The notes under the pieces are model-generated. The model saw only the letters and a program-made list of their open reading frames with translations. It did not search any database and was not told the DNA's origin. The position numbers and the translations under genes are program-made. A stretch of 64,000 nucleotides of DNA from the NCBI RefSeq assembly GCF_018977255.1, contig NW_024704742.1, positions 32,614,001 to 32,678,000 of the forward strand, in the 5' to 3' direction. Positions 1 through 64,000 of the stretch are shown here, piece by piece (positions within the stretch are counted from its first letter, which is position 1; each line of letters starts with the position of its first letter). The stretch comes from Callorhinchus milii. Lineage: Eukaryota.

Positions 1-3000
1 TTGTTGTTGTCTTGTATTATTATATCATTATTATCATTATTGCGAGTCTTATGCCAGACAGTAGATTGTCCAGCATTAAGGAGAGAATATATTTAGAATA
101 AAGAAACTCTCAACTAGCGCTATTTTCTTTCTCTAGAGTCAGATCATCCATAAATCACTTGTTATACAGAGGACATTAACTGATCATAGGTGTTGGATGA
201 AAGCTGATGGTATTTCGTGCAGGAAATGAGTTCATGGAAAGCTGTTAAACAAGTAGGAAAGAAGCAGAAAAAAAGCCCCCAAGTTCTTGTCCAAAACTGT
301 AGGTTGCAGTTGAGTGCAACCAAAATGGCAATTGAAGGAAAGAAAGGTTATTCAAACATAAACTCAATTCACTGAGCATTGAGGAAGGATATTTTATTGG
401 GACTCTAAAACAGCAATCAGTCACACGTAGTGGTATATTACCATCATGTTGCGTAAACACTTTACTATGTAAAAATGACTTTGTATTGCTTTTCATGTCA
501 TAATTTTTTGTGTAAATAAATATTTTTTGTGTTGATCTCTGATTGCTGCTTTATACATCCATCACTACCAAGAGATTGATTGCATGGGCCCAAGGTCCAC
601 AGACCTAATACTATGGAGCTGACAAGAAAGGCAACTGTCAATCAACCCTTGGGGAGACAGCTCTGGAAGGGCAGTGTGGAAAGAGAGCAGCACTGTGAAT
701 CTTGCGGCAAAAGAGGTTCCATCTCTTCCAAGATCACTTGTGAGCCTGTAACAGGTGAAGACAGAACCCTAAAACACATACTATAATGCTGGTGATCACC
801 AACATCCCAAGAATCAACCTTTATTACATTATCCAAGACTCTATCCCATATGAAAAGCGCTATATAAATGCAGTTGTTGTTGTACTTTAAGCACAGTAGG
901 TTACAAAGCGGTTCACATAAGATAATTTTGAAAGTATGAGAAGTATTTTGTTAGTATAAACTTTGTTTACTTTTTTAAATATATGTAGCAAATTTGCCAT
1001 GGGAATTTTGACTGTTTTTCTTTGGCAAGTCTGAGACAAAACAACTCAAGGGATGGCATTTATACAACCGTGATAATTATTGTCAACTAACCATTTTACT
1101 TAATATTGGAAACCAGTGATGCACAACAGAGCATCAAGTGTCCCTTCACTTCACACGGCTGCACTTGGCTCTTGAACATAATTCAAGCTGTCTTTGTGAT
1201 CGAGGAGAAACAGTACAATTCCAAAACACAGATAATGTTTCATGGGGCAGGCCAAGAATCTCTTCCATTTACTTACTTCACAGTGTGCCAAGTATTCTCC
1301 AGGGACTCATTCAAGGTGTAATAAACTGACCCGGCGCTTAAAAATTAACTGGTGCTGCCACAAAGCTCGACCGTCAAGATGTTCAGCCTTCATCTTTTAA
1401 TGAAACTTTTTTTTAAACCCCTGCAAATCGTGATGTCTGTCTTTGACTAAGTGTCCAGCTCCGTATCTGAACCAACCTCTCAGTCAGTATCACAAGAAAG
1501 GTTTGGTTGAAGAAGCCCCTTTGGTCTATTTGATCTCATCCTTCCAGAATACCCACCCCACTGCCCTCCCATCACAGTATGAACCTGTCTTATTGCTCTG
1601 GGTTTAATTCTTCAATCCCATTTATAATCTTGTACAACACTATATGGAACAAGCATTAGAGATTGGGAAACGTGACAGAAATGTCAGAAGCATGGGAAGG
1701 ATAATGGGAGAGAATGAAAATGCCGGGGTATAAAAGATAAGAATGGCGAAAATAGATGACAATGCAGGAAGAGAGAATAGACCCAGATACATATACCAGA
1801 AAATTGGAGGGGCAAAAGTGGTCACGACACAGAATAAAGGAGCAGACAGTATGACAATAAAAAGTTATGTGGCAGCTAATCTGTGATAACAACATCCTAT
1901 GTATAATAATGAATGGGCAGCCCATTGATTTGAATTTCTAGGGAAGATTTGGATGATGAGGGACTAAACCCAAGATAAACAGAAGGAAAAAAACACACTT
2001 TATTTAAAAAGCATAACCACACAAGGCACACAAGAAATTAATGGCTCAATCAGAAAAGTGATGATGATCTGGAACTAATCAACATGTGTTTGATATAGAA
2101 ATTAGATAAACACAAACGACAATCTACAATAAATTTACAATTTATGAGGCAAAGAACAGTAGGGTGTCAGTCAACTTGGAATATAGGATCGAGAGGAAGA
2201 GGGACGAGAGTAAAATTCCTCTTAATTCCACTCTGACATTTTTTTACAGTTACTAAATAACTCCAGAGGGACTCTCGAACTGCAGACTCTATATGTGAAG
2301 AACAGCACTGAATTTTCAACTACTACTTTATCTTGCTTCACACAACATGCTATACAGATCAGTCATGTGCCGCCCACAGTCTGCGGATACTCCCTATTCC
2401 GAAACTTCAATTAAAGCAAGACAAGAAGTGAACTCTTTCCCCCACAGATGGGAAACTGTCACTTGTTGTCAGAAAGACCATTTACGCATTTCCACAGGCA
2501 AAACTGATCAGAGCCAATGCGAGACTGATTCAAATGACAGCATGGAAACCGGACAACTGGCGTGTTACTTACTGTAAGGCACTGGAGGCTGGGAACGTTC
2601 ATGTTCAACAAACGTTATTGCTCATAAATAAAGTGCTAAGTGGCGAAACAGAGGGAAAAAATACATCATGCATTCTAACAATAATCTTTGCATTTACTCC
2701 TGTGTTAAAAATATGGGGAAAGAGATTTATCCCAGTTTATGCACTTAACAAAACATTTATACTATTTTATTGGTTGTCTCAAGATTTGTTACTTCACTCT
2801 AATTCACAATTGTCATACAATATAGATTTTAGCTATATGTTAAAATCTAAATGATTTAAGCACACAATTGGCCTCTTTAGTATACGTCCCTTTAATACGT
2901 TAAGAAAACTAGGCGATTTGAACTTCAACAGAATGTTTGGGTTGTGGTTCACATTTAATATTATTTTAAAAGAAAAGGAAATGTTTGTTGTGAAGCGGTT

Positions 3001-3695
3001 AGATAATTGCAGTGACATGACCTTTCCCATGGTGCTGTCCAAATGATGACATCCTCGTAAATAAAAGCGAACATAGAATGATATTTCCACTGGGAAAGGC
3101 AGAACGCTTGGAGCAGTGGACTTCATTACAAGGTCCAGCAGTCTTTTACTGCTCCTGTTCCACATCAGTTGCGGACCACCACAGAATCATAGAAAGTTTA
3201 TAACCACAGTAGGAGGGTATTCAGCTGGTGTTAGCCTCCCCACTGAAGCGAACTACTCCAATCCTACACCCCTTTTCTTTTCACAAACCTTTTAATATTT
3301 TTCCAACATTTCCTGCTCCGAGTGCCTCTCTCTGGTCTGCATTCACAGCCAGGCTGTCTGGGGGTTATTTTCGACTTAGCTGGGAGCCAGTGCTGTCCTC
3401 TCTCCTTGTTGCGCTCTCCAACAAAGGCAAATTATGGTAGTAAGAGCCATCTTATGAAAGTTAAAGGTCCCAACACAATTTAAACCATTTAATAGAACAA
3501 ATGGTTCTGTGTTTTTTTTTAAAAAACTCCTCCTGTGGAAAAGTGCCTGGCTGTAATTTGGCAACCACTTTACTCAAAGTGGGAAACATTGAGCTCAAGA
3601 GCTCACTGTGAGAGGAATCGCAATGTGGTTTCACATCTGGTCACTTTGTGGTCGGTCCAATGTGTTGCACAACTCCAAAGAGCAGCTGTCAAGCA

Positions 3696-4645
3696 ACAAT
3701 AACAACAACAACAACAACAAGATTCCATTTATAAAGCGTCTTTCACATCAGGAGGACGTCCCAAGGCGCTGCACAGTTGGGTCATGACCCGAGCAGGGGG
3801 GAAATGGTCAGGGTGAGGGGAGGGAAGGGAGGGATCGAGGAGGGGGTAGAGAGTCGAGAGGGGAGCTGAAGGCTCGGTCAAAGAGAAAGGTTTTGAGACC
3901 GGCCTTGAAGGAGGAAAGGGAGGAGGCGGCGAAGGCACTGGGGGATAGAGTTCCAGAGCCTAAGGGCTGAGAGGCTGAAGGCCCGACCACCGATGGTAGG
4001 GCGGTTGGGACGGGGGATGTGGAGCAGACCGGAGCCAGAGGAACGGAGGGTACAGGCAGGTAGGTAGGGGGAGAGTAGGTTGGAGAGGTAGGAGGGAGCA
4101 AGGCCGTGAATGGCCTTGTAGGTGAGGATGAGGATCTTGAAATCAATCCTCTGGGGGATGGGGAGCCAGTGGAGGCGAGCGAGGGTGGGAGTGATGTGGT
4201 CCCGAAGCCTGGTGCGGGACAGTACACGAGCTGCAGAGTTCTGAATGACCTGCAGCTTGTGGAGGGAGGTGGCGGGAAGGCCGACGAGGAGAGAGTTCCC
4301 ATAGTCCAGCCTTGAGGTGACAAAGGCGTGGACCAGAGTTACAGCCGCGTGAGGGGTGAGGTAATGCCGTAATCTGGCGATGTTCCGGAGGTGATGGAAG
4401 GCGGTGCCAGTTGTGAGGGAGAAAGGACAGCTCAGGGTCGAACAAAACGCCGAGGTTCCTGACTGGCTTTGAGAGGTGGAGAGTGCAGCCTTGGATGCTG
4501 ATGGTGTCAGCGCCTGAGGTGCGGAGGCGCTGACGTGAGCCAATCAGGAGGGCCTCGGTTTTTCACACGTTGAGCTGAAGAAAGTTGTCTCTCGTCCAGG
4601 ACTCGATGTCGGACAGGCAGGCTGTCAGGTCATCGGTGGTCGTAA
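3696..4645 (-). mobile_element. L2 LINE 3' fragment (C-terminal ORF2, 3' UTR, (TTG)n tail)
   Basis: ORF 3878-4543 HLRNIARLR...LVHAFVTSRLDYGNSLL...LHWLPI..RIDFKIL is typical of L2 ORF2; terminal stem-loop and microsatellite tail. Confidence 0.93.
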
Positions 4646-6002
4646 AGCAGGGCATTAGCTGAGATTGTGTCTCTCAACACAACTAAGAAGCCAACACCAC
4701 GCTGAGAAATGCACAAGAGTAGCTCAGGGCATTTCGCCCTTGGCTTTTCCTCTCCATCCTGGAAAGAACCTGGCCTCCATTCCTCTCTCCCATTAATATG
4801 TCTCTTTGTGGCAATGCCTCCATACTGGGGATGGGCAGTGTGTGCTGCAGGGGTGCTTTAGGTAGTTAATGAGGGAGAAAGAGGACATGTTTGAAAAAAA
4901 TATCCAATTCCTGCAATCATCCTCTGAGACAGGAGCTGGAGATTCCAGTGAATAACCATGGCACGAGCAATCTTGATTTGTGAGTTGTCTGACCACATAC
5001 ACCTGCTTGCAAATAAATAAATATCTATGACAACATAAAACCAGTCAAACAGATGTTAAGACTTTGCTTTACAGAATACAACAGATGCAAGCCTCAGTAG
5101 CCCATTCTTGATTATCCCTCAAACAGGCAAAGCTCCTCTATATTTATGCACTTTTGGGGATAGGAGTGAAAGAGAAAGAAAAATTCCTTTTATATCCTTC
5201 AGGCCTTATAATTTATCATGTTTTAAAATGATGGCATTCAGGAAGTGTTACCATTTATATTGAAATAAGTCTCTTGTATTATTTCCACTAGTATAAGACA
5301 ATAAAGACAAGTGAAGAAAATAGCTTTGCGAGCTAGAGACCCAATGTAAATTGTATTAATTCACAACCAGACAAAAGCAGCAACTGTAAATCAAAAGCAG
5401 CTTTGCAATAGCCATTTAGGCACTTCCCCAAATCATGTCTAAACTGGATGCAGGGCCTACCTTAGCATCAACAGTGGCACTTATGAAATTGCAGAGGGGA
5501 AGAAAACACGCAATATAACTGGAATGTACTTGGAAGCACCACAAACCACTGAATAAAACACACTCACAATAATTAGAAAAAATATTACAATAATAAATAA
5601 TATTGAAAGACAGCACAATGACTAGGTGCAGTGAAGGTGCACTGTGATCATGCGTGGTTATGAATTAAATCAAAATGAAAATTAAATCAGCAAACAATCA
5701 TGGACACAGATTCCATCCCAGGATTTTTCCCATCACTAGGATCCCCATCTTAAGTGGTGCATGAAAGGGAGAATAAAACTAAGTGTTCTCCCATCCTTTC
5801 TTTGCTCCACTTCACCCATTACCAGAACCACTACCATTGCAGAGAAGATCACTGATTTGGGATGCTCTTGAAGAATGGTTTGAGATTGGTATTAAAGTGT
5901 CACTCTGACCAATCGCATGAAGCAGGCTAGCAAGACTGGAACGAGAGAGAAGACATGGAAAATGCAAAATAAATTTTAGAAATTGTTCTACATTTGTAAG
6001 TC

Positions 6003-6348
6003 AGCATGGTTCAGTTGGTAGCACTCTTGCCTCTGAGCCAGAAGGTTGTGGGTTCAAACCCACTGCACCTCAGTCCTGGGGGACAGGAGTCTGCCTATCC
6101 AGGTGGACCTTCAAGATCCCATGACACTATTCAAAAAGAGAAGGGAATTTATCCTGGTGTCCTGGCCAATACCTCAAGCTACTCCATGGCTATTTGAGGA
6201 ACATTACTGTACTCAAATTCGCTGCCACATTCATCCACAAAATATACACCGTCACACCACATTGCAGTATATTCTGGGGGGTGCTTTGCAATGTCTCAAT
6301 GATGGGAAAAGACACTATATCAAATGCAAGGATAATTATTATTATTCA
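6003..6348 (+). mobile_element. Deu-domain tRNA-SINE (SacSINE1/AmnSINE1-like)
   Basis: Head gttggtagcactcttgcctctgag..ggttgtgggttcaa; Deu core gatcccatgacactattc...ggtgtcctggccaa; L2-like tail. Confidence 0.75.
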
Positions 6349-8714
6349 TTTTGGGGCAAAACAACGATCAGTCTTTTAAAAGGTTGCAGCAAGTGTGCTC
6401 CTTACAATAATATATTAACCTATCATAGCCTTGAAAATAATTAATTGAAATGGCACTGAGAATCAGGCAAGTCTTTTTATAATAAAATATTGAGCCATCT
6501 CCTTCCCTTCTCTAGACTTTCCATTTTATGCACTCTTCCATGTCAAGAGGAAATCAGCCCCTAGACATCTGCCAGCCTCGGATATACAGAAACTAGCTAT
6601 GAGGAGGAGAGAACTCTCCAGCCATCAATCCATTACTGAGTTTGGGTAAGGACTTTTAGGGGAAAACAGCGACCTAGGATTCTATGGGTAAACCATTATG
6701 CTGCCCTTCAGGCTACTCAGATAAGACAGCTGTCAATACCCATTGACCTATGTCACCATAAGTTACTACCTTTAGGAAACGAGGGCAAGAGTAAGAGATG
6801 AAAATCCGAGAGAAGCAGAGCCATTGAACAAAAGCACCTCTATGTGAACGTAACACAAGAGTTAATTAAGTACTCAAATCTTATAATGCTTCCTTTTAAG
6901 ACAGTATAAAACAATTTTGCAGGTATGGAAGAACCACCATAATCTTCAGTCCCGTAAAGCAGTGATGACTAGTTACTGCTAGGTTACACTGATGCAGCGC
7001 AGGGCTACTAAGGTTACATGTTGAACTCTAAATCACCAGCCTGTCACACCTTATTCTGATGGTAATTAAGATAAAAACAACAAAACTGACTGAAAGGGAA
7101 AATGTTCCAATCCAACTTTGACCTAAAGTATGCATCATAACCTAAAGCAAATTGGTCTAGGCTAAGCACTTCATTATCCAAGGTAATTATGTCGTTTGCA
7201 AGCTTTAGATGCTGGAGCCCCTGTATTTTAACATCAAACTTTCACACACAAATAAATGTAACAGTAGCTACTTTGGGTTATATTTACATTTGCACAACAC
7301 TAAGCAAGGCTTTATTTTACTTCAAAGAAATGAGCAATGTTAAAATAATTTGCCGTTCTAATGAGACACATTTTCGCTTTAGTGTCACTTGCCAAAAAAA
7401 TACCCACAACTTTTTCATTCAAGCTTTATATCCAGAAGCATAGCTAACACTCTCTACTTAGTTACTGTATGTATGCACCAACTTCATGATAATTTAATAA
7501 GTTTTATTTGGGGCATCCAAACGCGAACATTTTTTAAAATCAACATTATTTAGCTTCTAATGTTTGATAACAAAAATCCACTAATCATAACCAAATCCAA
7601 CTATGTGCCGTACATGAAGCAGAACATTGTCCTTCAAACAAAGTCTGAATAGGATGTACATTAAGTGTGCCAAATCTAATTTTGAAAAATGCTTTATTTA
7701 ATACAAAAATTGTGCTTAGCCATGAAACCAAAACATATTTAACCCTGTGATTCAATGGTGGAATAGATTAAAGGGTCTTGAATGAAGAAAAATTTCATTG
7801 CTAACATTTGTGCTTGATCACTCAGCCCTGCATGGTTTTTACAGTGAAAATTGTACTGTTTTGCTTTAGTCTGATTAAAATTGGAAGTCTTTTGAGTGCC
7901 TGCACTGTTTTCCAAGTGAAAATTCCAAGTGAGTCTTTTTCTAGATGCTCTTCGCAAATAAATACTTGAAAATTGATTCAGAACTAAGATTGCCCGGGCA
8001 ACTAATTTTTAAGTAATACAGGGCTGCCTGTCTGAATAGGAAGATATAAGTGTTGCATCACTTTGTACAGCAGAATCAACTCATGTTAAGAATAACATTG
8101 TCATGGGAATTCAGAAAACTGTCCATGTTCATTGAAAAGGGAAACAATTTTCACTGTAAACAAAAAAGTCTTCAAGGCCAGTTACTGGGATTGCACAGCA
8201 TATCCCCAAATAGTTTATTTAATTTTTCAGCTCTGCAAATCGAGAGATCTGAAGATCGCGTTGGATTGGACCATGCGGTGGAGCAGCACTCTGGATGTCC
8301 AATCTGTCAAGGAAAGATTGTGAGCGCTTCCCACATAGTGTTGGGTTTCTAATTTAATTTAAGTTGTCAAGCGAAGGCATAGTAGCGGCAAGGAGGGTCC
8401 TCTGAGAAGGAAGAGGAAACGTTTGGAGGGCAGGTCACCATGGGTTATGTATGTCGCTTCAATCTCTCAGCATCCAGTCAGAATGGATTGCCAATGGGGG
8501 CGGCTGGCTGTCTGCCCTCTCATGTCTGGGTATCATGTGGGAAAGACCACACTTGAGCAAATACAAATTAAACACTTTCCTAATAGTAAGCAAACCAAAT
8601 GATGCTAACCCTAGCCATTAAGTATCAAAAGTTGCTGTAGTCATATTTACGCTTAGAATTATTAAAAATAATCTTTCATTTAATTTGTTTATTTTACTAA
8701 CATTTCAGATGTGG

Positions 8715-9115
8715 GATGAATAGAAATAGCACTCTCGCCTCGGAGTAAGAAGTCTGTGGCTTGAAGGCCCACGACTAAGATAACACTCCAATATAGTGCT
8801 GGGGAGTGTAGCATTGTTGGAGGTGCCATTCTGCAGAACAGATATTAAACCGAGATCCATCTGCCTGTTCAGATCCCATGGGACTATTTGAAAAGAGAAG
8901 GAAGTTTCTACCGATGTCCTGGTCAACAATCAATACCCAAAAAATTGTCACTCACTTGTGGGACACTACTGTGCACAATTGGCTGTCACATGTTGTCTAT
9001 AAAATACAATCAATCCACTGAACAGTATATCCTGTGAAGCGCTTTGAGACATCTCAATGACGTGACAAGGCACTATTTCAAATGCAACGATTATTATAAA
9101 ATATTATTATTACTA
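8715..9115 (+). mobile_element. Deu-domain SINE
   Basis: Same head, Deu core and tail layout as 6003-6348. Confidence 0.75.
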
Positions 9116-9149
9116 CTACAACAATTTCCCCCAAAGTATTTCCCCAAAG

Positions 9150-9845
9150 TATTAGATCAGTGGTTAGAGCACTCGCCTCGCAAGCGAGAGACCCGAGTTC
9201 GATTCCCAGCAGGGCGAAATGTTGGGCAAGTTTCCTTACTCCACACACCTCTGTTTACCTAGCAGTAAGTAATAACCCGGTTGTTAGTCGATTGGCGGAT
9301 CGCTTTTTCGGGGATAATAATCCTTAAAAAAAAATTGAGCACTCAATCCACAACTGTGGATAATAATAATAATAGAATCCTTGCATTTGATATAATGCCT
9401 TATCACGTCTTCGAGACGTCTCAAAGCGCTTCATAGAATAGACAGTAAAGTGAATTGACTGTATATTTTGTGGACGAAATGTGGCAGCCAATTGCACACA
9501 ACAGTGTCCCACAAATAGTAGTGGATTGAAGTGACCAACTTATTATTATTATTTTGAGGGAATTATTATCCCCGGAAAAGCGATCCACCAATCCTCTAAC
9601 AACCCTGTTCCTACTTACTACTAGGTAAACAGAGACGTGTGGAGTAAGTAAACTTGCCCGACATTCTGCCCTGCCGGGAATCGAAGCCAGGTCCCTCGCT
9701 AGTGAGACGAACGCTCTCCCACTCAGTTACAGGACTCCACAAATAAACAGTCAATTCACTTTACAATATATTCTGTGAAGTGTTTGAGACATCTAGAAGA
9801 TGTGAAAAGTGCTATATCAATTGCAAGAATTGTTATTATTATTAT
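9150..9845 (+). mobile_element. tRNA(Ala)-like-head SINE split by an antisense copy
   Basis: Head and body at 9150-9360, tail at 9740-9845. Confidence 0.8.
9361..9740 (-). mobile_element. Full-length tRNA(Ala)-like-head SINE
   Basis: tgtggagtcctgta.. head, A/B boxes, body, L2-like tail and (TTA)n. Confidence 0.88.
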
Positions 9846-11289
9846 CTCACTTATCTAGCTGTAAGCTCTCCTGGTTAACAAGAGGAAGCAATGCACTCTG
9901 TTGGAAGACACGGAATAATAGTCAGATTGAAATTTAACAATTTTACTTTATAGATGTAAAGCATTCATGTAGTCAGGAGGTTCGGAGTACAAGGGGAGAC
10001 CCAAGAGAGGAGCTCAGTGATCATCTCATTTCAGAAGCACAAGTGACATTTACCAAATGAATTCCACACCACGGAAATAGTCATGATCGGTATAAGAACT
10101 TCAGGAGAATTAAGTTGCTGGAAACTATTTTAGATCAGGTTTGACATTCGTCCTTCTCACGTGTTTATATTAGCTGAGACAAGAGATTTGTAAATCTCTG
10201 CACTCCCAATCTTTAATCTCCTTACAGTATAGCTGCTGAGCCCACAGCCGCCACAGACAGCTATGTGAGTGGAACGTAAAAGAACATTTCCTTGCTGTTC
10301 TTTTTTTTAAATACAGTTTCACGATGTGGCTCTGTACTAAACTGAAGAGTAATTTCCTGCTCATTACCATTTACTTTGGCTGACACACACATCAGAGTCA
10401 ATAGCAAAGAAACAAACGCTCCCCTGCAATTGACTGCTATCAAATGTGTGTCTTTGACCCTGCAGGATTCTTTCCATCACATAGATGGATGTGATGGGAG
10501 GGGGAGGTGTCATCATTTAACTGGGTTTGGGATTTCTTGCTGGGATTTCTAATGCTCATTCCGGTAACACAGTTTAGATGCTTAATTGTTTCCATGCAGC
10601 TCAGCTCTTGCAAAGACAAGATTTACTGAAAAGACCATTTGTCAGCTCAGTACTCGTACAGATCAGCTGTTAAATCTCCTTGGCCCCCTTGATGGCTACC
10701 ATATTGCAACCCAAACCAATCATCGTTTAAATTGTTTAGGGTACAGGATTGCCCGTCACCACACACAGTGTGGAACTGCAGAAGGAAGCTGAACCTGTAG
10801 GCAGGATCTGGTATTAGATGGGATCACGGCCTTGAGCAAGAGGTTGGGGGAAGACGGCAAGGTGGGGGGGAGGGGAAGAAACCGGTTTCTCATGCTCTAA
10901 CAAATACCAGCAACATTTCTATCAGTGGAATCCAACAGCAGCAATAAAATATCTGGTGAGGTCAATGAATTAACTGGCCACCTTACAGCTACTTCTCCTC
11001 AGGGTCTGTGACTGGCTGAGTTATGCAGCAAACATGCGTGTACAATTAAATCAAAGCTGCCTCCAAACACGCAACACCAGTAAGACCTTTTCATCAAAAA
11101 AAATCCGACATTTTGGATCAAGTAAATTGCATAAGGTAATGTGAGATAAATTAACTATAATTAATTTAAGAAACTTATTCCTCACTCAGTTTTAAAAAAA
11201 AGTGTTTTTCTGGGAGGCTTTGAGCATCTTTAAAATTCATATTTCTTTTTGGGTTCTTATGCAAAACACTACAATATCGCCTGAGAAAG

Positions 11290-11680
11290 AGGGCCCAAGA
11301 GATTATTCAGAACTCTGCAACTCGTGTCCTCTCCCGCATCAAGCTTCCGCGAACCGATCAACCCCATCCCTGCCTGGCTTCACTGGCTCCCCATCCCTCA
11401 GATAATCGAGATCAAAAGCCTCGTTCTCATCTTCAGAGCCCTCCATGGTCTTGCTCCCCCCTACCTCTGAGACCTCCTAATCCCATATCAGCCTGCTCCA
11501 GGTCCCCCGTACTTCACGCCCCACTAGTGGCGGTCGGGCATTCAGCATCTCTTTCCCTCCCATTCTGGAACTCTATCCCACAATCCCTCCGCCTCACTGT
11601 CTCTCTTGCCTCCTTCAAATCCCTTCCTCTTTCACAGTGCCTTCAGCTAGCCTCAAGCCCCCAACCCTCTCTCTCTCTCT
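11290..11680 (+). mobile_element. Degenerate L2 fragment
   Basis: cagaactctgca...cactggctccccatccctcag similar to the other L2 copies in the window. Confidence 0.75.
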
Positions 11681-12130
11681 TCTTCTCTTGTGCCTGGCTT
11701 ACCTACAATCTACTGAGACAACATCACCTATGAAGCAGTGCTGTACTGAAGGTAATCTGTACAAGCACACGGTTAGGAATTTAAATCACACTTTGGGCAA
11801 AGCTTATGGCACACAGATACACATCAGGGATATAATTGTTCCAAACAAAATGAAAATAAATTTTTTCATTGAAATTCATAATTGAGATTTTGAACGTTGT
11901 CAGTAAATGTGCAAGAACAGGTCCAAGAGGATCTGATCAATAAAGCGGAAAGAACCTTGCAGCATTAAGATGATGAATCACAGTTATTGAAGAGGTTACA
12001 AGTGGCAGAGGTCAACAGTGGTGCAACTTGACCTGGTTACAGGAGGTCCCCTGGGAAAAGGTATGTGAATTGTGAGGGCAGAGGGCTCAAACACCGCCAG
12101 GGTGAAAGGGGAAACTAAGATTGTTGTTAC

Positions 12131-12224
12131 CTTCAGTGGGATTGACAGCTACCGGCAGGCTGCTCCAGTCCAAGCTCCATGAGGGACATGGGTGTGGAGT
12201 GAACTTCGCTGAAATCCCATTCTC
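12131..12224 (-). CDS. GSTCD: GSTCD coding exon 4 (ENGISAKFTPHPCPSWSLDWSSLPVAVNPTEG); downstream methyltransferase-like exons not found in the window
   Basis: 94 nt, aaacag| acceptor, AAG|gtaaca donor. PHPCP.W.LDW..LP.AV.P.EG motif. Confidence 0.92.
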
Positions 12225-12436
12225 CTGTTTTAGATTGAAGAACTTAATTAGTTTTTCCTCTGACCCAGGGATTTCACTTTTCATTTTCGTTGCCTCCGTT
12301 AGACCTTGTAGTTACAGATCCCTCTGGGAAAGTGCTAAAACATCATCTCAATTCAATTGGGGGTTGCAAATCCAATCGCAGCATTCCTGCTAGTAACACT
12401 GTTTAAATTAGGTTCTCTCATCAATACAAGGTGAAT

Positions 12437-12690
12437 TGAGTCCTGTAGAGTAGTTGTTAGAGCACTCGCCTCGCAAGCGAGAGGACTCGGGTTCAATTCC
12501 TGGGCAGGCCGAAAACATAGGCGGTTTCCTTACTCCACACGCCTCTGATTACCAGCAGTAAGTAGGAACCCAGTTGTTCGTCGATTGGCAGATTGCTGTT
12601 CTGGGCGTAATACTTCCTTCAAACTTTTTTTTAAACATAATAATTTAGTCGCTCAATCCACGATTGCTTGTGGGACACTGCTGTGCTTGA
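12437..12690 (+). mobile_element. tRNA-head SINE, 3'-truncated
   Basis: gagtcctgtag..ttagagcactcgcctcgcaagcgag..ggttcaattcc. Confidence 0.82.
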
Positions 12691-13054
12691 AACCTCAAGA
12701 GGCTGCTGAGAAAGCTAAGGAGGGAGCCACCACAGCAGAGATTGGTAAGTGTCTTCCTAATTCGTTTGCACATTGCATCAAAATCAACTTGGTGTAACCA
12801 AATCAAAGAGTACAGAATCTGTATCAAATTAATTATTTCATACAGTAGCATCTGTCTAATATAAATGCTTTTTGGGTGTGTCTGATGTGGTTCTGCAAGT
12901 GGTGAGGGACGCTCTGAATTTAATGCGTCGAGTCTCACCGCAGACAAACTTGAAGCGTCTAGAGTAGAAATCAAAACAGAGACACAATCTTCACCCAGAA
13001 ATAGGAATACACAGCGCAAGTAGCACTACTGGAGGCACCCACCCAAAACACATT

Positions 13055-13418
13055 TAATAATAATAATAGTATTATTGCGTTTCATATAGTGCCTTATTAC
13101 GTCTTCGAGACGTCTCAAAGCGCTTCACAGAATACACTATAAAGAATTTTGTGAGCGATATGCGGCAGTCAATTGCGCACAGCAGTGTCCCACAAACAAT
13201 CATGGATTGAGTGACCAAATTATTATTATTATTTTTCTGAAGGGATTATTACCCCTGGAAGGTGATCCAACAATTGATTAACAACCAGGTTCCTACTTAC
13301 TGCTAGGTAAACAGAAAAGTGTGGAGTAAGGAAACTTGCCTACAGTTTCGCCCTGCCTGGGAATCGAACACGGTTCTTCTTGCTTGTGAGGCGAGTGCTG
13401 TAACCATACGCTACAGGT
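13055..13418 (-). mobile_element. tRNA-head SINE, full length
   Basis: Same family, reverse orientation. Confidence 0.85.
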
Positions 13419-14719
13419 CTTTTATCTACATCAGAAGCACATTGTGCACACACGTGGCACTGGGGTGGAAGTGGGGTGGGAAGTGGGAGTACATATTCAA
13501 ATCAAATGCATTCCTGCATTTATAGAGAAACACAACCATCTTGTTCAGATTCAGAATTCCATGGATCTCAGCACTGACCTAAGCAATGCTGCACTACAGA
13601 TTGGCTGCAATCCATTTCTCTACGAAGTGTCAACTGACAGTGATTGGAATCAAATGTGTGTATCAAGCAACAAAGTGCAAGACAGCAAATGATTCAGATT
13701 GAGCTAATGGCAGGAACCAATGCTCCAGACAACTCTGTTAAAAAAAAACATATGGTGAGGGGCTTCATAGGGTGAAACACTGAAGCACATACTGGGGTGT
13801 GGGTCTTTGCCCAGTGCTCTGAATGCCAAGAGCTTTTCATATTTTAAAAAAAAAGAATAACTTGGTCACTTAAAGCACGACTGCTTGTGGGACGCTGCTG
13901 TGAACAATTGGCTGCTGTGTTTTTCCGACAAAATATACAGTCAATTAACTTTACAGTATATTCTGTGAAGTGCTTTGAGACATCTCAAAGATATAAGGCA
14001 TTATATAAAATTCAAGGATTATTATTATTACTCTTGGCATTCAGAGCACTAGGCAAAAGCAACATTAAGTCGACACCAGCCTACAGCCTTCATAATGGTT
14101 TAATTAAACTGCGCCAGTGTGTGTCCAGTAAACCTCGGAAGAAAATAAGAAAGATCTGCTACCGTCACTTTGGCGAGCCTTGTTCAGAAAAAACAGTACA
14201 TAAAATTTTATCAAAGAAAAAAATCACTCTATGGGTAAAGAAGAATATGTGTCTCATACCTCAAAACGCATTTGTATCAATATCAGCCAGTCACTGGCAA
14301 CTACTATTGCACTGTTTGAAAAGGAAAGGGAGTTTCTCCCAATATCCTGACCAACAATCTCCCAAATAAATATGGTCATTCATTTTTGGGCTTTGTTGTG
14401 GAACTTTGTTGTGCACAAACTGGCTTCTGCATCCACCTACAAAATACAGTCACTACACATTACAGTAAAATCCTGTGAAGGGTTTACAATAAAATCCAAT
14501 TTTACATTTATATAGAGCCTTTCAATTGGGAGGATGTCATCAAGGCGCTTTGAGACATCCTTCCATCCAATGTGAAAGGACCTATATCAAATGCAAAGAT
14601 TATCATCACAATATTACACAATCAGTTGTCGGACTGATCACAAAAAAAACTTTCAGTCTCAACACAATATATGAAACGTAACAGCAAGAGTCTCTTAAAA
14701 AGGCACAAAATGTAATTAC

Positions 14720-14977
14720 TTCTAGTTTGCTCATGGTGGGTCTCGGGCCACCTCGGAAATGGAGGTCGTCGCTCCCTGGCTCGCAGTCCATGGAATCGCT
14801 GGAGCTTGGCAACCGTACGCCCGAGGACGACATAGGACCCGTCGGGATGTTGAGAAAGTGTATCTCGCAGCTGGCTGCCGCTCTCTTCACTCCAGGTATT
14901 TCCTGAACTCGCTGGTACCAATGGGACAGCAAAGGCAGAGAAGACAGGACCTCATCTCGACGATCTCCAAGAGCAAC
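14720..14977 (-). CDS. GSTCD: GSTCD coding exon 3 (VALGD...WYQRVQEIPGVKRAA...GGPRPTMSKLE)
   Basis: 258 nt, phase 0/0, gatcag| acceptor, GAA|gtaatt donor. WYQRVQE.PGVK.AA and GGPRPTM motifs of GSTCD. Confidence 0.92.
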
Positions 14978-17900
14978 CTGATCGGCAGAAATTCAGAAAA
15001 GACATTTCAATTTGCTAAATTGGGGCTTTTAGAGACTAAATCGCTGCCTTCAGATTTCTGCAATCAATTCATTACCAGGCTGAACATTTTTGTAATCTGC
15101 TATTACTTCTGTCTCTGTCATTAAGGGAGCAGTCATGCATGCAATGACCCAGCCACAAAAAATGGGTAAAATCAAACAAGGATTGAATTGGAAAATACAC
15201 ATTTTGTATGTTTTCGTGGCAGCTAGCTGTTTCCTCAACTGTTATTATTAATAATAATAATTCTTGCATTTGATATAGCGCCTTCTCACATCTTCGAGAC
15301 GTCACAAAGCCCTTCACGGGATATACTGCAAAGCGAATTGACTGTATATTTTGTTCCCCAGTTGCAGCAAAGCTACACAAGAGAAAACTATTTTTAAATT
15401 CAAATCAGCAAAAGACTCAAGAGGTATCTAAACAAGGCCCTTAGAAACTCAAACATGAAGGGATAGTACAGGTCAAAAAATGTTTAAGTAACCCATCAGC
15501 AGTACTGAAAACAGTCACAAAACATAAGAGCGGAAACCTTACATCTTACAAAATTGTTTTGCATGTGGTACAATCGGATTTGAGCCACAATTTTTATATA
15601 ATAATCCTTGCTTTTCATATAATGACTACACAACAGAAGGATATCTTAAAGCACTTCATAGAATTTACTGTAAAATGTAGTGTCTGTGTATTTTGTAGCA
15701 AACCCAGCAGCCAATTTGCACACAGCAAACAGCCATCAAGCAAATAACCAATTTTACTTTATCTTTTATCTTACATATTGTCCAAAAAAAACCGGGAGGA
15801 ATGTCCTTTTTTAAAATTATGCCCTGAGATCTTTACTGTCCTTCTGAACAAGCAGAATCCCACACCACAACTGGAACGTACAGATTAAGCTAACACTGTA
15901 GAGCAGAACCAAAACAGAAAGTACTCTCAGAGGTACCATCCGTCAGATGATAAATAAAGCCCATTTCCTCCTTTGATGTCATGATACTATTTCAAAGAGG
16001 ACCCAGGCAATATCTGGGTGTCCCAGCCAAAATTCTTGCCTTATCTAAATTCACTAAAAAACAGATTCATTGGACATTCAACTCACTGCTGTTTCTAACT
16101 ATTTGCTGGTGCACATTCGCAGGATATTTTCCTGTTGCGCAGCCAATACATTTCAAAAGAAACTGGCAGTGTTAAGCTCTTTAGAGACATTTTGACACTA
16201 TAAGGCACCGTGTCAAATGCAAGCATGATTTTTTTTTAAGCAGGCTATGGAAATTCAATTATTTCTACTTTTTTTTTGCAGATCCTAATTACACTGCGTG
16301 AAAACGTGGGGAGAACAAGAATTATCCAGGAGAGGAACCTGCAGTGATGCTTATTATTATTAATTTAGTATAGTTAATAATAATAATAATAATTTTTATA
16401 AAAATCCTTGCATTTGGTATAGCATCTTATCATGTCACCGAGACGTCTCAAGGCGCTTCACAGGGTATACTGTAAAGTGGATTGACTGTGTATTTTGGGG
16501 ACGAAATGCGGCAGCCAGTTGTGCACAGCAGTGTCTCACAAACAGCCATGGATTGCTTTCCACTAAAGCAGGTGCAGAATAACAGTAATACCAGGGAGTG
16601 GAGAAGGCTAGATACAGTGAGGAATTTCTGTAGGAGGATAATCCAATTATTCCTCACATTCTTTCTTATTTTTCAGCTTTTGTTTGCTCTGACAGCTGTA
16701 ATTTCTCCCCTAAAAGCACCCACCGTCCTAGAGCCACAAAAAACCCTTTTCACATTTACAAACGGTTCACACTGGCACTTAATTCAGAAGTTAAATCTTT
16801 GCTTTTACTCCGAAATTACTTTCATGCAAATGTGTGGCCTTTTTATTTCTCTCTAAATAATAATGTGGTAAAGCAACACGATACGTATAGAAGCAAATCT
16901 GTCAGGTTCAGGGCTTTCACACAGAAAACGTAAGTGAGCAATCGCTTATGCAGACAGGGCGCAGTAACATTTATGTTGGCTAGTTAATAATAGCTATAAT
17001 AATAATATTTAACATAGATCCTTATCACGTCATCAAAATGCCTCAAAGCGCTTCACAGGATATACTGTAAAGTGGACTGACAGTGTAATGTTGTGGGAGA
17101 AACACAGCTGTCAGTTTGCGCACAGCAATGTCACACAAACAGCCATGGAGTGAGTGATCCTATGAATTCATTGTAGACAATATGTCTCCCCAACCTGGAC
17201 CCATGAGCCAGAGTATTAATACATTGCATCTCAAACTGAGAGCGCACAGCCTCAGGACAACAGATACCCCAAAACAAGGCCTACAGCATGAGAAGTACCT
17301 CAAAAACAGAGCGCGCAGAGCCTGAGGACAACCGAGGCACTAGAGTACCTGAATACTGCAAAATGATTGCAATGGATTGGAAGCATCATTGCAGGGCCTC
17401 ATGTCTTTTCTCATAAGAATTTCAGGGAACAGCTGTGCTGTCACAAACCCACGGGGTAAGCCACGAACCTCAGTCGGCACCAAACTGATTTTCCAAAGGA
17501 CAGTTTCGCCCACAAAATATACAGTCAATTCACTTTACAGTATATTCTGTGAAGCGCTTTGAGACGTCTCAAAGACATGATAAGGCGCTATATCAAATGC
17601 AAGGATCATTATTATTATTATCAGAAAAAGACATCTCAGCCCAAATGACGTATCACAAGTGCAGAACAACTTCAGGAAAGTAATTCGCTGCACAGACACA
17701 ACAGTGTAAACTTGATATCAGATACATTAAACCTTTTAAGCCATCAGGTCAGTCATTCTCTGCTTGGCTTACATTATAACAATCAGTGCAGAATGCAAGT
17801 ATGCTGCATTCATCCACGACGACGACAACAACTTGCGTTTATATAGGGCCCTTTAATGCGGGGCAGCATCAAACATCACGGAGAAGGCAAAGCACACCAT

Positions 17901-18618
17901 AGTTTCAAACAAGTCACAAATATTCAAGCCTTTCGCAGACAAAGCCTTGCATTATACATCACTGTATTTAAAATAAAAAATGACAAGCAGCCCAGGTAAA
18001 TTAAACTGCGGTATCTCCAGATGCCATTCATAACCGGCCTGTTTTACCAGCAGATGGTGAAACATTCCATTCTGAGAGATTTACAAAGATTTACAAAGAC
18101 TGTACAGCACTCGGCCCAACCAGTCTGTGCCGGTGTTTATATTCCACACGAGTCTCCACCCATCCTTACTCCCTCCCATACCCTTCTGTCCCCCTCTCCT
18201 CATATGAAGGTCTAGCTTCCTCTTGAATGAGTCTATACTATCTGATTTAAATTAAGCATTACAATTCTGAAAAACAACTCAACTGTGAAATGTTTGCAGA
18301 GAAAAAAAATCTTTGGAAGAAAACCCTTAATTTGCAACTTGACTCAATGGTCGCTCCCTCTACAAAACACAGTTAGAAATTAGTTTCTTGGTTTAGCTGT
18401 AACCTAGTTGTAAACATGGTAGTGGAAAAAAAATCAAACGTGGGCAGGCAACAGACATTGCTGCGCACAAATTGGCTGCCAAATAAGCTCTCACTCTCCA
18501 CTTCACAGTGAATTCTGTAAAGTGTTTTCCCACACACCCAACATGAAAGGATTTATTATTAATTATTATTAATGATAATAATGACTCTCTGAAGCGCTTC
18601 ATGGGATATACTGTAAAG

Positions 18619-18850
18619 CAGGGGTCTCCAAACAGTCGATTGCTGCTTGGTGGCGTCTTGTGAATAAAAACAAGGAGGAGGGATATTTACTGCAGTTTAA
18701 ACAAAAATGTTTATATTTTTATTTCCAGATGCATGAAATACTTTGTGCGTCTGGCTTCGTTTTCAATTGGGCTCAATATTTACTCAGATCTATCGCTTGA
18801 TCATGCTCGATAGTGCCACCTTGCGATGATCGACCAGTTGAAGACCCCTA
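18619..18850. mobile_element. hAT-type MITE (232 bp) with 8-bp TSD
   Basis: TIRs caggggtctccaa / ttgaagaccccta; TSD ctgtaaag at 18611-18618 and 18851-18858; interrupts a SINE tail. Confidence 0.85.
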
Positions 18851-19622
18851 CTGTAAAGTGACTGTGTATTTTGTAGGTAAACACGGCAGCCAATTTCCAC
18901 ACATCAATGTCTCACAAACAGCCATGAAGTGAATGACCAATTTTATTTTATTATGATGTCTTTACTCAGTCGAAACCTGACAGTCTCTTGGAAGCATCTA
19001 TTCTCATTCTCAGCTCCCCTCAGCCTTCCTTACAGAAACTCCTGCTGCTTTTAAATGTGGAACTAGGCGGTACGGATCCAATTTAAATACTAGCTTCAGC
19101 ACGGCATGTGTGCCTGGGATCATGCAAGTCCTGGCTTAACATTCCCCCTCAGCATTCCTCAGATCACAACACAGTGGTGCTCAGTGCAGTTACTGAACGG
19201 AACTGGCCAAAAATGGGAAGCCTCACCAGAATATCCTGACCTTGAGACTATTAATAGAAGTGGTTTGATTTAAGACTTGCCAGTTCCATTATCCACCAAG
19301 AAGCTATTACAGTGTAAACAATGTAAAACAAAGGCTAATTTGAACTTTGGTGAAAAGAGTACAGCCCCTCTACCTTTACAACAACAAATGACATTTATAT
19401 AGAGCCTTTCACATTGGAAAGATGTCCCAAGGCGCTACCTAAATGTGGCCGAAGTGCCCACCGAACATAGGCAGGAGAAAGGTTGGTATGGTGTTAATAG
19501 GTTGCAGAAGTAGGGAGGAGCAAGGCTGCGGAGGGCTTCACAGTGCAGTATATATACTGCATATATGACACTGTATATAGCATTGTTTTTCAAAAATTGC
19601 AGTTTAAGAATGCAAGACTCAC

Positions 19623-20114
19623 AAAGTAATAATGAAGACAGGGCAGCAGGACCAGGTCTGTGAGTGTGAAGAAAAGACCTTCAGCAAACACATGCTCCAG
19701 TGCTGGCAGATCAACGGTCTTCACTTTCCTAATGCAAGAGGGCTCCCTAGTGGTCACGGACGGTAGCGGCTCCACACTGAGTTTGGAGAGTGCAGCGCTG
19801 AGCTCCACGCTGCTCGCATTGCTCCCCTGGTTCTTTTCTACATCTGGGTCTGTATCAGCCTTTCTTTCAGGGGATCTTCTGTGGGGGCCTTCAGATGTGC
19901 TTGCAGTGGGCTGCGTGCCTTTCGCCTTGGACAAGTGCAGTAGCTTCTGCCTGCGGATCTTGTCATCGTTGTGAACGCGGACTGGTTCCCCAAGCTTTCG
20001 CTCCAGGTGCAGGATTTCGGGTGGAATGACTGCCCGCTGATCGGGAGACGTCTCGAGAAAAGCTTCCACAGCTAATGGGATGCTGATTTCGCACAGCCTT
20101 GTCCAGTGGCTTAC
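19623..20114 (-). CDS. GSTCD: GSTCD coding exon 2 (VSHWTRLCE...LVLLPCLHYYF), GST C-terminal-like domain
   Basis: 492 nt, phase 0/0, ttacag| acceptor and |gtgagt donor. Motifs LERKLGEPVRVHNDDKIRRQKL and HVFAEGLFFTLTDLVLLPC. Confidence 0.95.
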
Positions 20115-21187
20115 CTGTAAGAAAGAAAGCACACCTTATTCCTGTTAAATACTTTCACAATTTGACAACTAAAACAAAAAACAACTTGCATTCATATTGT
20201 CTCGGAGCGCTTAACAGTGGTGGAGCCCGATACCAAACCGGGGTACGGATGAGGTGACTGTAAGCACGGTCGAAGAGGAAGGTCTTTAGTCGTGATCTGA
20301 AAAAGGGGAAGGAGGGGACAAGGCCCTCTCGAACAAACAGCAACAATAATTTTATACAGCTCCTCTCACATCAAGAAGATGTTTCAAAGCACTTGACAGA
20401 GGCAATTGGCGGAAAGTGACTGAAAGCGTAGTTGAATAGATGGCTTTGAAGGTGCGGGAGGTGTGTGTTGAGGTGGAGGGACTGCAGGATGGAATTCAAG
20501 AGAATGGTTAAAATACAACAACAAGATTACATTTGTAGAGCGCCTTTCATGTCGAGAGGACATCCCAAGGAGCTGGGACAATACATAATACAATAATGAA
20601 AATTATTATAACTAAACAAAAGCTTGCATTTGATACATCTATGGTGTTGAAACATCTCAAAGTTATTAATAGGAGATTTCCAACCCTATTGTATTTTCAC
20701 ATTTCCAGTTTTTCTATACTAAGGGGGTCAAACGGATTACGCTTTCAAAAACCCGACAACTGAAAACATGGCACAAGATGCTGCTTTGCAATGGGAATCA
20801 CCAAATATGGAAACAAAGCAGAATAGGTGGGTAGAGGCACAGTCCAAGTTTTCAAAGTTATTCTGCACTGGATGGTTTCCAAGTTTAAACTATTGATCAC
20901 ACTTGAGATTTGTTCCAAATGACGAAACGCATCTTACTGCTTGCCCTGCCCTACAATCAACCAGCACTAGAACATAATAAAACAAAATACCCCCGGCACA
21001 CGGAATACAACTGAATTGTCTGGGAAAGTGCAAGATCCCATCCATCACAGCAACAGAGAGTTAGAATATTGCACTAATCTCCTTGCTAAGACTTCCCCCA
21101 CATGCATTCAAATGGTGAGAGAACAACCATCTCAATGCAAATACAAGAGTCTCCTGGTAACATAGGCTGCATTTTTATACAGTAGGT

Positions 21188-21540
21188 TGGAGTCCTGTAG
21201 TGTAGTGGTTAGAGTACTCGCCTCGCAAACAAGAGGATTCCCTGGCAGGGCGAAAACTTAGGCAACTTTCCTTACTCTACACGACTCTGTTTACCTTGTA
21301 GTGAGTAGGAACTTGTTTGTTAGTCGATTAATGGATCGCTTTCCGGGTTTAATATTCCCTTCAAAAAACAATAAATAAATAAAATCTGGTCACTCAATCC
21401 ACGATTGTTTGTGGGCCCCTGCTGTGCACAATTGGCTGCCGAGTTTCACCCACAAAATATACACTATATTCTGTAAAATGTTTTGAGACATCTCAACAAT
21501 GTGACAAGGTGCTATGCAAAGAGTATTATTATTAATTATT
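21188..21540 (+). mobile_element. tRNA-head SINE, full length
   Basis: Same family. Confidence 0.85.
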
Positions 21541-23574
21541 ACAGGGGCGGAGATCTATACATAACACCTTTGGTGCTAGTGTCCTGTCAATGTTCTGAAT
21601 GTTCTATAGTCCAGAGGCAATTGATCCTCTGGATAAAGATCTTCTTTCACTTCTGAGGCAGCTAGGTTTGCTTCCTTACCTAATTTTCATTAGTAAACCC
21701 TTTCGCCTCCTCCACTGTGTTTTTTAAATCTTTGGTATCACACGGGGCAGTGGGGAAATTCTCAATTGCTACCAGGTTGCGTTTGCCAAGCATCCTCAAC
21801 TCTTCCCAGTCTGAGCTGAATGGTTAGTTGAATGGTGGATCAATTTCCAAGGGTAATAATCTATTAAAAAAATCCAGTTACACTCAATCCACGACTGTCT
21901 GTGGGATACTGCTGGGTGCAATTGGCTGCTGCGTTTCGCCCATAAAATATATGGTCAATTCACTTTACACTATATTCTGTGAAGTGCTTTGAAACGTCTC
22001 AATGATGTGACAAGGCGTTATATCAAATGCAAGGATTATTATTACTAAAAGCCATTTGATATTTATCATGGTCTGAAATACCGATTACACCAAACCACTC
22101 TGATATTAACTCAATGCTCCCAAATATTGTACGGTCAGAAGAAAACCAGAGAGGTAACCAAACCATATTTCTTCCAATTGGATCCAATGGGTATAAGTTT
22201 GTTAGCAAGAAGTTGTGCTTAAGCTTCAAAACTTTCAAAGTTATCATCATTGAAAGTGGGGAAAAAAAGTGCATTGGTTAGCTATTTTGGGTATGATTGA
22301 ATCCTGCTCGACTTAGTAAGGCAAATAAAGATTATAACAATAGGAAGTCTACACAAGGCCAGTTGGATGGCTGACAGAACTATTTCCAACGGTTTGTGGT
22401 CAGGAGAAAATATAGTGACATTAACGTTTGAATTGGAATTTATTAGCTTGCTTTTCCGATTTAGAAAGGGATTTTTTTTGCTGAGGTTTTATTTTAAGTT
22501 TTGGAAGCAAGAAAACCTCTGATATGGATAACTGTTGCGACACAGCCTACAACTGATGGTACAAATACGTACACTTACATTTAGTTGCAAATGTTTCCCT
22601 GGGTTTAGACGTGCAAGGAACAAGTTTGGTGGACCAGGGAGAGGTTCACCATAGCGGCAGAGGAGCCTCCTAACACCACCTGTCAGCAGCATTAATTGTC
22701 CTTATGTTAAAGCAATTCCCCATCAGTCCCAGGCACGGCAATGAAGTGGTTAAAATTAGCAAAGCAAGGCTCAATCTCCTTTATCTCTATAGAACAACAT
22801 TCAAATTGTGCTATAATAGCCTCACATATCTCTTCTGTCATCAGAAATCCTTTCAGTATGATATCTGTGATCACAATATATCCTCCAACAATGAAATGCT
22901 CTACAGCATTGCATTGGAGCATCGACTGTGAATTCAGAGTTGGACTTAAACCCACACACAACCTTCTGACTGGGAGGCAAGAGCTACCAACTGATCCAGA
23001 CTGACTCCGTAAGTGCAGCAAACAGTGTGACTCAATAGTGCAAATAATGAAACTTATTGACAGAATAATTATTGGAAAAAATGTTATGAAACGTATAATG
23101 ATATATAATACCAACATCACTAACTCTCTCAGCACCCGCAAGGCTGAATGCAGAGCCTAAAATGCATAATCTCCAACCCTAGTAATTTTCTTCATTATTA
23201 TTGTCAATGTTTAAACTTTAAACTGTGACAGATCAGGCCTTACTATGTGTTAAAAAAAAACAATCACAGCAATTCCCTGCTTTATATTGCGCCGTTCCAG
23301 AATTCAAAGCCTTGACAAAATAAATTGGGTTTGTTTTCCCAAAACAGCTCAATGACATCTAGTGACAGACCTTGAGTACTGCAATTGTATCCATCTAAAA
23401 GACAAGACAACCCCTCCAGAACAGGTTGCAGAACCTTGCAAAACCTTCCCTGGCTCAACTTTAGAAATCAATAAGCAGTAAGATGTTAAACCACCTGCTT
23501 TGATTCAACAAACAAATAAGGCAGAAACGTTTACCATGACCAAAATGACCAAAGTGCAGCTCAAATCTCATGCA

Positions 23575-23941
23575 TGTGGTGCTGGAGCTCAGTGGGTAGC
23601 GCGCTCACCTCGCAAGCGAGAGGATGTGGGTTCGATTCACCGGCAGGGTAAAACCATAGGCAAGTTTTCTTACTCCACACGCCTCAAACAGTAAGGAGGA
23701 ACCCGGTTGTTAGTCAATTGGCGGATCGCTTTCCGGGGGGGGGGGTATCAGTCCCTCAAAAAAATTGGTCACTCAATCCAAAACTGTTTGTGAGACACTG
23801 CTGACCGCGATTGGCTGCTGCGTATCGTCTACAAAATACACAATCAATCCACTTTACAAAATATTCTGTGAAGCACTTTGAGACGACTAAACAACGCGAT
23901 AAAGCGCTGTATCAAATGCAAGGATTATTATATATTATTAT
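23575..23941 (+). mobile_element. tRNA-head SINE, full length
   Basis: Same family. Confidence 0.85.
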
Positions 23942-24260
23942 AAAATCCCCTCAGTAGAGTGCAGCACTCTAAATAATCCTTAATAACAAAAATCCTAACA
24001 TTTAATTTGGCACCTTTGCATATTATTGAAAAGTCTCAAAGCGATTTGCAGGATATACTGTAAAGTGTAGTGACTAGTATTAAGATTGTTGATGAATGTG
24101 GCATCCAATTTGACCCACAAACAATGAAGTGAATGACCAATTTCATCTGGAGAAATTCTCTTCTCTTTCTAGATAGTGCCATGGGATAGTTAACATGCAT
24201 CTCAAAGTCCTGACGTATGTTTTGAATATACTGTATCACAAATATGTGTACATCGCAAAT

Positions 24261-24570
24261 ATGTGGAGTCCTGTAGCTCAGTGGTTAGAAAACTCGCTTT
24301 GCAAGCAAGAGACCTGGGTTCGATTCCCGGCAGGGTGAAACCTCGGGCAAATTTCCTTATTCCACACGTCTAATAATAATCCCTCAAAAAACAATAAATT
24401 GGTCACTTCAATCCACGTCTGTTTGTGGGACACTGCTGTGCGCAATTGGCTGCCGTGTTTCGCCCACATAATGTGCAGACACTTCACTTTACAGTGTATT
24501 CTGTGAAGCGCTTTGAGACGTCTAGAAGAGTGAAAAGCATTATATCAAATGCAAGGATTATTATTATTAT
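24261..24570 (+). mobile_element. tRNA-head SINE, internal-deletion variant
   Basis: Lacks the ctgtttacctagcagtaag...ggatcgc segment. Confidence 0.85.
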
Positions 24571-25126
24571 ATAGTATGGTACTTGGGATTATAAGAAAGT
24601 CTTCTGTTAGCCTTTGGCCAGTCTGCTATTGAGCGTTTATTGATGCAAGTAAGGCATCAGCTATGCAATCATCAATACACAGTCTGGGGGTGAAAGAAGT
24701 GGAGGGTGGGGGGAGGGGAGCAAAAGAGAGTTGAGTGAGCGAATTGGAGAGGAGAGGGGTGCTGAGTGGGAGTGGAGGAGCGTGATTGTCACCTTGGCTG
24801 CTGTTGTACACCTATCAAAACAATCAGGGCACGGCAGCTATTTTGCACATACTGATGTTCTACACACAGCCATTAAGTGCATGACCAATTTATCTGGACG
24901 ATTGTTGCCTGGGACACCGGAATAAACTCACTCATCTTTTTTCATGGGAATCACTGATGTCCATCTGAGTAGGCAGACAATTTAACGTTTCATCTGATGG
25001 ACAGCACCTCTGGCAATGTAGTGCTCCCCCAGCCCTGCGCTGGAGTGCTAGCCTCAACTCTATGGAGACGAATACAGATTTCAATCTTTCCTTCCAGATT
25101 AGCGGCTAAACCAAGCGCTTACTCAC

Positions 25127-25549
25127 CTCAGCACAAGCCTTTAAGCAAGTCTTCTTGAAGCCAAGCAACTCAGCGACGTCTTTCCTGCTAGGATCTGCAT
25201 TGCAGGTCCCCTGTACAATGTGCCTGAGCGTGACAGCCAGCCCAGCTCGGCAGAAATTTCCACCCTTTTCTACCAGTGCAGGTAAGCGGCAGCTCTGCAC
25301 TACTGCAGGCAGCTCCTGGTGGGAGAGGATGTCAATGGCAAGGCTCTGTGGTACCCCTCTCTTCCCCGGGTGACTGTCCACGATATCGCCCTCGGGCACC
25401 AGGACCAGCTTCAGAGCTGTGCAGTCACAGTAGGACAGCAGAAACAGAACGACAGAGGTGTGCAGTGGCAGAACGAGGTCCTGTGAGTGGTGGGTGAGCT
25501 CCAGGTACAGGTGCTCTGAGGTGGGGCCACGCGGGCCCTTGTCCTTCAT
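25127..25549 (-). CDS. GSTCD: GSTCD first coding exon (MKDKGPRGPTSEHLYLE...LGFKKTCLKACAE)
   Basis: Acceptor ctcctccag| at 25556, ATG at 25549, donor GAG|gtgagt at 25127. LPLHTSVVLFLLSYC, CRAGLAVTLRHI and LGFKKTCLKACAE match the vertebrate GSTCD N-terminus. Confidence 0.93.
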
Positions 25550-25597
25550 TGGGGCCCTGGAGGAGAGAGCGAAAGAACCATCAGCGAACAACTGAAT

Positions 25598-25936
25598 GGT
25601 CAGGGGGTGGGGGGGTCAGGGGGTGGGGGGGGTCAGGGGGTGGGGGGGGTCAGGGGGTGGGGGGTCAGGGGGTGGGGGGGGGTCAGGGGGTGGGGGGGTC
25701 AGGGGGTGGGGGGGTCAGGGGGGGGGGGGTCAGGGGGGGGGGGGTCAGGGGTGGGGGGTCAGGGGTGGGGGGGTCAGGGGGTGGGGGGTCAGGGGGTGGG
25801 GGGGTCAGGGGGTGGGGGGTCAGGGGGGGGGGGGGGGGGGGGGTCAGGGGGTGGGGGGGGGGTCAGGGGGGGGGGTCAGGGGTGGGGGGTCAGGGGGGGT
25901 GGGGGGGGTCAGGGGGTGGGGGGGGGGGGGGGGGGT

Positions 25937-25968
<32 letters not shown>

Positions 25969-26095
25969 CAGGGGATGGGGAGTCGGGGGGTGGGGGGGTC
26001 AGGGGTGGGGGGTCAGGGGGGGGGTCAGGGGTGGGGGGTCGGGTTTGGTGGGTCAGGGGGTGGGGGGTCAGGGGGTCGGGGGGGGGGTCAGGTCA
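25598..26095 (+). repeat. G-rich minisatellite (GnTCAGnT)n filling GSTCD intron 1
   Basis: Dozens of GGGGTCAGGGG units with long G runs. Confidence 0.95.
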
Positions 26096-26190
26096 GTCCA
26101 TCCACTCGCTCTATCATCCATAACAATAATGATAACTATGGTGTACTTTACTCCACAACAATAATAACACAATGTATGCGGTTTACTTAC

Positions 26191-26290
26191 CAATAGAATG
26201 ATGTAGTCCGTGTAGTCCGGTGACTGCGCGGTGTGTGCAGTGCAGTGCAGTCCCTCCGCTCCGCGGTTTGTCTCCAGTCCGGAGCGAAGA
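26191..26290 (-). other. GSTCD: GSTCD putative non-coding exon 1 (5' boundary approximate)
   Basis: CpG-rich segment ending in a consensus donor TTG|GTAAGT on the - strand at 26191/26190; the next exon's acceptor is at 25556. Confidence 0.65.
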
Positions 26291-26319
26291 GCGCGACGGA
26301 CCGGAAGTTACGTTTTGTC

Positions 26320-26397
26320 TCTCGCCGGAGGGGGGACCGCGGAAACAGCGGGACCGGAAATCACCGAATGATGCTTCCGACCGGAGAGAAAGTAGTG
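26320..26397 (+). other. INTS12: INTS12 putative non-coding exon 1 (5' boundary approximate)
   Basis: Donor GTG|gtgagt at 26397/26398 inside the CpG-rich promoter. Confidence 0.6.
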
Positions 26398-26403
26398 GTG
26401 AGT

Positions 26404-27330
26404 GTGTCCGTGTGGGGGGGAGTGTGTCCGTGTGGGGGGGAGTGTGAGGGGGGGAGTGGGAGAGAGAGAGAGTGGGAGAGAGAGAGGGGGGGAGTGGGTG
26501 AGAGGGGGAGTGGGGGAGAGAAGGGGAGAGTGAGAAGGGGAGTGTGAGAGGGAGAGGGGGGAGAGAGAGAGGGGGAGTGGGAGAGAGAGAGAGGGAGTGG
26601 GAGAGGGAGAGGGGGGGAGTGGGAGAGAGAGAGGGGAGTGGGAGAGTGAGAAGGGGAGTGTGAGAGGGAGAGGGGGAGAGAGAGAGGGGGAGTGGGAGAG
26701 AGAGAGAGGGAGTGGGAGAAGGAGAGGGGGAGTGGTGAGAGAGAGAGAGGAGTGGGAGAGGGTGGGAGAGAGAGAGGGGGAGTGGGAGAGAGAGAGAGGG
26801 GGAGTGGGAGAGGGGGGGAGTGGGGGAGAGAGAGTGAGAGGGGGAGTGTGTGGGAAAGGGGGAGAGTGGGGGAGAGTGTGAGAGGGGGTGTGTGGGAAAG
26901 GGAGAGAGTGGGAGAGGGTGTGGGGGAGAGAGTGAGAGGGGGAGTGTGTGGGAAAGGGAGAGAGTGGGAGAGGGTGTGGGGGAGAGAGTGAGAGGGGGAG
27001 TGTGTGGGAAAGGGAGAGAGTGGGAGGGGGTGGGGGAGAGAGTGAGAGGGGGAGTGTGTGGGAAAGGGAGAGAGTGAGAGAGGGTGTGGGGGAGAGAGTG
27101 AGTGGGGGAGTGTGTGGAAGGAGAGAGTGGGAGAGGGTGTGGGGGAGAGAGTGAGAGGGGGAGTGTGTGGGAAAGGGGGAGAGAGTGAGAGGGGGAGTGT
27201 GTGGGAAAGGGAGAGAGTGAGAGGGGGAGTGTGTGGGAGAGAGAGAGAGTGGGAGAGGGTGTGGGGGAGAGAGGGGAATAGTGTGAGAGGAGGGGGAGAG
27301 GGGGTGTGTGTATGGAGGAGAGGGAGTGTG
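26404..27330 (+). repeat. Polypurine (GA/GT-rich) low-complexity array in INTS12 intron 1
   Basis: Almost C-free strand; recurring ~50-bp unit gagtgagagggggagtgtgtgggaaagggagagagtgggagagggtgtgggggaga. Confidence 0.93.
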
Positions 27331-27637
27331 TGTTGGGGCTGCAACCCACTGCCTCCTGACTCAGAGGCGAGAATGCTACCAACTGAGTCAGACTGACAGC
27401 ATCTATCGAGAAAAGCCCTTGTGGGAACAGAATAGGCAGAAGGTGGAGAGCGGAGGGAGAGAAAGAGGTGGGGAGCATTTGAGGTGGTGGGATCCCATAG
27501 TGCGTTGCAAAACCCCACTATGGGATCCCACTTCACCCCAAATACTCTCTGGGGTTCATTCATTCACTGATAATATTGAGGTGATCTTCAACTAATTTAT
27601 TTTCCATTCAACCTTCTGGCTGGTGCTTCGCAGGACA

Positions 27638-27790
27638 ATGGCTGTTCCAAACTTGGAGCTGGATCCAATATTCTTGAAAGCTCTGGGCTATCTGCATTCA
27701 AAGACTAAAGATTCAGCAGAGAAGCTGAAAGGTTTGCTGGATGAAACCCTGGCCAGAGGTGGTGACTCCAGCTTTCGGCAACTACAAAAG
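27638..27790 (+). CDS. INTS12: INTS12 coding exon 1 ([22 protein letters not shown]...QLQK)
   Basis: Acceptor cgcag| at 27633, ATG at 27638, donor AAG|gtatgg. [22 protein letters not shown] is the INTS12 N-terminal microdomain. Confidence 0.95.
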
Positions 27791-28039
27791 GTATGGGAGG
27801 GATGTTCTGGTAAAGCTATCTGCCTCCTGTCCACAACATTGATGTTACACACAACAGCAGAGTTTCTAGTCTCATGCGGAGGGTTGAGGGATTAGCAGAG
27901 TTGATCACCTTCTGAGAGAAAGAGGAGGGAAGGTATTGAAGGGTCAGTTAGCCTTGTTGCTGTTTTGTGCCTTTAATATAGTGCGAGTCCTTTTATAGCA
28001 CTGTTGCACGGTAGACTTGAGGTACTGGACAACTTCTCT

Positions 28040-28490
28040 CAATCTTTGCTTCAGTTGAAATAGAGCCAGTCTCTCTTTGTAACTGAAACCCCTCATCCCT
28101 CATCCATTCTTATAAATCTCCTCTGCACCACTTCCAAGGCCTTAACATCTTTCCTAAAATGAGGTACCTAAGAGGGGAGCTAATACGGAGGTTTCAAATT
28201 GTAAGTGTTTAATCATGTTATTGTTAATAGACTGTAAAAGAAAATTTAGAAAGACCTATTTCACACAGAAAATATTGAAAATGTAGCACTCACTGCTCAA
28301 AACGATAGCTGAATCAGATAGAATAGATGCATTTTAGAGGAAGATAGTCCTTCACGGGAGGGAAAAGGGAATAGAAGTATATGGGATGGAGTTAAGAGTG
28401 AGTAGAGACTCATATGGAGTATATGAGTTTAAGCGCTCTTGAGACACGATCCTCTGTGGAGGGTGCGATATAAGTGCAAGTTGTTGTATG
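28040..28490. mobile_element. Old CR1 fragments (both orientations) and an L2-like tail
   Basis: tatttcacacagaaaatattgaaaatgtag and ttttagaggaagatag CR1-like remnants; aagtgcaagttgttg tail. Confidence 0.5.
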
Positions 28491-28564
28491 TACACTGAAT
28501 GTTTTGTGCTGTACATTCTTTGTTAAACTGGATGCACTACTCCAGCAACCAATGATTTGCCAAT

Positions 28565-28613
28565 TTCTCAGCCTTTTAGCCAAGATCAAATGTAGTATCT
28601 GTTCTTATCAGTT
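28565..28613 (+). pseudogene. U2 snRNA 5' fragment (about nt 6-54), 3'-truncated pseudogene
   Basis: ttctcagccttttagccaagatcaaatgtagtatctgttcttatcagtt matches vertebrate U2 at 45/49 nt by eye, including the GTAGTA branch-recognition sequence. No Sm site or 3' part. Confidence 0.85.
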
Positions 28614-28684
28614 ACTCCTTGGAATATTGTGTTCCTTTTGAGATTCGCTTGTGTTAGCACGACCGCAACCGAATCTCCCCGTAA

Positions 28685-29750
28685 TCTATACTAATAAAGA
28701 AAAAAAGTCTGTGTGTCCGCCAATAACGCAATAACCGATTGAGATTTATACTTCAACGGAAAGGTTTTGCATGCGGGAGCGTCGCGGGCATTTGTTTTTT
28801 CGGGGATCTGTCGTTGATGAGCTATATTTAAAAAATGATTTAATTAAGCCCTAAAATATGAGATACTCTCTGTACCCATTGCCGCTCCGCTTGCAACCAA
28901 GGATCCAATATGGAATGTAGATTTCAGTGATACCACTCACTAACCATTTAACATGACTGAAACACTGCGTACACCTTGCATGCCTTTCTGCGTCGAAGTC
29001 CAGCCACGCCATTCTTTGAGCGGGTAACTAATGTTGCCTTGCTCTTAGTCTTTTAAGCATTGAAGTCCAGCTGTGCTCTTCTTTGTTCTTCAGTTTCATT
29101 TAATTGGCCTTCTCCCTTTTGTCTGGCATTTTTGTTTGTCCTTGAAAGTCTTGCTTAGAAAATATGCTATGAGGAGGACTCCTGGTTGGTTGGACTCCTG
29201 GTTGGGTGGACTCCTGGTGGGAGGAGTGTAGCTCCCATGACAACCTGAAAAAAATGCCATCCTTTTGTTGCAGGATACATTAGTATAGATCCATCTTTCC
29301 TCTGCCACTACTTTGTTGCAGAATACCATGCATACCTCATATTTTGGGGCTTAATTAAAGCATTTTTTAAATATAGCTCATCGATGATAGGAGATCCCCG
29401 AAAGAGAAATGCCCATGACGCTCCCGCATGCAAGACCTTTCCGATAAAATATAAATCATGTCTCTACGTCAATCAGTTATTGCATTATTGTCGGAAACAC
29501 ATACACACACAGACACTTTGTCTTTATTAGTATAAGATGCATGGTCTGCTGCAACAAAGTAGTGACAAAAAAAATCACACACCTTTCCAGAGAGATGCAT
29601 CTATAATATATTCTGCAACAATGTAGCGACAGAGGAAAGCTATGACTTAAACAAGTTTATCATACATGTATCCACTCCCAACGAGTCCTCCCAACCAGGA
29701 GTCCTCCCACTGAGGCCTCCCATCAGGAACCTTCACAAAAGGAGCCCTCC
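28685..29750 (+). mobile_element. Host Helitron-like copy of the same family (28685-28865 and 29538-~29750), 3'-truncated
   Basis: Starts A|TCTATACTAATAAAGA. Collinear with the inserted copy on both sides of the insertion (aatatgagata|tgcatgg). Confidence 0.65.
28866..29537 (-). mobile_element. Non-autonomous Helitron-like element (inserted copy)
   Basis: 5' TC(TTATACTAATAAAGA), 3' GC-rich hairpin gttgc..gcaat plus a degenerate terminal motif. Inserted between host A (28865) and T (29538) with no TSD. Internal NETEEQRRAQL remnant. Confidence 0.7.
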
Positions 29751-30652
29751 CCAGCTGTATAGATAAAGATGAAATGTGTGTCTGTCTGTCAATCTACATT
29801 CTGTATTGGATCCTTTGATTGCAAGCGAAGCTACAATGGGCCATTACTGTATTATCATCTCTCTCCCTTCCCATTCTCAATCCACAACCGTTTGTGGGAC
29901 ATTGCTGTGCGCAATTGACTGCCGCATTCGCCCACAAATATACAGTCAATTCACTTTACAGTATATTCTGTGAAGCGCTTTGGGACGGCTAGAAGATTTG
30001 AAAAGCGCTATATCAAATGCAAATATTATTATTATAATAATAATGGGAAAATCGAGCTACTAGCAGGAGCTATGCCTTCGGCCCTCTGTTAGTTGAAATT
30101 GGTATTGCAGTACTTCCGACCTGAGGAGTTTGATCTGCCCTCACAAAGAAGCAGAGATACTGGAATACAGAGCTAACTCAAGTACTTGGTCACTAGGCTC
30201 AGACAGGGCTTGCCCTGCTGGAGAGGTGACTTGACTTGTGCGGGTAGTCGTGAAGACAGGTTTCAGGTCCACATTGTCCTTTGACGATTTTGAACCTAGA
30301 TTTTTTTTTCGGGGGCAAAGGGGTTGTCTGCGGAGACAACCTTCATTCCCTTGAGGAACGCATTTCAGTCTAATTTGGCTGTGAGTGGGGCCTAACCTCA
30401 CTCACCCCAAAAAAAGATTTGTACAAAGTTAGCATTATTGCTTTACTTTTGCACTCTAATGACCCTATGTATAAACCCAGAATACTCTTAGTTTTTTTTC
30501 ACAGTCCTTTCCACCTGTGCTGCCACTTTCAAGGTCTGATTTACCTTCATTACTTTACTCGTCTCTTGTTAATATTTAGCTCTCAGAAATTGTTTGTTCA
30601 CTTCTTCAAGGGCGTTACCGTGTATGTCTGTGGCTTGTCTGTATGAATGCAT

Positions 30653-30970
30653 TTAATAATAATCCTTGCATTTGACATAGTGCTTTGCACGTCCTCTAGA
30701 TGTCTCAAAGCACTTCACAGAATATGCTGTAAAGTGAATTGACTGTATATTTGTGGGCAAAACGCGGCAGCCAATTGCGCACAGCAGTGTCCCACAAACA
30801 GTCGTGGATTGAAAATGACCAATTTTATTATTGTTTTGTTTTGGAGAGATTATTATCAGGCATGTGGGGTAAGGAAACTTGCGCAAGGTTTCGCCCTCTG
30901 CCTGGAATTGAACCCATGTGTCTCGCTTGCAAGGTGAGTGCTCTAACCACTGAGCTACAGGACTCCACAT
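30653..30970 (-). mobile_element. tRNA-head SINE, internal-deletion variant
   Basis: Same deletion as 24261-24570. Confidence 0.85.
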
Positions 30971-31547
30971 TTGGCTTTAGCATATCCAGGAGAGTTAACG
31001 GGTGGGGACGAGCAGAGAGAGATTGGACTAAAACCAAATGCACAAGCTTAGTGTTTAATGTTATTTTCATGCGCCTATCTCTGTCCCCTGTCCTATTTGG
31101 CTATCGTTTCTCTGATTATTTTCTTAATTCTGTGTTTGTTTGTTTGTTGTTTGACCTCTGTCCCATTTTTAGCAGTTATATTTCCATTTTAATGTACACA
31201 AATCTATGTGTAATTGGAGTCTCTCTATTCTTGTTTGCTTTTGTGAAAAGTTTCCATTACATCGCATTCCGATAAGTATGGTTGGCAAATAGGCCAGCCT
31301 GTGTGTATCTTTGTTTCTTTAGCCAAATATTGATATACGGTCTTGTACAACAGAACATCCCGTCTAGGTTTGTCAGTACAGTACTGAGTACCTATAGTTG
31401 ACTGAAATGTCTTATATCACTACATTTTTGTTTCAGGAAGAGGGGGGAATTTCATGCCTCTTGTATTTCAAAAATTGTCCCATAAACAAGTTGATTTGCT
31501 TTGATTTCAGAAAGATTATATTAATCCTGTATATTTCTTTTGGACAG

Positions 31548-31700
31548 GAAACTGATACACCCAAGATAACTACTGGTTCCAAATCCAGTTCTAGTAAGCA
31601 GGAGTCCAAGGTGTCGTCCAGTCTATCGTTGGGCAGCAATGGGAAATCCAGTTCTGTTGAGAAAGTCAAGAAGGAGACGGAGAAGAGACCAGCTGAAAAG
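31548..31700 (+). CDS. INTS12: INTS12 coding exon 2 (ETDTPK...KRPAEK)
   Basis: 153 nt, phase 0/0, ggacag| acceptor, AAG|gtcaaa donor. Ser/Lys-rich linker. Confidence 0.87.
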
Positions 31701-32256
31701 GTCAAATATTTCCAGTTTAATTTGATTTGTGATCCTCTGCGCATCTGGTATCCCGGGCCTCCTGCATGGGACCTCCACGTCGCAGGCTCCCTCCTTGATC
31801 CCATTGGTGGCCAAGCTGTCATCTATTATAATCACCCCTATTACTCCCCTAACCTTTGGAATGAAGCTCCCCCACCTTCCCACCTCCACCCCACCCCCCG
31901 CCACAATTATCTGTCTTTAAATCCCACCAAAAAAAAGCTATCTCTTCAATAACTATAACAACTTGCAAATACATAGCGTCCCTCACGCAAGGTAGTGTCC
32001 CAGGGCATTCTTCATCCATACCTACCTACCGCTCCTCCCCTTATTTCTTGACCTCCATCCCCATCTTTGAGATTGGCTCCAAGACTTTATCCTGTATGAG
32101 AATGCAATGCAAATTGCTCCGGTTTGTTATCGTTGAAGGCATTTTGACCTAATATCGAAACCTTGTGCAGAGTACTCGTGTCCTTGGTTATTGTGAATCA
32201 ACTTCTTAAAGAAATCATACATGTATCCAATCACCTTTCCCCTTTTTGCCAATTAG

Positions 32257-32438
32257 GTTAAACTGGAACCTCCTGAAGGAATCGACATCCAGAAAAAACC
32301 CAGATTGGAAAAGTCAGAGAATCGCTCATCTCCCATCACAGTTCAGTCCAGCAAGGATTTGGTCCAGCCAGACCTGCCAGGCTTCGAAAGTGCTGAAGAC
32401 TTTGCCATGGAAATGGGGTTGGCATGCGTGGTTTGTCG
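32257..32438 (+). CDS. INTS12: INTS12 coding exon 3 (VKLEPPEG...[14 protein letters not shown])
   Basis: 182 nt, attag| acceptor, CG|gtaaga donor. KKPRLEK, RSSPIT and [12 protein letters not shown] (start of the PHD finger). Confidence 0.95.
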
Positions 32439-33691
32439 GTAAGAGAGTTTGTTTACAAATGGTTTTGTGAAACGACCACTTGATTTCACAGACCTGTGTA
32501 TCTCAGTGGAAAAACGAGACGTGGACTTCCCTCTATTTAGCAAGGTCTTATCCGAATATGCTGTCAAACAAATTTTGGTCGCACGATATGCATTGCTAGT
32601 CATAATTACCTGAATTATGCTGTCAAAAGAACCCTATATTAGCGTAATGCCAGTCACCTTATGCAATGTCTTTTCCAGTCCAGCATCGTTATTGCCTGTC
32701 CCTTTTACTGTTGTTTGTGTTGTTTGTGAACTTTATTCCCCCCCCACAGAAAAAAATACCAAACATGGTCTTGTTTGCAGTTCAGATGAATGCAAATCCA
32801 CAACTGAAGTTACACAGCCAAATTCTCTTCCCAAGATGGAATGAAACATACAGAGGTCACTTGCACAATACTAAATGTGTAATTTGTTTAAACCCTCCCT
32901 CCCTTACAAAATTCCTTACCAATTATTATAGCTGCGGTGACATCAGTCAGAAGCCTGGCATAGATTTACTTACATAAATCACAATCGCCCAGTAGGTCTC
33001 CTCGACATCAGTGACTGTTCGGCATACAGTGCTAGAGGTGCAAATCTTTCTTTCAAATCAATATAAAATTTTATTGTGCTGAATGATAGATAGCTAGGCG
33101 TAAATAAGGATATTAACCTTGTCTCGGAGTACTGATGAACTGTGTAAGCAAAGCTTGTGTACTCTGCGATTAATCATCTGGTCTTTGAATTAGCCACTTT
33201 GTGTAATTCCATTGTAACAGCGAGTACTGTGCTTTCCAGGTGGGTAGTTTTGCTTTGCATGTAGAGAAATGTCCTGGTTACGCTAAGATATTCTGTATTC
33301 TAAATGGAGGATTGAGAAATAATCAATTGGATCAAAAGCAAAACTGAATGGTAAAAATGAGAAAAAGTGCTGAAAATGTACAGCAGGTTTGATCATCATC
33401 TGATAGACAGGTTATGTATTTGCATCAGTACTACATAGAGTAGGGCAGTCAAGGAGATCTAATGAAAGGTCAAACCAGAAAAATTAAACCATCACTTTCA
33501 GATGCTGAACAATCTACTGTGCATTTCCCCCACCATATTTTTGATTTTATTTAAAAAGTTGAGGTGGTAACTGGAAGTATATTGAATGGCTACTCACATT
33601 TAGCTATTGGATAGAATTGTCTAGACATAGTGTACTTTTTGATAGTACCAGCAACAAATGACTGGCTCACTGGCTGTGACCTTGCTTGTAG

Positions 33692-33851
33692 GCAGATGAC
33701 GGTTACATCAGGTAATCAGCTGGTCGAATGTCAAGAATGCCACAACCTATACCACCAAGACTGTCACAAGCCCCAAGTCACAGATAAGGATGTGAACGAC
33801 CCTCGGCTGGTTTGGTACTGTGCCCGCTGTACCAGGCAGATGAAGAAAATG
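33692..33851 (+). CDS. INTS12: INTS12 coding exon 4, PHD finger ([21 protein letters not shown]...WYCARC)
   Basis: 160 nt, phase 2/0, C4HC3 PHD residues, canonical splice sites. Confidence 0.97.
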
Positions 33852-34612
33852 GTAAGAGTTTCCATTGAGTCCACGTTTTAATGCCACTAGAATGATTCAT
33901 CGTTTGCTAGAGATGCCACAGTATATTACAAATTAGATGGTAAGGAGCAGCGATGGAATTGTTCAGTGACGTTAAACAGGACTGTTTCAAACTACTTGTG
34001 ATGGACTGGGCCAAAGTGTGAGAAACTGCATTTTGTAATTTCACCCAAACCATCAATGTGTATGGAGAGATGCTGGGTCAGCATTGAGAGCCACAGAAAC
34101 CTGGGAAGAAAAGTGGAGTAAACTGAAAGCTGAGCTGACGCATGTGTTAGACTTGTATACATCCGTCATTGGATGGGACTTGGGAACCAGTTATTTTTCA
34201 AAGTGACATCAGTGGGTGAAAAGTGTTGTCTGACTGTTTAGCTTCCCCTGGGACGATGGGTGTAATAAGTATGGGAGGTAGGGCAGTTAATCTACCTGTT
34301 GAACTTATATTGGAGACGTTTGTACAGTGCAGATTGGCTCCTTACTTCCTCTCTTAGAAATACTGTCTATGATTCACATGGTGTAACTTAAGTACAACTC
34401 ATGAAGTTATAGGCAAAGCCATCGGGGGTCACAGCAAAGTTGCGTAAACACCGTGTCCAACATGCTCGTCTGGGAATGTTAATATTAAGATGGAACCCAG
34501 AAAAGGATAAAACATCAACAATCTTTGATGTAACCAAACTAAATGTTACTTTTCATGATGTTTTGAGGTCTTGTAATTAGAATATAACTTTGTCATTTTT
34601 TATTATAAACAG

Positions 34613-34762
34613 GCACAGAAGACACAAAAGACAACTCCAAAAGTTTCTACCTCAGTTGTTAGCACAGTCCCGTCAGTCAAGGATCCCCTGGTGAAAAAAC
34701 CTGAAATGAAACTTAAACAGGAAATGACTTCGTTTCAGGCCTTCAAGAGAACGGAAGTGAAG
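34613..34762 (+). CDS. INTS12: INTS12 coding exon 5 (AQKTQK...KDPLVKKPE...AFKRTEVK)
   Basis: 150 nt, phase 0/0, aaacag| acceptor, AAG|gtgcag donor. Confidence 0.92.
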
Positions 34763-34929
34763 GTGCAGTAATAGTCTCCAATAATTAGTGTTAAACAAAT
34801 TCTCCTCAGCAATAGGTCATGGTTTAGTGGTTGAAACTTTCATTTGGTGCATTATAGGTTTAAAACTTGCCTGTTTCTGGATGTGCTCCCAAAGTAATGA
34901 CAACATTTTGCTGGATTGGAAGAGTGCAT

Positions 34930-35090
34930 TAGTTAGTGCACTTCACTCTGAGCCACGGCTTTGACCTCAGCCTGGACTAACGGGGTGGAAGTCTCCTTTC
35001 TCTGCTGGCCATGAGGTTCCCACGCAAAGTAGATTGATGTGAGTCAGTCCACTTCCCACTGGAGTGGTCTTAAAAGTACAAAACAAGATG
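34930..35090 (+). mobile_element. LF-SINE-like ancient SINE relic
   Basis: cagcctggactaacggggtggaagtctcctttctctgctggc...gtcagtccacttcccactgga resembles the LF-SINE 5' half as recalled; not aligned. Confidence 0.4.
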
Positions 35091-35432
35091 ATTTGTGATG
35101 AAATGTGAACTAGTTGTTGGTCCTAAAGGTTTCAGTGGGTCTGATTGGTGTATGCAAAACACGACAAAGTCATTTCACTGAGCGTGAAATGTTTTTGAGA
35201 TATGTCAGTTTGATCAGGTGTACACCCAAAGGAATAAATTATTGTTAAATTGCAGAGGCATTTGTTTGGTAATCGCTTTCATTTAAATCATATGGCAAGT
35301 AAAAATTAACACCATTACTATTAATACACCATACACCATTAATACAAATTGAAGAATGATGTATAATACTGAACGAATAGTAATATTTCCCTGTGCATTC
35401 CTCAACTGTAATCAATGGAAAAGCAATTGTTT

Positions 35433-36020
35433 ACAACAACAACACATTTGTAGAGCACCTTTCTCGTCGGGAGGACGTCCCAAGGCGCTGGACAGACAGA
35501 GTTACGAACCTGAGCTGAGGGTCGGGGTGGGGGAGGGCGGGGGGGGAAGCAGGGAGATCGAAAGCATGGTCGAAGAGGAGGATCTTGAAGTGGGTCTTGA
35601 AGGTGGCAAGGGAGGGGGTGAGACGGAGGGACTGCGGGATGGAATTCCAGAGGGTGGGTACCAAATGGCGGAAGGCCCACGCCCCGATAGTGGGGCAAGC
35701 AAGGTGAGGGACGTGAAGCAGGCGGAGCCCGCTGAGCGGAGGGAGCGAACAGGGTGATAGGGGGTTAGGAGGTCGGAGAGGTAGGGGGGAGCAAGACCGT
35801 GAAGGGCTTTGGAGGTGAGGACCAGGATCTTGAACTGTATCCTCTGTGTGATAGGGAGTCAGTGGAGTCGGGTGAGGATGGGGGTAATAGGATCGCGGAG
35901 CCTAATGTGGGAGAGGACCGGCTGCAGAGTTCTGGGTGGTCTGCAGTCTGTGGAGGGAGGAGTTGGGGAGGCCGACAAGCAGTGAGTTTGCATAGTCGAG
36001 CCTCGATGTGATGAAGGCGT
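35433..36020 (-). mobile_element. L2 LINE 3' fragment
   Basis: Reverse complement closely matches 52935-53510. Confidence 0.9.
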
Positions 36021-36301
36021 TTACTAGGAAATGAGTGCAAAACGCAATATGGGATTCAATTACAGTTCAAGGCTAATAATAATAATCCTTGCATTTGATA
36101 TAGTGCCTTATCGGGTCGTTGAGACGTTTCAAAGCGCTTCACAGGATATACCGTAAAGTGAACTGACTGCATATTTTGTGGACGAGAAAGGTTTCCCCTA
36201 TAAAGTATCAGCTGAGGGTCTAGAGAGAATATTTAAGTCTTTTTCACCCTGCTGAATGTGGTTTCAAATACTTTTTTATTAATTTAAAATATTTTTTGCA
36301 G

Positions 36302-36868
36302 ACTACCTCGGCAGTTTCTGGGAACTCTTCCAATTCCAACTCATCCTCTTCATCCGCCAGTGGTCTCACAGGATGGGCTGCCTTTGGAGCCAAAACATCT
36401 GCTGCAGCCCCCTCCACGGCGAAATTGGGAGCTTCTGTTCAAAGTGCCAGCGGGAAGCCTAGTTTGACCACTTCAAACTCAAAACCAATGGGTCTATCTG
36501 GGCTCACAACGTCTAAAGTAGGGCTAAGTTCCAAAGTGACTGCAAGTGGCAACTCCAGTCCAGGACCCATCAAACCACCCCCTCCTTTAACACTGGGAAA
36601 ACCAGGTCTCAACCGATCCACCAGCAATGACAATGTGAGTAAAGTGGGTTTAACAGCAACAAGCAGCAGTGCTGGCCAGGCTAGTGGTGGAAATGGAGGC
36701 ACCAGTGTTGCCATCAGCAGCACTGGGAACAATGGGGCAAAAGTCACCTCCGAAGGAGGCAACTCTTCTCTACCTAAAGTTCCAACATCGCAAGAGTCGC
36801 AGCTCAATGCCATGAAGCGACTTCAGATGGTCAAAAAGAAAGCAGCACAGAAGAAACTGAAGAAATAA
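36302..36868 (+). CDS. INTS12: INTS12 last coding exon (Ser-rich; GLTGWAAF...[24 protein letters not shown])
   Basis: ttgcag| acceptor, TAA at 36866-36868. Conserved C-terminal motif; the joined CDS is 454 aa. Confidence 0.96.
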
Positions 36869-39800
36869 TAGTGAGCTATCAGAGAATGTATGCAGGGTTC
36901 GTACAAAATGTAACCATGATCTGTTGATCTGCATGGATCGCTGCCAATAAGACAGTCAAACCTTTGCCTTTAAAATAGTTTTCATCATCTTTTGGACATG
37001 ATCTGTTTTTCATGGGTGAAGAATGGGACAGGAACATTCTTGAGCTCTCAAAAAACTTTCATCTATTTTTGAGGGCGTTCGCTAAAGTTCTGTGAATTGT
37101 TCAGCACAGAAGTGAGTGGTATTAACCGAGTAGAGTTTTGGGATGTTGAAAAATGGTACTGTCACACACAGGAGAACTTACACAGTGTTTAAACAAAGCA
37201 TTTTTATAAATCAACTTTTTAAATTAAATCATTCCTACCAGCCACATTTTTAATGAAAAAAAGCACACGAAAATAGCTCTGTCCAGCGCCTTGGGACATC
37301 CTCCCGACGTGAAAGGCGCTATACAAATGTAATCTTCTTGTTGTTGTTGTTTTAGATAGGCAGCAAGTGATTCAGGCTGTTTTCCTTTTGCTAAAAGCAT
37401 TCTTCTCAGTGATTTTGAGATTCAATGCTCACTCCAAATTTTCCATCACGTGAAACCGGTTTACCGTGCTGGAAGCAAGGTGAGATTAAATTAATGAACT
37501 TGGAGCTTTTAAAAAGCATTTATTTTGTTGACAAATGTTGTTAATGTTGACATCTTCTCCCCTTGGTGAACCTCACTGCTTATAATTTTTTTGTTAAATC
37601 CCCAAACTACTTTTACATTGTTTTGTACAGCCCAGAACTGCTTATAAGCAGTAAGTACTGCAATAGTGCATGTGTGATTTCTCTTTGCAGTAGGTTCTCA
37701 AGGCAAATTTTAGCAAGTTAGATTCCAGCACTACCCTATTATACATTCTGGAATCCCCAAGCCTTGGTTCTTGCCAACCTGTGTCTAAATAATTTCTGGA
37801 ATCAGGTAAAGGGGTGTGTCCCTCGATGGACAATTGTGCATTACAGACACAGGGACATTTCCACATGTAGGTGTCATATGTATATGAAACTGCCTGGTTT
37901 GAATACTCTTAAGCACGGTGATGGGTTTCCTCATGCATCTGTCATTGAACTGGGGAAAAAAGTCTGCAAGTTTTAAAGCAAGTTTTTAAAGCAAGATTTA
38001 TTTGGTCACTGGTGGTAAATAATATGTTTACATCCATGTATGCTTAGTCTTCAATGGAAATATGTTTAGTAATGAAAGCATTTTTAAAACTCATCTTTGC
38101 CATTCTTGCTAACTAATTTAAAGTCATTAAAGCTTCACATTTGAGTGACTGGTCATTAATCAGTATGCTAGTAAGTGTAGTAACTTGAATCTTATGTGAT
38201 AGGTAAGCAGAATACAGTAATTCAGTATCTCCTCCTACATGTTCATAGTAACAACTTTAATTAGGAGAAGATTATTGACCTATTGGATCACCTACGCAAT
38301 TTTCCACAAGATTTCTTGAACATATCTATCTAATAATACACTGAATAATTTTAGTTGCTAGGAGCTAATCTCATTCCTTTTTGAAAGTTTCCGATGATAT
38401 CCATATTGTTTGTTTTTTACTAACGCTTTTTCAATTTGGTCTCTGACTCCATTAATCTTCCTGACTGACTAATCAGGTCAATTAAGCAGAGCAGAATGGA
38501 GGTGCTCTGCTCCCCCACACCTCCACTGTGCTTCTAATCCTGCATCCAGTCAGTTGCTAATCCATAATTCCATATCTGGAATATTGCCCACATAACATCC
38601 TTGCTGAATCTAGTGCCAAACCCTTCGTTCGTGATTTTGACGATAGACGTTACAAATCCTCTCATGCAAAATGGTCAACTAGTGAAGAAGTGGCATGATT
38701 TGAAAATATATAGAATGATATAAAACATACAACAGAGCAAAAGCTTAATCAACATTTATTGCCTACTATGCTAGCTTTAATCTTTATAGGTAGCTTACTC
38801 TATCACCTTGCTCGTTCCTCAAAATATTATTTTCCTCAAGTATTTATCCAATTCCCTTTTTAAATGCTATCATGGGTTCAGTTTTAACAGGTATTCATGG
38901 TAAAACATCTCATGAATGCCTAACAATCGACCTGTGTATACCAATTATTTCTGCTTCTGGTGGTAATCTGCAATTAATACGCCTTTGTTCCTCACTCACT
39001 GATCAATGGAAGTAGTCTCTCTTACCCTATTAAAACAATTTATAATTTTAAAACCTGCTTAATTTCCACCCCCAACACACACAGGCACTATTTTCTGCCC
39101 CAGCTAAAACAATCTACACAAAACAATAACCTTGATTGTGAGATAATCTTAGTCAATCATTTTTAAAAAAAATAAATCTGTTTTATAATTTTAAATAAAA
39201 GTGAAAAAACCCTGGCCCAGAAAATCCCTTATTTGAGTTGTATTCTGCCTCCTTAACAGTGTTTTTTGAACAAAATGTATTCTAATTAGCAGTCCAGTGA
39301 CAAATCAGCCCAATTCTCATAGAATACACCTGAGCCTAAATTCCGTTTTCAAACTGGCTTCAAATATGCGTTCGCAATGCCTGTACAACTATAAGTGCTC
39401 CAAGACGATTCCCTGTGTAAAGGGAGTTATATAAATGCAAACTTTCATTTGCAAAATTTTTGCACACAGACTAAGTAAATATAACAAGAATGCCATATCG
39501 AAAAATATGTTAATTTGGTTACTTGATTAAATCAACACATAAATGATTGCATTGGTGACTATTAAAGTAACACTATCAAATTCTTTGGAAGCACATCCAT
39601 AGAATTTAAAGGGGAAAATGTTAGCCCTGTAGATTAGCTCTGCATATTACCAAAAGTATTTGGTATGATCACAAGCTTGTTGGCAATAAATGGAGAACAC
39701 TTCTGCACAGTAAAGGTCTGGAAGCGATTCAGAAGTGCAGCTGCCCAAAGGCATTGTTTGGTATCATGCCTATGACCTTGAGCATACAGCTTGGGTGTGA

Positions 39801-41543
39801 CTGGAAGAGGTCTCAAGATTCCAGGATGTTGGGTTTCTTCCTTGATCGAGCTGACAAGAGGTGGTTTTGAATCAGAGTGGTGATGTCCTAACATATAGTC
39901 AGTGTATTAACATGTAGTCAATGTGGTATGTATGTATATGCAGCCAGAGTATATAAATGTATAGCCACAGTGAATTGATGTACAGCCAATATGTTGTGTA
40001 GCCAGAGAGTATTATTCTTCGTCAGTCAGTGGAAGACTCATGTCTGAGTCAGGTGGTTGCGAGCTACATACTGTGATGGAAGGACAACAGGGTGGGTATT
40101 CTGGAGCCGTGAGATCAGATGGACCAAAGGGCTTTTTTCATACAAAACAATCTTATGATCTAGGTGACCTTGTGAAGCCTCAATATACCTTTGGAGAAAA
40201 CAAACCTTATCTTGTAAGAAAAAAGAACTTCAATTTTTATGCCTTAACATGGCAAGCTGAATTAATGGGCTTCACAATTTGACTTGAGTTTGCTCCAGCA
40301 GGTCACACAAACAGCCATGAAATTAAGGTTGGTCAGAACACCAAGAAAAACGACCTTCGTTTTTTCAAAGTATCATGGTAATTTTGATGCCCACCAGAAG
40401 ATAAACAAGCTGGAACTCAGTTTAACAATTCATCTAAAAGGCAGCACCTTCGACAATGCAGGACTGCACTGGAGTGTTTGCCCCAGAGGCGAGATTGCTA
40501 CCAACGGACTCAAACCAACATGTTTGGAGGTTCTTTATTCTTTGAAGATGCCTCCTTCACACACCATTAGTGTTGAGCCAGCCCTGGATGACATTCAAAA
40601 TATGTGGTGGCCAACATTCTGTCTTTATTTGATAATCTTATGCAGACCCACGTGTAAAAGATCTGCACCTATTTCAGAGCACCAGGTTTTGTTGGCCAAT
40701 ATCACCCATCCTCTAGCTTCACAGGCCCTTCACTACCATCCCAGTCAGCATACTTCATTTATTCTGGTCCTAACGTAATAATATTCTTGCACTAAATATA
40801 ATATCAAAGTATCATTGCTATTATTTGTAGTGACTGTAAACACATCAACTGCTATGTGCAGCAATGCTCCACAAAGCCATAAAACAAATAAACAACTGTG
40901 TATTGAAGATTGTCCTATCGAAAGGATGGGATCTCTGCCAATGCAGAATTTCCCAGGAGTCAGCCTAGACTATAAACTCAAGGCCAAATTTGGGACATGA
41001 ACCCAGCACTTTCTGATCCAGAGGGACACATGTTATCATTTTAGCCAGGCTAACACTAAGAAGCTCTGCTCTATGTCAGTTTGCCCAGAAGAACCCAAGG
41101 TCCAATTTGATAGCACTTGCTTCCAACATCTCTTGAGATGTTAGCTCACAAAACTGAATGATTTGCCCACAAAATATGCAGTTAAATTCACTTTACACTA
41201 TATTCTGTGAAGTGCGTTAAGTCATCTCAACGACTTGATAAGGTGCTATATCAAAAAAAAAGCATGGTAAGGATTAACTATTAAATAAGCACCAGCAGTT
41301 TTTTGATTAATACTAATATTATTGATAAAAATATGGAACAGGAGAAAATAACGTAGCCCAAAGGCAGAATGCTGCAGAACATATTGTTTACAATGGATTT
41401 GTAAAATAATGCAGTTCACAAGGAGTTGAATGTATTATCTCAGTAGAAGAATGTGCTTCAGGGCTCAAAAAAATCTACTATCTGAGGCATTTTACAGCAC
41501 AGGAGTCGGGAGAAACGTGGCGGCATAAAGCTTCACAATAACC

Positions 41544-41917
41544 ATGTGGAGTCCCGTAGTTCAGTGGTTAGAGCACTCGCTTTCCAAGCGAGAGACTTGG
41601 ATTCGATTCCCGGCAGGGTGAAACCTTGGGCAAGTTTCCTTACTCCACATGGCTGATAATAATACCTCAAGAAAAGAAAACAATAATAAATTGGTTACTT
41701 CAATTCACAAAATATGCAGTCAATTCACTTTACAGTATATACTGTGAAGCGCTTTGAGACATCCAGAAGACGTGAAAAGCACTATATCAAATGCGAGGAT
41801 TATTATTATTTTGCCCACAAAATACGCAGTCAATTCACTTTACAGTATATTCTGTGAAGCGCTTTGAAATGCCTCGACGTGATAAGGTGCTTTATCAAAT
41901 GCAATAATAATAATAAT
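41544..41917 (+). mobile_element. Deletion-variant SINE followed by a second 5'-truncated SINE tail
   Basis: Two tandem tails at 41705-41810 and 41811-41917. Confidence 0.83.
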
Positions 41918-43569
41918 GTGACACTGTCAAAAATGTCATGAAGGTGGCAGTCATCCACCATGTCTTTCACATTCTTCGGAATGTGATCCAGACTTGGCTC
42001 GAGGGCAGTTAGTGGTTTGTGGAGAGCTCAGAGTGAAAGTGAATGGAGCTTTGAACAGCTTATCTATCAGGTCAGGGGAAGTTTGTCTAGCGCAGATTAG
42101 TTCAGGAAGGCAAATTGTGATTTCCTTATTTTTCGGCTCATGGTTGTAACCAACAGTTAAAGAAATGATTCATGTTTGCAGAAGAATTGGGAGAATGTAC
42201 ATCATTTTCTACGTACCCTATGCAAGCAGGGTTTGCAACTAAATGTTGCGAAATGAATTGAGAAAGACCACAGTGTACAGTGAAGGCCTGAACTAGGTGA
42301 GACATGAAGGCCGAGTCTTGAATTGGAACACGTTGTATACAGCTGTCTCTTGCACGTTGTCCATGCTCAGTACCACACTTTGGCAACAAGCCCAGAAATG
42401 AAGAAACTATAACTGGTAAGCTTCAACCCTGACATGACTGCGTTTCAAATTCATGTCTGCACATTCCTATTTTACTACGCATTTGGGAAAGCATATCCCA
42501 GGTGGTTCACACTTAATCTGTAGAAACTTACAGACAGACAACTTGGCAGTTCATCCATTTCTGGCCAGAAGCCAATTGAGGTACCCATCCAAACTTAATT
42601 CATAGAACTGCTCTATTAAAGTAAACATTATACAGTATGATAGATGTGTGTGTGCAGTTACTACAGTGGGACAGTAGTGCCTTGTTCTCACGTGCAGTGA
42701 ACAGATATTTTGGTTACAACCTACAACAACAATTTTAAATGTATGCAGCACCTTTTATGTTGGGAGGATTTCTTAAAGCGCTTCACAATTCACTACACAG
42801 ACTGCTCTACATCACTGAAAGATAAGCCTTAAATAGTTCCTTCTCCCAGAAATTTCCAGAATCAAAATAATCTCCCTAGCCTGTCCCAAATTGTAATGAG
42901 CTGAAAGATGTAGTCCAGGCTGACATTCCTGTGGAGTATTGGGGGAGACTTCCATTTTTGGAGGTGTCATCCCTCAGAAGATGCATTAACCAGGTCCCAT
43001 TTTTAAACCAAGGTCCCATAACTATTATTATCGTTACAATGCTAAAACGTCCATTACATGTGGGCTGCGGCGGGAGTAAATTTGCTACCACATTCATCTA
43101 CATCAAAAAATACACATAGTTTCTAATTAATCTCATTCAAAAGAGGGAGTTCAGATTTTTCATTCACTGAAAAAGCTCAATATAGATATAGGTTCTTGGT
43201 GTTGTATGAAGTTCTCCTCATGAATCCCATTCTGAGGTTGTGACTCCCTGTTGATTATGTTACCGAAGAGACATTTTCTACATCACATCAGTTCACTCAG
43301 GCAATTGCACAGTTTTCTTAGGAATAAACATCGGAGATATTTAAATCACTTGAATGTTCAGAACCACTATTTATCTTGTCTTACTGCTTCAGAGGGCAGC
43401 CTTTGCCTTGGGCACATTGTGATTTGAATGAACATTTTGTTACCTCTGGATTGACATCACCTACCCAAGATGTGCTTTTACCCAGCACAGCACAGTAAAG
43501 AGATGCACTGTGTTTGTCGGCCAAAATAATTTGAGCGATATATAGTAATAAATCTAGCCACCCTCAACT

Positions 43570-43890
43570 CATAGGAACATAGGAATATATGAACAGGAGG
43601 AAGCCAATCAGCCCTTCGAGCCTGCTCCGCTATTTAATTAGATCATGGCTGATCTGTATCTCAGCTAATTCTTTCAATTTGAATTTCCTGCTTTCTCCCC
43701 ATATCCCTTGATACCTTGACCTACCAAAATCTATTAACCTCACTCTTGAAGGTGTGGGTGGATCCAGCATTCACAGCCTTTTGGGGGAGAGAATATCAGA
43801 TTTCTACTACCTTTTGAGTGAAAAAATGCTTCCTGATTTCACTCTTAAATGACCTGGTTCTAATTTTAAGACTATGCCACCTTGTTTCAG
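43570..43890 (-). mobile_element. CR1-type LINE 3' fragment
   Basis: cataggaacatagga tail; SEIRKHFFTQKVVEIW-like remnant. Confidence 0.8.
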
Positions 43891-45614
43891 AAAAAATAAA
43901 TGTCATCTTTGTGCCATTTGATCTGCAGTTTCCTGTAAGAAACTGATTGTTTACATTGACCTTCACTGAGTGGAAGAGGTAGACAGAAACAATACAGTAC
44001 AAATTTATATTTATGTAGCATCTTTCACATCAGGAGGATGTCCCAAAGGGCATGAAAGCGCATGCTCAAAGATGTAGGAGACGGACCTTAATGAAGAGGG
44101 AGGGAGGGAGGGAGAGAAAAGGCCAGGGAATGCAATCTTGACTGGCTGATGAAAAGTATCACCTCCAGTTTCCTGAATGTAGACTACCCTGTGTTATTTT
44201 AGAGGATTTTACATACTTACAATATAAAAACAAACATTCGTTTATCACTTCGTCAGCCACTGAGAGATGCTCAGACACGTACAGATTTCAAAACTATTCT
44301 TTCATTCATACAAATCTCAGCAGAAGTGTCACTTTTATCAATTTGCCTCACTTTGTATTCACGAATGAAGCAGCACAATAGACACATGCCTATTCTGTGA
44401 GTTGCAAAAATCATGTGTTTCAGCCTGACTCAGTTAGTAGCACTCTTGCCTTTGAGTCTGAAGGTTACGGGTTCAAGCCCCACATGGGTGGACCCTCCGA
44501 GGTACCATCTGCCTGTCAAAGTAACGATCCCATGACACTATTCGAAAAGAGAAAGGAGTTTCTCTCTATGTCCTGTACAACACTCCTTCAGGTTGGTCAA
44601 CTATTCCTTTATGGCTGTTTGAGAGAGCGTTCTGATGCTGCCCCAGCTTCCCTACAAAAACACTCGCAAAACTCGACAGAAATTATTTTTTTTTAAAGAT
44701 ATTTTGATATAAGTTACTTTAAAACTGTAATTTTTTTCTTTCAATGTTGCTTGCAATCATGACACCAATGATTGCCCTTTGAGAAACAAAACCCCTGGAA
44801 GCAGGACTTCTAACTTTTAAATCTATTATTAGGTGGGTATGTTGCAGTGAGGGGAAAAAGACTAGGAAGAGGGGAATCTATGGAGGCTTTTCCTGCAGAG
44901 TTCTAAAGAAAATAAAACCATAAGCACTCTCCCAAGCCATATGAAGAAAACATAAACTTTTCCTTAGGATAGCTGCAACTGAAAAGCTACATACATCACT
45001 TTCTCAGAAATCAGTTGGGCGTTGCATTGCAGGAGATTGCTAGGGCAAGACCTCCTTTTGTGTGAGCTTCCCCCGCTTGCTGTCCACTGCCAGCACATTA
45101 CACTCCAGTGAATTGAGTGTTCACAAGCTCTCTCTGGAACGTGAGTTGTCAAATCAAAATGCAGAATTGGGGAACGGGCGTTCAGGAGCCAGTTCTGATG
45201 AAAAGCAAGTTGAACGTGGCAGCTGCTTTGGCAATCCATGCGCCGAGAGGAGACAAGACCATTTCGAACAGCTCAATACTGCTTTCTTTTTTTACACCAC
45301 ATCAAAGCTAAAGGACTGTGTAACACATGGGAATGACTAACACCCTACATTGAGTTCTGACAGTTTAATAGTCCATCAATCCCTTCTCACTCCTCAGGAC
45401 ATTGTACTAATAATACTGCATTTATTTACCTCGTGCTGTTTGGTCTGATACAAATGCTTGCGGCTGCAAATGCCATTTTTCTGGCACCCTCATGTAGTTT
45501 TCGTATTGTTGGTCTGGCCTCAGTTCCTTCCCCAGAGATTGGGGCAGCCTAACAGCTGGAACTGAGAAAAAAATTGCGCCGTTATTTTCAAACTCAACAA
45601 ATTTCTGGTATGTG

Positions 45615-45878
45615 ATTGCGTGCCTTCAGCTTCTCTCCCACCCTTTGGAAATCCATCCCACATTCCCTTCGTCTCACTTGTTACCTTGACTCCTTTAAGG
45701 CACGTCTCAAAACCCTTCTCTTTGACCGCACAATCAGCCACCCTCCTACCTTCCCTACCCTCCACCCTCTCTTATCCCAAACCCCCAGCTTGGGTCCCAA
45801 TCCCTGACTGTCCAGCACCTTGGGATGTCCTCCCCGACTTGAAAGGCGCTCTACAAATGTAATTTTGTATTGTATCTG
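45615..45878 (+). mobile_element. L2 3' end
   Basis: RAFSFSPTLWKSIP...FKARLKTLLF remnant plus terminal stem-loop. Confidence 0.8.
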
Positions 45879-46557
45879 CATTGGGTGGGGGTAAAAGAGA
45901 ATTCTGTTTATAGTTTTTCAAAATGTGTAGCCAGGAATTTGTATGTGGTCTTTACCCACTTGCCCATGTTTGGAATCTGTACAATGCCGGGGGTTTTGAG
46001 AAGAGGATCCTTCACTATAGAATGTTCTAGTTTCTAGACCAGAGATCAGGGCTGTCTGTTGTTGAATGGTTATCAAAACTGGGGTTTTACACTCTCCCTG
46101 TGCTCGGCAAATTTCAGAGCTGGTACAATTCTGGCCTTCTCGAGCTGCGTAAACAGCCAATTGATTCAGTGCAGCCCAGGGATACAGGAAAATGATCAGG
46201 GAATTACAGGCTGCAAGCCACTGAGCGCATATAAAATAACTGATCACTCTCAATCTATGACTGTTTGTGGGACACTGCTGGGCACAATTGGCTGCTGGGC
46301 ACAATTTTGCCCCCAAAATACAGTCAAATCCACTTTGCAATATATTCTGTGAAATCTCAACATGATAAGGCGCTATATAAATTGGAAAGATTATTATTAT
46401 TACCTGGTCTACCATTGTCAGTCAGCCTTTCAGACCATCTGGTCCCACACTCTGGAACTCCTTGTTGGGAGTCCCTATGATTCACCCCTTCCTCATCACT
46501 TTCAAGGCTCGCCTCAAGACCTTCTTCTTTGACTGTACTTCAAGTCATTCTTCCTGT

Positions 46558-46710
46558 AGTGGAGTCCTGTAGCTCAATTGCTGGGCGCAATTGCCTGCTA
46601 CGATTTGCCCACAAAATATACAGTAAATTCAGTTTACAGTATATTCTGTGAAGCGCTTTGAGACGTCTCGAAGATGTGATAAGGCGCTATTTCAAATCCA
46701 AGGATTATTT
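46558..46710 (+). mobile_element. Heavily deleted SINE inserted in an L2 3' end (46415-46825)
   Basis: ggagtcctgtagctca joined directly to the 3' body and tail; L2 sequence on both sides. Confidence 0.7.
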
Positions 46711-46949
46711 TTCCCCTTCACCTCCACCCCCAGATCAGATGCAAGCTCTCGACTGACCATTACCTTGAGACGTCATCCCGGCTTGAAAAGCGCTCTATAA
46801 ATGTAAATTCGTTATTGTCGTCAATAATCCGAGCCTTTTGATACAAGTGAGTCAGTCGTCTGTCTATCAGCTAGCTCTTCTCTGGTTTCTTTGGTTGAGG
46901 AATTGGGAGGGGGATGTAAGAAAGCTTTTCCCAAAAAAAGACAATAAGA

Positions 46950-49900
46950 TTCAATGTAAATGTTTTTATTGTTTGTTTACATAGTTTATAGCTTTCACCA
47001 CAGCTACTGTACATCAGCAGTGAATGCTGTAACTATTCATGCCTTAACTAAAACATCTAGAAACCAAAGTATTAAAATAAATATTTTTTGGCAAATGTCC
47101 TACTACGAGCATCTCGTGCAAGCATCACTTCCCACATACAGAAAATCCAAGTAGAACATTGAAAGAGGAAGTCTAGCATTTTGGTCAGGTTGCAAGGCAT
47201 TAGTGGCTCAGACTTCTGATGTAATGTTACATCCTGGTTACATACTAGCAGCAATAAACTGGAATTGATTTGGTGAGTTCTTTCAAACGACTGTGTAGCA
47301 CAAGCAAACAAACAGCAAAAAAACAAATATTGAGTGCTTGCATTTGAACCCCAAGTAGGTTCATTGGAAACCAAGTTCACAGTAGTGTAATTCCAGAATT
47401 AGAATATTGTAGAACCCCCTCAGATGATTATCCGGTATGTAACACACTCAAAACACCTGCTTTCACACTTCACTCATTTCAATTTTGAAACTTTTAAACT
47501 CTACATTTCCTGCTCTGCAACAGCACAATTTGACCTAATGACTTGCGCAACAATACCCAAAATCTAATTTACTCTTTCATGCCAATAAGAAAGGTTTAGA
47601 ATTATTTATTTATTAATTCACAGTGAAATGTCACTTTCAGCACAAATGTGCAGAAGATGACCAGAGCATTGAGAAAGGATTGATTCACTGCTTTCTAACA
47701 ATGCTGAAGAATCATATGCCATTATTGTTCAGAACACATTGTCCTTCCAAAGTTAATCACTTCTTAAAAACTCACCAGTTTTATTAATTTACATCTGCAC
47801 AGCACTGGAGTCACATATGTATGAACAAAATACCAGTACCACCTGCAGCTGTACTTTAGCTTACAACAACAGATAACACACAATTTATAGCCTGGTTTCA
47901 AACAGGCATAAGTTACAAAACAATATGTGTTAGATTAAGTTTTTATTTTTAATGCAGTCTCTGGTTTTGACCAGACACTGTACTTTTAGCAGTTGCATGT
48001 TACTCAGATTAAGGTACATTTGATATAGTATGTACACATATTGTCTTGCCAAAAATATCTGTGTGATCAATCCCGTGACTGTACAGTACAACTGAAAAAA
48101 TTCCTTTTTGACCTAAAACACTGATGTCCTTTCTAACCTAACATACAGCTCCTCAATACATAAAAAAATTAAGTTTAATTCAAACATACTCATAACAGTC
48201 CTTTAGAGGAATATGTGCAAGCAACCTTCTATCACTGCCTTCAATAATACATTAGTAAGGTTTGTAGGTTATAAAATGTCACATTAAAAGTTTAAAACCG
48301 TTATATATTTTTGCACAACCTGTACAAACAAAACCAGTTGAATTCATAATGCAGCACGCATTTGTCACAAGGGTAACAGATCTATATATAGCATCAATCA
48401 TAATAAATGTACAATACGGAATACAGTATTTACAATGTAATATACACAGTATAATAAAAGCACTAGTGGAAGGATCTGCATGCAAGACATTGGAATGAAT
48501 CAGCTACATTTTCAACAATGCAAAGTCACAAAATGCTTTTTCGGACATGATCAACTGCTTCAATTGTGATAGAATACTTAACAAAATTTATGATTTGAGC
48601 AATATTAACTTGTTTGAGAAAGTCACAACAGTTTACTTGACATTTATTATTAAATATTACATGTACCCTCTTGCCACTCCTAGGGAACAAAAGTTTAGCA
48701 GCACTGTTCAAACCACTAGTATTACCAAAGGAGCATCATACTGCCCACACAAAATCACAGCTAAATTAGTGCTCGTTTACAGTAAATGTACACAAATGTA
48801 ATGAATAATTAAGAGCGATTAATAGATTTCCACTGATTAATTCACTTTTTTCCCCAATGAAAGACAACTAGCATAAAATGATATTTTGGCTGAATTAAAT
48901 TGTTAAAATCTAAATCTGCACTTGTGCACCTGTATCCTGAAACCTGCCTGGCTGCAGCACTGGTTCCAGTCAAGCTGTGAAAGCTGATTCTAGCAATGCA
49001 GATATCCGAACACTAGCTTCACTGTAATGCTGGTGGGTTTGGGAACGCACAGGTATTGCAAGACCAGCATTGAACCAGGTTTGGTTCGAAATGATTGTGT
49101 TAAGTGAATGTTCCAAAAGGATTCCTGATTTTATCATTTTGGGTTAAATTCTCTCCTCCCAAATTTCATAATAATCCTTGCAATTGATATAGTGCCTTAT
49201 CATGTTGTTGAGAGATCTCAAGCGCTTTATAATTCTGTAAGTGGATTGATTGTATATTTTGTGAGCAAAACACACAACGAAAGCAGCAGTGTCCCAAAAA
49301 CAGTTGTAGATTAAGTGAACAAATTATTGGTAGTAATTTATTTTTGATGGGATTATTACCCCCTGAAAGCAATCTGCCAATTAACTAACAACTGGGTTCC
49401 TACTTACTGCTAGGTAAACAGAGACATTTGGAGTAAGGGAACTTGCTTAACGTTTCACCCTGGCCGGGGATCAAAGCCAGGACTTCCTGCTTCAGAGGCG
49501 ATTGCTCTAACCAATACTCTACAGGATCCCCAATTTTTTCCCTCTTATGACTAAAAAAAACCCCCTGGGGTTAAAACAATTTTCATGTTTCCTTGAAAGA
49601 TCTTCATTTTCTGTAAGGTGGGCCACAGTGGAGTGAAATCAGATGACATGGCAAGGACTAGTAGTCAAAGTTATAAACAAAATGGTAATAGCAAAAGAAT
49701 GCAAAACAAATAATAATAATAATAAACAAAGAGGCAAGGTTAAACAATACAAATCATATGTTAAGCTTCAGTTACAATACTGTTTGCAGTTTTGTGCTCT
49801 CCACACAAGTGTTGAAAAATATGAGGTTTGATAAGATAAATCCACTTGTCTGTGAGGAAGTAACAAGAATATAAATTGAAGATCACCACCAAAATAGGAA

Positions 49901-51022
49901 GAAGTTAAGATTATTTTTCGGGAGATTGACAGAATTTGGAATGTCCTACCAACAGATGGTTCAACGAGAATCTGTCATAGCTTTTTTCATTTAAAGAGAA
50001 TTAGACAGATTTGACGGGAGTTGACTGTCCAATACATTTGGGGTAAAAGATACAGAGACAGCACTCTTAATTACATTATATATTAGGAACTTGGGAAGAA
50101 ATTCCACACCCTCTAAATTCTGATCTTTGCTAAAAGGATATTCACGTCATGTCAGTGCCGTTATACTACTAAGTGCAGTGATTTGTCCCAGTCATTTTCA
50201 AAGGAATTTCACATCCTAGATTTCAGCTGAAATGGCACAAATGTGATCCGTAATGAAGATTACCGTAATATAAATTGAAATTCATATTACGACATATGAA
50301 TTGAGATGTCTAGAAGCCATGAAAAGCGCCATATCAAATGCAAGGATTATTGTTATTTAAATAATGTAGGTGCAACAAGCAGAAACTAACCTCAGCGACA
50401 CTTCCTGCAAATAACATGCAATGGGTAACAAAGGATGGCAGTGGTGGACTGATGACCTGAAAGACCTGAAAGCCATTTTCAGGCGTGTCTCTCAAAGCAA
50501 ATCCACGCTCATTTGGGTCATATACATAACAGAAGCACTGCCAGAACTAAAAAAAATAGAATTGATCATAGTATCTTTGCATTGTTGTACCAAGCTAACA
50601 ATTCTAACACTATACAATCATTGTTACTTGAAGCTCAAATCATATTTGATGCAACATTAAGAGTTTTTACAATGTTAAGAGATTTTGTCTATCTAGGTAA
50701 AGCGCTTCACAGAATATACTGCAATTACATAGCAACATCAATTAGCTTCTATGGTAGTGAGCAGTATGGTGAATCTAAAATTCCTTTTGCCTCTTCCATG
50801 TATTGGTAGTTATTAAATCCTTTCTTAAAAGGACATAGCAACAAAAATGCTGGCTAGCTGCCTTTTTAATTCACATTACAACTTCTAACAGAACAAATGT
50901 TCACCATATGAAAATATTGTTTACTGTAAATATATCTTTTACCAGCCTATTTTGCTTTCCAGTTTTGTGTTCTATTGACCAGTGATTAGCATATAGACTA
51001 TTGCCCATTTATATTCACAACA
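46950..51022 (-). other. PPM1K: Putative long PPM1K 3' UTR (end uncertain)
   Basis: AT-rich sequence after the stop, with AATAAA on the - strand near 47945, 47782, 47607 and 46967. No transcript evidence. Confidence 0.35.
49168..49530 (-). mobile_element. tRNA-head SINE, full length (within the putative PPM1K 3' UTR)
   Basis: Same family. Confidence 0.82.
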
Positions 51023-51154
51023 TTATGCCCATCTTCCACTTGAGACAAAGCTTCGGCTGAATGAGAAACAGATGTCAGAATTCTTGTGTTTCCCCCATGC
51101 ACCAAATGGAACCACAATAAGAGTGGTGTTGTCCTCTGTACCGTACTGCAAGGC
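51023..51154 (-). CDS. PPM1K: PPM1K last coding exon ([22 protein letters not shown]...[14 protein letters not shown])
   Basis: ttgcag| acceptor, G.EDN motif, characteristic SSGRWA* C-terminus. Confidence 0.95.
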
Positions 51155-51764
51155 CTGCAAAAACAAAGGGTATCGTTACACCGCTAAAGTGAAACATTCC
51201 CACTGGTAAAATACACTTAAAAACGCCCCATCAACATGGTAACAGTTTCAGGCAGAAAGAGTTCATTGGTCTATCTAACCTACTCCTCTAATTTTCCAAA
51301 ATACTCCTTCAGAAAATGTATTTCTTAGAATTTTATTGCTGAATTCTTTTAACTTCCAGGAATTTGTCTAGTTCCTTTTTAAAAACCTTTAGTTCCTTTT
51401 CCACTTCCAATGTTTGGTACTTAACCCCTTTACTAAAATATCCTACATTCTGCACTTCCTATTCTCTTTTGTCGTCTTTGTTTTGAAGCTATTAACTTTA
51501 TTGTCAGAGGTGCCGTCCTTCAGATGAAACATTAATGCAAGGTTCCCCCATCTGCCTGTTTAGGTGAACATGAAAGAACCCAGTGCACTGTTCAAAAAAA
51601 GAGATTGGAGTTTTTCCTGGTGAGGTCAGCAATTCCTCAAATAAAATTTATTTCACTTGTGGCTGTTTCTGTGACTTTGCTGTGTGCAAATTGGCTGCTG
51701 GGTTTGTCTACAAACAGAGAGACTATCATTTAAAGAAACTTGGTGAAGCATTTTGAGACATTTG

Positions 51765-53510
51765 AATCCAAAGTCGAGGGAATACCCTCAGCTGTCTCTG
51801 CCACTGCATCTGCTACCCCTTCTCCATCTCCTCCTCCTACCCCGGCCCCTACACATCGTTCCCTCCACAACTTTGAACCTGTCTCCCCCTCCTCTCTCAT
51901 CACCACCATAAACCGTAGGAAACCCACCATTTGCTCTCTCGACCCCATCCCCACCCCTCACCTCCCAGCTCCACCTCCTTGCCCCTCTACTCACTGACAT
52001 CGTAAACCTCTCCCTGTCCTTTGATACTATTCCCACCCCTTTAAAAACCACTGTCATCACTCCTATCCTTAAAAAATCCTCCCTGGATCCTTCTTTACTC
52101 CCTAACTATGGCCCCACCTCCAACCTCCCTTTCCTCTCCAAAGTCCTGGAACGAGTTATTGCTTCTCAGCTTCGCTCTATTTTCTCCTGCCATTCCCTTC
52201 TCAAACCCCTCCAATTGGGTTTCAGTGTCAGTGACAAATGACATTCTGTCCACCTGCGACCAGGGCTCCCACTGCCTCCTCATCCTACTTGACCTCTCTG
52301 CTGCTTTCGACACCGTCGACCACTCTATCCTCATCCACTGCCTCTCCTCTCACGTCAACCGCCACGGTGCTGTCCTGGATTGGTTCAGTTCGTCGTACCC
52401 CTCACACCCCCTGCACTTCATCTCCTCAAACGGCTTCTCCTCTAGCCCCGGACCGACTCATGTGGCTCTGTCCTTGTCCCCTCCTCTTGAATATCTATAT
52501 GCTCCCTCTTGGTGACATCATCCGCAGACATGGGGTCAACTTTCATATGTATGCGGATGACACCCAACTCTACCTCTCTGCCTCCACCCTCGACTCCAGG
52601 ACCACTGCTGTCCTGACAGAATGTCTGTCAGACATCAAATCCTGGATGAGAGCGAACTTTCTTCAGTTGAACGCCAACAAGATCGAGGCCCTCCTGATTG
52701 GCTCCCATCAGCGCCTCCTCACCTCAGGCACTGACAGCATCACCATCCACGGTTGCACACTCCACCTTACTAAGCCAGTCCGGAAACTTGGCATCTTGTT
52801 TGACTCTCAACTATCCTTTCTATCCCACATCTGTGCCATGAACCGCTCTGCCTTCCCCCACCTCCGCAACGTCGCCCGGCTCTGACACTGTCTCACACCA
52901 CAGGCCAACGAAACCCTTACACACGCCTTCATTACATCGAGGCTTGACTATGCAAACTCACTGCTTGTCGGCCTCCCCAACTCCTCCCTCCACAGGCTGC
53001 AGATCATTCAGAACTCTGCAGCCGGGTCCTCTCCCGCACCGGGCTCCGTGACCCTATCACCCCCATCCTCACCCGACTCCACTGGCTTCCTATCACACAG
53101 AGGATACAGTTCAAGATCCTGGTCCTCACCTTCAAAGCCCTCCACGGTCTTGCTATCCCTTACCTCTCTGACCTCCTAATCCCCTACCACCCTGTTCGCT
53201 CCCTCCGCTCAGCGGGCTCTGACCAGCTTCACGTCCCCCGCTTTGCTTGCCCCACTATCGGATGGCGCGCCTTCTGCCACTCTGCACCCACCCTCAGGAA
53301 CCCCATCCCGCAGTCCCTCCATCTCGCCCCCTCCCTCGCCAACTTCAAGACCCACCTCAAGACCCTGTTTTTCAACCATCCTTTCCCACCTGCCCTCCAC
53401 CCTCCCCCACCCCGACCCCCAGCTCGGGTCCGTAACTCTGTTTGTCCAGCGCCTTGGGACGTCCTCCCAACATGAAAGGCGCAATACAAATGTAATTTTG
53501 TTGTTGTTGT
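51765..53510 (+). mobile_element. L2 LINE, degenerate RT region plus 3' end (antisense to PPM1K)
   Basis: LLILLDLSAAFDTVDH and FHMYADDTQLY RT motifs with frameshifts and deletions; 3' tail aaatgtaattttgttgttgttg. Confidence 0.94.
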
Positions 53511-54976
53511 ACAGCCGCACTATGAAATGCATGGGTTTACTTTTTATGATTATTTAACTGATATGTTTAGATTGTTAATACATTATCAATGCGCACTTTA
53601 GAAATTAAAGCTTTACATCTGCCTTCATTAGACATCTTACATATAAAAAGGCCGAATCAAAGTAGCAAACCTCTCCCAGATTTTTTAGTTATTACAGACT
53701 GCTGCAGAACTTCATTGGCTAGTTGTACAAACAGTTGGGCAGCATTGACTCTGCATTCTCTGGAAGCAAGGCAATGAGCAGTTCCGAACAGAGAAATGTT
53801 GCAGGTATTGTACAAATAGCAACAAAAATAACTCCTCTCCCAAAGCAACAATTTGAACAATGGTCGATGCTAGATATTATTGCTTCCTCCTTCTGTTGGA
53901 ACAGGGTACCCTGAATTTTTAGGAAGTTATGTTAATTCAAAAATGTTACCAATTAACTTATGTAAATCAGTTTAAAATGGAGAAGACAGAGGGAAAGGAG
54001 AACAGGATGTGACTATTCGTACAAAACAAACACTGCAGTTTGGGCACCTCAATATCAGGTGGTCATCAGGTGGTTTGGGAGAATGCCGGCCAAATTCACA
54101 CAGATAATGCCAAGGCTCGATATTACAGGCTTGAGTTGGATATTGATTAGGTAGAGAATGTTGAGAGGGTCTAACTGAAGTGTTCAAAATTAAGAAAGGG
54201 TTATTACAGTAAACTCCTAATAACTTATCACTCAAATGGAAAAGGCTTCAATGACAGGTTATCGAGAGTAGTTAGTTGGCATATGTAAAAATACGTAAGT
54301 GAATGCAGGCGGGATATTTAGATGACTTAAGTGGTAGTGACAAATAAAGCCAGGTTTGAGTTATCAGAAGTTTACTTTATTTCTTTTGGTGGGTAAATTA
54401 ACGCCCAAAAATTATCAGAAGCATAAAAGTATAGGTTGGACAATTTTTTATTTATAAAGGATGTAGCTGTGTTACCACAAATGGCTCTTGAAGCCAAATC
54501 AATTACAGTATTTAAAAAAAATTAGATAAACTCTTGGAAGTATAAAGACAATAACCCTTGTATTTGGTACAGCGCACTTCACATTGGGAGGACATCTCAA
54601 AGAACTTGACAGGACTGTCATTTTATAATGTAAGCAAGAAGGAACGAATCTATCAAATTTTAGAACGTATGGCAAAGGGCTGCTGGGTATGAAGTTTATT
54701 TCCCGCCTACTGCATATTGAGTTCAGTGAGAACGTGTTCAGGGTGGGGAAGAGATGGTGAGAAAATGGAATTCATATAAATTGTAAAAACATGTATCATT
54801 TGATGACTATGATGATATTGGCTAATATACAAGCTCATGTGCATACCTTTAATGGGCGTTTTGAAGTGATGTTAGCAACGCTTGTGCTTAGTACACAGGA
54901 AATTATGTCAATGGGTGGGTGGCGGGGTGCCCTGAAGCAAGCAATCCGACAATTAAATAACTAAATCTTGTTTCAC

Positions 54977-55111
54977 CTGTTCAGTAATAAGCTGAGCAGC
55001 CTCTATTGGATCATGACACTGACTGATGTGGTCGCAAATCTCTTGACTGTTCATAATAAAGTTAATCCCATCCGTCGTCAAAACCAGGAAAGCATCATCT
55101 CCATGCTGTAC
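54977..55111 (-). CDS. PPM1K: PPM1K exon (VQHGDDAFLVLTTDGINFIMNSQEICD...ITEQ)
   Basis: 135 nt, phase 0/0. FLVLTTDG metal-binding motif; ttgtag| acceptor and CAG|gtgaaa donor. Confidence 0.94.
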
Positions 55112-55539
55112 CTACAAAAGGTAGAAATCAAGGGTCACCGGGCATGCAAAGTTTATATAAAAAAAGTATTACAGAAAAGAAAACATACACAAAATCAAAC
55201 AATTTTTATTTTTAAAAATAAAGCTTTGGGCCACTTTCAATAATAATAATGATAATCCTTAGATTTGATATAGCACTTTAACACACTGTCGAGACGTCTC
55301 AAAGCACTTCACAGTACACTGTAAAGTCGGTCTGGCTGTTTTAAGTTACTAAATTGACCTTAAAACAGTGAGTAATCCTGCATTTCTAGATTGCTTGCTT
55401 CAGAAATAAGACTAAAGAGGGGCAGGTTATCCTAGAACAACCTCATTTGAATATGTCAACAAGATGGAAGCCAGACTCTTTGGCTCCCTTCAATGTCTTC
55501 TGTCCTGCGGGTCTGAACTCACTCAACCTCCCCAGGCTC

Positions 55540-56498
55540 TGTCTCAGACCCTTCCTGTGCGCAGCTTGGGCATCAGGTTCAATCCCCAGCTTTCATCTCT
55601 ACCACACATCCGTTCTCTGACCAGAATTGCTTTTTTCCACCCCTGTCACATTGCCCACCTCCGCCCGTACTTCCCAAAATCCTGTGGAGCATGCTCCCTC
55701 GGGAGATGATTGAAGCAGGAAGTGTTGATCCTTTCAAACACAGATTAGATAGTTTTCTTTTAGGAAATAACATTATGGGATATAGTACATAGGTAGTTTG
55801 GGACATATGTGCATGCGACCACCAGGAAGGTGGAAGGCGAACTAGATGGACAGTGGTCTTTATTCGTCTAGCATTTCTTATGTTCTTATGTACAATTGAC
55901 GCAGCTGAAACCCTCGTCCACACCTTCGTCACTTCCCAGCTGGACTATTTGAATGCCCTCCTCGCTGGTCACCCTAGCTCCACCATACACAAAATCCAAA
56001 GAAGTCAGAACTCCACTGCATGGATACCCACCCGCACAAAGCTCCGTACCCCCATCATACCAGTCCTTGCCAGGCTTCACTGGCTCCCAATTACAGAACA
56101 GATCAATTCTAAGATTCTCTCAATCGTTTTCAAATCACTTCATGCCCTCGCACCTCCCTATCTATCCGAGCTGCTTACCCCCCACTCCACCACCTGCTGC
56201 CTCCGCTCGGCTGGCTCCAGCCTCCTGATTGCCCCTTGTGCCCTCCGTTCCACCATTGGTAGATGTGCCTTCAGCCAATACCCCTCGACACTCTGGAAAT
56301 CTCTCTCCCTCAATCACTTTGTCTTATCCCCTCCCTCCCCACCTTCAAATCCCATCTAAACACCTTTCTTTTTGAATGTGCTTATGGTCACCTCTCCCCT
56401 ACCTCTCCCCCCAGCTCATTGTCAAGACTCCGCCACTGTGAAATGCTCCAGGATTCTACCCCACGTGAAAGGCGCTATATAAATGCAAGTTGCTATTG
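55540..56498 (+). mobile_element. L2 LINE 3' fragment interrupted by a CR1 3' end
   Basis: AAETLVHTFVTSQLDYLNALL...LHWLPI ORF2 remnant; L2 tail at about 56440-56498. Confidence 0.88.
55678..55891 (+). mobile_element. CR1-type LINE 3' end nested in L2
   Basis: LWSMLPREMIEAGSVDPFKHRLD-like ORF2 end; tail ttcttatgttcttatgt. Confidence 0.8.
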
Positions 56499-56827
56499 AT
56501 GTGTACATCGCCCTGAATACATGTTAATACACTGACTATAGATTTATACATGCTAACAAGGGCGCTATGTAAATGCATGTTGTTGTTGAATATGCTTGGA
56601 TGAAATCACTAATTACAGCATTTAAAAACAAATTTAATTGAAATATTTGTATGAGGTTCAAAAATTCAATATTATGTTTTAAACATCCAGTTAAAAAAGA
56701 GGCAATAGCTCTTTGTTGTTGCTGTTTTCAGATGATTTGCAATTTGTCTTCAATTATCATTTTTGCAGATAAGGTATAGAGTACTCAGTTATGCAAGGTG
56801 ATACTGGTGTACAGTATGCAGGCCTAC

Positions 56828-56972
56828 CTTAATCCGTTTAGTCTCTGGCTCAGCAATGACTCCCACAGACTTTAAGGCCAGATCGCCTATACTGCGGGTC
56901 ATAGCCAATCTCCCATTTACATGTGGTTGACCTAGACTGTTCCAGGCAACAAAACCGCCACATTTCTTAATT
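56828..56972 (-). CDS. PPM1K: PPM1K exon ([30 protein letters not shown]...AEPETKRIK)
   Basis: 145 nt, phase 2/0. [15 protein letters not shown]2C motif. Confidence 0.96.
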
Positions 56973-57174
56973 CTATAAAACAAAATAAAGGTTGGTCATT
57001 ACATGGAAATTGTAATCAAAGATAATTATAGTTGTTTCTAAGAAATACAAAATGTATATAAATACAAATTAATCTGTGGTTGTATATCAGATTTCAACTT
57101 ATAGAAAATTACTAGCTTTAGATATTTATCATAACTCCCATAGGACTATTTGTGCTACTTTTTCATAATATTAC

Positions 57175-57340
57175 CTCTCCCTTTCATCTTTTCTTTCTGG
57201 AGTGTGGTCTTCAGTCAATCGCTCAGGCTTTCCTTTTCGACAAAGAATAGCCCGGCTGTCACCTACACTTGCCACAACAAGTTCAATGCCATCACGTAAC
57301 AGAGCCACAGTGGCAGTCGTTCCCGATGTCAGGATGGAAA
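57175..57340 (-). CDS. PPM1K: PPM1K (mitochondrial PP2Cm, BCKDH phosphatase) internal exon ([32 protein letters not shown]...[12 protein letters not shown])
   Basis: 166 nt, phase 1/2. PP2C motifs GTTA, GDSRA and DH.P; canonical splice sites. Confidence 0.96.
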
Positions 57341-58872
57341 CTATAATCATTAGAACAGAACTGAAATCACACTCTGAGAAAATGCAGCATATTAACAAGC
57401 TTTAAAGGCATTACTAGTATTTTAGGTAAATTACAAGCGAATCTATTGAAAATAAATAATGAGCAATATTATATATCTGATACAGCATGCAGGTATTAAA
57501 CAACTTTGTAAGATAGTGGGGGTATACTTCATTAACAGGGTTTAATGCTTAGCTAGCGTTACAAAAGGCAACAAGCCCAAGTGCTTAGAAAAAAATGAGC
57601 TGGTTGAGAAAAACAATATTTGTGGCAAGTGTCTCTAGTTAGAATCAGGCCCTGTTGCAATAATTATATAGAAGTAACTACTAATAGGTTATTCACAAAG
57701 TTAAAAATTTTAAGAAGGAACAAAATAATTGTTCAACTAAAAACTACATATACTATAAAGCAGGTATTTTTAAATTAGGCATTTCAGGAAACAATGGGAA
57801 TCATTCCTTTCAGATAGGTTTAAAAATATTTTGTGAACTATATCACAGCATTTTAAATAGAGAATGAAATTACACCCCCAACACAAAGCCTACATTAAAG
57901 GAGATAGTCCCAAGTTGTTAACCATTCTGAGTCTCTCACAAGGAAGCTGCTCCACTTAAGTGTGAGAGCATTTGAACTATAAGGAGTCGTGCACATCCAC
58001 ATTCTTCCCATTTTTAAAATTTAAATCAAGAGATACCTACTGTAAACTCAATACTTACTGAGCATTGCTAGATGCTTGGCTGATACTATTTTTTTGGTGG
58101 GGGAGCGGCTTGAATGGTGTCCACCCAATGCAACAGCCAGAAAGTATACCTTTCCACCAAATAACATAGAATTATTTTCTGCAGTGAAATTCAGCAGAGC
58201 AGCTTCCCGAAGGGAGCGCAGACCTGATATGGCACATCTCTACAAGCTAGAAAAAAGCCCTGAACTAGGATAAGCTCCTACAAGGTGGCAATTTTAAAAA
58301 AAAATGATTTTGAACAATGTTTATATTGAGCTTGAGTGGTGAAAAAAGCGAGATATTGAACCCCATTCTATATATGCTGCACCTTTCCCACACTCATGAA
58401 GAACACATTACAGACAGAATGCAGAAAGAATATACAGTATGTTTATGGTTTGCTGTCTAACAGCTGTAAACTTTCTGCCATACCAGCAAAAAAGTGTTGA
58501 ATATTTAGAATGAATTTCCTCTAAAAAAAATCAGTCTTCTGAAGATTTGGTGTAACAAATATAACTGTTGTTTAGAAATAAAAATACCTGCTTAACAGTA
58601 TTCACTGTTTATTTTTTTAAAATGCTAAAAGTGGTCATTTTACTTGTTTTTAAAATGCGTAATCTTTGGAGATTATGACCAAATGCTACAATATTTTCTA
58701 GCCACTAGGACTGACAAATGATTTCAATGTCAAACTAGTCACACAGATAAAAACATAAATACTAAGATACTTTACGCTTGGTTTTAAAAACATATGTGGC
58801 ATTTAACAACATTTTGCCTAATATGTTAACATCACTACATTACTAATGTCTTCAACAGGACTGAACACTCAC

Positions 58873-59078
58873 TGAAGCCGATTTTATTGAATGTCACCTC
58901 TACTAATGGGACAAAGAGGTTGTAGGGGGCCCTCCAGTAGTCCAGGCTAGGAACCGCTGGACTCCTTCAACTGGGAGAAAAGGGGAGCAGTTCTCCTTCC
59001 ACTGAAGCCCAACAAAGTGTCCAGGGCCTCCAGTTCTAGAGCTGCTGGTGCTGCGCAACAGACCAGGTACAGACTCTG
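58873..59078 (-). other. PPM1K: Candidate PPM1K alternative (poison or terminal) exon
   Basis: GC-richer island with TAG/CAG tandem acceptor. Phase-1 entry reads 58 aa to TAG TAG (58900-58905), followed by AATAAA (58883-58888) and a gtgagt donor (58867-58872). Confidence 0.65.
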
Positions 59079-62000
59079 CTACAGATAACATGTACACAGA
59101 GGCAAATAGGAAATTTACGCAGGGACGTCCATACAGTACCTGCAACACTGGAAATATTATAACTGGAGCTGCATGTAAAATGGCTGCTAGATTTATATGC
59201 ACAAAATTCACCCACCCAAAATATTGTATTCACTTATACAACTAAACTGTATGTCTTACAAAATTAACATTTGTCAAAATAATCTATATCTTTTCATGGG
59301 TCAAATTTTGATTCCTCCCCATCATAACAAAAAGAGACCATATAGAAGGTAGTCCGCAGCTCTTAAATATTAACCAGTGTTACAGGGCAACATTAATTAT
59401 GGTAGAACCAAAAGCAATATTAGAAAATGCCAAACATCTTCATACTATTTGATGATTTTCCAATCTGTACTAGCTGAATATTTGAATTATTGTTTTATTC
59501 GGAGAATATTTACCACCATTATTTTGTAGTCTAATATACAAAATGAACAAAAAAAACAGTATAAACCAAAAGATACTATACCAAAGCTTGATTGTAGTGC
59601 AGATTTATCCACTAGCTTTTACAGATACAGGCTATTCCAAAACCTTGGGAATATTAAACCAAATATCTTATCAATAAATATCAATTCCATTAGCTATGAG
59701 GTCACTCCCCAAGGAAGGAAAGCTTAGGAAATGTTTTACAGGCTAAATGAGAAACCTAAATCAGTGTGTTTCAGCATTATGTATATTTACTGAAATGTCT
59801 CCAAACAAACATTAAAGGGACTCTGGACTCTAGTTAATTTGGAATGATAAAGTACAACTATTTGCTCCGATATTAATCATAACTGATTTTTTTTGAAAGA
59901 CCACAATAAAATATTTGATTAAATTGACAGCTTTAAAATTAATTTTAGAGAAAAAGTGTAGATTGTACATTGTTACACATTTCATTCATTTTCGGTCATT
60001 AAATCAAATTGTGAATATTACATGGCAAGTGAATCATAGTTCAAGGGTTGAGTAACTGCTGTGAAAGTATATAAATCAATATAAACTAGCAAAAATATTT
60101 AATGTGTACTAGTGATCACTCCCCATCCCCAAAGTGTCCAACAATCATATGCAAAAAAAACTAACAACATTTTTTCATTTCCCAAATAGCTAGTTTAGCT
60201 CTCAAAAAAAAATTAGAAAAGCTTCAGTAACTGTCGAAATTTGCTTCTGTATTTTATTGTCATTGGACACTTAATCAGAGTTACTCTCAGTCAATAGTTC
60301 TAAGCTTCATTACCACTGAAATTAAATGTTGGCAAAATTCTTCAGAGTATTTATACGTAAATGATAAGCAAGATCCTTTGGACAACACCAAAGGGTATAA
60401 AAGTGTGGGTGATAAGATAATGCAAACTTCAGGAAAGTTGAGAGGAGATTTTATGTGCACGGGAGCAAATCAATGCTTTCTCTAATTGTCAACAAGTGGA
60501 ACACGAATCAGCTAAGGCATTTTCACAAAGAAGTTCTGGGCAACACTCAATTTGTTATCTGGTGTGGAAATAGGTTTCCTCATTTAGATGAGGACATGCT
60601 AATGGCCAAGACAATCACATTGACCTTCATGCTAAATTTGGACTGGATTCACATTAGTGTGACAAAGTGATGGAAGAGAACATGGACTGATGTCTTGTAA
60701 ATGTCAGGGACAAAACAGTTTACACAAAGATTTTGGAGTGGGAACAATGCAGATTCAACTAGGTCTAAAGGAGGACGGATGGGGGGAGTCTTGCATAGGA
60801 CAACAGCAATAGTAAATTTTTATTTGTAGACAGAAATAAAAAAATTAAAAGCTTTCTGAACAGACCAACAAGGTAACACTTGCCTGACATATGGTGCAAG
60901 TTAAAAACTCAGTTGTCGTTTAGTAAAATATTCAACTTTTTAAAAAAAGTTTAAAAAAATCAAGGGAATCAATATGAAAAGAAATTGCAAGTATGTTAAA
61001 TGTTTTATTTTCACTATCAATCTGGCGTATTTCACAAAAGAAATAAGGTGAAAGTGTTACTTTAAGCTGTAAAGTCTGAAGTCACCCAGTCTGGAATAGC
61101 CTGTTACAAGTTTGCAATGATAAATCTACCGTACAAAGCATTAGTTCACACAAAAATATTACATACTGGGTTAAAAACATGGGGCAAAATTTGCAGTATT
61201 CCTGAAGTTCCAGCCCAAGTAATAACCAAATAAAAAACTACTTCACTCTCTGAGGCCGAAAACCCAAACGCCTCAAGACTGAAAATTCAATATGGTGTCA
61301 CATCAATTTGAAAATCAGAGCTGGGAAGGGGAAAGAAACCACCACCCAAGTGGCTTTTCGGTGTTTTTAGCAGGTTTAGTGTGAAACCAGAAATGCTCTA
61401 ACAAACTAAACACCATTAATTGTGGGAATAATTAAGACAGTGTTATTTTAAAGAATACCACAAATTTTACCCCAATATGTAATAAGAATATTGATGATGG
61501 ACAAGATCGTTTAAGACCCCTCACAAGCCTTTATGCGCCATTCAATTATTTTAAAGCATTTTAGGCTCTACAATCATCATCATTCAGCATGAAGCTTTTT
61601 TGTATCAGTACAATAAGTGTTCCCCTCACACCAGTTTATGACTGTTAAAGACGAATCGTGCTGCGAGCTTGAACGTTCTGTTTATAGCAGATCTGTGCCT
61701 TTAAACTACGTAACTGATCAAAAAGTTACAAATCACTACATGCATATACCAGCTAACATTTGTTTTACATGTACATGTATGAATTATATTTCAGTTATTT
61801 TAGATAAAACTTTAAATTACATAATGAATGTCGTAATTTCTGGTCATAATAACCCCCTGGAATAGTATTCAAATGGATATTGTTTTAAACGATTCACTGG
61901 ATAATCATAACATACTGGACTAGGTGGTGAATGTGGGAGTGGTGCTACAATTCGATGCTAGTGCAAATTTACTATGAGGAAAACAACTCTAAAAGAATGC

Positions 62001-64000
62001 AAACATTTTAAAAAGGTAACATCTGACTTTGAATAGTTAAAATTATCTGTTAAAGTGGTCTATTCTACTGCAGGCCTTCAATTGCCTTTTACAGGCATTT
62101 TTAAATTATCTCCTATTAGTTGAGATAACCTGAGACCAGTACAATTTAATCATTAATTACAATGACTGTAGCACTCATGTGATTGACAAAATTGCTAAAA
62201 TACAAGTATTGGGTACCTTGGTCTAAAATTGTAAAGGACTCCGCTAATAATTAAAGAACATAGAATTTAAAACATTAAAAAAAATCAAAAATGTGATAAG
62301 ACAAAGCTGGAAAGATATTAAGATAAGTGTATGATATAGGATTACTGTACATCAGCATTTATTAAACACTGCCAATGGATGGAATCTCCACTAAATTCTT
62401 GTTTTCAAATATATCTTCTACCACTCACATACTAATAGACCTTTGGTACTAAGTATCTATTATGCATTTGTAAGCTTTTACAGTGAGAGTCAGTAACCTA
62501 TTAAGTAAGGTTAATGTCTAATGACCACATAGGGATTGTTCATCAAAAATCATTGGAAGTCATTCAGGAGTAGAAATCCTGTTTTTTCACCTCCCATAGA
62601 AGTCACATTCAGTACAGCGTCAGCATTCCTACATCAGTTGAGATTAGTTAGTTAGTGCAAACAAGGATCAAACAAACATTGAGACATTATATTTTCTTCC
62701 TCTTGCCCTAGTTGGGCCTCATTACACAACATACAAGAGGGTGGAAAATCTGAGCTGCTCCCTGGCCTCTTTCAGTATCACTGGGAGCGCTAAAAAAAAT
62801 CAGGAAAACTACAGAGGGCAGGAAAAGAGAGATCAAAGGCACATAATTACTCCATGATGTTGCTGGATTCTCATACTCGTGGCCTCATTCACCCTTATGC
62901 AAAGGGTGGTTTCAGAAATCTAAGTGTCATATAATAATAATAATCCTTGCATTTGATATGGTGCCTTATCAGTCTTTGAGACGTCTCAAACATATGAACT
63001 GCTCTCCTGTGACTGCGCAATTTAAACAAAAGTGCCTTCATTTTTTTCGGAAAACAGAAAAGTATTCTTTAGCTAATTTTTATCTCTTAAAACCTTTGCT
63101 AAAATCACAGACCATTATATCAAGACCCAAATTAATAGGGATTGATTTTCAAAAGGAATGGTTAAGAGTACAGTACTAAAGCAGACTTCAGAAAAAAGAA
63201 AGCAATAAAAGAAGCTTAAAGGCAGAAAAAATAGAGGCAAAAGAAAAAAATATATAAATATGTATAGAATAAACTCAAATCAAAATTTCATGAATGCATC
63301 TACATAGTTTAAAAATGTATGGAGAGATTTTTTCTAAATGATTGCTTTGAAGTGTTTGGTTACAAAAAAACTAGAAGATACTGTATAAGAATCATGAGGG
63401 AAACATTGCACAAAGTCTTTCAAAGCAGGAGGAGAAATAAAATAACAAGTATGATTTTTTTTGCGTCAAGTGGCAATTTTGAAATTGTGACAAATTATGT
63501 GCATTAACGGAGTTTGCTGTTCTTCCACACTGTGGGAGAGAGGCATCAAAATTCTGAAATGACAAGTCATTGGAACTGTCAGTTTGGTGACCTTTTCCAT
63601 TTAAAAAAATGGAAAAATAAATACCATTTTTCTTCCCTCCGAATAAACATAATGCACAATCTTGGAGAAGTTTAATTCCTCATCAGTGTACTCACTGCAC
63701 AGTCCTACCGGCCTCTTCATTTTTGCAAATGTTAAGTATAATACAAAATAACTCGATCATTAGAGGAAAGGAAATAAGAGGTTTTTTTTAAAAATAGGAC
63801 TGTACTTAAGCTACAATCATACAATTTAGGACACATACACAACGTAAAGAAACAGCAGTGGTTACAGAATGGATGATATCTCTTCTGAAAAGTACAGGCT
63901 ATAAATACTTTAGCGATGTCTTTGATTTGAGTGGATTGATGAATGGGCAAATTTTATAAAAAATATTTAAGAAGTCAAAGCGATTAAAAACAATCTGTAT

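Follow-up and report, generated by a model that had tools for sequence, protein, structure and literature searches.

A probable ancient unproductive or terminal alternative exon in intron 3 of Callorhinchus milii PPM1K

We analyzed a 64,000-nt stretch of the Callorhinchus milii genome (RefSeq assembly GCF_018977255.1, contig NW_024704742.1, positions 32,614,001 to 32,678,000 of the forward strand), hereafter the window, in whose coordinates features are given unless stated otherwise. Judged by its protein matches, the minus-strand host gene is PPM1K (PP2Cm): a search with the translation of exon 2 (P0004) placed 106 of 137 candidate proteins at E values of 1e-10 or better, the matches that carry a name are called PPM1K or protein phosphatase 1K, with up to 76% identity for those from mammal- or bird-named entries. 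Outside the window, at L003 1694..1594, exon 3 ends in phase 1 with ...AAATG/gtaggt (slashes mark exon boundaries; protein ..LSAN+G). Constitutive exon 4 (57175..57340, minus strand, 166 nt) begins in phase 1, starting tatag/TTTCCATC at 57340 and reading TT TCC ATC.., and matches the PP2C profile PF00481 over positions 98 to 149 of 255 (E = 1.3e-16). The original prediction, made from the sequence alone, had named this gene, placed the feature of interest in the intron that precedes the GTTATVALL exon, and called for phase-1 entry, in each case correctly.

Intron 3 (8,253 nt, minus strand) hosts a GC-richer island with the anatomy of an alternative exon, the long form of which spans 58873..59078 (206 nt from 59078, 203 nt from 59075). 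Its GC content is 53.4% against 34.0% for the intron; this level is reached by just 0.6% of 805 sliding 206-nt windows in intron 3, and every such window with at least 50% GC overlaps the exon. The exon opens at a tandem 3′ splice site (59076..59080, minus strand) with AGs at 59080-59079 and 59077-59076, reading ...ctgtAG/CAG/AGTCTG and giving a start at 59078 or 59075. Entry in phase 1 with the final G of exon 3 yields AESVPG...TTSLSH, a tail of 58 aa (57 from 59075) that is closed by a double stop, TAG TAG (58900..58905, minus strand). From the first of these stops (58905-58903) it is 30 nt to the exon end and 196 nt to the exon 4/5 junction, the latter distance exceeding the 50 to 55 nt before a downstream junction that the stop rule for poison exons asks for. 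An AATAAA hexamer (58883..58888, minus strand) lies within the exon and comes 11 nt before the 5′ splice site GTGAGT (58867..58872, minus strand; ttca/GTGAGT, exon end 58873). In its other frames the island reads CTWSVA, ALELEALDT, ASVEGE, and SQLKESSGS*PGLLEG. The features from the tandem acceptor to the donor are all at the positions that had been predicted, as are these alternative readings and the GC contrast with an AT-rich intron.

Further potential acceptors lie on either side of the tandem site. An internal AG (58970..58972, minus strand) follows ccccttttctcccag and would start a short, 98-nt form of the exon at 58970, with phase-1 entry translating as VEGVQRFLAWTTGGPPTTSLSH-stop. Upstream of the exon, a flank that includes the polypyrimidine tract and branch region is conserved (59079..59190, minus strand) and contains a 29-nt block (59168-59140, minus strand) bounded by tgcag/ and /GTACTG; entry from this upstream AG leaves the frame open for 88 residues before the stop. 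Phase-1 entry at all four AG sites (59078, 59075, 59168, and 58970) ends at the identical TAG.

We compared this exon with alternative PPM1K tails in protein databases by aligning protein tails and reading frames to the DNA with frame shifts allowed, using shuffled tails as the control. The human counterpart is P0145, a 233-aa protein with the source name "Isoform 2 of Protein phosphatase Mn(2+)-dependent 1K" (further source names, "isoform CRA_a" and "UG0882E07"; listed accessions, EAX06014.1 and AAN76514.1). It diverges directly after ..RLSAD, where the canonical human form (P0014) continues ATLLTSGTTA, and ends in a 52-aa tail, ENCAWSAALDLEPVDTICGASVEREICLILSQVKESSGSYPGLREGSHISLSH. The alignment of this tail to 59057..58906 scores 115, with 3 frame shifts and identity at 33 residues; 100 shuffles in a local control average 29.6 and peak at 42. 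Over the 9-kb region L005 the same score stands against a maximum of 54 (12 shuffles), and the island is the only place matched. The human splice isoform that the original prediction had cited, with a tail ending SLSH-stop, is real and diverges at the same junction. Intron, junction, and phase are shared and similarity is above chance, and on this sequence evidence the island is orthologous to the exon of human isoform 2.

Within this shared framework the two exons differ in detail. As in the island, the human tail ends SLSH-stop at the aligned place, but the two are separated by three indels of ~1, 14, and 2 nt, as read from the alignments and tail lengths (52 residues in human, 57 or 58 in C. 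milii). Most of the human tail frame corresponds to frame 2 of C. milii, which is closed there by a TAG where human has Tyr. The human tail starts one residue before the aligned start, suggesting that it corresponds to the second AG. Human isoform 2 covers the PP2C profile only to position 100 of 255, and use of the island would cut the domain at about the same position, in keeping with the truncation of the phosphatase that had been predicted.

Birds supply a second set of counterparts. Two turkey PPM1K-like isoforms, X2 (XP_031408912.1, tail GEGVQRFLAWTTGRFPHPLCHIS) and X3 (XP_010707996.1, tail DTVPGQQL, also found in a chicken UniRef entry), share the junction of the island; X3 uses the equivalent of its second AG (59076) and X2 that of its internal AG (58971). 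For the X2 tail the alignment begins at 58968 and scores 84 (shuffle maximum 42), with identity at 18 of 23 residues; these include a 12-residue block, EGVQRFLAWTTG, that matches completely and in the same frame in turkey and C. milii. Over ~300 nt, two reading frames of bird type (P0003 and P0157) align with scores of 249 and 221 (shuffle maxima 54 and 56), extending upstream to 59182 and 59188 (e.g., C. milii FPICLCVHVICSR versus FPICLCVRVICGR), whereas residues 1 to 145 of P0003 have no match within 55000-64000. The conserved block is thus wider than the predicted 58867..59085, reaching ~59190. The X3 tail begins immediately after the CAG of the second acceptor, and DTVPGQQL-stop, in turkey and chicken, is the exact +2 frame of QTLYLVSSSR in P0003, where it has only one compatible position (0 of 2,000 shuffled tails were compatible).

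The bird version also departs from that of C. milii. It lacks 14 nt near the exon start, and because of this loss the phase-1 frame stops after 8 residues. In P0003 the tandem pair has TGG (..CYLWQT..) in place of its first AG, while the second CAG is retained. Both P0003 and P0157 end in ..DDLQ-stop where C. milii reads ..GDIQ-stop (caaTAA), and this alignment indicates that at least part of the AATAAA has been kept. Conservation of nucleotides through frame shifts, as originally proposed, therefore holds, and the proposed retention of the stop position holds in human but not in turkey X3 with its 8-residue tail. We consider the island probably orthologous to the exon behind turkey X2 and X3, a judgment made jointly with the overall reading given below.

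Among 11 alternative tails aligned to the 9-kb region, human isoform 2 alone was clearly above its shuffles; no clear excess was seen for the other ten (bat, human X4 and X5, turkey X1 and P0116, peafowl, macaque-type, porpoise, P0150, and teleost), with turkey X1 marginal at 34 against a maximum of 32 in 12 shuffles. In local alignment, 6 of 10 tails were too short to exceed shuffles, namely three mammalian ALSL.. tails (ALSLLSPVLQVCNV types), human X6, turkey X3 taken alone, and emu DVTVKSVAQAS; since the mammalian ALSLLSPVLQ.. tails do not rise above shuffles, their link to the upstream flank is only a lead. A phmmer search with the C. milii tail (P0001) returned 5 hits, of which P0003 and P0157 are relevant; P0156 and P0158 are internally repetitive and were judged unrelated, and P0155 showed 8 matched stretches. 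The frame-2 translation (P0002) scored against none of 55 longer candidate proteins at E up to 10, and the human isoform was located through cluster members only, not via the frame-2 search. Neither protein collection searched contained a C. milii protein with the island tail. The predicted RNA fold of the island is no better than that of shuffled sequence (z = -0.26), and Rfam gave no match on it.

Some deeply conserved exons derive from mobile elements, SINE-derived ultraconserved exons being the relevant type. A DNA search of the C. milii genome (991 Mb, E up to 5) placed the island in at least 2 places, once at its own locus and once, nearly identical, on contig C43 (such counts being lower bounds), and none of the listed direct repeat families (20 of the 28 in the window) covers it. 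With so few copies recovered in this search, we rejected an exonized ancient transposable element, for which many would be expected.

RNA contigs bear on use of the exon in C. milii itself. In a contig from RNA run X4, 58873 is followed directly by 57340 (L005 341/1874); the 1,532 nt left out between them have GT..AG ends on the minus strand, and we conclude that the island donor is used. This contig is 611 nt long at a depth of 19.5, with 1 other letter in 581 and 30 letters on the exon 4 side; the donor joint occurs in this 1 contig, in one of two C. milii runs. Upstream of the acceptor the contig continues for 375 nt with no joint, and in run X3 a 4,323-nt contig crosses the donor unspliced. 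The canonical joint of exon 3 (L005 8595) to 57340 has a depth of 36.6 in run X3 and 171.5 in run X4, so both runs contain spliced RNA, and an intron depth of ~6 to 25 in both indicates that pre-mRNA or DNA is abundant there. No joint of exon 3 to 59078, 59075, 59168, or 58970 was present in the contigs of these two runs; as rare forms are lost from contigs, the missing acceptor joint is weak evidence. The junctions anticipated for C. milii were thus found at the donor and, in these contigs, not at the acceptor, and acceptor use is implied for human and turkey only, through their database proteins. Runs X5 to X14, from four other organisms and four studies, contained 0.28 of the exon's sampled words, the X5 contigs contained nothing on the exon, and from X8 there was a single 35-nt piece that differs by 4 letters (L005 1936-1970); we draw no inference from this share of words.

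The best explanation, to which we assign a probability of roughly three in four, is that the island is an ancient unproductive or terminal alternative exon module in PPM1K intron 3, the one behind human isoform 2 and turkey X2 and X3. Were it spliced after exon 3, any phase-1 entry would meet a stop within the exon, and the message would encode the first ~181 residues (~100 of 255 PP2C positions) followed by a nonconserved tail. Should splicing from the donor connect the exon to exon 4, the message would be expected to become a target of nonsense-mediated decay (NMD), as its stop lies 196 nt before the next junction; if cleavage at the AATAAA wins over the donor, a short stable message would end at the island. 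DNA, splice sites, and stop have been kept while the peptide frame drifted, which favors a function at the RNA level, most likely the lowering of productive PPM1K mRNA.

A more ambitious form of this idea would have the module act as a PPM1K splicing switch already present in the jawed-vertebrate ancestor, a proposal that we regard as tentative and, taken whole, unlikely. It would comprise ~300 nt, with several acceptors of the same phase, a near-invariant purine-rich core (the GAAGGAGTCCAGCGG.. block), the AATAAA, and a strong donor. Binding of U1 would choose between the decayed cassette and the short polyadenylated form. Through a conserved regulator, the dosage of the branched-chain keto-acid dehydrogenase (BCKDH) phosphatase, and with it branched-chain amino acid (BCAA) catabolism, would be matched to nutrient or tissue state.

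The unproductive or terminal exon module has to be weighed against readings in which something other than the RNA outcome is selected. The selected product could be the truncated protein, consisting of the mitochondrial presequence, the first third of the PP2C fold, and the tail, so that the island would be a coding alternative last exon and its product might, for example, compete for BCKDH binding. In the sources the human form counts as a protein isoform and those of turkey as predicted proteins, the AATAAA comes after the stop, and the C. milii frame runs on for 58 residues, extended to 88 if entry is at the upstream AG. Against this, the tail peptide is unconserved, with human, C. milii, and bird-type frames all differing, and it shrinks to only 8 residues in turkey X3; it matches no Pfam family, and use of a donor beyond the stop gives an NMD-type message. 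We consider a selected protein improbable.

The pattern of conservation could also reflect some other intronic element, such as an enhancer, an internal promoter or first exon, or a control of exon 3/4 splicing, with splicing of the island a by-product. Such an element would account for the conservation over ~110 nt upstream of the acceptor, and the sole C. milii contig spliced at the island includes 375 nt of the intron upstream and lacks a joint to exon 3. The database proteins of three lineages nevertheless join exon 3 directly to the block at conserved AGs, splice signals are kept on both sides, and the donor joint is in the PPM1K sense with GT..AG ends, so that this too is a poor prospect. 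Neutral intron that happens to hold an open frame and splice-like signals has in its favor that AG, GT, and AATAAA are frequent in AT-rich introns and that the acceptor joint is unseen in C. milii contigs, but human and bird alignment scores lie far above shuffles, the human tail has no second match in 9 kb, the bird-type reading frame's flanking intron fails to align, and the donor is used exactly where predicted; coincidence is accordingly very improbable.

The exon itself is already in databases for human and turkey, while a paper on its deep conservation was not found in the literature searched. We found no literature pairing PPM1K with a poison exon; among the matches listed, those for PPM1K with nonsense-mediated or NMD apparently include none on a PPM1K splice form, and those for PPM1K with cassette include none on splicing by title. 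A paper on psi-PPM1K contains no "isoform" or "splice" text, and one supplement file of PMC13187750 has 0 occurrences of PPM1K. According to a review (PMC9608770), PPM1K is the one phosphatase known to activate the BCKDH complex, and its loss leads to mild maple syrup urine disease. If our reading is correct, the island would point to conserved posttranscriptional dosage control of the BCAA pathway from cartilaginous fish to birds and humans, and exon-blocking antisense oligonucleotides could raise PPM1K. A metabolic enzyme would also join a list of deeply conserved unproductive exons that consists mostly of RNA-binding proteins.

Conserved poison cassette exons coupled to NMD are best known from SR-protein and hnRNP genes. 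Like them, the island has a premature stop more than 50 nt before the downstream junction and nucleotide-level conservation that runs into the flanking intron independently of the peptide frame. Its host differs in being a metabolic phosphatase and not an RNA-binding protein, and for that reason self-regulation by its own product is not expected. AKAP95 controls the skipping of an alternative cassette exon in human PPM1K and binds the introns on either side of it (10.1101/536839); like the island it is alternative, and the text available for that study does not state which exon it is. Another parallel is the escape from NMD via intronic polyadenylation behind poison exons described in the accessible part of Vlasenok et al. 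2026 (PMC13187750). The island resembles those exons, as presented there, in having a stop followed by a nearby poly(A) signal, an arrangement that would set an NMD target against a short stable message, and differs in that its AATAAA lies inside the exon, whereas the signal in those cases lies in the downstream intron.

PPM1K lies on the minus strand, with exons 4 to 7 inside the window as stop-to-stop frames; exon 4 begins at 57340 (tatag|TTTCCATC, phase 1) and matches the PP2C profile PF00481 (E = 1.3e-16, positions 98 to 149 of 255). Coding exons 2 and 3 fall outside the window and were read from the adjoining 20 kb past its end (L003), where exon 2 (Met..KYIV) spans about 3937..3492 and the 101-nt exon 3 (..EENLEKVLTKAFCEIDKEFARHVHLSAN) spans 1694..1594, ending AAATG|gtaggt in phase 1. 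The translation of exon 2 is at most 76% identical to mammal- and bird-named matches and mostly about 47 to 67% identical to teleost-named and similar unnamed sequences; its top match (69% identity) is a sturgeon-labelled record that the source flags as a contaminant. Intron 3 is 8,253 nt long with 34.0% GC, and the island lies within it, 1.5 kb upstream of exon 4.

All of the sequence features that had been proposed for a stop-carrying exon here were found on the minus strand: tandem AG acceptors (59080-59079 and 59077-59076), a phase-1 frame of 58 residues (AESVPG..TTSLSH), a double stop TAG TAG (58905-58900), AATAAA (58888-58883), and a GTGAGT donor (58872-58867). The candidate entries at 59168, 59078, 59075, and 58970 share one phase, and all four read to the same TAG TAG. 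The exon has 53.4% GC, and every 206-nt window of intron 3 that reaches 50% overlaps it. Searched against the organism's own genome (991 Mb), the island was found at two sites only, its own locus and contig C43 (G000:C43:397812-401082, L001), and with the E-value limit relaxed to 5 no further copies appeared. The C43 sequence matches the 341-nt island at every position. Since the two loci, compared over 3,271 nt, show 100 ungapped differences, we read the C43 copy as a haplotig or recent duplicate. None of the listed repeat families of the window covers the island, and an Rfam search gave no match on it; by these searches, the island is neither a repeat nor a known RNA. Its predicted RNA fold is no better than that of shuffled sequences (z = -0.26).

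Elsewhere in the window, long G-rich tandem arrays (periods 8 to 16 nt, GC up to 67%, GC skew up to 0.72) occupy 25500-27500, LINE-type reverse transcriptase-like ORFs lie in the PPM1K 3′ region (51700-53600, plus strand) with inverted partial copies at 35400-36060 and 4050-4650 (arms 75 to 94% complementary), and copies of a tRNA-type SINE that ends in an ATTATT tail are dispersed across the window. Upstream of PPM1K, beyond the window end, kilobase GT/GGGGT-type and CA/CACT-type microsatellite arrays (L004 640-2250 and 4050-5570) give 400- to 500-residue open frames in several frames. A weak SNORA69-like match in intron 3 (63574-63690, minus strand; 26.9 bits, below the gathering score of 47; E = 0.18) is probably due to chance.

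The original prediction pointed to a human splice isoform diverging at this junction. Searching the frame-2 translation against longer proteins matched none of 55 candidates. Searching the exon 2 translation, against short proteins only, recovered 106 PPM1K-type proteins among 137 candidates, many of which, like their cluster members, part directly after ..LSAD into assorted tails. One cluster member, P0145 (233 aa), is named by its sources "Isoform 2 of Protein phosphatase Mn(2+)-dependent 1K" from Homo sapiens and has the tail ENCAWSAALDLEPVDTICGASVEREICLILSQVKESSGSYPGLREGSHISLSH; the isoform therefore exists. With a custom protein-to-DNA aligner that tolerates frame shifts, this tail aligned to 59057..58906, matching at 33 residues across three frame shifts (score 115; 100 shuffles, mean 29.6, maximum 42). 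The island was also its best place across the whole 9-kb locus from exon 4 to exon 3 (L005; 115 versus a shuffle maximum of 54), and among 11 alternative tails from various species it alone clearly exceeded shuffles there, a turkey tail (predicted isoform X1) being marginal (34 versus 32). Judged by these alignments, the human tail is homologous to the island.

Bird sequences match the island as well. The island's own 57-residue tail, searched against longer proteins, matched one of 32 candidates, the unnamed Logan-derived P0003. The tail of turkey isoform X2, GEGVQRFLAWTTGRFPHPLCHIS, shares 18 of its 23 residues with the island in an alignment that starts at 58968 (score 84 versus at most 42 for shuffles); it begins right behind an internal AG (58972-58971) that follows ccccttttctcccag. 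P0003 and a second unnamed Logan-derived frame, P0157, have the same C-terminal residues as turkey X2 and are therefore bird-type; they align in mixed frames to 59182..58887 and 59188..58887, respectively, with scores of 249 and 221 (shuffles reached at most 54 and 56). Residues 1 to 145 of P0003 matched nothing in 55000-64000, so the island is kept and its surroundings are not, as far as translated comparison shows. Turkey X3 and a chicken entry both end ..SAD-DTVPGQQL-stop, a tail too short to score alone (20 versus a shuffle maximum of 24). It is, however, the exact +2 frame of QTLYLVSSSR in P0003, its sole compatible position there, and none of 2,000 shuffled tails was compatible with P0003; birds thus join exon 3 to the equivalent of the second AG here, and because they lack 14 nt present near the exon start here, they stop after eight residues.

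P0003 lacks that 14-nt segment (59051-59064, minus strand), and the alignment indicates that the human tail lacks it too. An emu tail, DVTVKSVAQAS, has SVAQ in common with frame 3 exactly at this segment, a match too short for significance (score 17, shuffle mean 16.3). A 29-nt block (59140-59168, minus strand) between tgcag| and |GTACTG, some 90 nt upstream from the main acceptor, reads APVIIFPVLQ in phase 1. Tails of the form ALSLLSPVLQ (followed by VCNV-stop or QLF-stop) in colobus monkey, ground squirrel, pangolin, and human X6 resemble it, as does P0157 (..LILSSPVLQV..); aligned locally, these short tails did not exceed shuffles, and the block may be a micro-exon, or an extension of the exon, that has been conserved. 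From the same ..LSAD junction, mammals and birds have at least eight more tails, all different from one another (e.g., DESDEQIQKYTTG.., VCSTLHRTWQQLF, AEEEYKPEVIQTVPLPHRENLQSS, and ERITRAAEYERENNSQEEN..), which marks intron 3 as a hot spot for alternative exons. No tail of this group maps to intron 3 here.

Alignments and tail lengths suggest that the human reading frame starts the exon in what is frame 3 here, follows frame 2 for most of its length, and finishes in frame 1 with SLSH-stop. Frame 2 here is closed by a TAG where human has Tyr. That DNA, splice signals, and a stop are kept and the peptide is not is what one expects if selection on the exon acts through its effect on the message. 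A functional truncated protein is a possible product, against which stand the drifting reading frame and a turkey tail of just 8 residues.

Four sequencing runs were compared with the 9-kb locus, none listed on record as RNA. Both runs from this organism carry the canonical exon 3-exon 4 joint (depth 36.6 in X3 and 171.5 in X4) and therefore contain spliced RNA; the intron is also covered in both at depths of about 6 to 25. In X4, one 611-nt contig of depth 19.5 covers 59453 to 58873, with one other letter in 581, before continuing at 57340. The 1,532 nt that it skips have GT..AG ends in minus-strand orientation, which are the predicted donor and the exon 4 acceptor; the contig has 30 letters on the exon 4 side, as many as the canonical joints do. 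One X3 contig reads through the donor unspliced. The predicted use of the exon is thus established at its donor, which is used in this organism, and not at its acceptor, as no listed contig of X3 or X4 joins exon 3 to the island. The X4 joint, together with human and bird alignments above shuffles, excludes a chance origin. Another conserved element, or an internal first exon, would fit the shape of this lone spliced contig and the conservation upstream of the acceptor and is at odds with the exon 3 junctions on record for human and turkey.

We classify the island as an alternative exon of a metabolic phosphatase gene that is deeply conserved and either unproductive or terminal. Public protein records already contain it for human and turkey. 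A preprint (10.1101/536839) reports an AKAP95-controlled alternative PPM1K exon in human cells, and its text does not specify which. Among the matches listed for PPM1K with poison exons, nonsense-mediated decay (NMD), and cassettes, none described this exon or its conservation, and genome-wide poison-exon supplementary tables may list it. If the genome is that of a chimaera-like cartilaginous fish, the exon would be older than the split of cartilaginous and bony vertebrates.

Inclusion of the exon would leave about 181 residues, ending at PP2C profile position 100 of 255. Stops farther than 50 to 55 nt before an exon junction make a transcript an NMD target, and a message in which the island is spliced to exon 4 would carry its stop 196 nt ahead of the exon 4/5 junction and is thus a predicted NMD target. 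The AATAAA 11 nt ahead of the consensus donor suggests a competing predicted fate as a terminal exon. Because U1 snRNP on a nearby donor suppresses cleavage, the cassette and terminal outcomes could be traded off through U1 snRNP at this donor. A 2026 paper (PMC13187750), in one text supplement file of which PPM1K is absent, presents poison exons with poly(A) sites behind them as a means of escaping NMD.
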